From Escherichia phage BUCT-XGG-1, in sequence record PP069513: DNA of 49,653 nt; one strand, given 5' to 3'. Position 1 is the first letter of the stretch. Each line of letters opens with the position of its first letter. Below are positions 1 to 49,653 of this stretch, in pieces. The notes below the pieces were generated by a model that was not told the DNA's origin, did no database searches, and saw only the letters and a list, made by a program, of their open reading frames with translations. Position numbers and translations under genes: made by a program.

Positions 1-46
1 CATCAAAGCGAACCTATAGCAAAGCACGGTAAACCATTGACGAGAG

Positions 47-271
47 ATGAAAATGAACCAGGATCTTAATAAAATTGCTTTCAACAATACCATCGCTGAC
101 ATTGCTGCCAAGGTCGAGCTATCCCGCAATCCCGTTAAGCAGATCGCTTCTGAGTGTGAGTTCTTCGCATTGCAGATTGAAGGTGACGAATACAAGAGAG
201 TGTTTGCAGCCCTAAGTAAATGCAAAACACGCAAAGCAATGAGTATTATCATCAATAGCACGAATTGCTAA
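47..271 (+). CDS. hypothetical early protein (74 aa)
   Basis: ORF with AGAGA-like RBS; last codons NSTNC plus TAA stop are supplied by the 19-bp box at 254-272. Confidence 0.5.
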   Translation: MKMNQDLNKIAFNNTIADIAAKVELSRNPVKQIASECEFFALQIEGDEYKRVFAALSKCKTRKAMSIIINSTNC

Positions 272-298
272 ACTAAGCCTCACGGATTGAGGCATAAT
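254..298 (+). promoter_or_regulatory. box promoter candidate (AATAGCACGAATTGCTAAA, then -10 CATAAT)
   Basis: Box 254-272, hairpin GCCTCA/TGAGGC, CATAAT at 293-298 (22-bp gap from TTGCTA); followed by leader CATCGAAACGAA and gene 337..561. Confidence 0.5.
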
Positions 299-336
299 AA
301 TTTCATCGAAACGAAGTACACAAAGAGGAAGTAAAA

Positions 337-561
337 ATGTCAGTTAAAACTCAGAACGTAGTGGCACACATCGAAGCAAAAGGCCGTGCAATCGTCAAGC
401 TGGACCGCGCCGCAGGCGTAAGCCAAATCACCATCACGCGCCGTGAGTTCGACCGCTACGTTGTTGGCACACATCCAGGCTCAATCATCCGTAGCCTTAC
501 CCGTGCTGAGATGGTAAACCTGTTAAACGATAACTCACTTTACATCAATTCCTGGAGCTAG
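337..561 (+). CDS. hypothetical protein (74 aa)
   Basis: ORF with RBS AAGAGGAAG upstream of ATG. Confidence 0.5.
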   Translation: MSVKTQNVVAHIEAKGRAIVKLDRAAGVSQITITRREFDRYVVGTHPGSIIRSLTRAEMVNLLNDNSLYINSWS

Positions 562-563
562 CA

Positions 564-779
564 GTGCATCAAGACAATTTCTGTAGCCGCCACCGCGCGG
601 CACTTGAAGCCGGACTCAATGAAGAGTGGGCGCTCAATGTTGCTTACGGATGCATCGAACTCGATGACGCATTGGGCGTTATGGATATGGATCTGGAAAG
701 CGAAGGCAACCAGTCAGTAGACGGAATCGGTGATGACTTCGACTACCGCTTAAAATTTGATGACGGCATACCGTTCTAA
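564..779 (+). CDS. small acidic protein ending in SSB-like tip (FDDGIPF)
   Basis: GTG start with GGAG RBS; very acidic; C-terminus DDGIPF resembles the SSB C-terminal tip DDDIPF. Confidence 0.5.
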   Translation: MHQDNFCSRHRAALEAGLNEEWALNVAYGCIELDDALGVMDMDLESEGNQSVDGIGDDFDYRLKFDDGIPF

Positions 780-785
780 GGAACC

Positions 786-1028
786 ATGATGAAAATTCTC
801 TGCAAAAACGTAATCACCAGCACAGACAAGAAGGTTCTTACACCATTCGTTAAAGGCTATGTATACGACGCTGAGCCGCTAATCATTAACGGTAAGACAA
901 TCCCGAACGAGTGGGTGATTAATGGCGCTGAGCGACCGCATAAGCACGATTCTGGCTGGATTGCTATCGCTGCATGGCCCAGCGGATTTGCCATCATTGG
1001 CATCGCAACGTTTGACGAGGTGAAATAA
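786..1028 (+). CDS. hypothetical protein (80 aa)
   Basis: ORF in tight early gene array. Confidence 0.45.
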   Translation: MMKILCKNVITSTDKKVLTPFVKGYVYDAEPLIINGKTIPNEWVINGAERPHKHDSGWIAIAAWPSGFAIIGIATFDEVK

Positions 1029-1186
1029 TGCTCACTCAAGCCATCCGATTTGAACTACTACGACAACTACACGATCGCGAAGCTCTCAGGTCAAGGATGG
1101 TATCCATGGAGCACCAGCGCTCAGGTTGAAGACTTGCAAAGCAGTTACGAAATCACAAAGAAAGCAATTGAGAAGGCAAAGAAGAA

Positions 1187-1444
1187 ATGAATAGAAAAAG
1201 AAGTCCAGACGGAAAATTTTCTGGTGATCCGCTACTACCTGGAGGTTTTCATAATTGCAACTCATGCGGAATTAAAAAGGAGGCTGACGATAAAAACTTT
1301 AGAACAATAAATAAAGGAAAAACATGCGAGAGCCTAAGCAAAACTTGCAGAAAATGCGAGTATCAAAAAGGAAAGGATAAACACGCAAGGAACATGAAAA
1401 ACCCTGAATTTGCAGATGCGAGAAGGGAAAGGTGCAGGAACTAG
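1187..1444 (+). CDS. Cys-rich protein (possible N-terminal part of an HNH-like gene)
   Basis: ATGA overlap with upstream frame; CxxC pairs; same reading frame as 1466..1756, separated by TAG at 1442-1444. Confidence 0.4.
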   Translation: MNRKRSPDGKFSGDPLLPGGFHNCNSCGIKKEADDKNFRTINKGKTCESLSKTCRKCEYQKGKDKHARNMKNPEFADARRERCRN

Positions 1445-1465
1445 AGGAGCAACAACAGAAGTAAG

Positions 1466-1756
1466 GTGGCGCTTAAAAATTATCAAGCAATAGATAAAAA
1501 GAAAGGACTTACATGCACCATGACAATTGATGATGTTGATGAGTTGCAGTCAATGCCATGCTACTATTGCGGAGATACGGAGCGGGTTGGTGCTGACAGG
1601 ATTGGCAACTCACTTGCTCACACGCGCAAAAACTGCCTTCCATGTTGCCCTGATTGTAATATCTGTAGGAGTAACACTTTTTCAGTTGATGAGATGATGG
1701 TGATAGGCAAAGCGATAAGACTCGTAAAGAAATCAAGAAATAGCACGAATTGCTAA
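1466..1756 (+). CDS. HNH-like endonuclease domain protein
   Basis: GTG start; Cys/His/Asn pattern CYYCG..DRI..H..N..PCC..CN; C-terminal NSTNC and stop encoded by the box. Confidence 0.45.
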   Translation: MALKNYQAIDKKKGLTCTMTIDDVDELQSMPCYYCGDTERVGADRIGNSLAHTRKNCLPCCPDCNICRSNTFSVDEMMVIGKAIRLVKKSRNSTNC

Positions 1757-1783
1757 AGCCCTTCGGGGCTTTTCCTGTATATT
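1739..1783 (+). promoter_or_regulatory. box promoter candidate (TGTATATT -10)
   Basis: Box 1739-1757, hairpin GCCCTTCGGGGC, TATATT at 1778-1783 (22-bp gap), leader CATCGAAACGAA, gene 1822. Confidence 0.5.
1758..1775 (+). terminator. intrinsic terminator-like hairpin
   Basis: GCCC TTCG GGGC followed by TTTTCC, directly after stop of 1466..1756. Confidence 0.4.
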
Positions 1784-1821
1784 CATCTCATCGAAACGAA
1801 ACACACTAAAGGAAAATAATC

Positions 1822-2175
1822 ATGGCTACCACTATCACCAAAAACTTCGTCACATCCGATAACCGCCTACTGAAAGCTCGCGTGAAAGATGAGGTAGAGC
1901 AAATCAAGGTTGATGGCAAGTGGGTTAACCTGGACGTCAAGGGGCGCTACATTAAGACCAAAACCCTTTACGTTACGAAGATTAATCACAAGTCTTCCGT
2001 TAAAAAAGACTTCACGCAAGGTAAACGCTATCAGGTTGACATGCGCGCAGGACTCGGTAGTAACGCTGGTTACATCTTCGACAACGACGGCGTAGCCTGG
2101 CAATTGTACCGCTCGGATGATGTCGGATTCGAAACAGTGTGCGGAACTTACCGATTTGAGGCGGCGTATAAATAA
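1822..2175 (+). CDS. hypothetical protein (117 aa)
   Basis: ORF with RBS AAAGGAAAA. Confidence 0.5.
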   Translation: MATTITKNFVTSDNRLLKARVKDEVEQIKVDGKWVNLDVKGRYIKTKTLYVTKINHKSSVKKDFTQGKRYQVDMRAGLGSNAGYIFDNDGVAWQLYRSDDVGFETVCGTYRFEAAYK

Positions 2176-2246
2176 GTAGCATTTTCTGGCAAGCGGTTTT
2201 ACCATAGGTGCGTTAACATTAGCGCACCAACTAAGGAGTTATTTTA

Positions 2247-3830
2247 ATGTTTGATTTCAACGAAGATAAATTGTCAATCGATCAGGTCATGGCTGTAGCA
2301 GCTGCCGATAACCTGCCACCTTTGCGCGTTGCCATCAATGCGAACGGATACAGGCAGAGCCAATCATTCTGGAAAGCCCCAACAGAAATTGACTCAGGCG
2401 GTGACAAATATCCGGTTATCTCACTTGGTAACGATTATGATGTCGTTGGTAAGCTGTCAAGCAATGCCGCTCGTTCAGTTCAGTTCCCCGAGTCGTCCGC
2501 TTACATGCATTTCCTCGGATGCATATCAGCCGCCATGCTGGGCAGATTTACGGTTGAGTATCACGGAACACAACAGCCTACCGCGCTGTACGTCGTAACC
2601 AGTCAGCCACCATCGACAGGTAAATCAGCCATCAACTCACTTTCGCTGGCCCCGATGATCGCAGAGACTGAGCGACTCAACGAGATCAGAAAGCGTGACC
2701 GCAAGAAGATTATGGCTAAGCTCTCCGCTCTATCCAAGGAGATGAAGCAGGAGAAATCACCGTCTGACATGGCGGCGCTGTTTGAGGAAAAAGAAGAACT
2801 GGAAGAAAAACTGGAGCGACTTTGTGACATCGTGTTCCCCGTATCCGACACCACGCCGGAAGGTCTTGCGCGAATCAACAACCGCCAGGGAAACTTTGCA
2901 GTGATCTCGGATGAAGCAACGAGCGTGAACTCACTGTTAGGCATGACCTATGGTGATGGCTCGAAGAAAACGAACAGCGAACTCGTTCTTAAGGCGTGGG
3001 ATGCTGGTAACGTATCTATCGCGCGTGCGAACGCAGACAATAACATGAGCTTCATTGCGATGGGCTGCATATCTGTAATTGCACAGGATGAAACGATAAA
3101 CGCGATCATGAACGCTGGCGCGCGTGGTATCGGTGTATCCGAGCGTTTCCTGCTTGTGCGTGAGAAGTCATTCCTTGGTGAGCGTGTGTTCGTAGATGAG
3201 AAAGGCGAATCAACATATGAGCCGATTGATGGCGGACTCAAGGCGGACTACTTCCGTCTGGTCCATGAGATCATGAGCGAACACGAAGTCAACCTGACAG
3301 TGAGCACGTCGGCGATGAAATATCTCAACCGTGCGCGTCAGGATATGGAACCTCACCTTGCGGACGGCGGTAAGTATTCACACACAATGCTTCGCGGCGC
3401 GCTGGGTAAGTTCGATAAGCAGGCTATCAGGATCGCGGCTGTTCTTCACACTGTGCGTAACTGGTTTAATCCCAATGGCGGGAGTCCGCAGAAGTCCAGA
3501 GAGATTGAGCTTGACACAATGCAGGAAGCAGTAATTATGTTCCAGGAACTGAGTAAGACCTATCTGTCATCTGCAAACGCTGCTGGTCATGCTGGCGACC
3601 ATGCGGAGATGAATAAGCTGATCGATATTCTGATCAAGCAAGGTAAGAACGGGAAAGGCGTTGTAGGTGTCCGATCCCTATATGAAGCGGCTCGTAAGGT
3701 TAAGCCATTCGAGGGCCAGGCTGGCGTAATGACTCGAATCAAAGACCATCTGATCCCTATGCTTGATGAGAAAAACTATACGTGCCTGATTGGTGATAAA
3801 ATTTACATTAATCCGCGACTGCTGGGGTAA
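2247..3830 (+). CDS. large early protein with P-loop-like motifs (527 aa)
   Basis: RBS AAGGAG; Walker A-like PSTGKS and Walker B-like VISDEAT; N- and C-terminal segments repeated in 47566..48123. Confidence 0.6.
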   Translation: MFDFNEDKLSIDQVMAVAAADNLPPLRVAINANGYRQSQSFWKAPTEIDSGGDKYPVISLGNDYDVVGKLSSNAARSVQFPESSAYMHFLGCISAAMLGRFTVEYHGTQQPTALYVVTSQPPSTGKSAINSLSLAPMIAETERLNEIRKRDRKKIMAKLSALSKEMKQEKSPSDMAALFEEKEELEEKLERLCDIVFPVSDTTPEGLARINNRQGNFAVISDEATSVNSLLGMTYGDGSKKTNSELVLKAWDAGNVSIARANADNNMSFIAMGCISVIAQDETINAIMNAGARGIGVSERFLLVREKSFLGERVFVDEKGESTYEPIDGGLKADYFRLVHEIMSEHEVNLTVSTSAMKYLNRARQDMEPHLADGGKYSHTMLRGALGKFDKQAIRIAAVLHTVRNWFNPNGGSPQKSREIELDTMQEAVIMFQELSKTYLSSANAAGHAGDHAEMNKLIDILIKQGKNGKGVVGVRSLYEAARKVKPFEGQAGVMTRIKDHLIPMLDEKNYTCLIGDKIYINPRLLG

Positions 3831-3833
3831 ATT

Positions 3834-4208
3834 ATGTTTCTTCTGGATCTGTACCGTTTTTGCGAAGGCTATGAAAAATTCAACCGTCAGCACCTGGCGG
3901 TATTCATATACAAGCATAGGGAGTGCGAGCGACTGGCGAAGGCTGCCGGAGTTACGCCTCGCTACTTCGCATCATCAGCATCAAAGGAGTTCATCGCAAG
4001 ATGCATGGGCGAAGGATACCTTGACGGCGTGAACAACTGGTACTGGTCCAAAGGGGCGCAAAAAAGGCCATTTGAATTTCATTTCAGGTGCTATGGCGGT
4101 GAGAAAGAACGCTATACATGGGAGATGATGAACATAGAGAAGATGAGCGATGAAGAGTCATTCGGAAAGCCAGGTCGTAATCGACGCGATAATCAGATGC
4201 AGTTCTGA
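3834..4208 (+). CDS. hypothetical protein (124 aa)
   Basis: ORF starting 4 nt after stop of 2247..3830. Confidence 0.45.
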   Translation: MFLLDLYRFCEGYEKFNRQHLAVFIYKHRECERLAKAAGVTPRYFASSASKEFIARCMGEGYLDGVNNWYWSKGAQKRPFEFHFRCYGGEKERYTWEMMNIEKMSDEESFGKPGRNRRDNQMQF

Positions 4209-4347
4209 GAATGGCATTAGTGAGGACGGGCTTAACCAAGCCCTTATCTCAATGCTTAACTCATCCATGCGCGCCGGACGACGTGATGAGCATACGTTGT
4301 GCAATAATGAAGGTGAATTGTTGCTACTGGTGCAAAGATTTGGATAA
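4150..4347 (+). CDS. possible small protein (65 aa)
   Basis: ORF ends right before the terminator hairpin; overlaps 3834..4208 by 59 nt so start is uncertain. Confidence 0.3.
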   Translation: MKSHSESQVVIDAIIRCSSENGISEDGLNQALISMLNSSMRAGRRDEHTLCNNEGELLLLVQRFG

Positions 4348-4380
4348 AAAAAGGGAGCCTTTCGGCTCCTTTTATTTTTT
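4346..4380. terminator. bidirectional intrinsic terminator
   Basis: A-run, GGAGCC TTTC GGCTCC, T-run; lies between convergent plus early genes and minus lysis genes. Confidence 0.65.
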
Positions 4381-4785
4381 GCGTCGTTCCAGCCAAATTG
4401 AAAGAGCAATCATCAGAATGCCAATGAACAGGAATACCAGTCCGGCAATCAGATTACCTTTCGAGTCATCGTTCATGATCTCAATCTTATCAGCGATGAT
4501 GGTGTCAGCCTTGATGCTTGAGGTGCTGACAGACTTCCCGTTTGACGTATCAACCTTTCCTACCTTTGAATCTTTGATAGTGGTGTCGTTGTCGTTTGAC
4601 TTATCCACCTTTCCGGTAACGCCTACCGTTTGCTTCACGTTCTCAGCCCCAGCCTGCGCACTGATTTCTGGCTTGCTGCCAATTAAACCAGTCAGCGCAG
4701 ATGTCGCCGAACAACCTGATAACACGAACAAGGCCCACACTACGAAGCCGATAACCAAAGCGCGCTGTAAATTTAGACAACTCAT
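4372..4785 (-). CDS. unimolecular spanin (lipoprotein with C-terminal TMD)
   Basis: Lipobox LSGC near N-terminus and hydrophobic C-terminal segment, last gene of lysis cassette; architecture of T1 gp11-type u-spanins. Confidence 0.6.
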
Positions 4786-5279
4786 TCCTGTAGCTCCTTA
4801 ACACAATATTCATATTCGAATGCCCGACGATTCTTAAGCCCCTTGGACCGCTCTTTCTTTCCGGTCTTCGGATTCTTAAAGTAAGTCCAGGCCCATAGCT
4901 GTTCGCAAGCTTCAAGTAGTTTACCATGGTTAGTAAGTCTCAGCATAGTGGAATTACGGTAAGCACCAGTACCAACGTTGAAAGTGAAGCTGTACATTGC
5001 CGCACGGAAGTGATCTGGCACGTCAACCTTGATTTGCTTATCAACTTCACGCTTGGCGATGTCTATATGCTTGTATAGCAATGCGTCGCATTCTCTTTTG
5101 GTGTACGTCTTGCCGAGAATAACGTCAGGTCCAGTGATGCCAGCGCACACCGTCCATACTCCGGCAATATCCTTATATGGCTTGTACTCAACGCCCTCAA
5201 TCTTTTCAACGAGTGAAGGCGTTAGCGATAAAGCTACACCAAAAGAAATACTAGCAAGCGTCCTGTTTACGCTCATCAT
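4782..5279 (-). CDS. endolysin, lysozyme with N-terminal SAR-type signal
   Basis: N-terminal hydrophobic stretch then E-x8-D-x5-T lysozyme catalytic pattern ([16 protein letters not shown]); ATGA overlap with holin. Confidence 0.75.
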
Positions 5280-5494
5280 TATTTACCCCTTAGTTTAAGC
5301 GCCGTCGGCAAGTCTCCTGAGTCAAGCGCCTGACGAATGGCTTTGCTATCCTGATATTTCCAGTAAGCACCCCAAATGCCAAAACAAAAGAACAGGATGA
5401 ACGTCGCCCCCGCAATCGCCAGTTGGCCCGTCGCAGCGACAGCGAAAGATGCTCCGCCAGTGCCAGCCGTTACAGTGTTTAATACCTCTTTCAT
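5279..5494 (-). CDS. holin (pinholin-like, 71 aa)
   Basis: Two hydrophobic helices and charged C-terminus, directly upstream of SAR endolysin; start taken at MKEVL with GGTGG RBS. Confidence 0.55.
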
Positions 5495-5574
5495 ATGATC
5501 CACCATTTATGTAATTGTCAATATCTCAGTTAGTAAAAAATATAATACATTAGCACAGTATGAAAAAGAAGCGC

Positions 5575-5599
5575 AAAAAAAGGGAGCCTAAAGGCTCCC
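5575..5599 (-). terminator. intrinsic terminator
   Basis: Minus strand GGGAGCC TTTA GGCTCCC followed by T7. Confidence 0.6.
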
Positions 5600-5626
5600 C
5601 GTGCGTAACGTTATGTTTTTATTGCG

Positions 5627-5800
5627 CTAGTCAGCGATAATAAATTCAACCAGCGCACCATCAATCGGCGCAAAAATCCACGTCATATCGTCGCCGTAAA
5701 TCTTGTAGTTACCGTCACCTTGATACTCGGCGCTGTACGGATTGTTGACAGTGAAAGGCAGGGTTTTAGATGTGTTCTTAACGCAAAATAATTTAACCAT
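5627..5800 (-). CDS. small hypothetical protein (57 aa)
   Basis: Unlisted ORF MVKLFCVKNT... with RBS AAGAGGA, between box promoter and terminator. Confidence 0.4.
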   Translation of the reverse strand: MVKLFCVKNTSKTLPFTVNNPYSAEYQGDGNYKIYGDDMTWIFAPIDGALVEFIIAD

Positions 5801-5827
5801 GATTGAATCCTCTTTGAGTGAGATATG

Positions 5828-5873
5828 AATATAGCGCCTTCCGGCGCTATAGTGTTAGGCAATTCGTGCTATC
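5828..5873 (-). promoter_or_regulatory. box promoter candidate (variant ATAGCACGAATTGCCTAA)
   Basis: Box 5855-5873 abutting TGA stop of 5872..7014; hairpin GCGCC GGAA GGCGC; TATATT at 5828-5833 (23-bp gap). Confidence 0.45.
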
Positions 5874-7014
5874 AGATGTCGCTCATTTCAGGACGGTAAA
5901 CAAATCGACCTACTTCGCCGAACTCCTTGGAGTAGACGATTACCGCCGCCTGGCGATACGAGCGCCAACCGCCGCGCGCCGCATAGGCATCTTTCGCGCC
6001 CAACTGACCATGAACCTCATCAATGCCAAGTGTACCCTCAGTGATCGTCTGGTGATGCCAGTGCCCCGAGTGAGTGTAAATATATTTGCTCGTACCGAAC
6101 TCTTCGCGGAAGTCAGTAGCCATTGCCGCCAGTCGAGTATCTGCTTTCTTCATGGTGTGACCATGAGTGTATCCCAGCAATGTTTTGCCCCACTTGGTAC
6201 GGTGAAGAATCATAGGAGATGTATCAACCGTTACACGCACCTCATCTTCAAAGTATGCCGCCATTGCAGCGCGGAGCCAAATCATACCAGCCTGGTCATG
6301 GTTTCCTTCAATGATCTGAATTTCGACCTCTTCGTGCTTATCCAGCATTAGCGCCACCGCGCGGCGTACGGAACGGATTGCAACGTGAACTAGCTTGGCG
6401 TATCGACTATCCTGATCCAGTACGTGACCGCTTGCAGGCGTTACTGCGTCCAGGCCATCAGAGTGAAGGAAGTCACCGCCGATTAACAGGACTGCTTTCT
6501 TAGCCTTCGGAGATACGCCGACAGAATAATCAAAGAAGTTTTTCAGTACTTTCTCTGAGATGTCGGTGCTGTAGTTCTCACCGCATTCATGCTTGTGTGC
6601 CATAGCGCCAATATGAAGATCGAATACCGGATAGAGCGCCAGGAGATTTTCATCGTAGTGAGGTTCGCCAAGGATAGGCTGAGCCGCCGCGCGTGGTAGT
6701 TCATCACAGAATGCTTCAATTGCAGCATCCATCATGGCGGCTAACTTTTCCTTGTCCTGATCGGTCTTAACCCAGCGCACAACCTCAGAACCGTCAGCGC
6801 GAATCATAGTTGATGTACCTTTAACCTGAAAACCCTCTGGTACGTGTACTCTTACGTGTTTATTTCCGTGGAACTCACCGCGCTTTGCCAGGCGGCTTGA
6901 GCGCTGCTCAACAGTTCGAATGTTCATCCCGTATTCCTGGGCGATTTGGCGCAGTGTTTTACCAGCTTCGCGTTCAGCAATGAATTGTTCGTCAGTGATT
7001 TTTTGAATAGCCAT
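5872..7014 (-). CDS. metallophosphoesterase with N-terminal HTH
   Basis: Motifs DLHIG, GGDFLHSD, GNHD, GHTH, GHWHH (calcineurin-like, SbcD/Mre11-like order); N-terminal TLRQIAQEYGMNIRTVEQR helix-turn-helix. Confidence 0.65.
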   Translation of the reverse strand: MAIQKITDEQFIAEREAGKTLRQIAQEYGMNIRTVEQRSSRLAKRGEFHGNKHVRVHVPEGFQVKGTSTMIRADGSEVVRWVKTDQDKEKLAAMMDAAIEAFCDELPRAAAQPILGEPHYDENLLALYPVFDLHIGAMAHKHECGENYSTDISEKVLKNFFDYSVGVSPKAKKAVLLIGGDFLHSDGLDAVTPASGHVLDQDSRYAKLVHVAIRSVRRAVALMLDKHEEVEIQIIEGNHDQAGMIWLRAAMAAYFEDEVRVTVDTSPMILHRTKWGKTLLGYTHGHTMKKADTRLAAMATDFREEFGTSKYIYTHSGHWHHQTITEGTLGIDEVHGQLGAKDAYAARGGWRSYRQAAVIVYSKEFGEVGRFVYRPEMSDI

Positions 7015-7097
7015 TTTTATAAATCCTTATCGTGTTAGTAAGTAGATGATAATAAAACCAATTAGCGTCGGTAATAATACATGAATTAAGCAGCGCA

Positions 7098-7349
7098 TCA
7101 AATCTTTTTCAACCATGTTGTTAAAGTATCTGGATCAACCGCTTCACCTGCACTCTCTGATTCACTGGGAACCATCATACCAGTTGAAGGGCTAAAATAC
7201 ATCAGGCGATAGCCGCCACCGCGCGAACATGGCACATCTTCGAAGTCAGAAGGCAACCAGTCAGCGAAAGGGATGATCGCGAACGTCTCATTGTTGTTGC
7301 TGCAAGTCGGATATTTGTCAGCGTCAAAATCAAGGCCTGGTAAGTTCAT
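7098..7349 (-). CDS. hypothetical protein (83 aa)
   Basis: ORF in operon, ATGA-type overlap with upstream gene. Confidence 0.4.
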   Translation of the reverse strand: MNLPGLDFDADKYPTCSNNNETFAIIPFADWLPSDFEDVPCSRGGGYRLMYFSPSTGMMVPSESESAGEAVDPDTLTTWLKKI

Positions 7350-7591
7350 TTATATCTTCTCTCTGCGTCTTTCGTTGCTTGAATGCAGGCCTTGTAGTCA
7401 ATCTTCACCGGATTTGCCGGAACCCTGATCAGCTTACGTGGCCTTTCGTGTATATACGTCATCTTTCCGTTGAAAATGACGCATATATCTTTAATATCGA
7501 AATACTTTGCTATAAGAGCAATATCATCACTTATGCCTGCCTCCTTGCAGTGATCCCAAACAGCCTGACGACCTACCTCAACAGTTACCAT
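7346..7591 (-). CDS. hypothetical protein
   Basis: Start moved to internal Met (MVTVEVG) with AGGGAG RBS to avoid a 95-nt overlap. Confidence 0.4.
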   Translation of the reverse strand: MVTVEVGRQAVWDHCKEAGISDDIALIAKYFDIKDICVIFNGKMTYIHERPRKLIRVPANPVKIDYKACIQATKDAERRYK

Positions 7592-7811
7592 AAATGTCAA
7601 AGCTCCCTGACATGGCTTGATAGTCAGCCACTGGCAAATGACCATAAGCGCCCTTGAGATAAGTAACGGCAATCACTTCGTCAAGCCCACCATCCTTTCC
7701 AAGTGCCAGCGCTTCACTTGCGCACTCATTAGCCAGACGGAGCAGATGCGGTAATAAAACTTTATTGCGGCCTGCTGCGTGATTGTAGGTGCTAAAAGGT
7801 TGCTTCTTCAT
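7578..7811 (-). CDS. hypothetical protein (77 aa)
   Basis: ORF with RBS GAGGAA, first gene after box promoter at 7842-7886. Confidence 0.4.
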   Translation of the reverse strand: MKKQPFSTYNHAAGRNKVLLPHLLRLANECASEALALGKDGGLDEVIAVTYLKGAYGHLPVADYQAMSGSFDIYGNC

Positions 7812-7841
7812 GATGATTCCTCGTCTCGTTGGTATGAAAGA

Positions 7842-7886
7842 AGTATACCCGCGCGGTGGCGGGTATGTTTAGCAATTCGTGCTATT
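7842..7886 (-). promoter_or_regulatory. box promoter candidate
   Basis: Box 7868-7886 containing TAG stop of 7882..8109; TATACT at 7842-7847 (22-bp gap). Confidence 0.45.
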
Positions 7887-8109
7887 CTGCGAAATATTCG
7901 GGGCAATCTCGCTTATAGTCTTCCATATCCTTTCGTATTGCAGCGCGCCATGATGATACTGACTGATCTTTCAACTCATCAAATGACATATCAAGATCAC
8001 CTGAGAATAACCACGCATCACCTTTGAACCCTGAACTTGTTAACTCATCGCAAACGATAGCACGAAATAAATGAAATTGATTACTTGATTTTACGCTCAT
8101 CTTAAACAC
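7882..8109 (-). CDS. hypothetical protein (75 aa)
   Basis: ORF overlapping end of methyltransferase gene. Confidence 0.4.
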   Translation of the reverse strand: MFKMSVKSSNQFHLFRAIVCDELTSSGFKGDAWLFSGDLDMSFDELKDQSVSSWRAAIRKDMEDYKRDCPEYFAE

Positions 8110-8833
8110 TCCGTTTACGTGGTTTCTTACGGCTTACGCCAGGGCAAATATCAGCGACGCTAACATATGTAGTCTTCTGCGTTTCGCCTTCTTGCAGTTT
8201 TCGCATGACAAAAATCACGCTACCTTTATTGTTGCCATCGACAGGCTTTCCGGTCATTCCAGAGATAAAGGCTAAGCGCCCCGTCCGGCAATATTCGTTG
8301 CTGTCAATATCCACAATAATATCCGCCTCAATCCAGATGATTTCAGCCGCGTTGCGTCTGGCTTCGGCAAACCACGCCGTTGAGTTATCACCAGGAAGCA
8401 ACATATCAATCTGATTGTTGTGCTCCATTTGCTCGATCGCTTTCTTCACGAAAGGATCTGGATGTGAGTACGGCGGATTAAGCCAGATGTGCTTATTGCT
8501 ACCCCACCAGATTTTTAGGCAGTTCACCTTTTCGCTGTAGAACTTTTCGCAAACAGCATTGTTAGCGCTGGCGGCGGCGTCAATGTCATACTTCCCATAG
8601 CGCGATTCCATCCAGGAAATCACTTCTCGGTCGGTGGCCCACAGATCACGCACGGCGTCAGGTGTCTTGCTTCCGGCGTATCGGTTTCCAGTTACCTGAT
8701 AGAAGGTGTCCGGCTTAACCGCCTGGTAATGACCGTTGCCAGGAACAAGCGCATTGTTAACAAAGTTTTCACGCTCGATCTGTTCAAAGCTAACAAATGC
8801 GTCATTGGTATCTTTGTCATTTGAGTCAATCAT
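8102..8833 (-). CDS. dam: DNA N6-adenine methyltransferase (Dam-like)
   Basis: NPPY catalytic motif (IWLNPPYSHPD) typical of N6-adenine amino-methyltransferases. Confidence 0.75.
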   Translation of the reverse strand: MIDSNDKDTNDAFVSFEQIERENFVNNALVPGNGHYQAVKPDTFYQVTGNRYAGSKTPDAVRDLWATDREVISWMESRYGKYDIDAAASANNAVCEKFYSEKVNCLKIWWGSNKHIWLNPPYSHPDPFVKKAIEQMEHNNQIDMLLPGDNSTAWFAEARRNAAEIIWIEADIIVDIDSNEYCRTGRLAFISGMTGKPVDGNNKGSVIFVMRKLQEGETQKTTYVSVADICPGVSRKKPRKRSV

Positions 8834-8834
8834 C

Positions 8835-9107
8835 TTATTTAACCTCGGTAACTTTACAGTTATTTACGGCAACAAACCCACCTACGCTAACTTTGACCTG
8901 ACTTTCAGTCACGTTGTAAACTGCCTTCCCCAAGAAAGTTTGCAGTTCGTAGTGATCGCCTTCACGCTCAATAACAACGCCTTTATCTGAAACAATCTGC
9001 GATTTGGTTACTGTGAAGGATTCCTTGCCGCAATCGTAAAACTTGGTATCTTCTGCGCAACCTGCCATTGCCACAACTGCCAGTAAAGCGATGATTGATT
9101 TTTTCAT
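8835..9107 (-). CDS. lipoprotein (possible superinfection-exclusion type)
   Basis: Signal peptide with lipobox MAGC; small size; first gene after box promoter. Confidence 0.5.
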   Translation of the reverse strand: MKKSIIALLAVVAMAGCAEDTKFYDCGKESFTVTKSQIVSDKGVVIEREGDHYELQTFLGKAVYNVTESQVKVSVGGFVAVNNCKVTEVK

Positions 9108-9146
9108 TTTGATTTCCTTGGTTGGTTACTTCGTTTCGATGAGGTG

Positions 9147-9192
9147 ATAATACACCACCTCACCGATTCGTCTTTAGCAATTAGTGCTATTC
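9147..9192 (-). promoter_or_regulatory. box promoter candidate
   Basis: Box ATAGCACTAATTGCTAAA (9173-9192) supplying NSTNC-stop of 9174..9602; TATTAT at 9147-9152 (22-bp gap); leader CATCGAAACGAA. Confidence 0.5.
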
Positions 9193-9602
9193 AGCATATC
9201 AGCAACGGCTTTCTTGTATTCCTCCTGGCCGTACGCCACCGCCGCGAATCCGCCACGCTCTCGGACACGCCGGAGGAAATCTTTCTGCTCCTTACTGACT
9301 GGTGATGCCTTTCCTTTTCCGCTCTTATTGACGCGCTTTAATTCTATGGCTCCGAAAGGATATTTACCGAACGGACCTAGAAGGAATACAAAGTCACTAA
9401 CCCCCTTCAATAACCCGCTCTGAGCATCCTTTAACGCCGTGTGGATGTGCTTCTTGTTCTCATTAACGGCGTGCCAGAACAGCAAATCACCATGCCTAAC
9501 CTTCGTCCAAGTCACGCAATCTACTTGGTGCTTGCTTTCCGTCCATGTGTCAGATTTGTCTGGCGTGTAATATTCAATGTAATCTATTTTATCGGTTTTC
9601 AT
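9174..9602 (-). CDS. VRR-NUC domain nuclease
   Basis: GVSDFVF ... AIELKR pattern matching VRR-NUC PD-(D/E)xK core. Confidence 0.55.
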   Translation of the reverse strand: MKTDKIDYIEYYTPDKSDTWTESKHQVDCVTWTKVRHGDLLFWHAVNENKKHIHTALKDAQSGLLKGVSDFVFLLGPFGKYPFGAIELKRVNKSGKGKASPVSKEQKDFLRRVRERGGFAAVAYGQEEYKKAVADMLNSTNC

Positions 9603-10081
9603 TTTTTCGCTCCGTGGTTTTTATGGAACCCATTGGTTGACTCTGTAAGTTTTCTTGCTGAGATTGCATCGGCAAGTGACCTTCCTTCGTATAGGAATTT
9701 TTTCTTACCGCCAATCTGTATCTGTGCTACCCATGTCTTATTCCTTGACTTCCAGTTAACTCCTGTAACTCCGCTTTTGTTGTTTGAATACATCGACTTG
9801 TTAAGCATGTTATCGCCGCGACTAACAAGCCTTAAGTTTTCTATTCTATTATCAGTTCTTATGTGGTTTATGTGGTCAACCTCCATTCCGTTCGGCATTG
9901 GTCCGTTATGCATTACCCAAACTATGACGTGAGCGGGTTATGACTTCTTTTTGTACATGACTTTAATGTAACCTTCGCTGTCTATAGTGCCGGCTAAGTC
10001 TCCCTCATACACCTTTGCGCTGGGCTTTATAGCCCAGAATAATAATCCATTTTTATAATTCAGTATGTTATTAAAAATCAT
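9599..10081 (-). pseudogene. HNH-AP2 homing endonuclease interrupted by in-frame TAA
   Basis: ATG at 10081 (ATGA overlap with helicase stop) gives MIFNNILNYKNG...YKKKS then TAA at 9938-9940, then in frame PAHVIVWVMHNG...DHINHIRTDNRIENLRLV; full-length paralogs at 17492, 36060, 12801. Confidence 0.6.
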
Positions 10082-12180
10082 AAGTTACCGTCCAATCCGA
10101 AATCCTTACGTGAGATAATATCCTCACCTTTTGCATTCTTGCGGTGAGTTACCCGCACCGGATGTGCTATGTGGTGAGCGTTGTTTAAAATCATTTTCGC
10201 ACTTCTGTAAGCTGCCATTAATTTTGCGATCTTACTGTCATGCACGTGAGGTAATACCCCTTTTTGTTTCCATATCGTGTGGCATACCTGCGCCGTTGAC
10301 TGAGGGAAGAACTTCTCATACGCGATGAAATTAACTCCCACTGAGTCTGTTAGGTCGTAACGATAAAGAATACCAGTCTGATTGCGTGTCAGCGTTACTT
10401 CAAAACTGTTCACTGTGCACCAGTCGTTTTTGGTGTAAGCCTTACCAGTCAGATTATCATTTGGATCTTTCAGACTCACGTCACAGCAACGGCATATTCT
10501 CGCCACTACGTCATTCTCAGCGCCACATCCCTTAACGATAACCTCACCAGTGCGATCATCAACCTGATCCTCACAAATACGAGACTTCCAGAAATACTCA
10601 CAACGATTGCCGTTTTCGTCCCTGTGAATGCAGCGGCGGGCGTAAAAGCTGTTCTCGGTTCCGCACAGTTCACATTTTTTCGTCTCTTTCTTACCATCGA
10701 AGCGGCGCTGGTACTGAGCCTCTTCAAGAATCGGATCGAAGTAAAGCTGACCAAGCTCATCCATCGTGCCAGCGAAATCCCATACCAAGTGATCTTCTTT
10801 CACCATTCCCATCGCTTTTTGCCACGGCTTAAGCAATCGCATACCTCGACCAAGCAACTGTATTAGCAGGGTAAGTGAGCCGATCTTGCGCATGATTACC
10901 GAAAAATCCCAAAACGGAACGTTAACGCCAGTGGTTAGCGCTAACACCTGGAATATGTATTTGATCTCGCCACGGTTCGCCGCCTCCAGTATCGCTTGTC
11001 GTTTTTTGGTGTTCGTCTTCTCCGTGATGATCTCATAGGTAGCGTCAGGTGGCAGATAGCTCGCCGCCTCTTTGCAATGGCGCTGGCCTGAACACGTAAT
11101 CAGTACACCATTTCGCTTCTTCGCCTCTTCGACTACCATTCCCATTATTCGCTTGGTCATGCTGGCGTTATCATGGATTTTCTTCTCCATCGCCTTCATT
11201 TCTTTCTGACCGAAGTCAGCCGTTCCATCCTGACTGGACGCCTTAAACTCATCCAGATCATATCCAGCGTCACCGACACTTCCGAAGATTGTTGGAACAA
11301 CAGAGCCGAACTCAATCAGGTAGCTGGTGTCGATGTTAGTAACCTGCTCACGCCAGAATCCTGGAAGCTTAGGGTTATCGACAACAATTGGCGCTGTTCC
11401 TCTGAACTCCGAACCAGTCATGCCGAAGATGCGTAATTCCTTCCCGTTCTTCTCTTTGCAGCGGCGCATCAATTCAGTGATTATGATCGTGTACTGGCTT
11501 CGTTTTGTTCCAAGAACAGGCTCGCCAGTCTTCCGGCTTATCAGCAATTGCTTATCCATCACCTGAACGCCAACCTCTACGCCATCAAGGTATCCATTGA
11601 CATAACCTTCGCTGTTTTTCGGGTAGTCAACGAATACACGCTCATCCTTTTCAGTGAGCATCATTTCAATCGTCTCTTCGTTGTCGATGGCGGCGGCAAG
11701 GTCTTCCCAATCCACCTGGTGACATTCATCAATACCCAGCACCATAGGTGTAAAATCACCAAGCGCCTTAAACAGACCGTTCGCAACCGAACCTTCCGAA
11801 CCGACAACGATAGGGAAGTAAGCTGATTTTGTGTTCAGTCCAGCACAGTAAACTGAGTTAGGAACACCGAAGTTTGAGATCTCCTCACTATCCTGAGCGA
11901 CTATATCGCCCTGACGCGCCAGTATCATCATCGACAGGCCCATTTCTTTTACGCGCGATGCAATCATGGCAAAGCCGATCGTCTTACCTGCCGACACTGA
12001 CGCTTTAACGATGAATGGATGCTTATAGCGAGCAATGCGCTTGCCGATCTCGTCATACATTACGCACTGATACTCATAAGGAACCATGTCGCCAAATGTG
12101 AATTTATCCTGAATCTCTTTAATCTTTTGCGGGCCAAGTTCTTCTATCTGTTTTTTAATGGATTTAATGCGCATAGCCAT
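10078..12180 (-). CDS. SF2 DExH-box helicase with C-terminal Cys-rich region
   Basis: Walker A SAGKT, DECH box (GIDECHQ), C-terminal CxxC zinc-finger-like clusters. Confidence 0.8.
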   Translation of the reverse strand: MAMRIKSIKKQIEELGPQKIKEIQDKFTFGDMVPYEYQCVMYDEIGKRIARYKHPFIVKASVSAGKTIGFAMIASRVKEMGLSMMILARQGDIVAQDSEEISNFGVPNSVYCAGLNTKSAYFPIVVGSEGSVANGLFKALGDFTPMVLGIDECHQVDWEDLAAAIDNEETIEMMLTEKDERVFVDYPKNSEGYVNGYLDGVEVGVQVMDKQLLISRKTGEPVLGTKRSQYTIIITELMRRCKEKNGKELRIFGMTGSEFRGTAPIVVDNPKLPGFWREQVTNIDTSYLIEFGSVVPTIFGSVGDAGYDLDEFKASSQDGTADFGQKEMKAMEKKIHDNASMTKRIMGMVVEEAKKRNGVLITCSGQRHCKEAASYLPPDATYEIITEKTNTKKRQAILEAANRGEIKYIFQVLALTTGVNVPFWDFSVIMRKIGSLTLLIQLLGRGMRLLKPWQKAMGMVKEDHLVWDFAGTMDELGQLYFDPILEEAQYQRRFDGKKETKKCELCGTENSFYARRCIHRDENGNRCEYFWKSRICEDQVDDRTGEVIVKGCGAENDVVARICRCCDVSLKDPNDNLTGKAYTKNDWCTVNSFEVTLTRNQTGILYRYDLTDSVGVNFIAYEKFFPQSTAQVCHTIWKQKGVLPHVHDSKIAKLMAAYRSAKMILNNAHHIAHPVRVTHRKNAKGEDIISRKDFGLDGNL

Positions 12181-12217
12181 AGTATTAAATGCCTTTCATG
12201 TTCGTTCGATTGACGTT

Positions 12218-12261
12218 ATAATAACAACCATCGAAACCAATGTTTAACAAAAAGTGCTATT
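12218..12261 (-). promoter_or_regulatory. box promoter candidate (variant ATAGCACTTTTTGTTAAA)
   Basis: Box 12243-12260; TATTAT at 12218-12223 (21-bp gap); upstream of helicase operon. Confidence 0.45.
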
Positions 12262-12264
12262 GAG

Positions 12265-12747
12265 GTGATGAAAATGAATGCAAATGATAAGCGTACTCTT
12301 AACGGTAACAACGGAACTATCCGCACGGAAGATAAGAAGCAGCGCAAACGACCGTCAGGTTACTATGTTCTCAAGGATGAAGTAAAGGCCGGATTAAGAG
12401 CGCGACTTGATATTGTGTTTGAGTTCTACGGCAGCAAGGCGAACATGGCGAAGCAATTAAAAGTTACTCGACAGGCAGTTGAGGAATGGTTTAAGCGTGG
12501 GATGATGTCGGCGCGCGGTGCTCAACTGGCGCACAACCGATATAAGCGAACTGGCGAAGGGTTCCGCGCTACATTCTGCCGACCAGACTTGCAATTCGAC
12601 GGGAACGGTAAGCCGTTAACGCTGCGTTGCAAAAAGCGTCACATGTTGCGCGTCGTCACCGAGGCTGAACTAGCCACTAAGCCTGAATGTCGCTCATGGC
12701 GAAAAATTAAAGCAGCAAACGAAGCAGCACGGAAAGCTAAAGAATAA
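12265..12747 (+). CDS. HTH DNA-binding protein (Cro/YdaS-like)
   Basis: Segment GSKANMAKQLKVTRQAVEEWF fits an HTH; basic protein; divergent from helicase operon. Confidence 0.45.
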   Translation: MMKMNANDKRTLNGNNGTIRTEDKKQRKRPSGYYVLKDEVKAGLRARLDIVFEFYGSKANMAKQLKVTRQAVEEWFKRGMMSARGAQLAHNRYKRTGEGFRATFCRPDLQFDGNGKPLTLRCKKRHMLRVVTEAELATKPECRSWRKIKAANEAARKAKE

Positions 12748-12754
12748 CAATCAA

Positions 12755-12787
12755 GGTTGTGCCATAATTGGTGCAACCTTTTTTTAT
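12755..12787 (+). terminator. intrinsic terminator
   Basis: GGTTGTGCCA TAAT TGGTGCAACC (two G.U pairs) followed by T7. Confidence 0.5.
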
Positions 12788-12800
12788 TGGAGTAAATACA

Positions 12801-13247
12801 GTGAAGATATTAAGATTTTTGTATCTATATAAAGATGGTAATTTAATTCGATGCTACAGGGCTGGGAGGCACGCGCCTGGAGAAGTAGCAGGCACTGCTC
12901 ATATCTCAGGTTACATTCATGTTGGCGTGCTAGGGAAAATAATGAAAGCGCATAGGGTTTCATGGTGGATAAACTATGGCTTCATACCTGATCATTTGCA
13001 TATAGACCACAAAAATCACATTAGGAGTGATAACAGAATAGAAAACCTTGAATTGAAAAGTAACGCCGAGAATCACAAAAACATGTCTATATATAAAAAC
13101 AATAAGAGTGGAACTCATGGCGTTAGATGGAATAGAAAATTCTCAAGGTGGGACGTAAACATCGTAGTTAATGGCAAAAAGTGCTACGTTGGAGTTTTCA
13201 AGTCTCTTTCTGCCGCAGTAGATGCTAAGATTAAAGCAGAAATATAA
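12801..13247 (+). CDS. HNH-AP2 homing endonuclease
   Basis: GTG start after GGAG RBS; HxxH..N..H HNH core (HIDHKNHIRSDNRIENL) and AP2-like tail; start moved downstream of terminator. Confidence 0.7.
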   Translation: MKILRFLYLYKDGNLIRCYRAGRHAPGEVAGTAHISGYIHVGVLGKIMKAHRVSWWINYGFIPDHLHIDHKNHIRSDNRIENLELKSNAENHKNMSIYKNNKSGTHGVRWNRKFSRWDVNIVVNGKKCYVGVFKSLSAAVDAKIKAEI

Positions 13248-13273
13248 AATAAATTTCATAGGAATCATGGAAA

Positions 13274-14218
13274 ATGAATGAGCCAAATTACCAGAAAGAA
13301 GAAGTGCTGCCGTATATGAAGGGATTATGGCGTGAAGCGTTACAATCCATTTGTGGCTTGCAGTCCGGCGTGTTCAATAAGAAGCACCAACCATGCCCTT
13401 ACTGCGGCGGCAAGGATAGATTCCGGTGGACTGACGAACTAGACTCCCCTGGTGACGGCGGCGCGATCTGTAACGGATGTGGTAACGATAAAGGCGTCGG
13501 CTGGATGATGAAACTGACTGGTGAGCCTTACAGTGAAGTGATTAACATCCTTGGTCGATTCCTTAGTAAAGTTCCGCAGGATTACAAAGCTAAGGCTTAC
13601 CGCAGGGCGTCTCGCGTACCGGAGAAAGGCCTTGGCAAGATGGCGGATCATGAGTCGTGCGTATCTGTAATGGAACGCACAGAAAAGCGCGAGAGCACCG
13701 ATTTAAGCGTGTATGAGTGCCTAACCGAAGATTCATATGATGTTGGCGTAAAAGTGCGTCAGAATGGCACTGAGGAGCTAATACACGCACTACCGTGCTA
13801 CATGGTCCACCATGACGGAATTGATGAGGATATGTGTAACGTCATGTTTGCTTATGATAATGGCGAATACACTTTCCTTGCGCGTGATTATTCTCGCGGC
13901 TCAGTGGTTAAACTGGGGGGTGGCGAGGATGATGCAGCTATATATATGACAAGCGATCTGATTGATGGTTATCGTGTGAAGATGGCGACCAGTCAGGAAG
14001 TGTGGGTGACTTTCTCCCCTGAGAATCTTGAGATTGTTGCTTATCGGTATCGTGGCGAACGTGAATTGCGCGTAGCGTGTCCTGCTGATGATTTGCGAAC
14101 GCTTTACATGGCAGATGAACGTGATTTAAAAGTTGTAGTGCCGAACGGAGGAAACTTCAAAATGGGCCTTGAGCGAAAGTTATATACGCCGCAGGATCTG
14201 ATAGATAAGTATTCATAA
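13274..14218 (+). CDS. DNA primase-like protein with zinc-ribbon
   Basis: CPYCGGKDRFRW ... CNGCG zinc-binding motif typical of phage primase N-termini. Confidence 0.6.
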   Translation: MNEPNYQKEEVLPYMKGLWREALQSICGLQSGVFNKKHQPCPYCGGKDRFRWTDELDSPGDGGAICNGCGNDKGVGWMMKLTGEPYSEVINILGRFLSKVPQDYKAKAYRRASRVPEKGLGKMADHESCVSVMERTEKRESTDLSVYECLTEDSYDVGVKVRQNGTEELIHALPCYMVHHDGIDEDMCNVMFAYDNGEYTFLARDYSRGSVVKLGGGEDDAAIYMTSDLIDGYRVKMATSQEVWVTFSPENLEIVAYRYRGERELRVACPADDLRTLYMADERDLKVVVPNGGNFKMGLERKLYTPQDLIDKYS

Positions 14219-14224
14219 CAATTA

Positions 14225-14245
14225 CCCGCTACGGCGGGTTTTTTT
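14225..14245 (+). terminator. intrinsic terminator
   Basis: CCCGC TACG GCGGG followed by T7. Confidence 0.65.
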
Positions 14246-14270
14246 ATGCCTGACGTAATGCTACAATGTG

Positions 14271-14289
14271 TTTTAGCAATTAGTGCTAT
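14271..14289 (-). promoter_or_regulatory. orphan box copy in inverted orientation
   Basis: TTTTAGCAATTAGTGCTAT on plus strand; no -10 at the usual spacing in the box orientation; sits 22 nt upstream of tail fibre ATG. Confidence 0.4.
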
Positions 14290-14312
14290 CCATAAAAAAA
14301 GAGGTTTACATT

Positions 14313-16232
14313 ATGGCAATTTACAGAACTGGTACTGCCTCGCTGGCTGCAAACGGCGTGGTAATTGGTGTAGGGACAAAGTGGCAGGACAAGTTATCTC
14401 TGATCCGTGTCGGAGCTACGATCATGTTTCCAACCGTAGTTGGGGCTATTGGCACTATCTCGGCAATAGTTAGCGATACAGAATTGCGAGTTATGACGAC
14501 GAACGGCTCTGTAGTTCCTGCCGGATCTCAATACGTCATCCTGCTTCACGATTCAATTACGGTTGATGGCTTGGCCCAGGACGTAGCGGAAACACTGCGA
14601 TACTACCAAAGCAAAGAAACTGAGGTTGCCGAAGCGATTGACTTCTTCAAAACGTTCGATTGGGAGCAATTCAAGGTTGTTGCTGACAATGTTACGGCTG
14701 ATGCAGCGGCGGCTAACGCAAGTAAGAACGCAGCGGCGGCATCTCAGACTGCGGCTAAGACGTCAGAGAATAACGCTAAGAATTACGCCGATAGCATTAA
14801 CCCGTCTCTTTTGCTGGCTAAAAACCAGAACCTTGCAGATCTTGCTAACAAGGATACGGCAAGATCTAACATTGGTCTTGATCGATTCTTCCAGCTCATT
14901 GGCGCTGGCGAAACTCGAGTAAAAAGCGGAGATGCTTCAAAATGGGTGTTTGTTAAAGATAACGGTGATTGGGGATGTTGGGATTCTACAACAAGCAAAG
15001 CTAAAGCGCTTGCGTTGCCATTTGGCGGAACTGGCGCGAGTGACGCGGCAGGTGCGCGGACTAACTTTGATGTTTACAGCAAGGAGGAATCACTTGACGC
15101 AGTTGGCATTGGAGCATCGCCAAGGCATATTGCAGACATGGCTGATATTCCGAAAGGGTTTGCTCGAATTGTAGACGGATCAACAACTGGAGGGATTAGC
15201 GGATTCACTGGTGCTGGTTGGATTGCTCAGGTTGACGGATCGCAAAGTTATGCTGGGATGTTTGTACAGCCTGACGGTAACAGGGTTTTTGCTGGGGGGC
15301 AAAACATTGGTTCGTCATGGTCGTGGCATGAAATCCCAACACTTGACAGAAACAACCAATTTAAGGGTGACATTGAAATACTTAGAGAGTGGCCAGGGCT
15401 TAGGTTGTCAGTTGCATCCGCTGCGCAAGATGATATTGGCGGACAAATACATGTAGAGAACAACGGAAAGAGTAGTCTAAACATTTACTTCACTAGGAAG
15501 GATGGAAATACTGACGGAAGGAGCAAAATAGCAATAGAAAGACCACCTAGCGAGGTGCTGCTTTTTATGGGCATGAATGGTGGGCTGGCTCCTAATGGCA
15601 CTAATGATTACTTATTTTCTGGTAACAATTTCAACGTTCAGCCTCAAGGTTGGCGTAATGTTGGTGGCCCATACACTAACGGACCAACATCCGGAAGTGT
15701 TTATGGCTCTTTGTTCACTCAGTGCACGCAAGGTTTATACTTGGGGAACTCTCCTGATGTTAACCCTAATCAAGTGTGGTGGCAGCAAAGGTTCTTTGAT
15801 ACAAATAACAGGATCTTTACAAGGGTTAACACCAACAAAGGAGCTTGGGGAGGGTGGGCTCAGTTAACGACAAGCGCCGTGTCTGATGAGCGACTCAAGA
15901 ATGTACTGGGTAGTTTGAACGTAGAAGGCGCACTGGACAACATCAACCGGATGGAGTTCAAACTTTTTAAATTCAAAGAGGAACAGGTAGAGGGCAAGGA
16001 ACCTACGTTACGACGTGGTGTTATTTCTCAGCAATTGAGATTGATTGACAAGGAATACACCAAGGAAATTGGCGGTTATTATCACCTTGACCAAACTCCG
16101 ATGCTTCTTGATGGCCTTGCTGCAATTAAGGCATTAAGAGAAAGGGATGAGGATAACAAAGTGAGAATTGCAAAACTTGAATCTGATATTGAGGAATTGA
16201 AGGCGATGGTTTTAGCATTGAGTAGCAAATAA
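14313..16232 (+). CDS. tail fibre with C-terminal intramolecular chaperone (peptidase S74-like)
   Basis: C-terminal AVSDERLKNVLG motif of self-cleaving chaperone domains; Ala-rich shaft; start at ATG 14313 after AAAGAGG RBS. Confidence 0.8.
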   Translation: MAIYRTGTASLAANGVVIGVGTKWQDKLSLIRVGATIMFPTVVGAIGTISAIVSDTELRVMTTNGSVVPAGSQYVILLHDSITVDGLAQDVAETLRYYQSKETEVAEAIDFFKTFDWEQFKVVADNVTADAAAANASKNAAAASQTAAKTSENNAKNYADSINPSLLLAKNQNLADLANKDTARSNIGLDRFFQLIGAGETRVKSGDASKWVFVKDNGDWGCWDSTTSKAKALALPFGGTGASDAAGARTNFDVYSKEESLDAVGIGASPRHIADMADIPKGFARIVDGSTTGGISGFTGAGWIAQVDGSQSYAGMFVQPDGNRVFAGGQNIGSSWSWHEIPTLDRNNQFKGDIEILREWPGLRLSVASAAQDDIGGQIHVENNGKSSLNIYFTRKDGNTDGRSKIAIERPPSEVLLFMGMNGGLAPNGTNDYLFSGNNFNVQPQGWRNVGGPYTNGPTSGSVYGSLFTQCTQGLYLGNSPDVNPNQVWWQQRFFDTNNRIFTRVNTNKGAWGGWAQLTTSAVSDERLKNVLGSLNVEGALDNINRMEFKLFKFKEEQVEGKEPTLRRGVISQQLRLIDKEYTKEIGGYYHLDQTPMLLDGLAAIKALRERDEDNKVRIAKLESDIEELKAMVLALSSK

Positions 16233-16263
16233 AAAAAGGAGCCGCAAGGCTCCTTATTTGTTT
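16231..16263. terminator. bidirectional intrinsic terminator
   Basis: A7 GGAGCC GCAA GGCTCC T-rich, between convergent tail fibre and SSB genes. Confidence 0.65.
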
Positions 16264-16268
16264 ACCAA

Positions 16269-16718
16269 TCAGAATGGGATGTCATCATCGAACTGGTTTT
16301 GCTGCTGCGGTTGCTGCTGCTGGCGTTGTTGCTGCTGAGGCTGCTGACGTTGTTGCTGCTGGCCTTGGCCCTGCTGTGATGGCTCACGCTGGCTGAATTG
16401 CAACTGAGGCCGGATCATCTCTGCGGTTACATAAACAGTGCCGTCATTACCCTGGCGTGACGCCAAGTGAAGCGTGTCGGCAGAAATTGATACAATCTTA
16501 CCTTCCTTGAACGCTTCATCATACCACTGCATAACGTTTTCTTTTGCGAAGAACGTAGCGCGGTAGTTACTGTAAACCGTCTCATCCTCGCCCTGTTGAT
16601 TGCGAATCTTCATGCGTTCTGACAGTTCGACGGCGTACATTTTCCAGCGCCCGTTGTTGTTGCTGCCTTCTTTGGTAAATGGTGCTTTTCGGATCTGACC
16701 AGTGATTACGTGTGGCAT
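16269..16718 (-). CDS. ssb: single-stranded DNA-binding protein
   Basis: Gln/Pro-rich linker and acidic C-terminal tip DDDIPF characteristic of bacterial-type SSB. Confidence 0.85.
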   Translation of the reverse strand: MPHVITGQIRKAPFTKEGSNNNGRWKMYAVELSERMKIRNQQGEDETVYSNYRATFFAKENVMQWYDEAFKEGKIVSISADTLHLASRQGNDGTVYVTAEMIRPQLQFSQREPSQQGQGQQQQRQQPQQQQRQQQQPQQQNQFDDDIPF

Positions 16719-16758
16719 TGTATATTTTCCTTTTTGGATGTGGCCGAAGCCACTTTAA

Positions 16759-17415
16759 TTAGAATTGCTCGATGGATTCAGATTGTACAGGTTCGGACGG
16801 TGCATTTGCAACCTTGTCTTCAACCTTTTGAGTATCTGCCTTTTTCGCTGGCTGGAAACCGCGAGCGTTACCGATACTCAGTTCAGCCTTGCGCTTCTGC
16901 AAGTGGTCTTCTGCAATCTTCCATTCCGCCGCGCCAAGCGAACCTTTCGCGCTCTTATAGATCACCTGGAGGTCTTCCAGTTTTTCACAGTTGGTGATAA
17001 GTTTTTTGTAGTCCGCTGCCGTGCGCTTCGCGATTTCAGCGTCGTCATCGCTCTGAGTGATTCCAAGCGCTGCGCACAATGCGTAACGGCGACCGTATGA
17101 GGTTGTTGAGCCGTAAGCCTGGGCGCTAATCTTCTCGATCGGCATATTGTACTGGAACGCAAGCCACTCGCCGGAGCTGTGAAGTATGAGTGTCTCAATG
17201 TGCATTACCTTCTCGGTTGACGTGTCAAGATTTGACTGGATAACCATAAGGTCATGCTCTTTTAGTGCTGGCTCAACAGCCTCCAGAACGTCCGTCAGGT
17301 TTGAGTAATGGTTTTTCAGGTGAGTGTTAAATCCTGATTTTTTTGCGATAGCAAACTGCTTTTTAGCTGCAATTAGAGCGGCTGAAACATTCGAAAACTT
17401 CTCTGATGTACGCAT
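16759..17415 (-). CDS. Erf-family single-strand annealing protein
   Basis: GSTTSYGRRYAL-type motif of ERF recombinases; next to exonuclease and SSB. Confidence 0.7.
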   Translation of the reverse strand: MRTSEKFSNVSAALIAAKKQFAIAKKSGFNTHLKNHYSNLTDVLEAVEPALKEHDLMVIQSNLDTSTEKVMHIETLILHSSGEWLAFQYNMPIEKISAQAYGSTTSYGRRYALCAALGITQSDDDAEIAKRTAADYKKLITNCEKLEDLQVIYKSAKGSLGAAEWKIAEDHLQKRKAELSIGNARGFQPAKKADTQKVEDKVANAPSEPVQSESIEQF

Positions 17416-17452
17416 TATATATACCTTTGTTTACTTTGTTTGATTTACGGTG

Positions 17453-17495
17453 ATTATAGCAAATCACCGCGTTCGTGTTTAGCAAAAAGTGCTAC
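17453..17495 (-). promoter_or_regulatory. box promoter candidate
   Basis: Box GTAGCACTTTTTGCTAAA (17478-17495) containing TAG stop of HNH gene; hairpin CGGTGATT..AATCACCG holding TGCTATAAT (21-bp gap). Confidence 0.5.
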
Positions 17496-17950
17496 CTGCC
17501 ATGCCTTAAAGTAAAATCACCATTCATTGAGATGTATCTTTCCCTTGCCTCTTTCGCTTCAATTGCCGTGTTGAAACTACCAAGGCTTTTCTGCACTCCA
17601 TTTACCTTTACCCTTGCGTTCCATTTACATCTTTGCTTAACAAAAACAACACCTGTGAATCCTGATGTGTTATTTGACTGCATCTTTTTATTTTTATTGT
17701 TGATGGCTCTAGTTACAAGTCTTAGGTTTTCAATCCTGTTATCACTTCTTATTCCGTTAATGTGGTCTATCTCGTAACCTTCTGGTATAGGTCCGTAGTG
17801 CATTTCCCATATAACCCTATGATATAGAAACTTCACATAGTTAAATGAGATCATTAAGTACCCGTTACCTTTCGGTGTTCCGGCAATCTTGCCGCTTTTT
17901 ATCCAGTAAAGGTTGCCGTCTATGTATTTTAATTTCTCATTGAAATTCAT
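17492..17950 (-). CDS. HNH-AP2 homing endonuclease
   Basis: EIDHINGIRSDNRIENLRLV HNH core and AP2-like C-terminal region; inserted between exonuclease and Erf. Confidence 0.8.
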   Translation of the reverse strand: MNFNEKLKYIDGNLYWIKSGKIAGTPKGNGYLMISFNYVKFLYHRVIWEMHYGPIPEGYEIDHINGIRSDNRIENLRLVTRAINNKNKKMQSNNTSGFTGVVFVKQRCKWNARVKVNGVQKSLGSFNTAIEAKEARERYISMNGDFTLRHGR

Positions 17951-18981
17951 AGTATTGACTCAAATTGCTTCATTACCCATGGCGGCGTCTCCAGTTCGAC
18001 TTCCGGCTCGCCATTATTGTATGAAGGCCACACATCATTGGCTTCGCACATTGAAAAGGTGTGAATCACGCTCATGTACTGCGCTCGCCCAATCTTAAGC
18101 TGATCGCCACTCATCCGGTACGCCATAGGCAAGTAAGGTTCTTTCTTCTCCTGGGCCAGCAAGCGCACAACCACAGGTCGCGTTTCCTCAAAGCATTTAA
18201 CGAACAGGTCACGCTGCAATGCCATCTTGAGGTAATATCCAAGGTTGAACGCCAGGCGCGGGAACTCGGTCGGGTTGGCGCTCATTGTCGTTTTGTAATC
18301 AGTGATGACGACGATTTCAGGGTGAATCTCAGGATCGTAACCCATGCGCCGAATTGCTTCTGGATCATTAATGATGTCAACATGGTCAAGTCGCACCTTA
18401 ACTTTAACGCCACATATTACGCCGAACAAAGAATACTCACGGAATGCCGTTTCGCTGTTCATGCAAGCGTTATGCTCAGGAATCATTTCAAGAACCTGGC
18501 GCATACTGACGCAAGCGTCGTAGTCTTCCGCCTTAACCAGTTCCACGCCATCTGCCCACGCCTGACATTGTGCGATCATATCAATCAGCCACATGACGTT
18601 GAGGTCTTCTCCGCAATCAACCATCATCTTGATCAGCTCTGGATATTGCTTGCCGCTTGTACCAGTCAGGCCAAATGATTTTAATTTCGTTGCCAATGCC
18701 GCCTGGCTAGTGATTACGTTTTCAATCTCGCTATCTTTCGGTGCACGGCGATACTGGCGTTCAAACAGTGCCTTACTCTCGAAATTGGTATGCGACTGCG
18801 TACCGAAGACCAGTGCCTTAGTCGTCGAGTTCATTTCAAACTTCCACGCCGCAGGGCAAGTACTGTGGATCTTGCTGAGTGACGAACCTGATACATACTC
18901 GGCGGTCCACTCATCTTTGCTGTGGTAAAAGTCGTTGCTCATTTCTTCTGACGTGAAGTATTGAAACAGTGGCTTTGTCAT
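17947..18981 (-). CDS. PD-(D/E)xK recombination exonuclease
   Basis: RLDHVD ... ITDYKT motif consistent with a PD-(D/E)xK nuclease; partner position to Erf. Confidence 0.55.
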   Translation of the reverse strand: MTKPLFQYFTSEEMSNDFYHSKDEWTAEYVSGSSLSKIHSTCPAAWKFEMNSTTKALVFGTQSHTNFESKALFERQYRRAPKDSEIENVITSQAALATKLKSFGLTGTSGKQYPELIKMMVDCGEDLNVMWLIDMIAQCQAWADGVELVKAEDYDACVSMRQVLEMIPEHNACMNSETAFREYSLFGVICGVKVKVRLDHVDIINDPEAIRRMGYDPEIHPEIVVITDYKTTMSANPTEFPRLAFNLGYYLKMALQRDLFVKCFEETRPVVVRLLAQEKKEPYLPMAYRMSGDQLKIGRAQYMSVIHTFSMCEANDVWPSYNNGEPEVELETPPWVMKQFESIL

Positions 18982-19266
18982 CTCTTTAATCCTCGTTAGT
19001 TGTTGATGCTGGTAACTATACTCGCTTGGTTGCGTTAGTCAAGTGGTTACATGTAGATGTTTGTAATCACGTGTATGCAATGGCGTCAGTTACATAAAAT
19101 GTCTATCCATACCAGCTATAGCTTGATGTAAACAGCTTGTATATCGTGTATACCATTTTTCGCTGAGGGTGCATTAGTGTATGCGTGATTAGATACTGTA
19201 TGAATATACATATTAGAAATTTATAAGCGGAATACTCTATAGAAGTAGTTACACGATATACACAGT

Positions 19267-19345
19267 AATATATATAATAATAATAATTATAGTAGAGGGT
19301 TGATATATATAGATATTTTAATGTAACTATCGCGTAACTAGGCGT
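19267..19345 (+). repeat. AT-rich element, copy A of a two-copy repeat
   Basis: ATATATAATAATAATAAT..GAGGGTTGATATAT..GATATTTTAATGTAAC..GCGTAACT, homologous to 48941-49016; GTAACT/GTTACA iterons around it. Confidence 0.6.
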
Positions 19346-19412
19346 AACTGCGCGTATATCATTTTCCGCGGACGAGATTGTATACATCGAGTTACATCGG
19401 TTACACGTATAC

Positions 19413-19458
19413 AATAGCACAAATAGCTAAAGACTCCGCCGCTCGTTGCATGTATAGT
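19413..19458 (+). promoter_or_regulatory. box promoter candidate (variant AATAGCACAAATAGCTAAA)
   Basis: Box 19413-19431, TGTATAGT at 19453-19458 (23-bp gap), then membrane peptide and lipoprotein genes. Confidence 0.45.
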
Positions 19459-19494
19459 TACTCCATAGAAAGCAAATCACATAAGGGTTAAGAA

Positions 19495-19590
19495 ATGAAA
19501 AACGTAATCATCTCAATAATTTTCGGCGCGGCTGTTACTGGTTTCTTCGTGTGGGTTCTCACTCTTGCTTCTAACTTCAACGGATTCTAA
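19495..19590 (+). CDS. small membrane peptide (31 aa)
   Basis: Unlisted ORF MKNVIISIIFGAAVTGFFVWVLTLASNFNGF; hydrophobic. Confidence 0.3.
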   Translation: MKNVIISIIFGAAVTGFFVWVLTLASNFNGF

Positions 19591-19591
19591 T

Positions 19592-19816
19592 ATGAAAAAG
19601 TTAATTTTGATTGTGGCTGCACTTGCCTTTACTGGTTGTTCATCAATGCCTGAGCGCACTTGCACGGCTGTGTATGAATCAGGCGGTGCAGATTACTCGG
19701 TTTATGTTTTTGGTACGCAGAAACGCGGAGAGGAACTTTTACTCAGGGCTGGATACCCATTCTCGTTTCACTACGTATCTGAGCGTAACTTCAAAGATCA
19801 TGACTGCGGCGGTTGA
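19592..19816 (+). CDS. lipoprotein (possible Cor-like exclusion protein)
   Basis: MKKLILIVAALAFTGC lipobox; small; start taken at ATG 19592. Confidence 0.45.
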   Translation: MKKLILIVAALAFTGCSSMPERTCTAVYESGGADYSVYVFGTQKRGEELLLRAGYPFSFHYVSERNFKDHDCGG

Positions 19817-19820
19817 TTAA

Positions 19821-19845
19821 TAAAAAAGCCCCGAAAGGGGCTTTA
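19821..19845. terminator. bidirectional intrinsic terminator
   Basis: A6 GCCCC GAAA GGGGC; strongest for minus strand after the late operon. Confidence 0.65.
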
Positions 19846-20535
19846 ATCGTATGCGGCTGTGTTAATTGCAGTAATCACATTACCGTTATTCGTAGTGCTA
19901 AGAACTTGACCGCCCCCCATTGTTGACTGGGCGTTTATTCTTGTTCTGCTTCCATCAAACCTACACGATGAGCCAGCTGTCGCGTTAGATATTATTGGTT
20001 GACCTGTTGGTAGTGAGCCAACCCGTATCTGACTGTTGCCAAGTGTGGTAGGAACAACCGCCCAGCTACCATTTAGTGTAACATCTATGTTTAATCCACC
20101 ACCAGAAAATCCAGGCGTACCAACTGTTGTTAAATCACTCAAAACCTTTGTCTCGTTTGTAAGAATTAGCTTACCTTGAGCATCCCATATAGCCATACCC
20201 CACCTAGGAAGGGTTTGAGGGAATATTGCAAAAATATAATACGTCAGAACAAATGACTGATTATTTGGGTTTACGCCCTGAAAGTAAATCTTACCAACGT
20301 TTGCACCGGATCTAAACGTGAATGCTGAGAGTGCTGTGCCATTACTGGTATTTGTCGTTTTGCAAAATGCAATAACTGGCACACCCTGCGGTATGTTTAC
20401 GTATCTCTCTGCATACTGAGTTCTGTTTTTTTCACCAGACGATATTGTGCCTTTAGAGTAAAGGGCGAACGGTGTTGATAAAGGTGTTATAAACGGGTTT
20501 CCGTTCACATCTATAAAAGCTCCATATTCAGCCAT
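19843..20535 (-). CDS. distal tail protein (possible receptor-binding accessory)
   Basis: Last gene of late operon; N-terminus MAEYGAFIDVNGNPF paralogous to 20535..20843. Confidence 0.45.
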   Translation of the reverse strand: MAEYGAFIDVNGNPFITPLSTPFALYSKGTISSGEKNRTQYAERYVNIPQGVPVIAFCKTTNTSNGTALSAFTFRSGANVGKIYFQGVNPNNQSFVLTYYIFAIFPQTLPRWGMAIWDAQGKLILTNETKVLSDLTTVGTPGFSGGGLNIDVTLNGSWAVVPTTLGNSQIRVGSLPTGQPIISNATAGSSCRFDGSRTRINAQSTMGGGQVLSTTNNGNVITAINTAAYD

Positions 20536-20843
20536 TATGATTTCTCCAGGTATGCTATCAAATAGCAGTTTGATGATGGGTACACGTTCGCCCCTGGTGA
20601 TGACGTCGGGGTTATAGTGATCTTATTGCCGCTGGCTACAATCTTTCTTGCTGGTCCGCTTATCGCACCATCATCAAGACTGATAACAAACCCTACCTTT
20701 GTTCCTGCTGGTATTGAGTATGAAAAAGAGTATGAGTTTTTGCCAGCCGAAAGGAAATCAAAACCAACAACACTGACAGGTTTGATACCATAGTTGTTAT
20801 ATTTACCATTTGCATCATATGTAGCAATTCCGTATTCATCCAT
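20535..20843 (-). CDS. distal tail protein paralog
   Basis: N-terminus MDEYGIATYDANGKY similar to downstream gene; overlapping stop/start. Confidence 0.45.
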   Translation of the reverse strand: MDEYGIATYDANGKYNNYGIKPVSVVGFDFLSAGKNSYSFSYSIPAGTKVGFVISLDDGAISGPARKIVASGNKITITPTSSPGANVYPSSNCYLIAYLEKS

Positions 20844-20890
20844 AATTTTTCTCCAATTTAAAAGGCAAGTCCATTTGCCTATGTTATCAC

Positions 20891-23800
20891 TTAGTAAGAG
20901 CCAGTCAAACGTCCGATCTGAACTCTAAGCATACCAGAACCATCTGCAACCGATATAGTTTGGTTTGTTTGTTTCATCTTGCCCTCTCCAGATGTTGAGC
21001 CGTTATTCTCGAATGTACCCCCTTTGTCAAGCCTCCAACCAGTCTGACCTGCAACATAGTTGTTGGACTCAATCTCGTTACCGATTTTTGCGTTGGTAAT
21101 GGAGCCATTCTTGATGAATGCGTCACGCATAAATACCTGCGAACCTTCAATAAGGAACGGGAACTGCGCCAGAGTTCCGCCAGAAATCCTACCGACTGCG
21201 AACCTGTCAACGTCAAACAATACCTGTGCTTTCGGTGCCGATTCGCTGCCAACTAACTGCATACCGAACCCAGCATTGTACTCAACGCCGTCGCGCTTAA
21301 TACCCAGCTTGACGGTGTACGTTGAACCTACCGAACCGTTATCAATCCACGAGTCAAGTTTCTGGCTTACCGTCGCTGCCGCCTGATTCGCCGTGTTCTC
21401 CGCATTACCTGCCGCAGTGTTAGCCGCGTTTGCTTTCGCTTCAACCTGAGTGATTGCCGATGCCCTGGCGCTTGCCTCATCTGCGATTGCTTTATCCACT
21501 CGCGTGATTGATGCCTGAGTCTCAGTTTTTAAATCGCCAACCTGCTTAGTAAACTTGGTGTCGAGTGCCGTAATTGCCTGCGCTCTAGCCATGCTCTCAT
21601 TGGTGATTGCCTCATCCAAACGACCGATGCTTGCGTTAGTCGTAGTGGTAAGGTCGCCTACCTGCTTAGTGAACTTAGCATCAAGCTCCTGTACTGCCTT
21701 CACCCGCGCTTCCGTTTCTGTCGCCACCGCTTCCTTAATGGTAGTGATCTGGCCCTGAATGTCATCACCGATGCTTGCTCTCAGTTCTTCGATTGCAGCG
21801 ACGCGTGCCTCAGTCTCAGTAGCGATAAGTTCTACAGCGTGACCATACTCAGCCTTACGAAGTCCATTCTGTTTCCTGGTCCAAATCAGGTTGTAATCGT
21901 TAGCCAGGGCGTTGTGAATATCCGCCTGCGCCTGCTCCCTGATCTTGTTTGCGCTTTCGATTGTGCTTTCAGCAAGCTCCTTGAAGATCTCAGAGTTTTC
22001 AATGTCAATCTTAACGACGTCCATAATCTGATCCGCATCATCCGAAGCCATACCCCTGACAAAATCAGTCCATTCAGACACGTTACCGATCCTGTCAACC
22101 GATCGGATTCTGTACCAGTCAACGTAACCAGCCGGAAGAACGCTGTGCCAGTATTCGTACTGCGGATAAGGGATCAGCGTAAGCAGTGATGAATCACTAA
22201 CCTGACCTGACGGCGATTGATGCAATTCAATGTAGGCCGTATCCTCTGTTCCCGCTGGCATACCCCATTTCACGCGAATGCCGAATACTTCGTCCGTACT
22301 GGCTGTCAGGTTAATTGGTTTGCCTGGTGCGCCAATCTTGCCTGTCAACCCAACACTCACAACCTCAGACCATGGAGACGCATTCTCTCCGCTTGAGATG
22401 CTCCTTACGCGTACGTGATAATTGCCTGCGTAAATCCCTTCAACCTCGACTTCTTTGTTTGCTGTGCGCGGTACGTTCATCCAGTTGCCATTGTCCTTGC
22501 GCCACTGCACATCGTACTTGCTCGCGTACTGCACTTTATCCCATGAGATGACCATAGTTTCTACGCTCATTCCCTGGACAATCCTTGAGTATGAAGACGC
22601 CTTGATATTTTTAGGCGGCTGCATGTTGTCAGGATCTACAATGCTGGTTGGTCGGTCATCAATATTTACGCCGTAGTCGATTTCGTCGTATTTGTTCGGA
22701 TCGTATTCAACTGCCGTGATGCTGTATGTGAACTCATCATCTCCGTCGCCCTTCGTGATTCCGGTTACAACGTATTGCTGCAAGGCCACATCAGTGCGGT
22801 CGATTGCGAACACTGTGTTGGGTTGAACATCAAAGCCGAATCCAATGTTAAGCTCAATGGTTTTCCCGTCCGCAGATACTTTTGAAATCGTCCGACGCAC
22901 CGGATTTCCGTCAGCCTTGTTCACGATAATGAAATCACCAGCGCGCGCATCGACCTTAAAGTGTGTGAACACTTGCAGGCCTGACACTTCCATTACACGA
23001 CCTGATAACGAAAGCGTCAGATTGCTTGACCAGAAGTTATCAGCGATTGCTACCACGTCGCCAATCATCGGAATCATACCCTCAAGGCCAGTTGCAAAAC
23101 TCACCGTTGTGCTGCGAAGGTTTGTTTTGAGAACCCAGCGGCCCCGTCGATTCGCTTCACTGCGTCGAGTACATCCGATCGCCGTAATGCTTGTCGGGTT
23201 ATGCCCGAAGCGTAACGAAGCGTTAAGGTCGAACACCCCCTCAATGTCTTGGCTGTACATGTTCTGCTCATCGTCGAACGTGACGTTGCATGTTGTGTAC
23301 ATGCTTTTTTCACTTGCGAACGTATAGGCAAATGAGCCATCAACGACGTTATCGTTAGTAAAAATATACGACGCCTCTCTCGGTCGGTCGATGACAATTG
23401 AAAGGCTCTCGCCGTTCCAGAAGCTCATTCCTCGGAATATTGAGCAAATGTCTCGCACAAGATTGTACGCTTCAACCTGAGATTGAATAACTACATCGCA
23501 AAGATAGCGAGGCTCTGTTCCGCCGTGACCGTCTGGCACTTTCTGGTCGCAGTATTGACCAGCGTCATATAGTGACCACTTATCAACTGCAATCCCCAAT
23601 TCACGTTGGTCGAGTCCGTAGCGCTGATTGGTGATCAAATCATAAAGCACCCACGCCGGATTATTTGACCACGCTTTTTTGAAGCTGCCATCCCATGTGC
23701 CGTTATACTCGCGAAGCTCTGGATTATAGTTGCTCGGAACGTTAATGAGCTTCCATTTCTTTTTCGTGCTAATGCTTGGGATCTGCGTGAATAGCTCGCT

Positions 23801-24499
23801 GTTAAACTCGACGTAAACAAGACCAGTCAGAGGGTAACGGAATTTAGCATCAACCACTTCGGCATAAGACTGAATGTTTATCGTATCAACGACGCGCGCA
23901 TCAGTTGAATCAGCCGTAACTCGGCGCACACGCAATAGAACCTGGCTATTGAACGTTGGTAGGTCGATTCGCTTTGTTTTGTCATATCCGCTAATTGTCT
24001 TTCCGTCGATTACGTCCGATAAAACCTCTTGGTAGCTCCCGCCATCAACCGCCATATCTACGGCCCACTTCACGACCACGCCGACCATATCGCCGTTTTC
24101 TTTCGTGGTAACGCCGCGAGGCATCAGGATTTTGACGCGTACGGCTGATAGCTGTTTATTCGTTACCGAGATCACGTAGGGCGTCGTTGTTTTCAATTCA
24201 CGACCTACAGTAAATTCAGCCGCCGTGTCGTTGAAGCCTTTGATGTAATCCTGTGTCTGAGTACCAGGTCTGAACTCAGCCGTTACTCCTTCATAGTTAA
24301 CCTCGCCGGAAGGTGCAATTACAGGAACATCATTAAGATACAAGTCCTTTAATGAGAAATTAGCATCAACCTCGCCATCACTGACAGCGAGTAAAACCTT
24401 AATCTTGTTGATTGAGATCAGGTTATCTTCCATCTCCTGTGGGGTATGCGGCTTGCTGCTGCCACCCTTTCGGCCAGTCACTACATTATTTTTAATCAT
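20891..24499 (-). CDS. tail tip/central fibre protein (lambda J-like host specificity protein)
   Basis: 1202 aa, follows M-L-K-I homologues; fibronectin-III-like segments and imperfect ~35-39-aa repeats (TETEARV, FTKQVGDL). Confidence 0.8.
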   Translation of the reverse strand: MIKNNVVTGRKGGSSKPHTPQEMEDNLISINKIKVLLAVSDGEVDANFSLKDLYLNDVPVIAPSGEVNYEGVTAEFRPGTQTQDYIKGFNDTAAEFTVGRELKTTTPYVISVTNKQLSAVRVKILMPRGVTTKENGDMVGVVVKWAVDMAVDGGSYQEVLSDVIDGKTISGYDKTKRIDLPTFNSQVLLRVRRVTADSTDARVVDTINIQSYAEVVDAKFRYPLTGLVYVEFNSELFTQIPSISTKKKWKLINVPSNYNPELREYNGTWDGSFKKAWSNNPAWVLYDLITNQRYGLDQRELGIAVDKWSLYDAGQYCDQKVPDGHGGTEPRYLCDVVIQSQVEAYNLVRDICSIFRGMSFWNGESLSIVIDRPREASYIFTNDNVVDGSFAYTFASEKSMYTTCNVTFDDEQNMYSQDIEGVFDLNASLRFGHNPTSITAIGCTRRSEANRRGRWVLKTNLRSTTVSFATGLEGMIPMIGDVVAIADNFWSSNLTLSLSGRVMEVSGLQVFTHFKVDARAGDFIIVNKADGNPVRRTISKVSADGKTIELNIGFGFDVQPNTVFAIDRTDVALQQYVVTGITKGDGDDEFTYSITAVEYDPNKYDEIDYGVNIDDRPTSIVDPDNMQPPKNIKASSYSRIVQGMSVETMVISWDKVQYASKYDVQWRKDNGNWMNVPRTANKEVEVEGIYAGNYHVRVRSISSGENASPWSEVVSVGLTGKIGAPGKPINLTASTDEVFGIRVKWGMPAGTEDTAYIELHQSPSGQVSDSSLLTLIPYPQYEYWHSVLPAGYVDWYRIRSVDRIGNVSEWTDFVRGMASDDADQIMDVVKIDIENSEIFKELAESTIESANKIREQAQADIHNALANDYNLIWTRKQNGLRKAEYGHAVELIATETEARVAAIEELRASIGDDIQGQITTIKEAVATETEARVKAVQELDAKFTKQVGDLTTTTNASIGRLDEAITNESMARAQAITALDTKFTKQVGDLKTETQASITRVDKAIADEASARASAITQVEAKANAANTAAGNAENTANQAAATVSQKLDSWIDNGSVGSTYTVKLGIKRDGVEYNAGFGMQLVGSESAPKAQVLFDVDRFAVGRISGGTLAQFPFLIEGSQVFMRDAFIKNGSITNAKIGNEIESNNYVAGQTGWRLDKGGTFENNGSTSGEGKMKQTNQTISVADGSGMLRVQIGRLTGSY

Positions 24500-24534
24500 G
24501 ATGTTTAACCTTTCGTGCGATTTATCGAAGTTTC

Positions 24535-24543
24535 ATTATACAG
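24535..24543 (-). promoter_or_regulatory. candidate sigma70 -10 (CTGTATAAT) upstream of J
   Basis: TATAAT preceded by TG, placed after terminator and before RBS of J gene. Confidence 0.3.
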
Positions 24544-24546
24544 GCA

Positions 24547-24571
24547 CAAAAAAACCCGCGCAAGGCGGGTT
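24547..24571 (-). terminator. intrinsic terminator between I and J
   Basis: CCCGCC TTGC GCGGG followed by T7 on minus strand. Confidence 0.6.
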
Positions 24572-24575
24572 TAAC

Positions 24576-25169
24576 TTAGGCCACATCTTCCGCAACGCTG
24601 TATGCTGAGAACGTTGCTCCGCCAACTGTTCGATACCCGTATGGCACAGGGATCGGGTTTCCTGCTGCGGTAGTGTTTACTGCGCCGCCGAATGCGTATG
24701 ATGGTTTGTTCTTGCTGCTTTTAACCTCCATCTTTGAGCCGCCTTGCTGCGGTGAAATCATCTGCATTACGCCGCCGAGAACCATCGCGCCGCCCATCAT
24801 GAATGCTGATGTTGCGAATGTACCCATTAGCGCCAGCGATGCGCCGCCAGTGTAGAATGCCGCCACCATCATTACCGCGCCTACAACAATCTGGAACATC
24901 CCGCCGTTTTTTGAGCCTGTAGGGATCGGAATAATGCGAACCTCCTTAGCACAAACGAATGCGGCCTCGTCATGCTGACCTACATTCTTTCCGTCAACGA
25001 ATACTGCGAAGTGCATACGTGAGCCGATCTCACTCTGCATGAACTCCTTAAACCCTTCCACCTGGGAGGATAACGCCCGAATTGCTTCGGGGTATGAGTC
25101 AACGTCGAACTTATGGAAAACACCGAATCGACGGCCAAGAGAACCGGATAGCTTAATTGTTTTTAACAT
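24576..25169 (-). CDS. tail assembly protein (lambda I-like)
   Basis: Position after K; Gly/Ala-rich hydrophobic C-terminal half. Confidence 0.65.
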   Translation of the reverse strand: MLKTIKLSGSLGRRFGVFHKFDVDSYPEAIRALSSQVEGFKEFMQSEIGSRMHFAVFVDGKNVGQHDEAAFVCAKEVRIIPIPTGSKNGGMFQIVVGAVMMVAAFYTGGASLALMGTFATSAFMMGGAMVLGGVMQMISPQQGGSKMEVKSSKNKPSYAFGGAVNTTAAGNPIPVPYGYRTVGGATFSAYSVAEDVA

Positions 25170-25888
25170 TTTTCTAAGTCCTTATGTCTGCAAACCATTA
25201 CTGTATGTTCCTGGAACCAGCCTGAGTAAATATCCGTCTTTGACAGCTTACCGAAGGCGTGGTGAAGAATTTGATTGTTTCCAAGGTAAATTCCCGCATG
25301 ATTCCACACTTCGGCCTGTAGCTTCATGATTACCATGTCTCCAGGTTCAGGATCTTTCCCTGTTTCAACGAATCCCTCTTTGATGTAGTTGTCCTGGTAT
25401 AGATTCTCTCCATGCTCAGGCTTCCACCATTCGTAAGGCTTTCGGAAGTCATTCAGGATTAAGCCCTGCTCTTTGTGCCACGCCATCACCAAGCCCCAAC
25501 AATCGAATGAGCCAAGCGACCAGGGCCGACCAATCAGCGGCATAGCTTCTGGATGAACGATTCTCATGTCACCTTCTGGCAGACTTACAATCACCCATGG
25601 CAATTCCATCTCATTCAATACGCATAGGTCATGTGCGCTTGGTAAAGTGGTCGCCCCGTCGCCAGTGTGACTATGGACGATGGCGATCGTGGTTAGGTCG
25701 GCGTCATCCTCAATGCAGGCGTACTGTACAGAATGAAGCTGAAAACCTTTTTCCGGCTCTGAGTGAACGTTGTCAATAGGCCAGTATTTTTGCACTCGGC
25801 CTTTCTGAGTAACCACCCCGCAACATTCATTGGGGTAAACTGATTTTGCATGTTCGAAGATTGCCATCTTAATTTTGCCGTTAATCAT
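25163..25888 (-). CDS. tail assembly protein (lambda K-like; MPN/JAMM + NlpC/P60)
   Basis: HSHTGDGATTLPSAHD JAMM-like motif and Cys...His NlpC/P60-like pair (FDCWGLV, WNHAG). Confidence 0.75.
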   Translation of the reverse strand: MINGKIKMAIFEHAKSVYPNECCGVVTQKGRVQKYWPIDNVHSEPEKGFQLHSVQYACIEDDADLTTIAIVHSHTGDGATTLPSAHDLCVLNEMELPWVIVSLPEGDMRIVHPEAMPLIGRPWSLGSFDCWGLVMAWHKEQGLILNDFRKPYEWWKPEHGENLYQDNYIKEGFVETGKDPEPGDMVIMKLQAEVWNHAGIYLGNNQILHHAFGKLSKTDIYSGWFQEHTVMVCRHKDLEKC

Positions 25889-26631
25889 TGGTTTTTCCTG
25901 TCAAGTGATGCGACCGCGCAGCCGCCGAAATCTAATTCATTTTTGTCGCCAAATCGTAATTTGCAGGCGGTTACCGTTCCTGCGCATACGTCCTGTGATG
26001 GATCAGTTACTGGATTGTTGTCTTTGTCAAACATCCTGCTTCCATTATAACCGCAACCGCGTCCGCTCCGATACCATCCACGCTGCGCCCAAAAGCAAAC
26101 ACTCTGAGTAACTCGCGGCGGGATCATAATGCCATCCATATCGTATGGTGATGTCAGGTCGAATCGCGCAAGGCTCTGATCCACAAAGTTCGGTCGTTCA
26201 ACGTAGTAAACGTATTTTCGGAAGTCACCAGCCGCAACGTTACCTGTGCTGCCTAGCATTTCGCGTGAGGTTATCCAGATAGTCACCTTGGCCTGCATCA
26301 TGCCGTTGTAGGACCGGATAAGCGCCGACACGCGGCTATCAAGGTTTGACAAAGATAGCTGAGGCTTTCCGGCCTTGCCGTTACCATTTAGGTCAATGCC
26401 AGAGATGCCGAAAGGGCGTGCGCCATATTCATTTCCCTGAAAGGTGATTGTTTTTGGCTTAAGGCTTCCGCCTGGTTGTGTCGCTGCGAGAATCTCTTCC
26501 GGCGTAAACTGGATGTTCTCGTTGTGGAATCTGTAGACCTGCGCGCCGAACTTAGTTCCGTCAACGTCAATTAGCGTCATGATCTCACCAGGGAATAGCC
26601 CCTGCAATACGTTTTCAAACTTAGGTGTCAT
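25885..26631 (-). CDS. minor tail protein (lambda L-like)
   Basis: Size and position between M and K homologues; C-terminal Cys cluster. Confidence 0.7.
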   Translation of the reverse strand: MTPKFENVLQGLFPGEIMTLIDVDGTKFGAQVYRFHNENIQFTPEEILAATQPGGSLKPKTITFQGNEYGARPFGISGIDLNGNGKAGKPQLSLSNLDSRVSALIRSYNGMMQAKVTIWITSREMLGSTGNVAAGDFRKYVYYVERPNFVDQSLARFDLTSPYDMDGIMIPPRVTQSVCFWAQRGWYRSGRGCGYNGSRMFDKDNNPVTDPSQDVCAGTVTACKLRFGDKNELDFGGCAVASLDRKNQ

Positions 26632-26674
26632 GTGATTACCTCCAATAAAAAAGCCCCCGTTAGGAGGCTTTATT

Positions 26675-27022
26675 CTACACCGCTGTGAAGGCTTCTACAA
26701 TGGTGCATTTTACAACAAGAAGACCACGACCGATTGGCTGAGTATTCAGCGTGTCCGGCTTCAATAGGAAGACGCCGATCTTGTCCTCCGGTGGGGTAAA
26801 GGCAAAGGCTTTCAGTCTATGCGATCGCAAAAACTCGCGCACTTCTTTCCAGTCCTTGCCAACGTAACTGATTGCGTACTCTCGTCGCTCAGTGTTATAG
26901 CCAGACGATGCAACCTGGCGGAATCCATTGCCAAACTGCACCTGCCTGTCATTGTTAGTGACGGTCATTACACCGCCACCATCCTGAACCTGTACGCACC
27001 ACTTGAACACGTCTATGGCCAT
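26675..27022 (-). CDS. minor tail protein (lambda M-like)
   Basis: 115 aa directly downstream of tape measure. Confidence 0.65.
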   Translation of the reverse strand: MAIDVFKWCVQVQDGGGVMTVTNNDRQVQFGNGFRQVASSGYNTERREYAISYVGKDWKEVREFLRSHRLKAFAFTPPEDKIGVFLLKPDTLNTQPIGRGLLVVKCTIVEAFTAV

Positions 27023-27025
27023 TTA

Positions 27026-29941
27026 TTACGCTCCTGCTTTTCCGTTGATGTAATTGTAAACTTCGCCACCCTGGGAACATGATTCCTGAATCATTTGCTT
27101 GAAAATCATTTTCACGCCCTGCTCCATGCCCTTCGGATCGCTACCGTTATTGATGCTAACAGGGATGCTACCAATTGTCACGCCGCCAGCCATGATTGCA
27201 CCGCCACCGCCACCACCGCTTGAAGTTCCACCAACCATCCCACCATTCGCATAACCGCGCATCATTCGATAAAGGTTATCGACTCCAATTCGCTTGGTAG
27301 CTTCCTTGGTCATGACAAATTCACCTTTATGAACTGTGCCCGCTGGCTCATACTTTCCGCCGTCTCCGGTATATCCGCCAGTGGCGAACCATCCTGAGTT
27401 AGCGAAGGAGAACCCCTTACCGCTGCCACCGCCCATCATACCTGACAGTGAGTTAAAGATTACCATCTGCGTTATCATCTTAATAATCTGGCTGATAATA
27501 CTCTTTGCAAAGTCGGCAAAGTTGGCCTGGCCCGTCATCAAGAACTCAGTCATCATGTCAGACAAACCGTTCAGGGCGTTAGCTGCGATGTTGCCTACGT
27601 TGGTGTACATATCCGTTGCGCTTTCTCCGTAGTCTTCAAATGCACGTTGCGCGCCTGCAAGCCAGTCTCTGCGTTTCTCATCCTCGTTGGCGTAATACTC
27701 TTTCTGCTTGTCAATCATTTTCTTGAGAGCTTCATCATCCTGACCGCCGCCCTTAGACATGTAATCCGCTCGGATCTTCTCAAGCTGAATCTGGCGTTCT
27801 GCCTCAAGTGTACCCATGGCGCGCGTGGCGTTAAGGCTTTTGCTCGCTGCGTCAATTTGCATGATGAACTTCATTGATTCGTCATTCAGTTTGTTGATCT
27901 GCTCCTGCTTAACAATCTGATCACCAATCTCTGCTTTCTCCTTCGCTAACGAAAGCACCTTTTGCTGACTGGCTAGCAATGCTTTTTCCTCGTTGGTCAG
28001 CTTGCGCTTACTCTGTGCATCCTGGAGGATTGAAATCTGAGCCTCTGTAGCCCACAAAGCACGGCGCTGTGTTGAGATCTTGTCGTTAATAGACTTGTGA
28101 TCTTCTAAAACTTTAAGCTGAGCTTTGAGAACGTAAAGTTCTTTATCAAGCTGTTCAGTAGCGCCCTTGGTTACTACTGCGCCGCTGCTCTTAGTCTTCT
28201 TCCTGTTCTGCTCTTCAATGGCTTTTGCTTCCTTCTCTACAGCCTCCTTTGTCTCCTTGCTGTATTGCTTCTCCATATCGCGTCGGTTCTTGAGAGCGTT
28301 GATGTAACCCATTTCGCCCTTTTCTACTCGCGCGTTAATCACGTCCAGATCTTTTGCGAGGCTGTCATAGGTGTCTTTGGAGTTCTTAACGATAGTCTGC
28401 TGTTCGTTGAGAATATCCTTACCGAAATCACTCATACCAGGCAGGCTTTGCGTTGCCTTGATTGCTGAGGCAATAAAGCTAGAAATGTACTCGTCACCTT
28501 TGGCGAGAATCATTTTTACCTGAATCACCGTACCGCTAACCACGTCAATTATGAGGTTTAGAGCACCAAGCGTATGATCGCCAACCCACCCCCAGGCGTC
28601 GGATGACCATTTCTTAATGTCGGTCCACATTTTCTCAAGCGGCGTTGCAGTACCTGCAATCTTGCTCATGCGTTCTTCCATGGTGTCAGCAAACAGCTTG
28701 GTCGCCTCCGTCACGGCTTCGGTTTCGCCCTTGGTTTTAACAATCCCGTTGATATAGGTCAGTTGGCCTTTCTCCAGGAAGTTGTATTGCTCATTTAGCT
28801 TCGCAAGCCCTTTCACCGGATCATCTGCAATCTTGCCAAAGTCACTGATAATGTCGCTCGTAGCTCGGCCCGTTGCGGCTGACCATTCAGCGGTGGCGCG
28901 GGTGATATTCCTGATTTGGTCCTGAGTGTACTTACCGCTTTTTGCAAGCTCAGTGGCAATTTCTCGCACAGATCCGATAGTCGCATTGCTGGTGTCTGCA
29001 ATTTTGTTTGCGATCTGGTCAAGGTCCGCCGCGCTCGCCGCTGCAAATCCGCCAGTCTCAATCAGGGCGTTTTTCATGTCTGTGATGGATCGGTAGGAGT
29101 CGTAACCAGCTTTAGCAAGGCCAGCAAGTGCGATACCCATAGCGCCCATACCAACCGTTACCGGATTAAGGTAAGAAAGCAAAACTTTAAACGTATTCCC
29201 AACACCGCCGAACGAATCCTTGATCTGCCCGCCCTGCTGGATTGCAACCAGCCATACAGGCATACCGGAAGCAAGGGAGGTAACAACGTCAGTGATCTGC
29301 ATTGGCAAGATGCGCAGCGCGTTCTTGTACTCGCCAGCGGAAAGGCCAGCCGCATTTGTCGCTACAGTCTGCTTGTTCATCGCTGCAATTAAAGGTGCGG
29401 CCTGATTCGATACGCCAAGCTGTGCCGCCTTCAATTCGAGAAGCTCAGTCTTGGTCATTGTCGCAGCATTGGCTTGTTCTTGCAGTGATTTAAGGAACCT
29501 GTCAGCGTCCTTTGTTGCCGCCTCTTTGGCTTTTGAGTTAGCCATAGCCGCACGGCCTTCTTCGGTCAGCGCCATCTTGGATCGGTTAAGCGCATTGATC
29601 TGAGTTTCAATCATGCTTGACAGATTGAAGAACTCGGCGTCTGGAACTAGGCCTTTGCTCCAGAGGTTATCCAGGTCAACGCTCGCCTTCTGCAACTGGC
29701 GCATTTTTCCGATTGTAGGATCAATGGCTTTCTCTACGTCGGCAAATTCTTTCTTCTGGCGCTTAACCTCGTTGTTGAACTCTTTCATCTTCTGCTTTGC
29801 TACTTGCTCAGCATCAATGAAATTGTCAAAGCTCTTTCCGGCTGTGTTGTTCGCCCTGGATAAGTCATCCAGAGATTTAACCGCCGCATCAACCTGGGAT
29901 ACGTCAACCCCAAGCGATAGCCCTGCAAATTTATCTGTCAT
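27026..29941 (-). CDS. tail tape measure protein
   Basis: 971 aa, Ala/Lys/Glu-rich helical composition, Gly-rich C-terminal part, follows G/GT chaperone. Confidence 0.85.
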
Positions 29942-29977
29942 AAAACCCCCATACGAAAAAAGCGCCCGTAGGCGCTA

Positions 29978-30606
29978 TTATTTTTTGTGCATCTGCTTAA
30001 GCGCTTCCGCTTCCATCACACGCACATCATTTAAGGCCATTTCTTCACAATCTATTTTATAGATTCGAAATAGCATAGGCAAGACATTATAATCAAGCCC
30101 GTAGGCTCCGGCTCCGGCAGATCTCCATTGCGTTTGCATCGCGGTGAATACTTCCCATGACTGGTATGTTTCCTCGTCGAACTGCAATATCTCCGGCTCT
30201 TCGTTGTCGTAGTCTTCACGGGTTAATCCGTATGCCTCAAGCTCTGAGTCGGTGGGCGCTCGCCTGAATAATAGCTCGACCGCCCGTTTTAGTTTTTTAC
30301 TCGGTAGCCAGCCAGCGCTTGAGTGTAGGTTGAGATCAGGCCACCAACAACGGCAGGGTAACTATCAACAAGCTTATTGATGTTTTCATCATTGAACTCG
30401 TCCTCAAGTTCCCACCCGCTAGCCAGGGATTTTACAAACTGAGCGCCAGTCTGTTTTTCTGCATTTTTCAGCGTGGCGTTAAGTTCGGATGACGTTAGCG
30501 CCTTGACAGTGAATGAAAACGAAGCTTCAACGCCGTTCGGCAATACGAATTTAACCGGAAGCGGGAAGTCTGGCAGGCGTTCAGATAGGGTTACTTTAAA
30601 GCTCAT
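29978..30606 (-). CDS. tail assembly chaperone G-T fusion (via -1 frameshift)
   Basis: -1 frame stays open from slippery site 30292-30298 to stop at 29978; lambda G/GT-like arrangement between major tail and tape measure. Confidence 0.5.
30289..30606 (-). CDS. tail assembly chaperone (G-like)
   Basis: 105-aa ORF ending GYRVKN just after AAAAAAC heptamer. Confidence 0.6.
   Translation of the reverse strand: MSFKVTLSERLPDFPLPVKFVLPNGVEASFSFTVKALTSSELNATLKNAEKQTGAQFVKSLASGWELEDEFNDENINKLVDSYPAVVGGLISTYTQALAGYRVKN
30292..30298 (-). other. -1 programmed frameshift slippery heptamer A_AAA_AAC
   Basis: Minus strand GTA AAA AAC TAA: X_XXY_YYZ heptamer in frame with G, 3 nt before its stop. Confidence 0.55.
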
Positions 30607-30650
30607 GGTGTTTTCCTCTTTGTTTGAATTGGTGATATTAAATCACAAAT

Positions 30651-30674
30651 AGAAAAAGGGGGCAATAGCCCCCC
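30651..30674 (-). terminator. intrinsic terminator after major tail gene
   Basis: GGGGG CTATTG CCCCC followed by T5. Confidence 0.55.
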
Positions 30675-30678
30675 TGCA

Positions 30679-31350
30679 TTACTCAGATTCTTTCATGTGC
30701 GTGTATTTGCCATCAAGCGAGATGGTCAGAGTGGTCGTTTCATCTTCGTTCATCACCGTGTTAGGGATGTCATCGAAAGATGGCGTGCCAGAGAAGGTGC
30801 GGATCGGATAGCTTGCCTTCGGTACAAACATTCGCATAGCGCGCGTCTTGCCGTCTTCGTCGTAACCAATCAGAAGCTGCGTGATTGGGTTAGAGTAGTC
30901 GAAGTCGAACGTATACGCGATGGACGTCGCAGATTTAAAGGTCGGGATCTGCTTCTCTCGGTCATCTGATAGACACTGCTTAGTATAGAACTGCTGCTCG
31001 CCACCAGATTTTGCGATGTCGCTCACGCATGGAATCTCAATCCAGCTTTCGATCTTAACGAAAGTGGAAGCGCCGCCAGCGGGGAACTTGTTAAGGTCAG
31101 CCGTGGAAGTGTTCTTGTCGCCTTCAAGCGTGATTGATGCGTTGCTAACCACTTCTTTTACGCGCATTACGCGGTTTTTAAATGCAGCCCATACGCTTTC
31201 CAGCACCAGGACGTAATCGCCTTTCACAATGCCAGTGGTCGATGTAACAGTCGCTATCGGATCATCCGCGTTGCTTACTTTGCTTGCGTCAATTTCAGTG
31301 GCTGCTCGGGTCTGTTCAATAAAGATTTGGGAACCGTTAGGAAGTGCCAT
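30679..31350 (-). CDS. major tail protein
   Basis: 223 aa, immediately upstream of chaperone and tape measure, followed by terminator. Confidence 0.65.
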   Translation of the reverse strand: MALPNGSQIFIEQTRAATEIDASKVSNADDPIATVTSTTGIVKGDYVLVLESVWAAFKNRVMRVKEVVSNASITLEGDKNTSTADLNKFPAGGASTFVKIESWIEIPCVSDIAKSGGEQQFYTKQCLSDDREKQIPTFKSATSIAYTFDFDYSNPITQLLIGYDEDGKTRAMRMFVPKASYPIRTFSGTPSFDDIPNTVMNEDETTTLTISLDGKYTHMKESE

Positions 31351-31363
31351 AGTTAATGCTCCT

Positions 31364-31783
31364 TTATTCGTCGTATTGTACTGTGAGGCGGATTGGAATT
31401 AACCAGCCTCTTTGGGATTTCTGCACGGGCTTTTGGCTCGCGCCTTCGAAAATAAAACCTACAGAAAGGATTTTACCATCTTCGAAGAAATTAGCAATTT
31501 CTTTTGCGAGCTTGCGCGCGTCGTCCATGCCAGTATCAGGCGAAAAAACAATGCCAATTTGGACAAGGCCACGAATCCTGATACACTTCCGGCTCAAAGA
31601 TTTGTACGTCTTCTCTGCCGGAATGTAATCAAACTTCAACCACGTAGAGCCATCGTCAGGCTCAGTGAACGCTACGTTCTCATACATGATAGGGAATCGA
31701 CTTCCGAACTCACCATGTAGCGCCTTACGCGCCGCGACCGCCAGGTCATAATCGTCATAAACCATTTTTATTCCTTGATTCAA
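31364..31783 (-). CDS. tail terminator / tail completion protein (putative)
   Basis: Position upstream of major tail gene; start may be the internal Met at 31765. Confidence 0.4.
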   Translation of the reverse strand: MNQGIKMVYDDYDLAVAARKALHGEFGSRFPIMYENVAFTEPDDGSTWLKFDYIPAEKTYKSLSRKCIRIRGLVQIGIVFSPDTGMDDARKLAKEIANFFEDGKILSVGFIFEGASQKPVQKSQRGWLIPIRLTVQYDE

Positions 31784-32198
31784 TAATTGCTTCTGCCATG
31801 TAAGATCTCAACCGGATAGCCACCAGGCCAAGCACGCCAGCTGGAGCTTGCTGTGAATGTCCGTACTCCAGAGCATTTGCATAGATCAGCATGTTAGAAA
31901 AATAGATGGTAGTTACCGCGCCGCCACGACCTAACGGCAATGAGTTAGCTGCTCGTATACCTGCGGCGATGGTTTTGTCACCCGTTTTGTCATACTCATT
32001 CAGCGCGTACATTGGGATGTGGTTATAGGTTATCTGCCAGTTAGCTCTAAATCGCCCTGTATCGACTGGAGAGCCTTTAACTAAATCGGCGTGTACAGCC
32101 TTGACGAACTCACGAATAACGTCATCAAGGCCCGATTTAACCTGCTTAATCCACTTCTCTATATCGCCATGGAATTTCCTGACGATATAGTTAGCCAT
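31755..32198 (-). CDS. neck / tail-component protein (putative)
   Basis: Position in head-tail joining block; start taken at MANYIVRKF. Confidence 0.4.
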   Translation of the reverse strand: MANYIVRKFHGDIEKWIKQVKSGLDDVIREFVKAVHADLVKGSPVDTGRFRANWQITYNHIPMYALNEYDKTGDKTIAAGIRAANSLPLGRGGAVTTIYFSNMLIYANALEYGHSQQAPAGVLGLVAIRLRSYMAEAIIESRNKNGL

Positions 32199-32571
32199 TT
32201 GCTGCCACCTTACGCAAGATCGGACGGTATGCGATAACGTGAGATTGAGTCGGGTTAACTGGTCGATTGTCAACGACTCGCCAGTGCTGGCCCTCAAGGA
32301 TGATAATCATCCCATTCTCAATCGGTGTAACGTTAGAGAAGAACGCACGCTTGTCTCCCAGCTTGATAGATTCGCCATCAATCATGTGATAGTTGATCGC
32401 TCTCACAGCGCCGAACACTTTACCTCGAACCTCCGGCACTTTCACCTCTTCACCGTCAACCATTTGGACGCCGCCACCAGTAATGATAATGTCGAACCCG
32501 ACCTCATCGTTACCAGAGAAGGCATTAATCCCCTGATCGGTAAGCCTTTGGACTTCGTTATAATCAATCAT
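32191..32571 (-). CDS. head closure protein (putative)
   Basis: Position; start taken at MIDYNEV giving ATGA overlap with upstream gene. Confidence 0.4.
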   Translation of the reverse strand: MIDYNEVQRLTDQGINAFSGNDEVGFDIIITGGGVQMVDGEEVKVPEVRGKVFGAVRAINYHMIDGESIKLGDKRAFFSNVTPIENGMIIILEGQHWRVVDNRPVNPTQSHVIAYRPILRKVAANG

Positions 32572-32996
32572 CGCACACACCCCCGCGCCCGAATACCAGA
32601 GATAATGCCGAAGCCGCCGCCTTTCTTCTTGTTGAGAACGTCGTACATTTTGCCCCATGGGGTTTGTGTAATCTGACGCCCATCAGTGTTCTGAGTTACA
32701 GATCCGTAGCCAGTCGAAAATTCACCGCTCAGGGAGAATGACGTTACTCGCCGTGAGTAGTTCTCCAGACTTTCATTCTCTCCCTTCATTGCGCCATCCA
32801 AAAACATCAGGTGCATGGTGTACAGTGCCAACGCTTTGTAATAATCCTTACCGAATTTATTCTTGCACACAAAAGATTCAGCCAGCACCATCCACGCAAG
32901 AAATATTTCAGGATCAACCTCCTTTAATGCTGGGGCTAGTTGGCACATAAACTCGAAAGCCTTAGTCTGATATTCATTCATATTTTGCCTCCACAA
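32568..32996 (-). CDS. head-tail connector protein (putative)
   Basis: Position downstream of capsid gene. Confidence 0.4.
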   Translation of the reverse strand: MWRQNMNEYQTKAFEFMCQLAPALKEVDPEIFLAWMVLAESFVCKNKFGKDYYKALALYTMHLMFLDGAMKGENESLENYSRRVTSFSLSGEFSTGYGSVTQNTDGRQITQTPWGKMYDVLNKKKGGGFGIISGIRARGCVR

Positions 32997-33026
32997 TCAA
33001 AAAAGGACCCGTAAGGGTCCATTGAT

Positions 33027-33272
33027 TTAAACGGTCCCGCCGTTTTCAGCCTCAGGGATGCTCTTAGCTTCTTTCTTCCCTTTCTTCTTGCTATTAATTT
33101 CTTCGGCGATCTCTTTAGTCTTTGTTCGACTCTCTTCAACCTCAAGTCGACCTTCTGCGATTAGTCGCTTGTGCGAGTCCTGCAGTTCTTCAACATCAAA
33201 GAAATCACCAGGAAGAACCATTTTTTCAGGTGTAAAGATGATGCTTACGCTAATGTTTGTTAAACGAATCAT
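33027..33272 (-). CDS. hypothetical structural-module protein (81 aa)
   Basis: Charged Lys/Glu-rich C-terminal half; RBS AAGAGGAG. Confidence 0.4.
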   Translation of the reverse strand: MIRLTNISVSIIFTPEKMVLPGDFFDVEELQDSHKRLIAEGRLEVEESRTKTKEIAEEINSKKKGKKEAKSIPEAENGGTV

Positions 33273-33321
33273 TTATTAACTCCTCTTGTTTGAATTGATT
33301 AAATTCTACATTAACCAAAAT

Positions 33322-33354
33322 AAAAAAGCCACCAATTAAGGTGGCTTTTATTTT
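33322..33354. terminator. intrinsic terminator after major capsid gene
   Basis: A6 GCCACC AATTAA GGTGGC T4AT4, overlapping capsid stop codon. Confidence 0.65.
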
Positions 33355-34300
33355 AAGCGGCTGTGATACCCTTCATCACAGCGATGGTCAGCGGTCGGTA
33401 GATTACCAGTCCAGTGGTTTTGGATGTAACAGGCACTTTGAAGTGCAGATCTTTCGGCTGCATAGGCAGCGCGTTAGTCGCCTCAGGGATCTCAATGCTC
33501 ATGTTCATCGGATCGTATTCGTAAGCCAGTGCAGCTTTGCCACCTGCGCCATCGTAATCATCAAGAAGCGCAAGATACTGTAGCTCAACACCTGGGTTGT
33601 TCTTGGTGTACAGTTCTTGATAACTAACTGTGGTATTCGGAGCCAGTTGCTGCATCAGGCGACGCATTGAAGCAGGCAGAAGAATACGGTTTGCACGGTG
33701 GAAGCCTTGAGTTGCAGTCTCGATACTGTCGATAAGACGAGTAATATCGTTGCTTGCAACCTCTGGGCTTGTCCACGCGCCAGTAGGCGTTACCTGGTTT
33801 ACGTTGGAGGCCTCGAACACGCTCTTAATACCATGCGGAGCGGAACCTTTCCATACCAGCTTATCAAGCAGGTTGTCGTGAGCCTCAAAAGCTATGTTTT
33901 GCTTACGAGTCTGCAAGCTGTTACCAAGAGCAGCGCCAGCTTTGATTTCGTCGATTGAGATCAGATAGGCGTTACCGAAACGGAATACTTTACCTTGCTT
34001 CTCTGTCATCAGCGCATCAACCAGCGGCAGGTCGTCAGAGTAATCTGCGACAATCTGCGCTACACCTACTGCGTCCAGTTCGGGGTATTCGAAATACTTA
34101 GCATGGCTAGGAATTTCGTTGCTAACAGGGAACAAGTTAACTACGGAGGTGGTAGGGTAATCACGCTCATAGACACGCTTCAACTGAGCGGTTAACTGCT
34201 TAACAGTCCAGATGCCAACAGCGTCAGCCTTATCAACGCCAGAGCGGCGAAGGTGGCTAGTGATTTCGTTTAGTTCGAAAGAGTCTAATTTCATGGTCAT
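33353..34300 (-). CDS. major capsid protein
   Basis: 315 aa, preceded by strong promoter and followed by strong terminator; position after scaffold and decoration-like genes. Confidence 0.7.
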   Translation of the reverse strand: MTMKLDSFELNEITSHLRRSGVDKADAVGIWTVKQLTAQLKRVYERDYPTTSVVNLFPVSNEIPSHAKYFEYPELDAVGVAQIVADYSDDLPLVDALMTEKQGKVFRFGNAYLISIDEIKAGAALGNSLQTRKQNIAFEAHDNLLDKLVWKGSAPHGIKSVFEASNVNQVTPTGAWTSPEVASNDITRLIDSIETATQGFHRANRILLPASMRRLMQQLAPNTTVSYQELYTKNNPGVELQYLALLDDYDGAGGKAALAYEYDPMNMSIEIPEATNALPMQPKDLHFKVPVTSKTTGLVIYRPLTIAVMKGITAA

Positions 34301-34334
34301 TTTAAATTTCCTTTTGGGTTAATGTACGTGATTG

Positions 34335-34364
34335 ATTATACATTGCTGAGCCTGCGGATTGCAA
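34335..34364 (-). promoter_or_regulatory. sigma70-type promoter (TTGCAA-N18-TGnTATAAT)
   Basis: Minus strand TTGCAA at 34359-34364, 18-bp spacer, TG-extended TATAAT at 34335-34340, then RBS and capsid ATG. Confidence 0.5.
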
Positions 34365-34399
34365 TAGTGGGTAGAATATTTATTTTATCTTAATTGATC

Positions 34400-34420
34400 A
34401 AAAAACCTCCCGAAGGAGGT
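34400..34420 (-). terminator. intrinsic terminator
   Basis: ACCTCC TTCG GGAGGT with T6 on minus strand after 34438..34914. Confidence 0.55.
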
Positions 34421-34437
34421 CTTTGTTTTTATACCAA

Positions 34438-34914
34438 TTACTTCTGCAGTAACTGAACTTCAACAAGCGCTGGCTCGCCAGACACTGCATCAGCCGCCTG
34501 GAATCCACCAGCCGCAGTACCAAGAGCAAAGTCAGCAGCACCAGCGACGGTTGAACTTGCAATACCAGATGCGTTAACGGTGATTGCTGAGCCAAATGCC
34601 GGGGCAGCGTCTAAGCTAGTTTGAACCCAGATTCGACCATGTGTCATTACGTTTGCCACTTGGTAATTATCAATATCACCAGCTGCACCGCCATAAGTTC
34701 CTTTTGGTGATTCGTAGTGCGATTTAACCAGAACGCCGTATACACTTTCAGCTGACGGAGCGGCCAGTACTTTGTGACCATCAACAACAGAGCTAACCCC
34801 AACAGCCGTACCAACCTGACGAACCAAGCTGGATGACATTGCGCAAGCACCATCAATGTTATAAAGGGAAGTATCTGCGATCATGCCCGCAGTGGCTTGA
34901 CGACGAATTGCCAT
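34438..34914 (-). CDS. capsid decoration-like protein (putative)
   Basis: Gly/Ala/Val-rich 158-aa protein between scaffold and capsid genes (lambda D-like position). Confidence 0.4.
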   Translation of the reverse strand: MAIRRQATAGMIADTSLYNIDGACAMSSSLVRQVGTAVGVSSVVDGHKVLAAPSAESVYGVLVKSHYESPKGTYGGAAGDIDNYQVANVMTHGRIWVQTSLDAAPAFGSAITVNASGIASSTVAGAADFALGTAAGGFQAADAVSGEPALVEVQLLQK

Positions 34915-34926
34915 GATATTTTATCC

Positions 34927-36063
34927 TTACTTTTTGTTAATTAATTTTTTCAGTCGATCTTGCGGATCAAATGATTCGTTTTCTTTACCGTCAGATTTGT
35001 CGGCAGTGCCGAAAACCTTAACGCGCTGAGCGGCCATTTTATCAGACTCTTTAGCCAAATCAAAGGCAGCTTCGATGTACGAGTCAGATTTCTCAGTAGC
35101 ATCAATACCAGAAACCTCCTTGATGTAGGCAACCTTAATTTCTTTTGCGCCAAGTCCATCGCACTTAATGCCAATCTCACCAGCAATAGCAACCAGGCCA
35201 GCCAGCTCATCAGCGTCAGCTTTTGCTTTAGCAACAGCGGCTTCGATCTGTGCTGGAATGCCATCCACTTTAACTTTCAGAGCGTCGCGCTCAGCTTCAA
35301 TTTCGCTAACCTTTTTCTTTTCTGCATCTGCATCTGCCTTGATGGATGCGATGTGGTCAGCTACGTCTTTTGACACTTCCACTTCTGCGGAATCAATTTT
35401 GATTTTTACGGTCATTTTACTTTCCTCTTTTGGTAATTGAACATGCTCATCATATTTAATTTCTTCTGAGCCGTCAAGGTTTAATCTGGCAATACCTGCG
35501 CGACCGTGCTTTACCTTGGCGACGTGGTTTGGGATGATGTTCGTTTGCAGCACGTCAAACTCTTCCCACTCGTCGGTCATGACGGTTCCGTTAGGGAATT
35601 GCGCCTCCATTCCCTCAGCGTCATCCTTGAAAACATACTCGCCAGTATTGACGTTTCCCCACCCTTCGCGGTGAATGTCATTGGTCTTGTAACCAACCGA
35701 CAATTCTGCGGCGTCGCCACGCTTGGCGGATTCAATTGATTCCTTGTCGTGAATTACGATCGGACACTTCAAGCCAATACCATCACGACGACCAGCGCCG
35801 GATAGTGAGCCGACAACAATCTTCCGCGCGTTGCTTGTGCTTACTTCCTGGTGGCCCTCTACGATCGGCATACCGCGAAACAGTTCCATCGCCTCGGCCT
35901 TGAACACTTCGTTTGCTGGTCGGAACTCACGCTGAATTGTTCCATCGGCACGCATATATTCCTGAATACCGATTCGCGCAATGATTGGCTCATCATGCAT
36001 GAATCCGTTAGAGTCAAAGCGTGCTTTCAGTTGCACGCTATCGTATCGTTGCTTAGTGGTCAT
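34927..36063 (-). CDS. prohead scaffold / protease-like protein
   Basis: 378 aa with Ala/Lys/Glu/Asp-rich helical C-terminal half typical of scaffolds. Confidence 0.5.
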   Translation of the reverse strand: MTTKQRYDSVQLKARFDSNGFMHDEPIIARIGIQEYMRADGTIQREFRPANEVFKAEAMELFRGMPIVEGHQEVSTSNARKIVVGSLSGAGRRDGIGLKCPIVIHDKESIESAKRGDAAELSVGYKTNDIHREGWGNVNTGEYVFKDDAEGMEAQFPNGTVMTDEWEEFDVLQTNIIPNHVAKVKHGRAGIARLNLDGSEEIKYDEHVQLPKEESKMTVKIKIDSAEVEVSKDVADHIASIKADADAEKKKVSEIEAERDALKVKVDGIPAQIEAAVAKAKADADELAGLVAIAGEIGIKCDGLGAKEIKVAYIKEVSGIDATEKSDSYIEAAFDLAKESDKMAAQRVKVFGTADKSDGKENESFDPQDRLKKLINKK

Positions 36064-36545
36064 TTTTTACTCCCGTGATTTTTATGAAATTTATATACAG
36101 ACTCCGCAACCTTTCTTGCAGAGATTGCGTCATCTTTTCTATCGTATCTACCAAGGAATTTCTCCTTTTTGTCCACCCTTATTGAAGCAATCCATTTACT
36201 GGTTCTATTACACCAGCTAACGCCAACAACTCCGCTTTTGTTTGACTTGCTCATGGATACGTTTTTGCAATTCTCTTGTCTAGTAGTTACGAGCCTTAGG
36301 TTTTCTATCCTGTTATCATCTCTGATATGGTTTATATGGTCAATCTCCATTCCTTCAGGTATTTTACCATGGTGCATCTCCCATATTACCCTATGAGCCG
36401 GAGTTAGCCTACCCATAATCCTAACGTAAATATATCCACCCTCATCCTTCCAGCCAGCCATATCGCCAACTTTAACCCTTTTCGATGTCGGATTTTTCCA
36501 GATGAGATCTTTCTCTATATGATAAAAATAATCATTGAAATTCAT
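36060..36545 (-). CDS. HNH-AP2 homing endonuclease
   Basis: EIDHINHIRDDNRIENLRLV core and AP2-like tail; inserted between head morphogenesis and scaffold genes with 4-nt overlaps. Confidence 0.8.
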   Translation of the reverse strand: MNFNDYFYHIEKDLIWKNPTSKRVKVGDMAGWKDEGGYIYVRIMGRLTPAHRVIWEMHHGKIPEGMEIDHINHIRDDNRIENLRLVTTRQENCKNVSMSKSNKSGVVGVSWCNRTSKWIASIRVDKKEKFLGRYDRKDDAISARKVAESVYKFHKNHGSKK

Positions 36546-37312
36546 AGTTGATCCCCACTGCTATCAAATGATGGCACGGCCCAGCATCGGCAGCCGTAAG
36601 GCTCACCAGGGAACGGATGGTCACTTGAGATCTCAATACGTTTCCCTTCCCATTTTACGTGCTGCAATCGCTCGCGTTCATCCAGCTTACCATGCCAGAA
36701 GTAGTGAGTTACTCCCGCATCCTCCAGGCGCTGGCGCATCAGTACGCTGTTCCATGTGGACACAATTCCACGTGAGCGATTCACAGTCCAGCCAGTATAC
36801 ACCTTGTAGCGCTGCTTTAAAACTTCATCAATCTGCTGACTTGTTTTATTGCGCACGTTTTCGACGCGTAGGTTTTGCGACCAGTCAGAGATAATGTCGT
36901 TCGATAACTTTAGGATGCTAGCCTCAGCCGAACCGCGCCATTGCGATGACTTCTCGCGATACCATGACTCATTGGCATTCGCCCCGAGCGCGCCAAGCAA
37001 GATCACAGATTGATTCTTTCCGCCACCAGCCTTTTTCGCCACGTTGAGGAATTGCCTTGAGTTAAACTTGTAGATAGTCAGAGCCAGCGCCGGAAGCGTG
37101 GCAACAATCGCCGCGATCAGTCCGGCAGCATATTCCGCAAGATCACTTTCTGCATCATTGATTTCTTCGTCCGAAGCGTCAAACCTCATGCCGCCAGTAA
37201 GCGATCTGGCTTTCTTTGCCATCTCGCCTGCGAATATTGACAATGAGCGGCTAAGCTGCCGCTCGCTTGCTTCGGGGTAACTCCATTGGTTTACAATGCC
37301 GTTAACCTTCAT
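36542..37312 (-). CDS. head morphogenesis protein (minor capsid, Mu F/SPP1 gp7-like)
   Basis: Position after portal; C-terminal ...GEPYGCRCWAV motif. Confidence 0.6.
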   Translation of the reverse strand: MKVNGIVNQWSYPEASERQLSRSLSIFAGEMAKKARSLTGGMRFDASDEEINDAESDLAEYAAGLIAAIVATLPALALTIYKFNSRQFLNVAKKAGGGKNQSVILLGALGANANESWYREKSSQWRGSAEASILKLSNDIISDWSQNLRVENVRNKTSQQIDEVLKQRYKVYTGWTVNRSRGIVSTWNSVLMRQRLEDAGVTHYFWHGKLDERERLQHVKWEGKRIEISSDHPFPGEPYGCRCWAVPSFDSSGDQL

Positions 37313-37314
37313 GA

Positions 37315-38577
37315 TTATTCCTCGTTGTTCACCTGCTGGTTAGTTGGCTCGATCTCTTCAATCTCCGGCGCTGGGCCTTGAATCTTGATAAAGTCTGCGA
37401 TTGCCTCAAGTGTATCACGCGCTTCGTCACGGTCAATTACCTGCTCTGTCAACAGCTTTGAAAGTGACTCAACGTTATTTTTCAGCGTCTCTGATTGCTC
37501 TTTCTCGCTTGGCATTGATAGCGGCTCAAAGCGGATTGACCATTCCTCCTCCTGAATAAGCATAGGAAGCAACCACTCCAGAAGAGGTCTGTAATACTCG
37601 TTACGCTTGCGGTCAATCATCTTATAGAAAGTCTCAAGCGCTGTATTCTGACTCGCTGACACGCCGCCTACGTTCTTATTCTTGAGGATAATCTCATGAA
37701 TGCCAGAGTAGTTCACGATGCGGTCCATTTTCTTATCCAAGAAAGCATCAACGCCGCCAATGTCAGAGTTAAGAACGTCGTATTCTTCGTCGGTGGCATC
37801 AATGCCAATCGTCCGGCCTACTCCGCTATTGTCATCAACCTGAGCTAATCGCATTCGAGCCGCGTAACGCCCTTCGTCATCGTCGCACAAATCAGCCAGT
37901 CCTTTTGCTTTCCATACGCCTTGCTGCTTACGGCGCAATAGCTGAGTAGCCAGTTCTTCACAGTAGTTGTAGTCCAAGATGGCGTCAATCAAGCCCTTAC
38001 TCAGCACCGATGCGCCCCAATCGTTATTCTGCGCGCGAAGTGAGTTAGGTACGCGCTCGCCGCCGTTAACATAGATTCGCGTGTAGTGTACGTCGTATTC
38101 CGGTACGCTGCCGCCAGGGTTAATGGTGTAAATCTTCGGCATACCATAGCGAGGGTTGCGTGCGTTCTTCTCGCGGTCCTTGATGCGGATCTGCTCTTTC
38201 TCGTACACTCGGATTGATTCAAGCTGCGCACCTTCCTTGATTGGTGATGTCAGGAGTCGGTTGTCACGGACGACGGCAACGATAGCGGAACCACCATAAA
38301 GCCGCTCCCATGAGAACGCCTCGACAATCTGCTTGTTCAGCTTCATGCCATCCCACAAAGATTTGAACGCCTTCTCATCCTTCACCCCGTCCAGGCCGAA
38401 TCCAGGGAAAACCATTTCCTCTGGAATAACATCGACAATTTTCTTAGCCATAGGATCATCAATGTAAAACTGCGTCACATACATCTGATCGTATAGCGAT
38501 GCAAGCGCGCCGCCTGCCGTACCTTCACCCTTAAACGTCTTGTTGTAAGAGTCGGTCTTTACGCTTTTTTTACTCAT
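37315..38577 (-). CDS. portal protein
   Basis: 420 aa directly downstream of large terminase; acidic C-terminus. Confidence 0.75.
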   Translation of the reverse strand: MSKKSVKTDSYNKTFKGEGTAGGALASLYDQMYVTQFYIDDPMAKKIVDVIPEEMVFPGFGLDGVKDEKAFKSLWDGMKLNKQIVEAFSWERLYGGSAIVAVVRDNRLLTSPIKEGAQLESIRVYEKEQIRIKDREKNARNPRYGMPKIYTINPGGSVPEYDVHYTRIYVNGGERVPNSLRAQNNDWGASVLSKGLIDAILDYNYCEELATQLLRRKQQGVWKAKGLADLCDDDEGRYAARMRLAQVDDNSGVGRTIGIDATDEEYDVLNSDIGGVDAFLDKKMDRIVNYSGIHEIILKNKNVGGVSASQNTALETFYKMIDRKRNEYYRPLLEWLLPMLIQEEEWSIRFEPLSMPSEKEQSETLKNNVESLSKLLTEQVIDRDEARDTLEAIADFIKIQGPAPEIEEIEPTNQQVNNEE

Positions 38578-38628
38578 CCGCTTTTCTCCAAATAAAAATG
38601 GCTAGGTTGTTAGCTTAGCCATTATACA

Positions 38629-40215
38629 TTATTTGCGCATTCCCGCTAATCGTTTCATTCGCGCTACCGGATCATCAAGCAAGTTCATTTCGAAGTTTCC
38701 AGCATCAACCACGTTATCCACGATATCATCGTGAGGATGGCTATCATCAAAGGTGAAGCCTACCAGTTCCGCTTCCATTTCAGTAAGCATTGGGTGAGAT
38801 TCAGGAAAAACGATTCGCCCTGCTTTCATGATTGGTGCTGCGTCCATTGCACGCGTAACCTTGTCGGTATCTCGCTGCACTGGCGTGATGTCAATCGGGA
38901 GCTTCTTGTTAATTGACTGGATCAGGCCCGTACCGCTCGCCTTGTCTTCAATGTAAACCTTGCGTAATGACGTCTTGTTCTCCTTCGCCCACTTAAAGCA
39001 GTTGCCATAAAAGTTAAGGGCCATCGTCTCAAGGTCCGGCGCTTCCCACTTACCGCGAATGCCGTCGATGAAATATACGCGATCCTTATACTTGCCCCAC
39101 AAAACAAAGACGCTGTAGTCGTGAATTTCCTCGGCCTTCTGCGCAGTATCCGCAGTGGTAAAAAGGTATTCGAAGCGATCCGGTTTTGGCATATTGGCTT
39201 TCTCACCGTCGCCGTAATACTGGAACCAGTCCGACTTAAACGCATTGCCACCAAGCGCAATGGGCTTCTGCTGATACTGAGACTCGAAGGTGTACAGGTC
39301 AGCTTCGCGCAACGCCAGTAGGCTTTCTGCGCTTTCCTTCGCAGGCCAGAAAGAGAAGTGCTCAACACCGTCAATCATTACCGACGGGGACGATAGCACG
39401 TCTTTATCAAATTCCTCTTTCAACCAGTCAGGAAGCGTGTCTCTGTATTCCTCAGTTACCAGCGCCGGAATGATTACCTGCTCAAACTTCATGCCACCCA
39501 TGCCGCCATTCATCAGGAACCACGTCGAGTCGTTAACGTGCAGTCGCTGCTGCACAACAACGCATGGCGTTCTGTCAGTCATACGACGTGATCGCACGGT
39601 GTTTTTTAGCAGTGTATGAGCCGCCTTGCGCTTAACGGACGAATACATGTCTTTCGGTTTGTCGGGGTCATCAAGCGTTAACATTCCGGTAAAGCTCCAG
39701 GGTTTACTGGGGTCTTCCATGTACCCGCCACGCTTACCAGTTACCTGGCCGCCGATCGCACGTGATGTTAACGTCAGCCACTCCTTATCGTTATCGTTAA
39801 GTGCGGTAATATCGCCACCGGACGCCTTAGCTAGTTTGGTAGGCCATAGCTCCTGGAACTCATCGCAACCGATAATCTCACGCGTCCTGATCCCGTTATC
39901 CTTCACCAGACTGTCAGAGAACGAAAGGTTCAAATTTCGAACCTTCGGACTCTTTAACATCCCGTACACTGGCATGTGGATGGAGAAGATCTCAGTTTTG
40001 CCGGAGCCTGGCGTGATGTTGAATATCACGTTCTGAGCCTCACCTTTGATGATCTGCTCAACCTTCCAGCAAAGGTAAGTGAAGTGCCAGTTGCTTTGGA
40101 ACTTCTGAGCCTGCCCGATCTGGAACCAGATTCGTAACATCTTTTCGAATGACTGCTCAGAGAGCGCCTTTATTGCCTGCTTTCTTGCAAGGTCGAGATC
40201 TTCCCACTGGATCAT
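38629..40215 (-). CDS. terminase large subunit
   Basis: Walker A-like ITPGSGKTE near N-terminus, nuclease-type C-terminal half, 528 aa. Confidence 0.8.
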   Translation of the reverse strand: MIQWEDLDLARKQAIKALSEQSFEKMLRIWFQIGQAQKFQSNWHFTYLCWKVEQIIKGEAQNVIFNITPGSGKTEIFSIHMPVYGMLKSPKVRNLNLSFSDSLVKDNGIRTREIIGCDEFQELWPTKLAKASGGDITALNDNDKEWLTLTSRAIGGQVTGKRGGYMEDPSKPWSFTGMLTLDDPDKPKDMYSSVKRKAAHTLLKNTVRSRRMTDRTPCVVVQQRLHVNDSTWFLMNGGMGGMKFEQVIIPALVTEEYRDTLPDWLKEEFDKDVLSSPSVMIDGVEHFSFWPAKESAESLLALREADLYTFESQYQQKPIALGGNAFKSDWFQYYGDGEKANMPKPDRFEYLFTTADTAQKAEEIHDYSVFVLWGKYKDRVYFIDGIRGKWEAPDLETMALNFYGNCFKWAKENKTSLRKVYIEDKASGTGLIQSINKKLPIDITPVQRDTDKVTRAMDAAPIMKAGRIVFPESHPMLTEMEAELVGFTFDDSHPHDDIVDNVVDAGNFEMNLLDDPVARMKRLAGMRK

Positions 40216-40748
40216 AATTCCCCCAAAATATCCTTAACGGCTTCTTTAAATTCATCAGTAGTCACGGACACCGCGCCAGCAGATACGTTGTTCTGCACGT
40301 TCACTTCTGCAGCCTTGTCGATACCAATGTCTTTGCCTACGAATCCGGCGTTGATAAGGTTGGACGCAGCTAACTGATATTTCTGTTCAATAATTACTGA
40401 GTCGATGAACTCCATTACCTCAGAGAATCCAGGCGACGCGCGCCAGCTTTGGATCGCACCGGAGGTAACGCCGCAATAAAGCTGGAAGCCGTTGAGCGTG
40501 AACACTCGCGGCTTGTGCACTAGGTTCTCAGTGACAACGCCCTGGAAGCTCGCCGTTTCGATTGCCTTAATTGCCTGGTCCTCGGCCCATGAGAAATATT
40601 TAACCGCAAGGTTGAATACAGTCTCAGGCGTCATTGGGTGACGATGGTTCAGGTTGGCAATGTCGCCATACTTTTTATTGTATAGCTCTTTGAAGTTACC
40701 GATTCGAACCTTCTCGTTCGCGTGACTGGTGAAGTTTTCGTCTTTCAT
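40212..40748 (-). CDS. terminase small subunit (putative)
   Basis: 178-aa gene overlapping start of large terminase by 4 nt; first gene after late promoter. Confidence 0.5.
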   Translation of the reverse strand: MKDENFTSHANEKVRIGNFKELYNKKYGDIANLNHRHPMTPETVFNLAVKYFSWAEDQAIKAIETASFQGVVTENLVHKPRVFTLNGFQLYCGVTSGAIQSWRASPGFSEVMEFIDSVIIEQKYQLAASNLINAGFVGKDIGIDKAAEVNVQNNVSAGAVSVTTDEFKEAVKDILGEL

Positions 40749-40777
40749 AGTTGTTTCCCCTTGTTGAATAGGAATGA

Positions 40778-40786
40778 ATTATACCA
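40778..40786 (-). promoter_or_regulatory. extended -10 promoter (TGGTATAAT) for packaging/head operon
   Basis: Minus strand CTGGTATAAT ~30 nt upstream of the terminase small-subunit ATG. Confidence 0.45.
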
Positions 40787-40796
40787 GATTGCAGGC

Positions 40797-40823
40797 ATAA
40801 AAAAAGCACCCCGAAGGATGCTT
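40797..40823 (-). terminator. intrinsic terminator
   Basis: AAGCATCC TTCG GGGTGCTT followed by T7. Confidence 0.65.
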
Positions 40824-40830
40824 AAATGAA

Positions 40831-41052
40831 TCAGTCAACGTATTTGATGGCCCCAGGCTTCCGCCCCGATCGAATGTCGTTAATCTCGTTAAACACAGAG
40901 ATAAACTTGCCGGATACTCGCCACTGCTTTTTCTTCTCATCGTATCGCGCTTGAGCGAATTGCCCGCGCTTGATTAGCTTGGCAATCCAGGCGCAAGATA
41001 ACGAGATGATCAGGACGGAAGCGAAAATAAAACCATAAATAAACGTCAGCAT
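40831..41052 (-). CDS. small membrane protein (73 aa)
   Basis: N-terminal hydrophobic helix; followed by terminator. Confidence 0.4.
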   Translation of the reverse strand: MLTFIYGFIFASVLIISLSCAWIAKLIKRGQFAQARYDEKKKQWRVSGKFISVFNEINDIRSGRKPGAIKYVD

Positions 41053-41234
41053 GAAATACCCCTTACATAATTAACTAAAAATTTATGAGTCGTTGTATCG
41101 ACCCCGCTCATTTCCTTCACCTTTGAAACGGCTTCTTCGGCGCTACTGGCCTCGACATTTGCTTCAAAGTTTTGCTTACACGATGCGCATGTGCGCCCCA
41201 TGAGAAGGATTGTTAATTTAACTTCGTATATCAT
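41046..41234 (-). CDS. hypothetical protein (62 aa)
   Basis: ORF overlapping start of downstream gene. Confidence 0.35.
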   Translation of the reverse strand: MIYEVKLTILLMGRTCASCKQNFEANVEASSAEEAVSKVKEMSGVDTTTHKFLVNYVRGISC

Positions 41235-41452
41235 TTAATGACCTTTGAATGTCACTGAACCCATGGTTATCAATACTGTTATTGTGCTCAATACTAATAT
41301 TTACATACACCCCATTCATTAATCCTAAGTGCTCTTTCTGCTAGCCGCCTTTTAATCTTTGATTATACTTGGAGATACTTCCAGTAACGGTGTCTTTTAC
41401 AATTACAGTTACAATCTTCATATTTACCTCAATGCACATAGTGCTGGTTATT

Positions 41453-41529
41453 TGGCGTTCAGCGCTGGACTCGAACCAGCAACTAAGACTTAGGAGGTCT
41501 TTGCGTTATCCTGTTAACGCCAGCAGAAC
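41453..41529 (-). tRNA. tRNA-Arg (anticodon CCU)
   Basis: Hand-folded cloverleaf: D stem GCGT/ACGC, anticodon stem AAGAC/GTCTT, loop CU-CCU-AA, T arm GCTGG-TTCGAGT-CCAGC, encoded CCA; acceptor stem has one U.U mismatch. Confidence 0.65.
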
Positions 41530-41734
41530 TGAATTAAGGCCGGTTACGGATCTCCGGCGAGCTTTCACAATGCTCCGACAAACAACGCAGTCTCTTTTGG
41601 CAGCTGCCGCCATTTGCAAGTTTACGCCTTATCTTGCATGGTCCAAGCTATATATACGACTTACGAATCGCTCGTTGCCAATTAGTGGCCTCGTCTGTTT
41701 ACGGGATTAAATATACCAGTCAGTGAGATGTCTG

Positions 41735-41929
41735 TCAATCAACTTTTTTAAAAGTTCCATACGTCGGGCAGACAGGGTAGTCGATCGCGACCTTATTCCC
41801 CTCGTCACTGTAGACGTAAACGTATCCCTGGGAATCAACTTTTTCCACTGTGCACTCGCAGCCAGTAAAGAACTCATAACCGCGCGCGCCGATGCACTTG
41901 ATCACGTCACCTTTCTTGATCTTACTCAT
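41735..41929 (-). CDS. hypothetical protein (64 aa)
   Basis: Start taken at MSKIKKGDV with GGAGAAAG RBS; Cys-containing. Confidence 0.4.
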   Translation of the reverse strand: MSKIKKGDVIKCIGARGYEFFTGCECTVEKVDSQGYVYVYSDEGNKVAIDYPVCPTYGTFKKVD

Positions 41930-42161
41930 AGACACTTTCTCCGTTTTCACGTTTGCCAACCAGACCCTTAAGATAACCAGCAATCCACACAAATTTGTCA
42001 CGCGATATAATGGTCGCTACGGCATCATGGTGCTTGGTAATAATTGAGGCAACCAGCTTATCATCTTTGCGATCTTTCTTGTTCAGATCGGCATACGCTG
42101 CGTTTAATTGCTTGGCTTTGGCCTTTACTGCGTTCATCTGCGGGTCAGTTAATCCAAACAT
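41922..42161 (-). CDS. hypothetical protein (79 aa)
   Basis: ORF in operon. Confidence 0.4.
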   Translation of the reverse strand: MFGLTDPQMNAVKAKAKQLNAAYADLNKKDRKDDKLVASIITKHHDAVATIISRDKFVWIAGYLKGLVGKRENGESVYE

Positions 42162-42487
42162 TATTCGTACACCTCATCAATGATTTCGCTGATCTTGTTC
42201 ATTATGTCAACCTTGGCGCAATCCCATTCCGGTGAGCCTGGTTCTTCCCATGATCCGCCAGGGCCGTGACACGTCATGTTATCGATAAGCTCTGACACTT
42301 CGCTTTCCAGAACATTGCGCATGTGCTCAATCTGCCAGCACTCAACCGAGTCTTCTGCGTCGCGGTAAGCCTTGAACTCACCGCCGAGAACTTTTTGCGC
42401 CGCTTCTGCTGATTCCTTCGTTTCGTGAACGGTCCGATGAATCTCTTTGCCGAACTTGCCAACGCCGTAAGTGTGTATGTAAATCAT
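42161..42487 (-). CDS. hypothetical acidic protein (108 aa)
   Basis: ORF, 4-nt overlap with upstream gene. Confidence 0.45.
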   Translation of the reverse strand: MIYIHTYGVGKFGKEIHRTVHETKESAEAAQKVLGGEFKAYRDAEDSVECWQIEHMRNVLESEVSELIDNMTCHGPGGSWEEPGSPEWDCAKVDIMNKISEIIDEVYE

Positions 42488-42696
42488 TCTTCGATCACCT
42501 TATATTCATTTTCGCTAATACTGATCTCGTTGCCTACGTGCACAAACTCAGTTTCACGGATAGCCTTGATTGAAAGGTCGCCGTCCTTGTATTTACCTGA
42601 CACTTCGATTACGTCGCCAACCTTAAAGCCGCAATCTTCCAGGGTGAGAGCGTAGTCATCGGTCACATAGTTGACGTCGATAATTTCAATTTTCAT
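42484..42696 (-). CDS. hypothetical protein (70 aa)
   Basis: First gene after box promoter 42727-42770; RBS GAGGAAG. Confidence 0.45.
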   Translation of the reverse strand: MKIEIIDVNYVTDDYALTLEDCGFKVGDVIEVSGKYKDGDLSIKAIRETEFVHVGNEISISENEYKVIEE

Positions 42697-42726
42697 TTCT
42701 GCTTCCTCGTTCGTTTCGATGGGGTA

Positions 42727-42770
42727 ACTATACAGCCACCCCGATTATGAGTTTTAACAAAAAGTGCTAT
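42727..42770 (-). promoter_or_regulatory. box promoter candidate
   Basis: Box ATAGCACTTTTTGTTAAAA (42752-42770) containing TAG stop of upstream gene; hairpin with TGTATAGT (22-bp gap); leader CATCGAAACGAA. Confidence 0.5.
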
Positions 42771-43165
42771 CGTTGGTGATTTCGTGCATTCTTTTTCATT
42801 GCGGCGAATGCGATAAAGCAGAACATCCCAGGCTCAGTAAATCGAAGCTTACCGTACTGGCGGCACATGCGGCGAAATTTACGCTTGTCGTTTAACACGT
42901 TAGTTACACGTTTTTCAGTCACCACTAAGCTGCGCGGACCCTTTACTACCACGAAAGTGACGGCTGGGCCACTTGCGAGATTCAGGTTGTACTTGCTTCC
43001 TTTCTGGACGGCGTACCATGAAAGACCGTTATAATCATCAATGACATCAGCCACGTTGAGGTGACGGTTAGGTCGGCGCTTGGCCTCGTATACTTGACCA
43101 ACCTGAAAGTAATCATTAAACAGCATCGCTAACCCTGGATGTATTTTAACACAACGTAATTTCAT
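42767..43165 (-). CDS. hypothetical basic protein
   Basis: Start taken at MKLRCV (GGGGA RBS); stop TAG lies inside the box. Confidence 0.45.
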   Translation of the reverse strand: MKLRCVKIHPGLAMLFNDYFQVGQVYEAKRRPNRHLNVADVIDDYNGLSWYAVQKGSKYNLNLASGPAVTFVVVKGPRSLVVTEKRVTNVLNDKRKFRRMCRQYGKLRFTEPGMFCFIAFAAMKKNARNHQR

Positions 43166-43167
43166 GG

Positions 43168-43326
43168 TTATCCCCATTCGTTTTCGTCAAATTGTTGATT
43201 GTTGATCTGAGTGCGAACCTCTTTAACCATCTCTGAGAACTCATCGGCTGAGCACTGCATAGTCTGAGTGGCCAGTAGTTGCTTAAGGATGACGGCTTGC
43301 TTGTCTGACAGGTTGATAGTAATCAT
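43168..43326 (-). CDS. small hypothetical protein (52 aa)
   Basis: Unlisted ORF MITINLSDKQAVILKQ... with GAGAGGAAAG RBS. Confidence 0.3.
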   Translation of the reverse strand: MITINLSDKQAVILKQLLATQTMQCSADEFSEMVKEVRTQINNQQFDENEWG

Positions 43327-43355
43327 TTTGCTTTCCTCTCGTTTGGTGTGAACTA

Positions 43356-43401
43356 ACTATAACAAAACCCGCCGGAGCGGGTTTAGCAATTCGTGCTATT
43401 T
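43356..43401 (-). promoter_or_regulatory. box promoter candidate
   Basis: Box 43382-43401 abutting TAA of kinase gene; hairpin CCCGCTCCGGCGGG; TGTTATAGT (22-bp gap). Confidence 0.5.
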
Positions 43402-44020
43402 ACCAAGGAATATCGTCGGCCCAATCATCATCCATTGAAGGACTAACCAAGCAAGCGCGAACTACTTTAAGGACGCCATCATCAACATCACCATTTACCA
43501 GATGCACATCATGCTCGTTATATTTCTTGTAATCAGGGAAGTGCGATTCCTTGATGCGGATGTAATCACGGCTATCTCCCGCGAAAGTCTTGCCATCCAT
43601 GAACAAGCGGACCAGGGTAACATCGTGACCATCTTCAACGAGTCGAATCACTTCATCGGGGAAGCCGCCATCAGTGCAAACAAAACAGAAGCCTTCATCA
43701 CACAGACGGATATGTTCGCTCATCAATTTGCCGAACTGCTGATTGCCAAAAAGCGGCTTGACCACCGTTTCGCTAATCCAGATCATGAACTCACGGCAGG
43801 TCTTGCCACCGAGAAAGACCTGAGGCTGCTCTTTCTGATCGCGGTCGTCGTATGCTGTGATGAACTTTGAAAAAGCCCTGGCCCCAAGGATGGATGCTGC
43901 AATCTCAAACATCGGACGTTTGAAGCTGGTAGGGATGCAATTGTAATCTGCTGCCAGTGCATTGCCGATCGTGTCTTTACCTACGCCAGCAGGGCCGTTT
44001 AGAATGATAATCTTTGACAT
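43400..44020 (-). CDS. P-loop kinase (dNMP kinase-like) with SSB-like tip DDIPW
   Basis: Walker A GPAGVGKDT; C-terminus DDDWADDIPW. Confidence 0.6.
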   Translation of the reverse strand: MSKIIILNGPAGVGKDTIGNALAADYNCIPTSFKRPMFEIAASILGARAFSKFITAYDDRDQKEQPQVFLGGKTCREFMIWISETVVKPLFGNQQFGKLMSEHIRLCDEGFCFVCTDGGFPDEVIRLVEDGHDVTLVRLFMDGKTFAGDSRDYIRIKESHFPDYKKYNEHDVHLVNGDVDDGVLKVVRACLVSPSMDDDWADDIPW

Positions 44021-44069
44021 TTTGATATTCCTGAGAAGTGGGCGCGATGTGCGCCAGTTAAGGTTAGTT

Positions 44070-44687
44070 TTATTTACCGCTTACGAGATTGCATTTTTTG
44101 CACTGGCGAACGCCATGTGGAGGTAGCGGATCGCTAAATTCGTGCTCGCAAACTTTTTCTACGCCGTGAGACTTAAGTCCAGAGTGCACGTTGTCGCCAT
44201 AGTCACACACCTGATAGGTGGTGATGCCGAGGCTTCTGAAGTGCGCGATAACGCTAGGACTATCATCAAAGGCCGCAGTGATGCGGTGCAAGCCAATGTA
44301 TCGTAAAAATTCTTCCTTGATGATCGTATCCTTTCGATTGTCATCAGCTTGGCGCATGACCAGAAAGTTGTATTTAGCGCCAGCATCATACAGCCATTGC
44401 GTTGATTCTTCAACAACTGCATCCGATCGACCAGTAAGTACGATGATGAAAGCGCCGGAAGCGAACAGGCCATTCATTACGTCAATCGTTTCCTGGAATG
44501 GCGTGTCGAATTTACTCAGTGAGTTAAATTCAAGCCATGACTCAGTGAGGTGTAAATCTTTGGTCGGTAGCTTATGCAGGCGGTGAGTTCCGTCTGACAG
44601 AGTGCCGTCGAAATCAAAGCAGTATACTTTTTTATTGACTGCAACTGTTTCTAAATGGTGTTTAATCATGGTGTATAGCTGATTCAT
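44070..44687 (-). CDS. HAD-superfamily phosphatase
   Basis: HAD motif I FDFDGTLSD near N-terminus; C-terminal Cys pairs. Confidence 0.65.
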   Translation of the reverse strand: MNQLYTMIKHHLETVAVNKKVYCFDFDGTLSDGTHRLHKLPTKDLHLTESWLEFNSLSKFDTPFQETIDVMNGLFASGAFIIVLTGRSDAVVEESTQWLYDAGAKYNFLVMRQADDNRKDTIIKEEFLRYIGLHRITAAFDDSPSVIAHFRSLGITTYQVCDYGDNVHSGLKSHGVEKVCEHEFSDPLPPHGVRQCKKCNLVSGK

Positions 44688-45136
44688 AGTAAGTATCCTG
44701 TAGTTATCACTCTGTATGCTGTTCTTTTGCCAACTCCCATTGCGTCAGCTATATCCTGATAGGTCATGCCATCAGTTCTCATTCTTAACATCTTTCTTGA
44801 GTCTTCGCTAGTTACTATTGACTTCGGGTTCTTAAGCCCCTCAACGCTTCGGAACCTGCCCTTCGATACGCAATCAATCACGTTATCATGCTGACTACCT
44901 ACCGATAGGTGCTTTGGATTAATGCAAGAAGGATTATCGCATGAATGCATTATTACACCTTTTACGCATTCATAATCTACATCATTGCTTATGAAGTAAG
45001 CTACTTTGTGCGCCCTTCTAGTAGCTCCAGCGTATCTTACCTGGCCATATCCATCAACGGTCCTTGAGTTATTCCACTCTATACAATCATCCGTCTGCCT
45101 CCTTATCATTATTATTAATTCATCTACCTTTTTCAT
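44684..45136 (-). CDS. HNH endonuclease with C-terminal HTH
   Basis: HSCDNPSCINPKHL HNH/zinc motif and C-terminal HTH (MTYQDIADAMGVGKRTAYRV); 4-nt overlap with phosphatase. Confidence 0.65.
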   Translation of the reverse strand: MKKVDELIIMIRRQTDDCIEWNNSRTVDGYGQVRYAGATRRAHKVAYFISNDVDYECVKGVIMHSCDNPSCINPKHLSVGSQHDNVIDCVSKGRFRSVEGLKNPKSIVTSEDSRKMLRMRTDGMTYQDIADAMGVGKRTAYRVITTGYLL

Positions 45137-45167
45137 GTTGCCACCCTTTCGTGTGGTTGGTGTGGGG

Positions 45168-45212
45168 ATTATACCAGTCAGGATGAATCCCCTTTTAACA
45201 AAAAGTGCTATT
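45168..45212 (-). promoter_or_regulatory. box promoter candidate
   Basis: Box 45194-45212 containing TAG stop; hairpin GGGGATT..AATCCCC holding TGGTATAAT (22-bp gap). Confidence 0.5.
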
Positions 45213-46014
45213 TGATATAGAACTGAGCCACTACGCCACCATCAGGATTTATGATTGCGTATGCGTCACCGAGCGTTGCCTTGGCATTCATAACCTTACC
45301 AATTCTCCTGGCTTCCCAACGGTAATCACCTTTTAATCCAGAGCAGAAGGCATCTTGCGTGATTTGAATAAGTCGCGGATCACATCCTGGTTCGCATTCA
45401 TCAATTTCATACGCGTACTCGCAACCATTGATAAACTCATTGCCTCCAACATGGTAGCAAACCGCCACCTTGCGATCGCGTGCTGATTCACATTCACCCA
45501 CCGCCCATACGTGACGATTGCTATAACCGTAACCTCCGCTTCGTGGTTCCATTTTCGCGGTTGACATGGTAAGCGCCTTGCCTTCACCGAAATTGCTACC
45601 GAAAGTGAACTTGGCATCTTTCGTCAGGTAATCAAACTTTACGCCATCATCTACGACGGTTTTCCCTGAGCCAGCCGCAAGCTCATTCACGAATGCATCG
45701 ACAGTGCTGTGACACGGATCGCCATTGTACTTAGGCAAATCCTTGAGCAATTGCTCACATGCTTCGTGAATCAACTTTCCAGCCACCGCTTTGAGGATTG
45801 CTTGCTCAACATGGTCAGCGATAATCGACGGTGAAGAAATTTGATGTTTTTGAGTCCATTCTAAGGCCTTTAAACGCTCCTGTAACGAATCGATTTCTTG
45901 CTTATGCATTGCGTAGGATACCCATGCTCCATCGTCGCAGGCTTGCATTCCGACGCCGTGAATGTTGACGCTGGTTGCCACTGCTACATGGTTAAAACGG
46001 TTGATGCTGTTCAT
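45208..46014 (-). CDS. hypothetical Cys-rich protein (268 aa)
   Basis: ORF after box promoter; no recognisable motif. Confidence 0.5.
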   Translation of the reverse strand: MNSINRFNHVAVATSVNIHGVGMQACDDGAWVSYAMHKQEIDSLQERLKALEWTQKHQISSPSIIADHVEQAILKAVAGKLIHEACEQLLKDLPKYNGDPCHSTVDAFVNELAAGSGKTVVDDGVKFDYLTKDAKFTFGSNFGEGKALTMSTAKMEPRSGGYGYSNRHVWAVGECESARDRKVAVCYHVGGNEFINGCEYAYEIDECEPGCDPRLIQITQDAFCSGLKGDYRWEARRIGKVMNAKATLGDAYAIINPDGGVVAQFYIK

Positions 46015-46055
46015 ATGTGATTCCTCAGTTGGTTTGTGTTCACTTGACAGGAGAC

Positions 46056-46099
46056 ACTATAGCTAATGTCTCCGAGCAAGTTTTAACAAAAAGTGCTAT
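46056..46099 (-). promoter_or_regulatory. box promoter candidate
   Basis: Box 46081-46099 containing TAG stop; hairpin GGAGACA..TGTCTCC with GCTATAGT (22-bp gap). Confidence 0.5.
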
Positions 46100-46314
46100 T
46101 CGATGAACCCAACGCGAACCGCAGCATCAAGTGTGATGTAATCATCGGCCGTCAACGATGAGTGATAGGTAAAGATTCCAGCCTGGATGCCCTTTACCAA
46201 CTGATCCTGTGTGATGCGTGAGATTTTAACAACCCCGACATCGCTACCAGTGCGCAGGATAACATCGCCTACCGCGCAAAACTCAACGCCTTTACTGTTA
46301 ACATAGACTTGCAT
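46096..46314 (-). CDS. hypothetical protein (72 aa)
   Basis: ORF; stop inside box. Confidence 0.4.
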   Translation of the reverse strand: MQVYVNSKGVEFCAVGDVILRTGSDVGVVKISRITQDQLVKGIQAGIFTYHSSLTADDYITLDAAVRVGFIE

Positions 46315-46492
46315 GATTATTGCTCCTTCAACTTTTGGTAGATGCCCTTAACCACTCCGAGCGAAATGGCCAGGGGCCAGATAGCGGCAACGATTACCAT
46401 GTCGTACCACTTGTTGTCACTATTGCTAACATCTTTTGCAATTGCATAAACCGGAAGTGCGCCAAGAGCGTAAAGCAGAATGCATAAAGTAA

Positions 46493-46723
46493 TCATAAAT
46501 ACCCCTTCTCAGCGCGGTGGGCCGCTTCCATCAGATACACTGCCAACTGGCGCGCCTGGTCTGGCGTGTACACCATGTAACTTGATGCGTCAACATACTC
46601 TTCAGGATTGAAGTCAACGCACACCTTGAATGCAAAGCCCTGGGTGCTGCTATGCAGTTTCTTTACCATTACCTCGGCCTGTTCGCCTGAGTCGTCAGCG
46701 ATGCGTACGGCGGTTGTGCTCAT
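46493..46723 (-). CDS. hypothetical protein (76 aa)
   Basis: ORF after box promoter; RBS AAGGGG. Confidence 0.4.
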   Translation of the reverse strand: MSTTAVRIADDSGEQAEVMVKKLHSSTQGFAFKVCVDFNPEEYVDASSYMVYTPDQARQLAVYLMEAAHRAEKGYL

Positions 46724-46762
46724 AAATTACCCCTTAGTTTATTGTTTCACTTCAATGAGTGC

Positions 46763-46806
46763 ACTATAGCAAATGCACTCACGGCAGTTTTAACAAAAAG
46801 TGCTAT
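46763..46806 (-). promoter_or_regulatory. box promoter candidate
   Basis: Box 46788-46806 containing TAG stop; hairpin GAGTGCA..TGCACTC with TGCTATAGT (22-bp gap). Confidence 0.5.
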
Positions 46807-47093
46807 CGTTCATCTTCTCTGGAGCATCCCTTGCCGCAACCATGGCGACCAACTCCCACGATCCCGGCGCCGCTTAAGCTGATGTATTCCTGACCAGTGT
46901 CCTTATCGGTGATGACGTATATCGCTCTGACGTTCTCATATGCCAGTTCATCCCTGAACTCCTGAATCTTCACAACCTGGACGCGATCGTTGACATTCAC
47001 TGGCATCTTCTGCCGAGCCTCTGAATCTACACAGGTGCTTCCGAAATCACATCCAGCCAGAGCTAGTGCTGCTAATAAAATTAGTTTCTTCAT
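46803..47093 (-). CDS. lipoprotein
   Basis: MKKLILLAALALAGC signal peptide with lipobox. Confidence 0.5.
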   Translation of the reverse strand: MKKLILLAALALAGCDFGSTCVDSEARQKMPVNVNDRVQVVKIQEFRDELAYENVRAIYVITDKDTGQEYISLSGAGIVGVGRHGCGKGCSREDER

Positions 47094-47290
47094 TCGATAA
47101 TCCTCACTACTTTCTCTTTGCGATGCGGTGCGCCGGACTTATGCAGCCAGTAGCGAGCCTGGTAAAGCTGGCTTGCATGGGCCACTGTAACCCACCAGAA
47201 CAAAGCCACCCGTTTTTGGACGGAATACCACTTGACCGGATGACCGAAGGTGGTAGTCGTGTCAACCAATGCGATCCTGAATTTACTCAT
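47090..47290 (-). CDS. hypothetical protein (66 aa)
   Basis: ORF with 4-nt overlap to downstream gene. Confidence 0.35.
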   Translation of the reverse strand: MSKFRIALVDTTTTFGHPVKWYSVQKRVALFWWVTVAHASQLYQARYWLHKSGAPHRKEKVVRIIE

Positions 47291-47348
47291 CGGCTTCTGC
47301 CTCCACTTCCTCAGCCGCCCTGATGAGTGCCGCCGCCAGTTTGCGGGC

Positions 47349-47501
47349 TTACTTAGGACTGTATTGCATCAGTGTCTGGCCGCCCCTGTAGTAATCCGGA
47401 TCGAAGTCAATGGACACAACGGTATCCCAATCTCTTTTTGTGATGGCTACTTCAGCCTGGTCAAAGTAAACATCTTCAATACGAACATTTTTCATCTTCA
47501 T
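47349..47501 (-). CDS. hypothetical protein (~50 aa)
   Basis: Start taken at MKMKNV after AAAGAGGAAA RBS. Confidence 0.35.
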   Translation of the reverse strand: MKMKNVRIEDVYFDQAEVAITKRDWDTVVSIDFDPDYYRGGQTLMQYSPK

Positions 47502-47525
47502 TTCCTCTTTGTTGTCTATGGGGTA

Positions 47526-47571
47526 ATCATAGCTGACTACCCGATCCATTGTTTAGCAATTCGTGCTATTC
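47526..47571 (-). promoter_or_regulatory. box promoter candidate
   Basis: Box 47552-47571 containing TAG stop of 47566..48123; hairpin GGGTA..TACCC with GCTATGAT (22-bp gap). Confidence 0.5.
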
Positions 47572-48123
47572 ACCATTCAGGAGTGATTTAGCTTTCCGAT
47601 AAAACTCGACAGCCTTTCTGACCTCATCTGCATCATAGCCATGAATCATGTCTGAGCTTGCCTGCAATTTGCTATGAGATTTGCGCTCAACCGATCTCCA
47701 TGAGTCGCACCACTTGTGAATGTCTCTCCCATACATGCCCACCAGGTATGGGTGTGCATATATCTTGTCACCAATAAGGCAAATGATTCCCGAGTCCTGT
47801 AGTGATGGTAGGATGTTGTCAATCAGGTTATTCATTACTCCATTACGCTCGACGAACGGCTGGACCTTTCTGATCGCCTCATATGTTGAGCGAACTCCCA
47901 CAACGCCTTTTCCATTTATCGCTTGCTTCCAGATCTTTTCAACCACGACGCATTGTTCACGATTTAGGTTTGCGCGACGCATAACTTCTAATTCGCACCA
48001 GTACTTTTGTGACTGTCGGTATCCGTTAGCATTGATTGCAACTCGTAGTGGTGGAAGCCCATCTTCCGTAGCAATCTTCACAATCTGCTCATCTGTCAGC
48101 TTCTCTTCGTTAAAATCAAACAT
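47566..48123 (-). CDS. mini-paralog of the 527-aa early protein
   Basis: N-terminus MFDFNEEKL..LPPLRVAINANGYRQSQ and segment NGKGVVGVRS..CLIGDKIY match the two ends of 2247..3830. Confidence 0.55.
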   Translation of the reverse strand: MFDFNEEKLTDEQIVKIATEDGLPPLRVAINANGYRQSQKYWCELEVMRRANLNREQCVVVEKIWKQAINGKGVVGVRSTYEAIRKVQPFVERNGVMNNLIDNILPSLQDSGIICLIGDKIYAHPYLVGMYGRDIHKWCDSWRSVERKSHSKLQASSDMIHGYDADEVRKAVEFYRKAKSLLNGE

Positions 48124-48128
48124 CCCCG

Positions 48129-48656
48129 TTATTTCGTCTCCCTAATCATTTCCTGGTACATTTTGATTGCCTTGATGGCTCCTGTAATCTCATCGCCCTC
48201 AAAGTTAGTCACGGATGGCATCAGCTTGAGTATTTTGACCTTAAAGTCGCTCACGGCCTTCTCTGCAATCTGGCCGTTTGCCTTCACTCGCTTTCCTGTC
48301 TGGATTGCGCCATCAACCAAAGACAGATAAGCACACCGAACCTCGACGTCATCACCGAAATCACCATCCTTAATTGAAAGTTTTGCACGAACGTTTGCCT
48401 CCTGTATCTCTGGCATCCTGGCTACCGTATTGGCGACATATGACGCCTTCAGCTTTGACATGCTGTACTTGCCACCTACATCCAGATCCTCACGACTTAT
48501 GCCTCCTATATCACTAGATGTGAGGCCGTAAACCTGGCGAGCTATTAGATGGATTGGAACGTGGTAGCTGCGGTTCTCGGACTTGAGCGCTTGCTCAGCC
48601 ATGTAGCGGATAACGTCACCGAGGCTTACTGCTTCTTTGTGCTCTGACATACTCAT
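48129..48656 (-). CDS. hypothetical protein (175 aa)
   Basis: First gene of leftward early operon. Confidence 0.5.
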   Translation of the reverse strand: MSMSEHKEAVSLGDVIRYMAEQALKSENRSYHVPIHLIARQVYGLTSSDIGGISREDLDVGGKYSMSKLKASYVANTVARMPEIQEANVRAKLSIKDGDFGDDVEVRCAYLSLVDGAIQTGKRVKANGQIAEKAVSDFKVKILKLMPSVTNFEGDEITGAIKAIKMYQEMIRETK

Positions 48657-48692
48657 TACTCCTGATTGGTTTGTCTTCGTTAAGATGAATAC

Positions 48693-48720
48693 ATAGTATC
48701 ACACATCTACGCGTTATCAA
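48693..48720 (-). promoter_or_regulatory. candidate sigma70 promoter (TTGATA-N16-TACTAT)
   Basis: Minus strand TTGATA at 48715-48720, 16-bp spacer, TACTAT at 48693-48698, ~35 nt upstream of first leftward gene. Confidence 0.4.
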
Positions 48721-48940
48721 GCGTTATCCGTGCAAATTATCTGACTAGTTACAGATTTCTGCCAATTTCGCCATATATAGCTCAATGTAAAGTCTGCGTA
48801 CAGTTTGTAGATAAAGATTTTTAGCAAATTGGCCCCTATATGCCTTTTTATTCCTACAATGTCGTCATATTCCTACAAGTGTAGGAAAATATCATAGAAA
48901 ACTATCGCAATATCCCATATCCCTTATCTACATTATCTAC

Positions 48941-49016
48941 ATATATATATAATAATAATAATAATATAGATAAAGGGTTGTTATATAAGGATATTTTATT
49001 GTAACCATGGCGTAAT
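48941..49016 (+). repeat. AT-rich element, copy B of a two-copy repeat
   Basis: Homologous to 19267-19345 by eye; flanked by short direct/inverted repeats (TTCCTACAA x2, ATCTACAT x2, GGCGTAA x3). Confidence 0.6.
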
Positions 49017-49283
49017 TCTGCGTGATAAGCGTACACGATTCCTACGGTGGGCTTCTTCATCTACACGGCGTAACTTTTATAACGCGTATGCGCTAGAAAC
49101 GTGTGGTGGGAAAATCCTACCAGGCGATCAGGTGATCAGACTTCACCCCATCATTCCCCCCATCAATGAATCATTGCTCAATTCGCAACAATCGAAAACA
49201 TAATTGCAATAGATGCAATATTGCTATCTGCGCAATAGTGAAGTGAATCATTGCAATAGCTGCAACAATCCATAAATCGAACG

Positions 49284-49328
49284 AATAGCACTTTTTGCTA
49301 AATACATAAATCATCATTCTGGTAATGT
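49284..49328 (+). promoter_or_regulatory. box promoter candidate
   Basis: Box AATAGCACTTTTTGCTAAA (49284-49302); TGgTAATGT at 49320-49328 (22-bp gap). Confidence 0.4.
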
Positions 49329-49528
49329 GTATCTCAAGGAAGCAGTGAAGCGAACGCCAAGTAGCTACTTCCCAGAGGTCGAATCGTCCAGATGAAAAAT
49401 GCTGGCGAGTGTTGAGAAAGGGCACGTTGAGTCACTTCCGAATAGGTAAACTCCCAGACACCTTCTCCGGCAGCAAAGTCTGACCGGGTTCCTCGAAAGA
49501 AGTAAATGAAGTAGAAATAAGGTTAGTA

Positions 49529-49573
49529 AATAGCACGAAATGTTAAAACAGCAATAAAGAAAATAAGTATAGT
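49529..49573 (+). promoter_or_regulatory. box promoter candidate reading across window end
   Basis: Box AATAGCACGAAATGTTAAA (49529-49547), TATAGT at 49568-49573 (22-bp gap); no long ORF before window end. Confidence 0.45.
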
Positions 49574-49653
49574 TAGCACATAGAGAACGGAGTGGGAAGT
49601 AAAGAGCCGAACGGCCTCCTGAAGGAACAGGATAACCACTCAAGCAGCGATGA

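Follow-up and report, generated by a model that had tools for sequence, protein, structure and literature searches.

A tRNA-Arg(CCU) gene in a variable tRNA slot ahead of the terminase genes of a T1-like phage

The tRNA gene and its surroundings

The window analyzed here is the whole 49,653-bp stretch of Escherichia phage BUCT-XGG-1 (record PP069513), a T1-like siphovirus of the genus Nouzillyvirus (Drexlerviridae). The only tRNA gene that ARAGORN calls in it is a tRNA-Arg with anticodon CCT at 41453-41529 (-), exactly the coordinates at which the initial annotation had folded a tRNA-Arg(CCU) by hand. RF00005 of Rfam matches 41456-41529 (-) with 49.1 bits (gathering score 29, E = 1.3e-07), about 20 bits over the threshold. 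The match is full length (model positions 1-71), with one non-standard acceptor-stem pair flagged. The predictors thus accept the fold, and the core observation of a tRNA gene is correct far beyond chance. The features of the locus are collected in Table 1.

The tRNA reads GUUCUGC-UG-GCGU-UAACAGGAUA-ACGC-A-AAGAC-CUCCUAA-GUCUU-AGUU-GCUGG-UUCGAGU-CCAGC-GCUGAAC-G-CCA. Its acceptor stem consists of G1-C72, U2-A71, U3-A70, C4-G69, U5.U68, G6-C67, and C7-G66, so the U.U mismatch reported earlier at pair 5:68 is read directly from the sequence. The same is true of the canonical T arm (GCUGG-UUCGAGU-CCAGC) and of the encoded CCA, which follows discriminator G73. U8, G18G19, A20, U33, A37, U54U55C56, and A58 are all present. 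ArgRS identity elements are A20, C35, U36 or G36, and A73 or G73, and the acceptor stem contributes no major one. The sequence contains this set as A20 (D loop ...GGAUA), the C34 C35 U36 anticodon, and G73.

Upstream of the tRNA, a putative promoter provides the best sigma-70 match in 30000-49653. Its -35 hexamer shares nucleotides with the stop codon of ORF 41735-42001. It is kept in CJ19 and ESCO41, and a promoter is aligned with it in Rogunavirinae. Transcription would start near 41703, to judge from the promoter sequence. A different promoter had been proposed in the initial annotation, namely a degenerate box (41675-41690) located ~21 bp before TATATA. The sigma-70 scan does not call this box, the spacing is too long for sigma-70, and the window holds one copy (0.38 expected by chance) and no second, so it was rejected as a promoter. 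The box is a hairpin that starts ~13 nt into the predicted leader. The corresponding hairpin is GCCAC-CAA-GUGGC in ESCO41 and CJ19, and CUAGC-CAA-GCUAG in TR2, where the stem sequence is entirely different but the CAA loop is the same.

The leader is conserved at its 5′ and 3′ ends, and its middle (~41580-41655) is unique to this phage, with no donor found in 50,697 phage records. No minus-strand ORF of at least 40 aa lies within 41530-41703, and no Rfam family matches 41150-41800 at E ≤ 10. One stable fold of the whole leader was also considered and found no support, as its stability is unexceptional (z = -0.54) and conservation is limited to the terminal hairpins.

ORFs 41046-41234 and 41735-42001 are 500 bp apart, in agreement with the ~500 bp first noted. 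However, the tRNA does not lie alone in this gap, because a small ORF and an RNA motif (41533-41578) are also there. The small ORF (41218-41421) has GAGG six nt upstream of its ATG, and carries TAG at 41341-41343 where its homologues have GAA or GAG, with the frame otherwise intact. Both of its halves are conserved, with 61% identity across the TAG. Over the 218 nt that follow the tRNA, identity to the AHP24_77/phiEB49 gp62 ORF is 72-76%. The closest match is TR2 for the tRNA and AHP24 for the gp62-like ORF. These sequence comparisons suggest that the two were probably acquired together from a donor absent from the database. Incidentally, the tRNA could not be a suppressor of the adjacent amber codon, as the anticodon CCU cannot read UAG.

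Downstream of the tRNA, no terminator was found before the two conserved small genes, of which the 62-aa CxxC protein gene has no Pfam match. The hairpin at 40823-40804 probably terminates the tRNA-containing unit, and distant relatives have an equivalent hairpin and T-run at this position. With a strong promoter and no terminator before that hairpin, the tRNA appears to lie in its own unit of ~0.9 kb, which would be driven by a constitutive-type host promoter and stand outside the late operon proper. Just past the hairpin, an extended -10 element, missed by the promoter scan because it lacks a good -35, suggests that terS has its own promoter.

Table 1 Features of the tRNA locus in the window
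Feature	Coordinates	Strand	Basis
Near-consensus sigma-70 promoter (putative), TTGACA-17-TGgTATATT, extended -10	41710..41738	-	scan 11 of 12, TG present
Non-coding leader RNA, ~174 nt, from promoter to tRNA	41530..41703	-	alignments
5′-proximal leader hairpin (the former box), GCCA-cuaau-UGGC	41675..41690	-	alignments
Conserved double hairpin directly upstream of tRNA	41533..41578	-	covariation, covariance model
tRNA-Arg(CCU), 77 nt, CCA encoded, G73, U5.U68, extra U in D arm	41453..41529	-	ARAGORN, Rfam, alignment, folding
Small ORF, homologue of AHP24_77 and phiEB49 gp62, in-frame TAG	41218..41421	-	sequence comparison
62-aa CxxC small protein, 3′ boundary of slot	41046..41234	-	conserved downstream of slot across Drexlerviridae; DUF3667-like annotation in TR2
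73-aa DUF7299 small hydrophobic protein, last gene of unit	40831..41052	-	PF23973, E = 7e-28
Intrinsic terminator-like hairpin, AAGCAUCC-UUCG-GGGUGCUU then U7	40804..40823	-	scan and sequence
Extended -10 TGgTATAAT, just past terminator, ahead of terS	40778..40786	-	read from sequence
terS	40212-40748	-	PF16677 (GP3_package)

The slot in related phages

The best genome matches are P818, TH30, XT34, PH1062, TH21, ESCO41, and CJ19, with ~88-92% identity over 70-83% of a 24.6-kb query. The window is ~91% identical to P818, which is without a tRNA. There is no near-identical record in the collection, so the window represents a new Nouzillyvirus member.

When a 1-kb query around the tRNA was used, close relatives matched in two flanking pieces only, as the region is ~680 bp there and 1,001 bp in the window. 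This slot is empty in CJ19, P818, TH21, P817, and others, cleanly so in CJ19 and in a metagenomic relative (L038). Most Nouzillyvirus genomes have no tRNA in it, and ESCO41 has a tRNA-Arg(UCU) there.

On the other hand, closely similar tRNAs are found elsewhere in Drexlerviridae. Forty Drexlerviridae records have at least 80% query coverage; 36 of them are tRNA-Arg(CCU) records with 90.9-96.1% identity over 100% of the length, and four more have ~80% identity. Carriers are Christensenvirus TR1-3 and, in Rogunavirinae, Rogue1, JK06, AHP24/AHS24, phiEB49, Sf12, and Sd1. They share a gene order of small ORFs, ~250 nt of non-coding DNA, the tRNA, one or two small ORFs, terS, and terL. In the window, the tRNA likewise follows the conserved leader and precedes the small CxxC ORF, with terS/terL farther downstream on the same strand.

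The window tRNA and the Rogue1-type tRNAs are thus alike in sequence (91-96% identity), in anticodon and loop, in T arm, and in encoded CCA. Their slots are alike in the succession of promoter, leader double hairpin (not in TR2), tRNA, small ORF(s), terS, and terL, and AHP24 and phiEB49 also have the gp62-like ORF downstream of the tRNA. The differences are that the window genome belongs to another genus, Nouzillyvirus, that its tRNA has U5.U68, an extra U in the D arm, and an Rfam score lower by 3-10 bits, that its AGG use is 6.3 per 1000 codons while the Rogue1-type carriers have a strong AGG bias (12-14 per 1000), and that its neighbouring ORF contains the amber codon.

The slot also accepts other cargo. 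The UCU allele is commoner than CCU, with ~70 records at ≥90% identity versus ~40. The tRNA-Arg(UCU) of ESCO41 and Braunvirinae (12469I, BASEL AugustePiccard, JeanPiccard, SU57) shares with the window tRNA the slot (in ESCO41 also the leader motif), the amino acid, the rare AGR codon box, the acceptor-T-arm architecture, and the encoded CCA. It differs in its anticodon UCU, which reads AGA, and its sequence similarity to the window tRNA is limited. The Sd1 slot contains tRNA-Trp(CCA) followed by tRNA-Arg(CCU), and that of phiEB49 contains tRNA-Arg(CCU) and a tRNA-Val(AAC) called by ARAGORN only. A second, class-II-like tRNA-like gene is present in the slots of Opt-79 and ESCO41. The cassettes that come and go at this point thus comprise Arg-CCU, Arg-UCU, Trp-CCA, and a class-II-like tRNA with a UAU anticodon loop.

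Such tRNAs have been in print since 2012, when Rogue1 was described to encode "an arginyl-tRNA ... recognizing the rare codon AGG", shared with JK06 (PMC3496638). An AGA-reading tRNA-Arg is known in SU57 (PMC7718038). The presence and absence of tRNA-Arg is mosaic among Rtp-like phages, and MSK, placed here with the UCU carriers, has a tRNA-Arg whose anticodon is not given (PMC8421802). The tRNA gene itself is therefore of little import, a single tRNA-Arg for rare AGR codons having already been described in T1-like phages.

Capture of the gene from the host was considered and ruled out. BLAST of the phage tRNA against 5,426 complete E. coli genomes gave no match, and it is identical to argW at 51 of the 77 aligned positions (66%). 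Therefore, it is a phage-lineage gene. The two tRNAs share the anticodon, the 7-nt loop CUCCUAA, A20, and a weak 5:68 pair (U5.G68 in argW), and they differ in the stems and in the discriminator, which is A73 in argW and G73 in the phage. Taken with the slot comparisons, the window tRNA is a new member of a known, accessory, and horizontally exchanged Drexlerviridae tRNA family in its usual slot.

A variant copy and AGG codon usage

Among the aligned CCU-type homologues, seven have U.G at pair 5:68 and AHP24 has U-A, and the window alone has U.U. As argW has U5.G68 there as well, position 68 is naturally weak and variable. A second change unique to the window is an additional U that follows U13 of the D arm, absent from all nine aligned homologues, because of which the window tRNA is 77 nt long rather than 76. 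This extra U was overlooked in the initial annotation. The form expected in this family is 76 nt long, with a 9-nt D loop and a paired 5:68. All aligned CCU-type homologues have 76 nt and a paired 5:68, so the window copy fits neither in length nor in pairing. It is a variant allele, still within the Drexlerviridae slot tRNA-Arg(CCU) family. An exact-pattern scan of IMG/VR gave 0 matches to this allele, and a degenerate pattern scan returned known Rogunavirinae genomes and nothing else.

In the nearest-neighbour model, the cloverleaf is the minimum-free-energy fold at -23.5 kcal/mol, compared with -24.4 kcal/mol for TR2. It holds this rank solely thanks to the extra U, which makes the D stem 6 bp long; when U68 is kept and the extra U removed, the cloverleaf ceases to be the best fold. 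In this model, a 6-bp D stem would pull A14 and A21, whose register is ambiguous owing to the extra U, from their usual tertiary contacts, and the net effect in three dimensions is uncertain. The two changes probably lower the efficiency of the tRNA and do not abolish it.

We considered that the tRNA could be a decaying hitchhiker, which came with a recombined segment, has been under relaxed selection, and is already impaired or non-functional, so that its blemishes reflect early pseudogenization or sequencing errors. Three changes unique to this phage fall within about 190 bp, namely G68U, the D-arm U (both absent from the nine aligned homologues), and the TAG that replaces GAG/GAA in the gp62-like ORF. 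They may result from recent relaxed selection or sequencing error, and the nonsense codon in the co-acquired ORF would fit relaxed selection acting on the insert as a whole. In addition, the Rfam score of the window copy (49.1 bits) is the lowest of the family, the homologues scoring 52-59.3 (n = 9), and most Nouzillyvirus genomes do without a slot tRNA at equal AGG use; the slot is cleanly empty in CJ19 and in the metagenomic L038. However, the score is still 20 bits over the Rfam threshold, the universal and Arg-identity nucleotides are intact, and the cloverleaf is still the minimum-free-energy fold. Moreover, position 68 varies naturally (G in most, A in AHP24) and sits in the stem that carries no major ArgRS identity element. 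Any decay would also be very recent, as both halves of the gp62-like ORF are conserved. We therefore regard decay as the main rival explanation, though a rather doubtful one.

Codon usage was compared with a 50-kb sample of E. coli K-12. In the curated ORFs of the window, AGG amounts to 6.1 per 1000 codons (12.5% of Arg codons) and AGA to 6.3. When the same ORF caller was applied to both, AGG was 6.30 per 1000 in the window and 0.93 in E. coli, and 42 annotated E. coli K-12 genes gave 0.68 for AGG and 1.22 for AGA. AGG is thus about 7-9-fold more frequent than in the host gene sample. The host gene that would read it, argW, has one copy in each of the 5426 E. coli genomes examined.

Within the window, AGG is 6.7 per 1000 in the early-like small-ORF blocks, 4.3 in the packaging/head/tail block, and 1.0 in the replication block. 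It reaches 13.9 in the tail-fibre gene (14283-16232) and 37 in four HNH/His-Me homing endonuclease genes (Pfam), where it makes up 49% of the Arg codons. The major capsid and major tail genes contain no AGG and no AGA. A late-versus-early comparison had been suggested as a check, and late-gene enrichment was rejected by it (4.3 versus 6.7). Complete avoidance of both codons by the late genes with the highest expression counts against supplementation. AGG and AGA cluster instead in the homing endonuclease and tail-fibre genes, a distribution which suggests that genes gained by horizontal transfer are the main users of such tRNAs.

Siblings without the tRNA use AGG as often (CJ19, 6.5; P818, 7.6 per 1000), and so does ESCO41 with its UCU tRNA (6.8). 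As AGG is no higher in the window than in the tRNA-less siblings, the benefit, if any, would be small, and no codon signature has been left. The proposal that the tRNA supplements AGG decoding therefore stands in part; the excess of AGG over the host sample and the single-copy argW speak for it, and the lack of late enrichment and the equal use in siblings without the tRNA do not.

At the family level, on the other hand, cargo type tracks codon bias in a comparison of seven genomes. With Arg-CCU, AGG is 11.9 and AGA 7.59 per 1000 in Rogue1, and they are 14.1 and 8.66 in TR2, giving an AGG/AGA ratio of 1.6 in both. With Arg-UCU, 12469I has 7.93 AGG and 11.1 AGA, a ratio of 0.71. Such a pattern would be expected if resident tRNAs supplement decoding and codon usage has co-adapted to them. 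The window does not reach the strong AGG bias of the CCU carriers (6.3 versus 11.9 and 14.1), and this lack of a match marks its copy as a recent, dispensable arrival. Within one genus, the slot is empty, Arg-UCU, or Arg-CCU without a change of codon usage, and the bias is matched in resident lineages, which makes a clean natural comparison between supplementation and hitchhiking.

Possible roles of the tRNA and of its structured leader

The best explanation, which we consider somewhat probable, is that this is an accessory, exchanged tRNA-Arg(CCU), most likely with a role in modest AGG supplementation. Host RNA polymerase would start at the sigma-70 promoter (41738-41710) and make a transcript of ~0.9 kb, consisting of the 174-nt structured leader, the tRNA, the disrupted small ORF, and the CxxC and DUF7299 genes, which would end at 40823-40804. 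The tRNA would then be excised by host RNase P and 3′ processing enzymes, its CCA being encoded. Charging by host ArgRS is proposed because A20, C35, U36, and G73 are all present. The charged tRNA would add to the AGG-decoding pool of the single host gene argW, above all for the homing endonuclease and tail-fibre genes, and any fitness benefit would come from there. In Nouzillyvirus, the gene would be dispensable and recently acquired, its donor being similar to Rogunavirinae or Christensenvirus. It probably entered through a recombination event located between the leader hairpins, which are conserved, and the CxxC ORF.

Another conceivable role is counter-defence, in which the phage tRNA replaces or shields a host tRNA-Arg(CCU) depleted by a nuclease or modifying toxin, and variation at position 68 reflects escape from acceptor-stem cutters. 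Phage tRNAs do neutralize tRNA-targeting defences, with PARIS (PMC11464382) and retron effectors (PMC11555353) as precedents. Like T5 tRNA-Lys against PARIS and those against retron effectors, the window tRNA duplicates a host isoacceptor and has a putative host-type promoter. The nicks that retron Eco2 makes in tRNA acceptor stems lie 6-7 nt upstream of the CCA end, corresponding to positions 67-68, and the tRNAs that it cuts in vivo include host tRNA-Arg (PMC12916289). Position 68 is the sole variable acceptor-stem position (G, A, or U) among these phage tRNAs, and the stems of the window tRNA are far from those of argW.

However, Eco2 prefers C-rich acceptor strands, and which tRNA-Arg isoacceptor it cuts is not stated (PMC12916289). 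Anticodon-loop divergence has been proposed as a signature of nuclease evasion (PMC10264068), and this signature is absent here since the loop CUCCUAA is identical to that of argW. A literature search found no defence system specific for tRNA-Arg(CCU), so that the window tRNA, unlike the known counter-defence tRNAs, has no known cognate defence; it is also a single tRNA in a 50-kb phage. A tRNA serving ~1 codon per 1000 would be a poor target for stopping translation, and the matching of tRNA type to codon bias across the family is a prediction of codon supplementation. Replacement of a nuclease-targeted host tRNA, raised as a second option in the initial annotation, thus finds no backing in the undiverged loop or in the literature, and we consider counter-defence highly unlikely. 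The correspondence between the Eco2 nick site and the variable position 68 is regarded as a coincidence that invites speculation.

The leader itself deserves a description. Directly upstream of the tRNA, it folds into a double hairpin, GAGC-AUUGUGAAA-GCUC and then GCCGG-AGAUCCGUAA-CCGGC, the second of which can also be written GCCGG-A(G)AUCCGUAA-CCGGC. The double hairpin is kept in the tRNA-less CJ19, P818, L010, L016, L017, and L038. In these genomes, 10-18 nt separate its end from the ribosome-binding site of the CxxC ORF, and tRNA cassettes always lie between the double hairpin and the ORF.

Compensatory double changes were found in 6 of the 11 proposed pairs, including one pair of a possible 2-bp pseudoknot, among seven distinct but closely related sequence variants. 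In this covariation test, 98.7% of cells are paired, none of 500 shuffles reaches the observed value, and the slid controls are all zero. The covariance model finds exactly one copy per genome (62-74 bits), and the idea of extra copies before other operons was dropped with this single match. The model finds no double hairpin in TR2 or in the distant tRNA-less relatives recovered via terS. The latter, which have neither tRNA nor motif and are probably Klebsiella-infecting (BLAST), have a different leader. Among 14 matches in a metagenome scan for the motif, two were genuine (L028 with a tRNA and L038 without). The covariation test is accordingly based on seven sequences only.

Could the tRNA be an RNA-processing signal, whose 5′ cut by RNase P frees the structured leader (perhaps a small RNA that is stable) from the downstream mRNA and sets mRNA stability or translation, with decoding secondary? 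The tRNA is embedded in the unit between the leader and protein genes with no promoter or terminator of its own, and different cargoes replace one another in the slot (Arg-CCU, Arg-UCU, Trp-CCA with Arg, and odd tRNA-like genes). In T4, stable RNAs are co-transcribed and processed with the tRNA cluster, which may be taken as a precedent by analogy. However, in many tRNA-less relatives the leader joins the ribosome-binding site directly, so processing at this site is dispensable, and the cargo is overwhelmingly tRNA-Arg for rare AGR codons that tracks codon bias, which points to decoding. We find this role extremely unlikely; it and counter-defence are both unlikely to displace AGG supplementation as the explanation.

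A further proposal concerns the double hairpin as a previously undescribed leader RNA, a candidate cis-acting element for the small-protein operon ahead of the terminase genes and a recombination anchor for tRNA cassettes. It is joined by a separate idea that position 68 is under selection by acceptor-stem-nicking defences. We hold both to be improbable. If functional, the double hairpin might direct RNA processing, affect stability, or act on transcription as a put-like element. The structured leader at the slot and the natural variation of the cargo are the only parts that deserve more attention, and the leader is easily testable. The slot, more than the tRNA, may be the most interesting object here.

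The double hairpin is offered as a side observation from a small, closely related sample. The leader motif is unannotated in these genomes, and the GenBank CDSs that run over it are probably spurious.

Double-hairpin motif and mosaic leader

An unannotated RNA motif of two hairpins lies at the tRNA slot, in one copy per genome, tRNA-less relatives included. In an alignment of slot sequences, compensatory changes occur in 6 of its 11 pairs, as judged from 7 distinct sequences, and no Rfam family matches the motif of the window leader. The leader is itself a mosaic. Both ends are conserved, unlike the middle (window 41580-41655, minus strand), which has no detectable match among 50,697 phage records.

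GenBank places coding sequences over this non-coding leader in ESCO41, Rogue1 and Opt-79. They are probably spurious, because alignments of relatives show covariation of RNA type and indels that break the reading frame there.

Locations of features in the window and in related phage sequences (L-numbers)
Feature	Sequence	Position	Strand	Remark
Double-hairpin motif	Window	41533-41578	-	
Double-hairpin motif	L021	32938-32982		
Double-hairpin motif	L022	25072-25116		
Double-hairpin motif	L023	7240-7284		
Double-hairpin motif	L024	3338-3382		
ESCO41_00044	L001 (ESCO41)	1936-2124		GenBank CDS over leader, antisense to it
Rogue1_0013	L006 (Rogue1)	1063-1185		GenBank CDS over leader
OPT79_80/81	L009 (Klebsiella phage Opt-79)	957-1160		GenBank CDSs over leader; OPT79_81 antisense to it
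Second tRNA-like gene	L001	1755-1853	-	
Second tRNA-like gene	L009	1282-1380	+	
tRNA-Trp(CCA) + tRNA-Arg(CCU)	L012 (Shigella phage Sd1)	5885-6039		
tRNA-Arg(CCU) + tRNA-Val(AAC)	L005 (phiEB49)	1201-1354		tRNA-Val(AAC): ARAGORN call only
HNH/His-Me homing endonuclease gene	Window	17492-17950	-	Pfam
HNH/His-Me homing endonuclease gene	Window	36060-36545	-	Pfam
HNH/His-Me homing endonuclease gene	Window	44684-45136	-	Pfam
HNH/His-Me homing endonuclease gene	Window	12768-13247	+	Pfam
527-aa protein	Window	2247-3830	+	
185-aa protein	Window	47566-48123	-	

Other tRNA cargo and AGG/AGA usage

In ESCO41 and Opt-79, a second tRNA-like gene directly follows tRNA-Arg. Its acceptor stem has 7 bp, its variable arm is long, and a canonical T arm is combined with an odd D arm; the fold scores z = -3.0. 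Its anticodon loop is CUUAUAC, so that the anticodon, UAU, would read the rare codon AUA. The Opt-79 copy scores 42.7 bits in Rfam; ARAGORN missed the ESCO41 copy and returned 'tRNA-???' for that of Opt-79. There is room in the slot for two tRNAs, as in Sd1 and, going by ARAGORN, in phiEB49, whose tRNA-Val(AAC) Rfam does not call at its gathering score.

In the four homing endonuclease genes of the window, AGG makes up 49% of arginine codons and AGA most of the rest (37 and 36 per 1000 codons, respectively). Neither codon occurs in the genes for the major capsid and major tail proteins.

Downstream of the tRNA and elsewhere in the window

The small ORF directly downstream of the tRNA (41218-41421, minus strand) is homologous to AHP24_77 and to gp62 of phiEB49, but an amber codon (TAG at 41341-41343) interrupts it in frame. 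Conservation extends on both sides of it, with 61% identity to the homologue. The amber codon might stem from a nonsense mutation of recent date, from an error in sequencing or from propagation on a suppressor host.

Upstream of terS, at 40778-40823 on the minus strand, lie a strong hairpin of terminator type with its U7 run and, immediately after it, an extended -10 element, TGgTATAAT. The hairpin, T-run and TGTTATAAT occur in matching order also in distant relatives that lack a tRNA and probably are Klebsiella phages.

Two proteins encoded on opposite strands, of 527 and 185 aa, resemble each other at both ends, with 69% identity over the first 42 aa of the N-terminus and 45% over a C-terminal stretch of ~92 aa, and the shorter looks like the longer minus its central domain.

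Follow-up and report, generated by a model that had tools for sequence, protein, structure and literature searches.

A T4 Dnk-like kinase of T1-like phages carries an SSB-type C-terminal tip, a putative docking peptide

There is a decades-old debate, mostly about phage T4 and based on biochemical evidence, over a physical coupling between dNTP synthesis and replication forks. In that phage, a dNTP-synthetase complex organised around gp32 has been proposed, and T4 enzymes have been reported to bind SSB; the T4 dNMP kinase is gp1 (PDB 1DEK). Docking through C-terminal tails has been described in two further systems. First, the C-terminal peptide of bacterial SSB (SSB-Ct) is bound by ExoI with a Kd of 98 nM, by Redbeta with a Kd of 10.6 uM, and with micromolar affinity by RecQ and Pol III; such binding depends on the terminal Phe, and that of Redbeta is abolished by F177A (PMC6393309). 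Second, in phage T7, the tails of the gp4 helicase and the gp2.5 SSB were placed at the same polymerase site, the gp2.5 tail being positioned with the polymerase-bound helicase tail peptide DTDF as its template (PMC12339929). An SSB-type docking tip common to an SSB and another replication protein is hence already known, as in T7. What appears to be new in the locus described here is the presence of such a tip on a nucleotide-metabolism enzyme, together with the breadth of its non-SSB carriers: in the open-access literature, we found no description of an SSB-type tip on kinases or other non-SSB phage enzymes.

The DNA analysed here (the window) is a stretch of 49,653 nucleotides from sequence record PP069513 of Escherichia phage BUCT-XGG-1. 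This siphovirus is T1-like and belongs to the Drexlerviridae; XT34, P817, ESCO41 and the BASEL collection's Braunvirinae phages are its closest relatives. For replication and recombination, the window encodes helicases at 2247..3830 and 10078..12180, a primase at 13274..14218 and an SSB, beside which lie the genes of an Erf-like annealing protein (16759..17415) and an ExoVIII-like nuclease (17947..18981). A repair exonuclease and a Dam methylase were also found. None of the scanned large ORFs of the window was found to encode a DNA polymerase, and none is annotated in T1. The features central to this analysis are collected in Table 1.

Table 1. Coordinates of the kinase gene, its neighbours and the tip-bearing proteins in the window.
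Feature	Position	Strand	Basis
P-loop kinase gene (T4 Dnk-like core plus C-terminal tail), 206 aa	43400..44020	-	ORF translation
Walker A / P-loop GPAGVGKDT, aa 9-17	43970..43996	-	Sequence
C-terminal extension, aa 191-206, LVSPSMDDDWADDIPW, disordered	43403..43450	-	AF2, homologue ends, end of PHROG match
SSB-type tip DDIPW, aa 202-206; extra aromatic W199 at -7	43403..43417	-	
Kinase stop codon TAA	43400..43402	-	
Terminator-like hairpin, 15 nt past the kinase stop	43365..43384	-	Consensus scan, pattern match only
HAD phosphatase, Pnkp type, upstream neighbour of the kinase	44070..44687	-	PF25109 HAD_PNKP, E=2.6e-17; PHROG 415
Phage SSB, 149 aa, Q-rich linker, ends QFDDDIPF; tip codons 16272..16286	16269..16718	-	PHROG 44
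Third tip-bearer, 71 aa, ends KFDDGIPF; tip codons 762..776	564..779	+	PHROG 9085, unknown function

The kinase gene has an AGGA-type ribosome-binding site upstream of its ATG. Its product begins with MSKIIILNGPAGVGKDT, which holds the Walker A motif, and ends with ...SPSMDDDWADDIPW / ...VVRACLVSPSMDDDWADDIPW, followed by TAA. The predicted hairpin beyond the stop codon has an 8-bp stem with five G-C pairs and then a T-rich tail, suggesting that the transcription unit ends with the kinase gene, the terminator being a pattern match only. A sequence-only reading of the window had described the product as a dNMP-kinase-like protein with the Walker A GPAGVGKDT, and both the profile match and the predicted fold agree with this. 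PHROG 139, annotated as 'deoxynucleoside monophosphate kinase', matches residues 1-189 only (E=3.3e-44), while Pfam returned P-loop matches alone, all of them sub-threshold, and a PDB sequence search with the kinase family profile gave no significant match. The Walker A motif at the N-terminus is of the G-x4-GK[DT]T type, with G14, K15, D16 and T17 invariant in a 44-sequence kinase alignment. The AlphaFold2 model derived from this alignment (mean pLDDT 87.6, pTM 0.80) is confident across a core of residues 1-190, the last helix of which spans residues 179-190. It has the T4 Dnk fold, including the large helical NMP-binding insertion, at a sequence identity to T4 gp1 of only ~16%. The protein has no OB-fold DNA-binding domain: its folded part is a P-loop kinase, and only the tip is common with SSB. 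The model thus points to a Dnk-like small-molecule kinase, which, judging from its catalytic residues, is intact and apparently active; we infer the dNMP substrate from the fold alone.

Beyond this core lies the C-terminal extension, with the tail peptide SMDDDWADDIPW. The same reading had regarded its end, DDDWADDIPW, as an appendage to the kinase resembling the tip of SSB, and both elements of that description stand. As to the appendage, it is situated outside the fold and is disordered in the model, with residues 197-206 showing a pLDDT below 50 and no docked conformation; since the PHROG 139 match stops at residue 189, it also falls outside the family profile. In a survey of 120 close homologues, and of 150 representatives at 50% identity, most of the kinases stop at the equivalent of residue ~192 (...IISDHLAK and similar), and a minority run 10-18 residues further, to end in [DEG]-[IL]-P-W. 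The tail is present in only 3 of the 150 representatives, and in the form seen in the window in only 22 of the 1,422 phage records in GenBank with a kinase homologue. Tail-less versions include those of T1 (ST62), PeterMerian and 4HA13; the last had been a candidate tail-bearer as its tblastn alignment reached residue 206, but its C-terminus reads ...IIWNLI and has no tip. The kinase of NBD2 (Vilniusvirus) carries a diverged tail, ...HHVDWSDDIPW. To the question of whether homologous kinases lack the tail, the answer is hence that most do, T1 included, and that one clade keeps it. Neither of the outcomes that the sequence-only reading had named as speaking against itself, namely absence from all homologues and inclusion in the conserved kinase fold, was found: the tail is conserved across one clade and is not part of the kinase fold. 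Given the many related phages without it and its loss in a few members of that clade, it is not essential.

As to the resemblance, the tail reproduces the register of the SSB tip position by position, with an aromatic residue at -7, acidic residues at -5 and -4, I/L at -3, P at -2 and a terminal aromatic residue. In the aligned tips, DW-A-DDIPW of the kinase corresponds to DF-D-DDIPF of E. coli SSB and QF-D-DDIPF of the phage SSB. Like the bacterial SSB-Ct, it occupies the extreme C-terminus in a disordered segment outside the folded domain, combines D-D-[IL]-P-[FW] with the -7 aromatic, and leaves the carboxylate of its terminal aromatic residue free (...IPW, then TAA). The phage's own SSB (PHROG 44, E=1.5e-26) has the identical DDDIPF, its last six residues being the same as in WMDFDDDIPF, the SSB-Ct peptide of E. 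coli (peptide from PMC6393309). Unlike the bacterial SSB-Ct, the kinase tail is borne by a protein without an OB-fold, ends in Trp rather than Phe, and follows a linker of only ~10-15 residues, as opposed to a long disordered one; the Q-rich C-terminal region of the phage SSB is likewise much longer.

The kinase, the SSB and the 71-aa protein make up the three tip-ending proteins that the sequence-only reading had counted in this genome, and a scan of the proteome gave the same three. Across the 80 predicted proteins of the window (15,486 aa), D[DG]IP[FW] occurs three times, in each case as the last five residues, where amino-acid composition leads one to expect 0.015 occurrences anywhere and 7.7e-5 at C-termini. 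The same set recurs in part among relatives: NBD2 has the tip on the SSB, the small protein and the kinase, as in the window; L125, a 20-kb partial locus outside which the SSB lies, shows it for the kinase and for the small protein; JulesPiccard, which is without the small protein, has it on the SSB and the kinase; and T1 has it on the SSB and the small protein ST6 (DDYIPW), alongside a kinase without the tail. A strict linkage between the kinase tail and the small protein was rejected, as JulesPiccard has only the former and T1 only the latter. Nor was there a signal of co-variation between the kinase and SSB tips in the protein ends compared (JulesPiccard, PeterMerian, T1 and NBD2), where the SSB ends in DDDIPF or NEDIPF whatever the state of the kinase. 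The T1 counterpart of the window SSB is ST27 (L138:32211-32633), a hypothetical protein in RefSeq, with a Q-rich linker and a DDDIPF tip. A distant kinase homologue, P0194, has a C-terminal extension of ~118 aa ending in ...ADEASTDF, which is acidic and Phe-terminal as in T7; an adjoining ORF on this contig of only 3 kb ends in ...VDFDDDCPF (the pair lies at L124:73-513 (+) and L124:1375-2217 (+)).

We then computed a neighbour-joining tree from the kinase core alone, with the tail removed. All tip-bearing kinases fell into a single clade, which includes a few truncated or tip-less members and consists of the window/Braunvirinae group, P0091-95, P0160, P0164 (locus L125) and NBD2 (locus L033). 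This clade corresponds to T1-like phages and suggests that the tail was acquired by the kinase once. Core identity across the clade goes down to ~43%, and the linkers within it are unrelated to each other (SPSMDDDWA, RPHHVDWS, VSNTYKYGE, IDKPERVE, FTFPEEL). In the tip itself, W at -1 and P at -2 are found in all 86 of the tail-bearing homologues compared, I/L at -3 and D/G/E/N at -4 in 84 each, D at -5 in 81, and W at -7, the second aromatic residue, in 61. The codons of the tip vary synonymously among lineages (GAC/GAT, ATT/ATC/TTA, CCT/CCC), and the constraint is therefore on the protein and not on the DNA. These patterns show that the tip has been kept by strong purifying selection at the protein level.

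We propose that the kinase tail is an SSB-type docking peptide, which would place the enzyme on proteins that bind the SSB tip; we give this putative role an even chance. Tethering is the best-supported reading, and we infer it from its fit with the purifying selection on the tip and with the T7 precedent. A lineage of T1-like phages has added a short disordered copy of the SSB tip to a T4-Dnk-like kinase, and under this proposal the tip would insert into a pocket of the SSB-tip-binding type, hydrophobic and beside basic residues. The pocket could belong to a host SSB-interacting protein, the candidates being the Pol III chi subunit, ExoI, RecJ, RecQ and PriA, or to a phage protein, such as the Erf-like annealing protein, the ExoVIII-like nuclease, the helicases or the primase. 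Docking would then hold the kinase either where degraded DNA yields dNMPs or where dNTPs are consumed: the former might be next to a dNMP-releasing exonuclease (host ExoI or RecJ, or phage Erf/ExoVIII), and the latter at the replisome via the chi subunit. As T1-like phages encode no DNA polymerase and use the host machinery, a tip of the host type would be a matching address. With Trp in every kinase and Phe in the co-resident SSB, the specificity of the kinase tip may differ from, or be narrower than, that of SSB-Ct. Profiling of tail-bearing (JulesPiccard, NBD2) versus tail-less (T1, PeterMerian) genomes for a receptor returned no phage gene specific to the former. It left 786..1028 (PHROG 4448) and a probably spurious antisense ORF; the former was rejected as a specific partner, being present in 142 phage records, including Rtp and Jk06, far beyond the 22 tail-bearing ones.

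The proposed arrangement resembles that of T7 in that a non-SSB enzyme and the phage SSB end in tails of one kind, acidic and with an aromatic terminus. It differs in that the T7 tails end in Phe without the I-P motif and dock on the phage gp5/thioredoxin polymerase, which T1-like phages do not encode; furthermore, the T7 carrier is a helicase-primase, whereas that of BUCT-XGG-1 is a metabolic kinase. It would also be unlike T4, since a kinase that imitates the SSB tip would compete with SSB for its partners rather than bind SSB. The kinase is a metabolic enzyme with a clearly selected short linear motif, and motifs of this type recruit proteins to DNA transactions that depend on SSB. The tail is also a simple and specific handle, and it is carried by the model phages Bas01-03 and NBD2; AugustePiccard, JeanPiccard and JulesPiccard, of the BASEL collection, are tractable relatives.

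The third tip-bearer bears on an alternative reading of the kinase tail. The family to which it belongs (PHROG 9085/9323) is represented in 334 Drexlerviridae phage records and displays a conserved N-terminal region of ~45 aa, an acidic linker and an SSB-like tip. The tip reads DDGIPF in the window, DDYIPW in T1 ST6 (L135:301-510), NEIPF in NBD2_78 (L136:301-534) and DEIPF in L125:185-445 (-), while the Tlsvirus and Warwickvirus members end in CFPF instead. Among 39 homologues of the 71-aa protein, 37 end in DDGIPF, one in DDDIPF and one in DEIPF. Towards proteins that bind the SSB tip, its members could act as adaptors or as decoys. If the decoy role extended to the kinase, both tails would compete with host SSB for the tip pockets of ExoI, RecJ, RecQ, PriA, RecG and others, protecting phage DNA or stopping host DNA transactions, and the kinase would be merely a carrier. 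Such a role is in keeping with the tip being on two non-SSB, non-DNA-binding proteins of one genome, with the small protein looking like a minimal carrier whose tip is conserved in 39/39 homologues, and with the binding of SSB-Ct peptides by host ExoI at 98 nM (PMC6393309). We nevertheless consider it rather unlikely for the kinase: the catalytic residues are invariant in the tail-bearing clade, suggesting that an active enzyme is being positioned; the role is already plausibly covered by the small protein, with its 334 phage records against 22 with the kinase tail; and the lasting link to one enzyme through the divergence of the clade would be left unexplained. A decoy role is thus more plausible for the small protein than for the kinase.

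A second alternative comes from the gene upstream of the kinase, whose product is a Pnkp-type HAD phosphatase. The phosphatase-kinase gene order is common to T1, NBD2 and L125, the pairing is conserved in these and many other phages, and the two domains are naturally fused in some metagenomic relatives, P0171 (461 aa) and P0180 (403 aa). In P0171 and P0180, the HAD domain precedes the kinase, which is the order of eukaryotic PNKP, and there is no SSB-like tip. Adjacency and fusion suggest that the HAD phosphatase is functionally linked to the kinase. The pair could accordingly be read as a two-gene Pnkp-like end-healing enzyme for DNA or RNA, with 5'-kinase and 3'-phosphatase activities, in which the tip would bring a repair module to where DNA is processed, instead of serving nucleotide supply. 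The conserved pairing and the single-chain fusions are what this reading explains, and in them the system is like the T4 and eukaryotic Pnkp, where a P-loop kinase is coupled to a Pnkp-type HAD 3'-phosphatase. The kinase domain itself, however, is not of the Pnkp type: a polynucleotide-kinase identity, to which the HAD_PNKP neighbour and the fusions had pointed, was set aside as the fold searches favour T4 Dnk, and a core resembling the small-molecule Dnk implies no polynucleotide substrate. We therefore regard end processing as distinctly unlikely. In the window, an HNH endonuclease gene (44684..45136 (-)) lies upstream of the HAD gene, and in T1 the HNH gene ST63 (L138:5465-5959) lies between the HAD gene and the kinase; this difference in position suggests independent homing insertions.

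To return to the SSB-type tip, we asked how it is distributed among other viral proteins by scanning IMG/VR for DNA encoding DDIPW followed by TAA, with the permuted IDDPW-TAA as a control. The search recovered at least 120 viral loci for the former versus 8 for the latter, that is, DDIPW-stop is at least 15-fold commoner in viral contigs than the permuted control. DDIPW closes ORFs of at least 57 aa in 116 of the 120 matches listed, and the tail-stripped ORFs of at least 60 aa among these form 27 sequence clusters. Many of the matches listed are SSBs, of PHROG 44, 18154, 9002, 1192 and 743 and of the gp2.5-like PHROG 112; with classic SSBs (PHROG 44) ending in DDDIPW in viral contigs, the SSB tip thus occurs naturally with Trp as a variant. 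The non-SSB proteins among the matches listed comprise a PHROG 16 helicase, an AAA_5 ATPase, Pam3_gp34-like and DUF6511 proteins, and the NBD2 kinase. Further, genes neighbouring the DDIPW-encoding ones code for an AEP primase ending in EEEIPF and a PolB-exo-like exonuclease ending in LDEIPF. Within the loci numbered L001-L120, L031 and L017 are examples with the helicase and L106 with the AAA_5 ATPase. In some loci, two tip-bearing proteins are encoded side by side: the AEP primase adjoins the Pam3_gp34-like protein in L023, L026 and L084, and the exonuclease adjoins an SSB in L098.

This distribution bears on the two remaining alternatives. SSB, gp32 and gp2.5 have acidic tails that bind the OB fold or DNA-binding surface of the same protein, and kinase active sites are basic. 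By analogy, the kinase tail might fold onto the basic nucleotide cleft of its own enzyme, or onto the ssDNA-binding surface of free phage SSB, resulting in autoinhibition or gating. We regard such regulation as improbable, considering that AlphaFold2 gives no docked tail (pLDDT below 50) and that neither the position-by-position copy of the SSB tip, with its I-P-aromatic end and -7 aromatic, nor the same tip on helicases, primases and exonucleases would be explained. Finally, a functionless neutral extension or chance resemblance, for which it can be said that most kinase homologues work without a tail, is effectively refuted, chance being excluded by three observed C-terminal occurrences per proteome against 7.7e-5 expected, by a tip invariant while the clade's linkers diverged beyond recognition and its codons changed synonymously, and by the at least 15-fold enrichment at viral ORF ends.

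The docking proposal for the kinase can be extended, more tentatively, to the other carriers. It is possible, though we would not call it probable, that the SSB tip is a portable address label that has been added repeatedly to unrelated phage enzymes, plugging each of them into the hub of host SSB-interacting proteins. The label would then sit on a nucleotide kinase and on helicases, as well as on an AEP primase, a 3'-5' exonuclease and an AAA ATPase, and also on small adaptor proteins. If this were true, the kinase would constitute direct sequence-level evidence that a virus couples nucleotide phosphorylation physically to its DNA replication or recombination machinery, a form of nucleotide channelling. 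More generally, the survey suggests a widespread use of SSB-type tips as modular devices for attaching phage enzymes to DNA-metabolism hubs of the host or the phage. In that event, a C-terminal [DE][DEG][IL]P[FW] could flag unknown DNA-metabolism proteins during annotation, with a further bearing on host takeover and on SSB-tip mimetics as antibacterials.

Some minor features of the window are worth recording. A 268-aa ORF at 45208..46014 (-), which has no PHROG or Pfam match, is kept in JulesPiccard (77% identity) and is absent from PeterMerian, T1, NBD2 and the partial loci L125 and L033. A single tRNA-Arg gene (anticodon CCT) lies at 41453..41529 (-); JulesPiccard has a tRNA-Arg reading AGA in a similar position. 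Lastly, the 185-aa protein encoded at 47566..48123 (-) (PHROG 7327) has a segment in common with the 527-aa helicase encoded at 2247..3830 (+) (PHROG 2373), within the last ~90 residues of the latter, and looks like a duplicated or stand-alone version of the helicase C-terminal domain.
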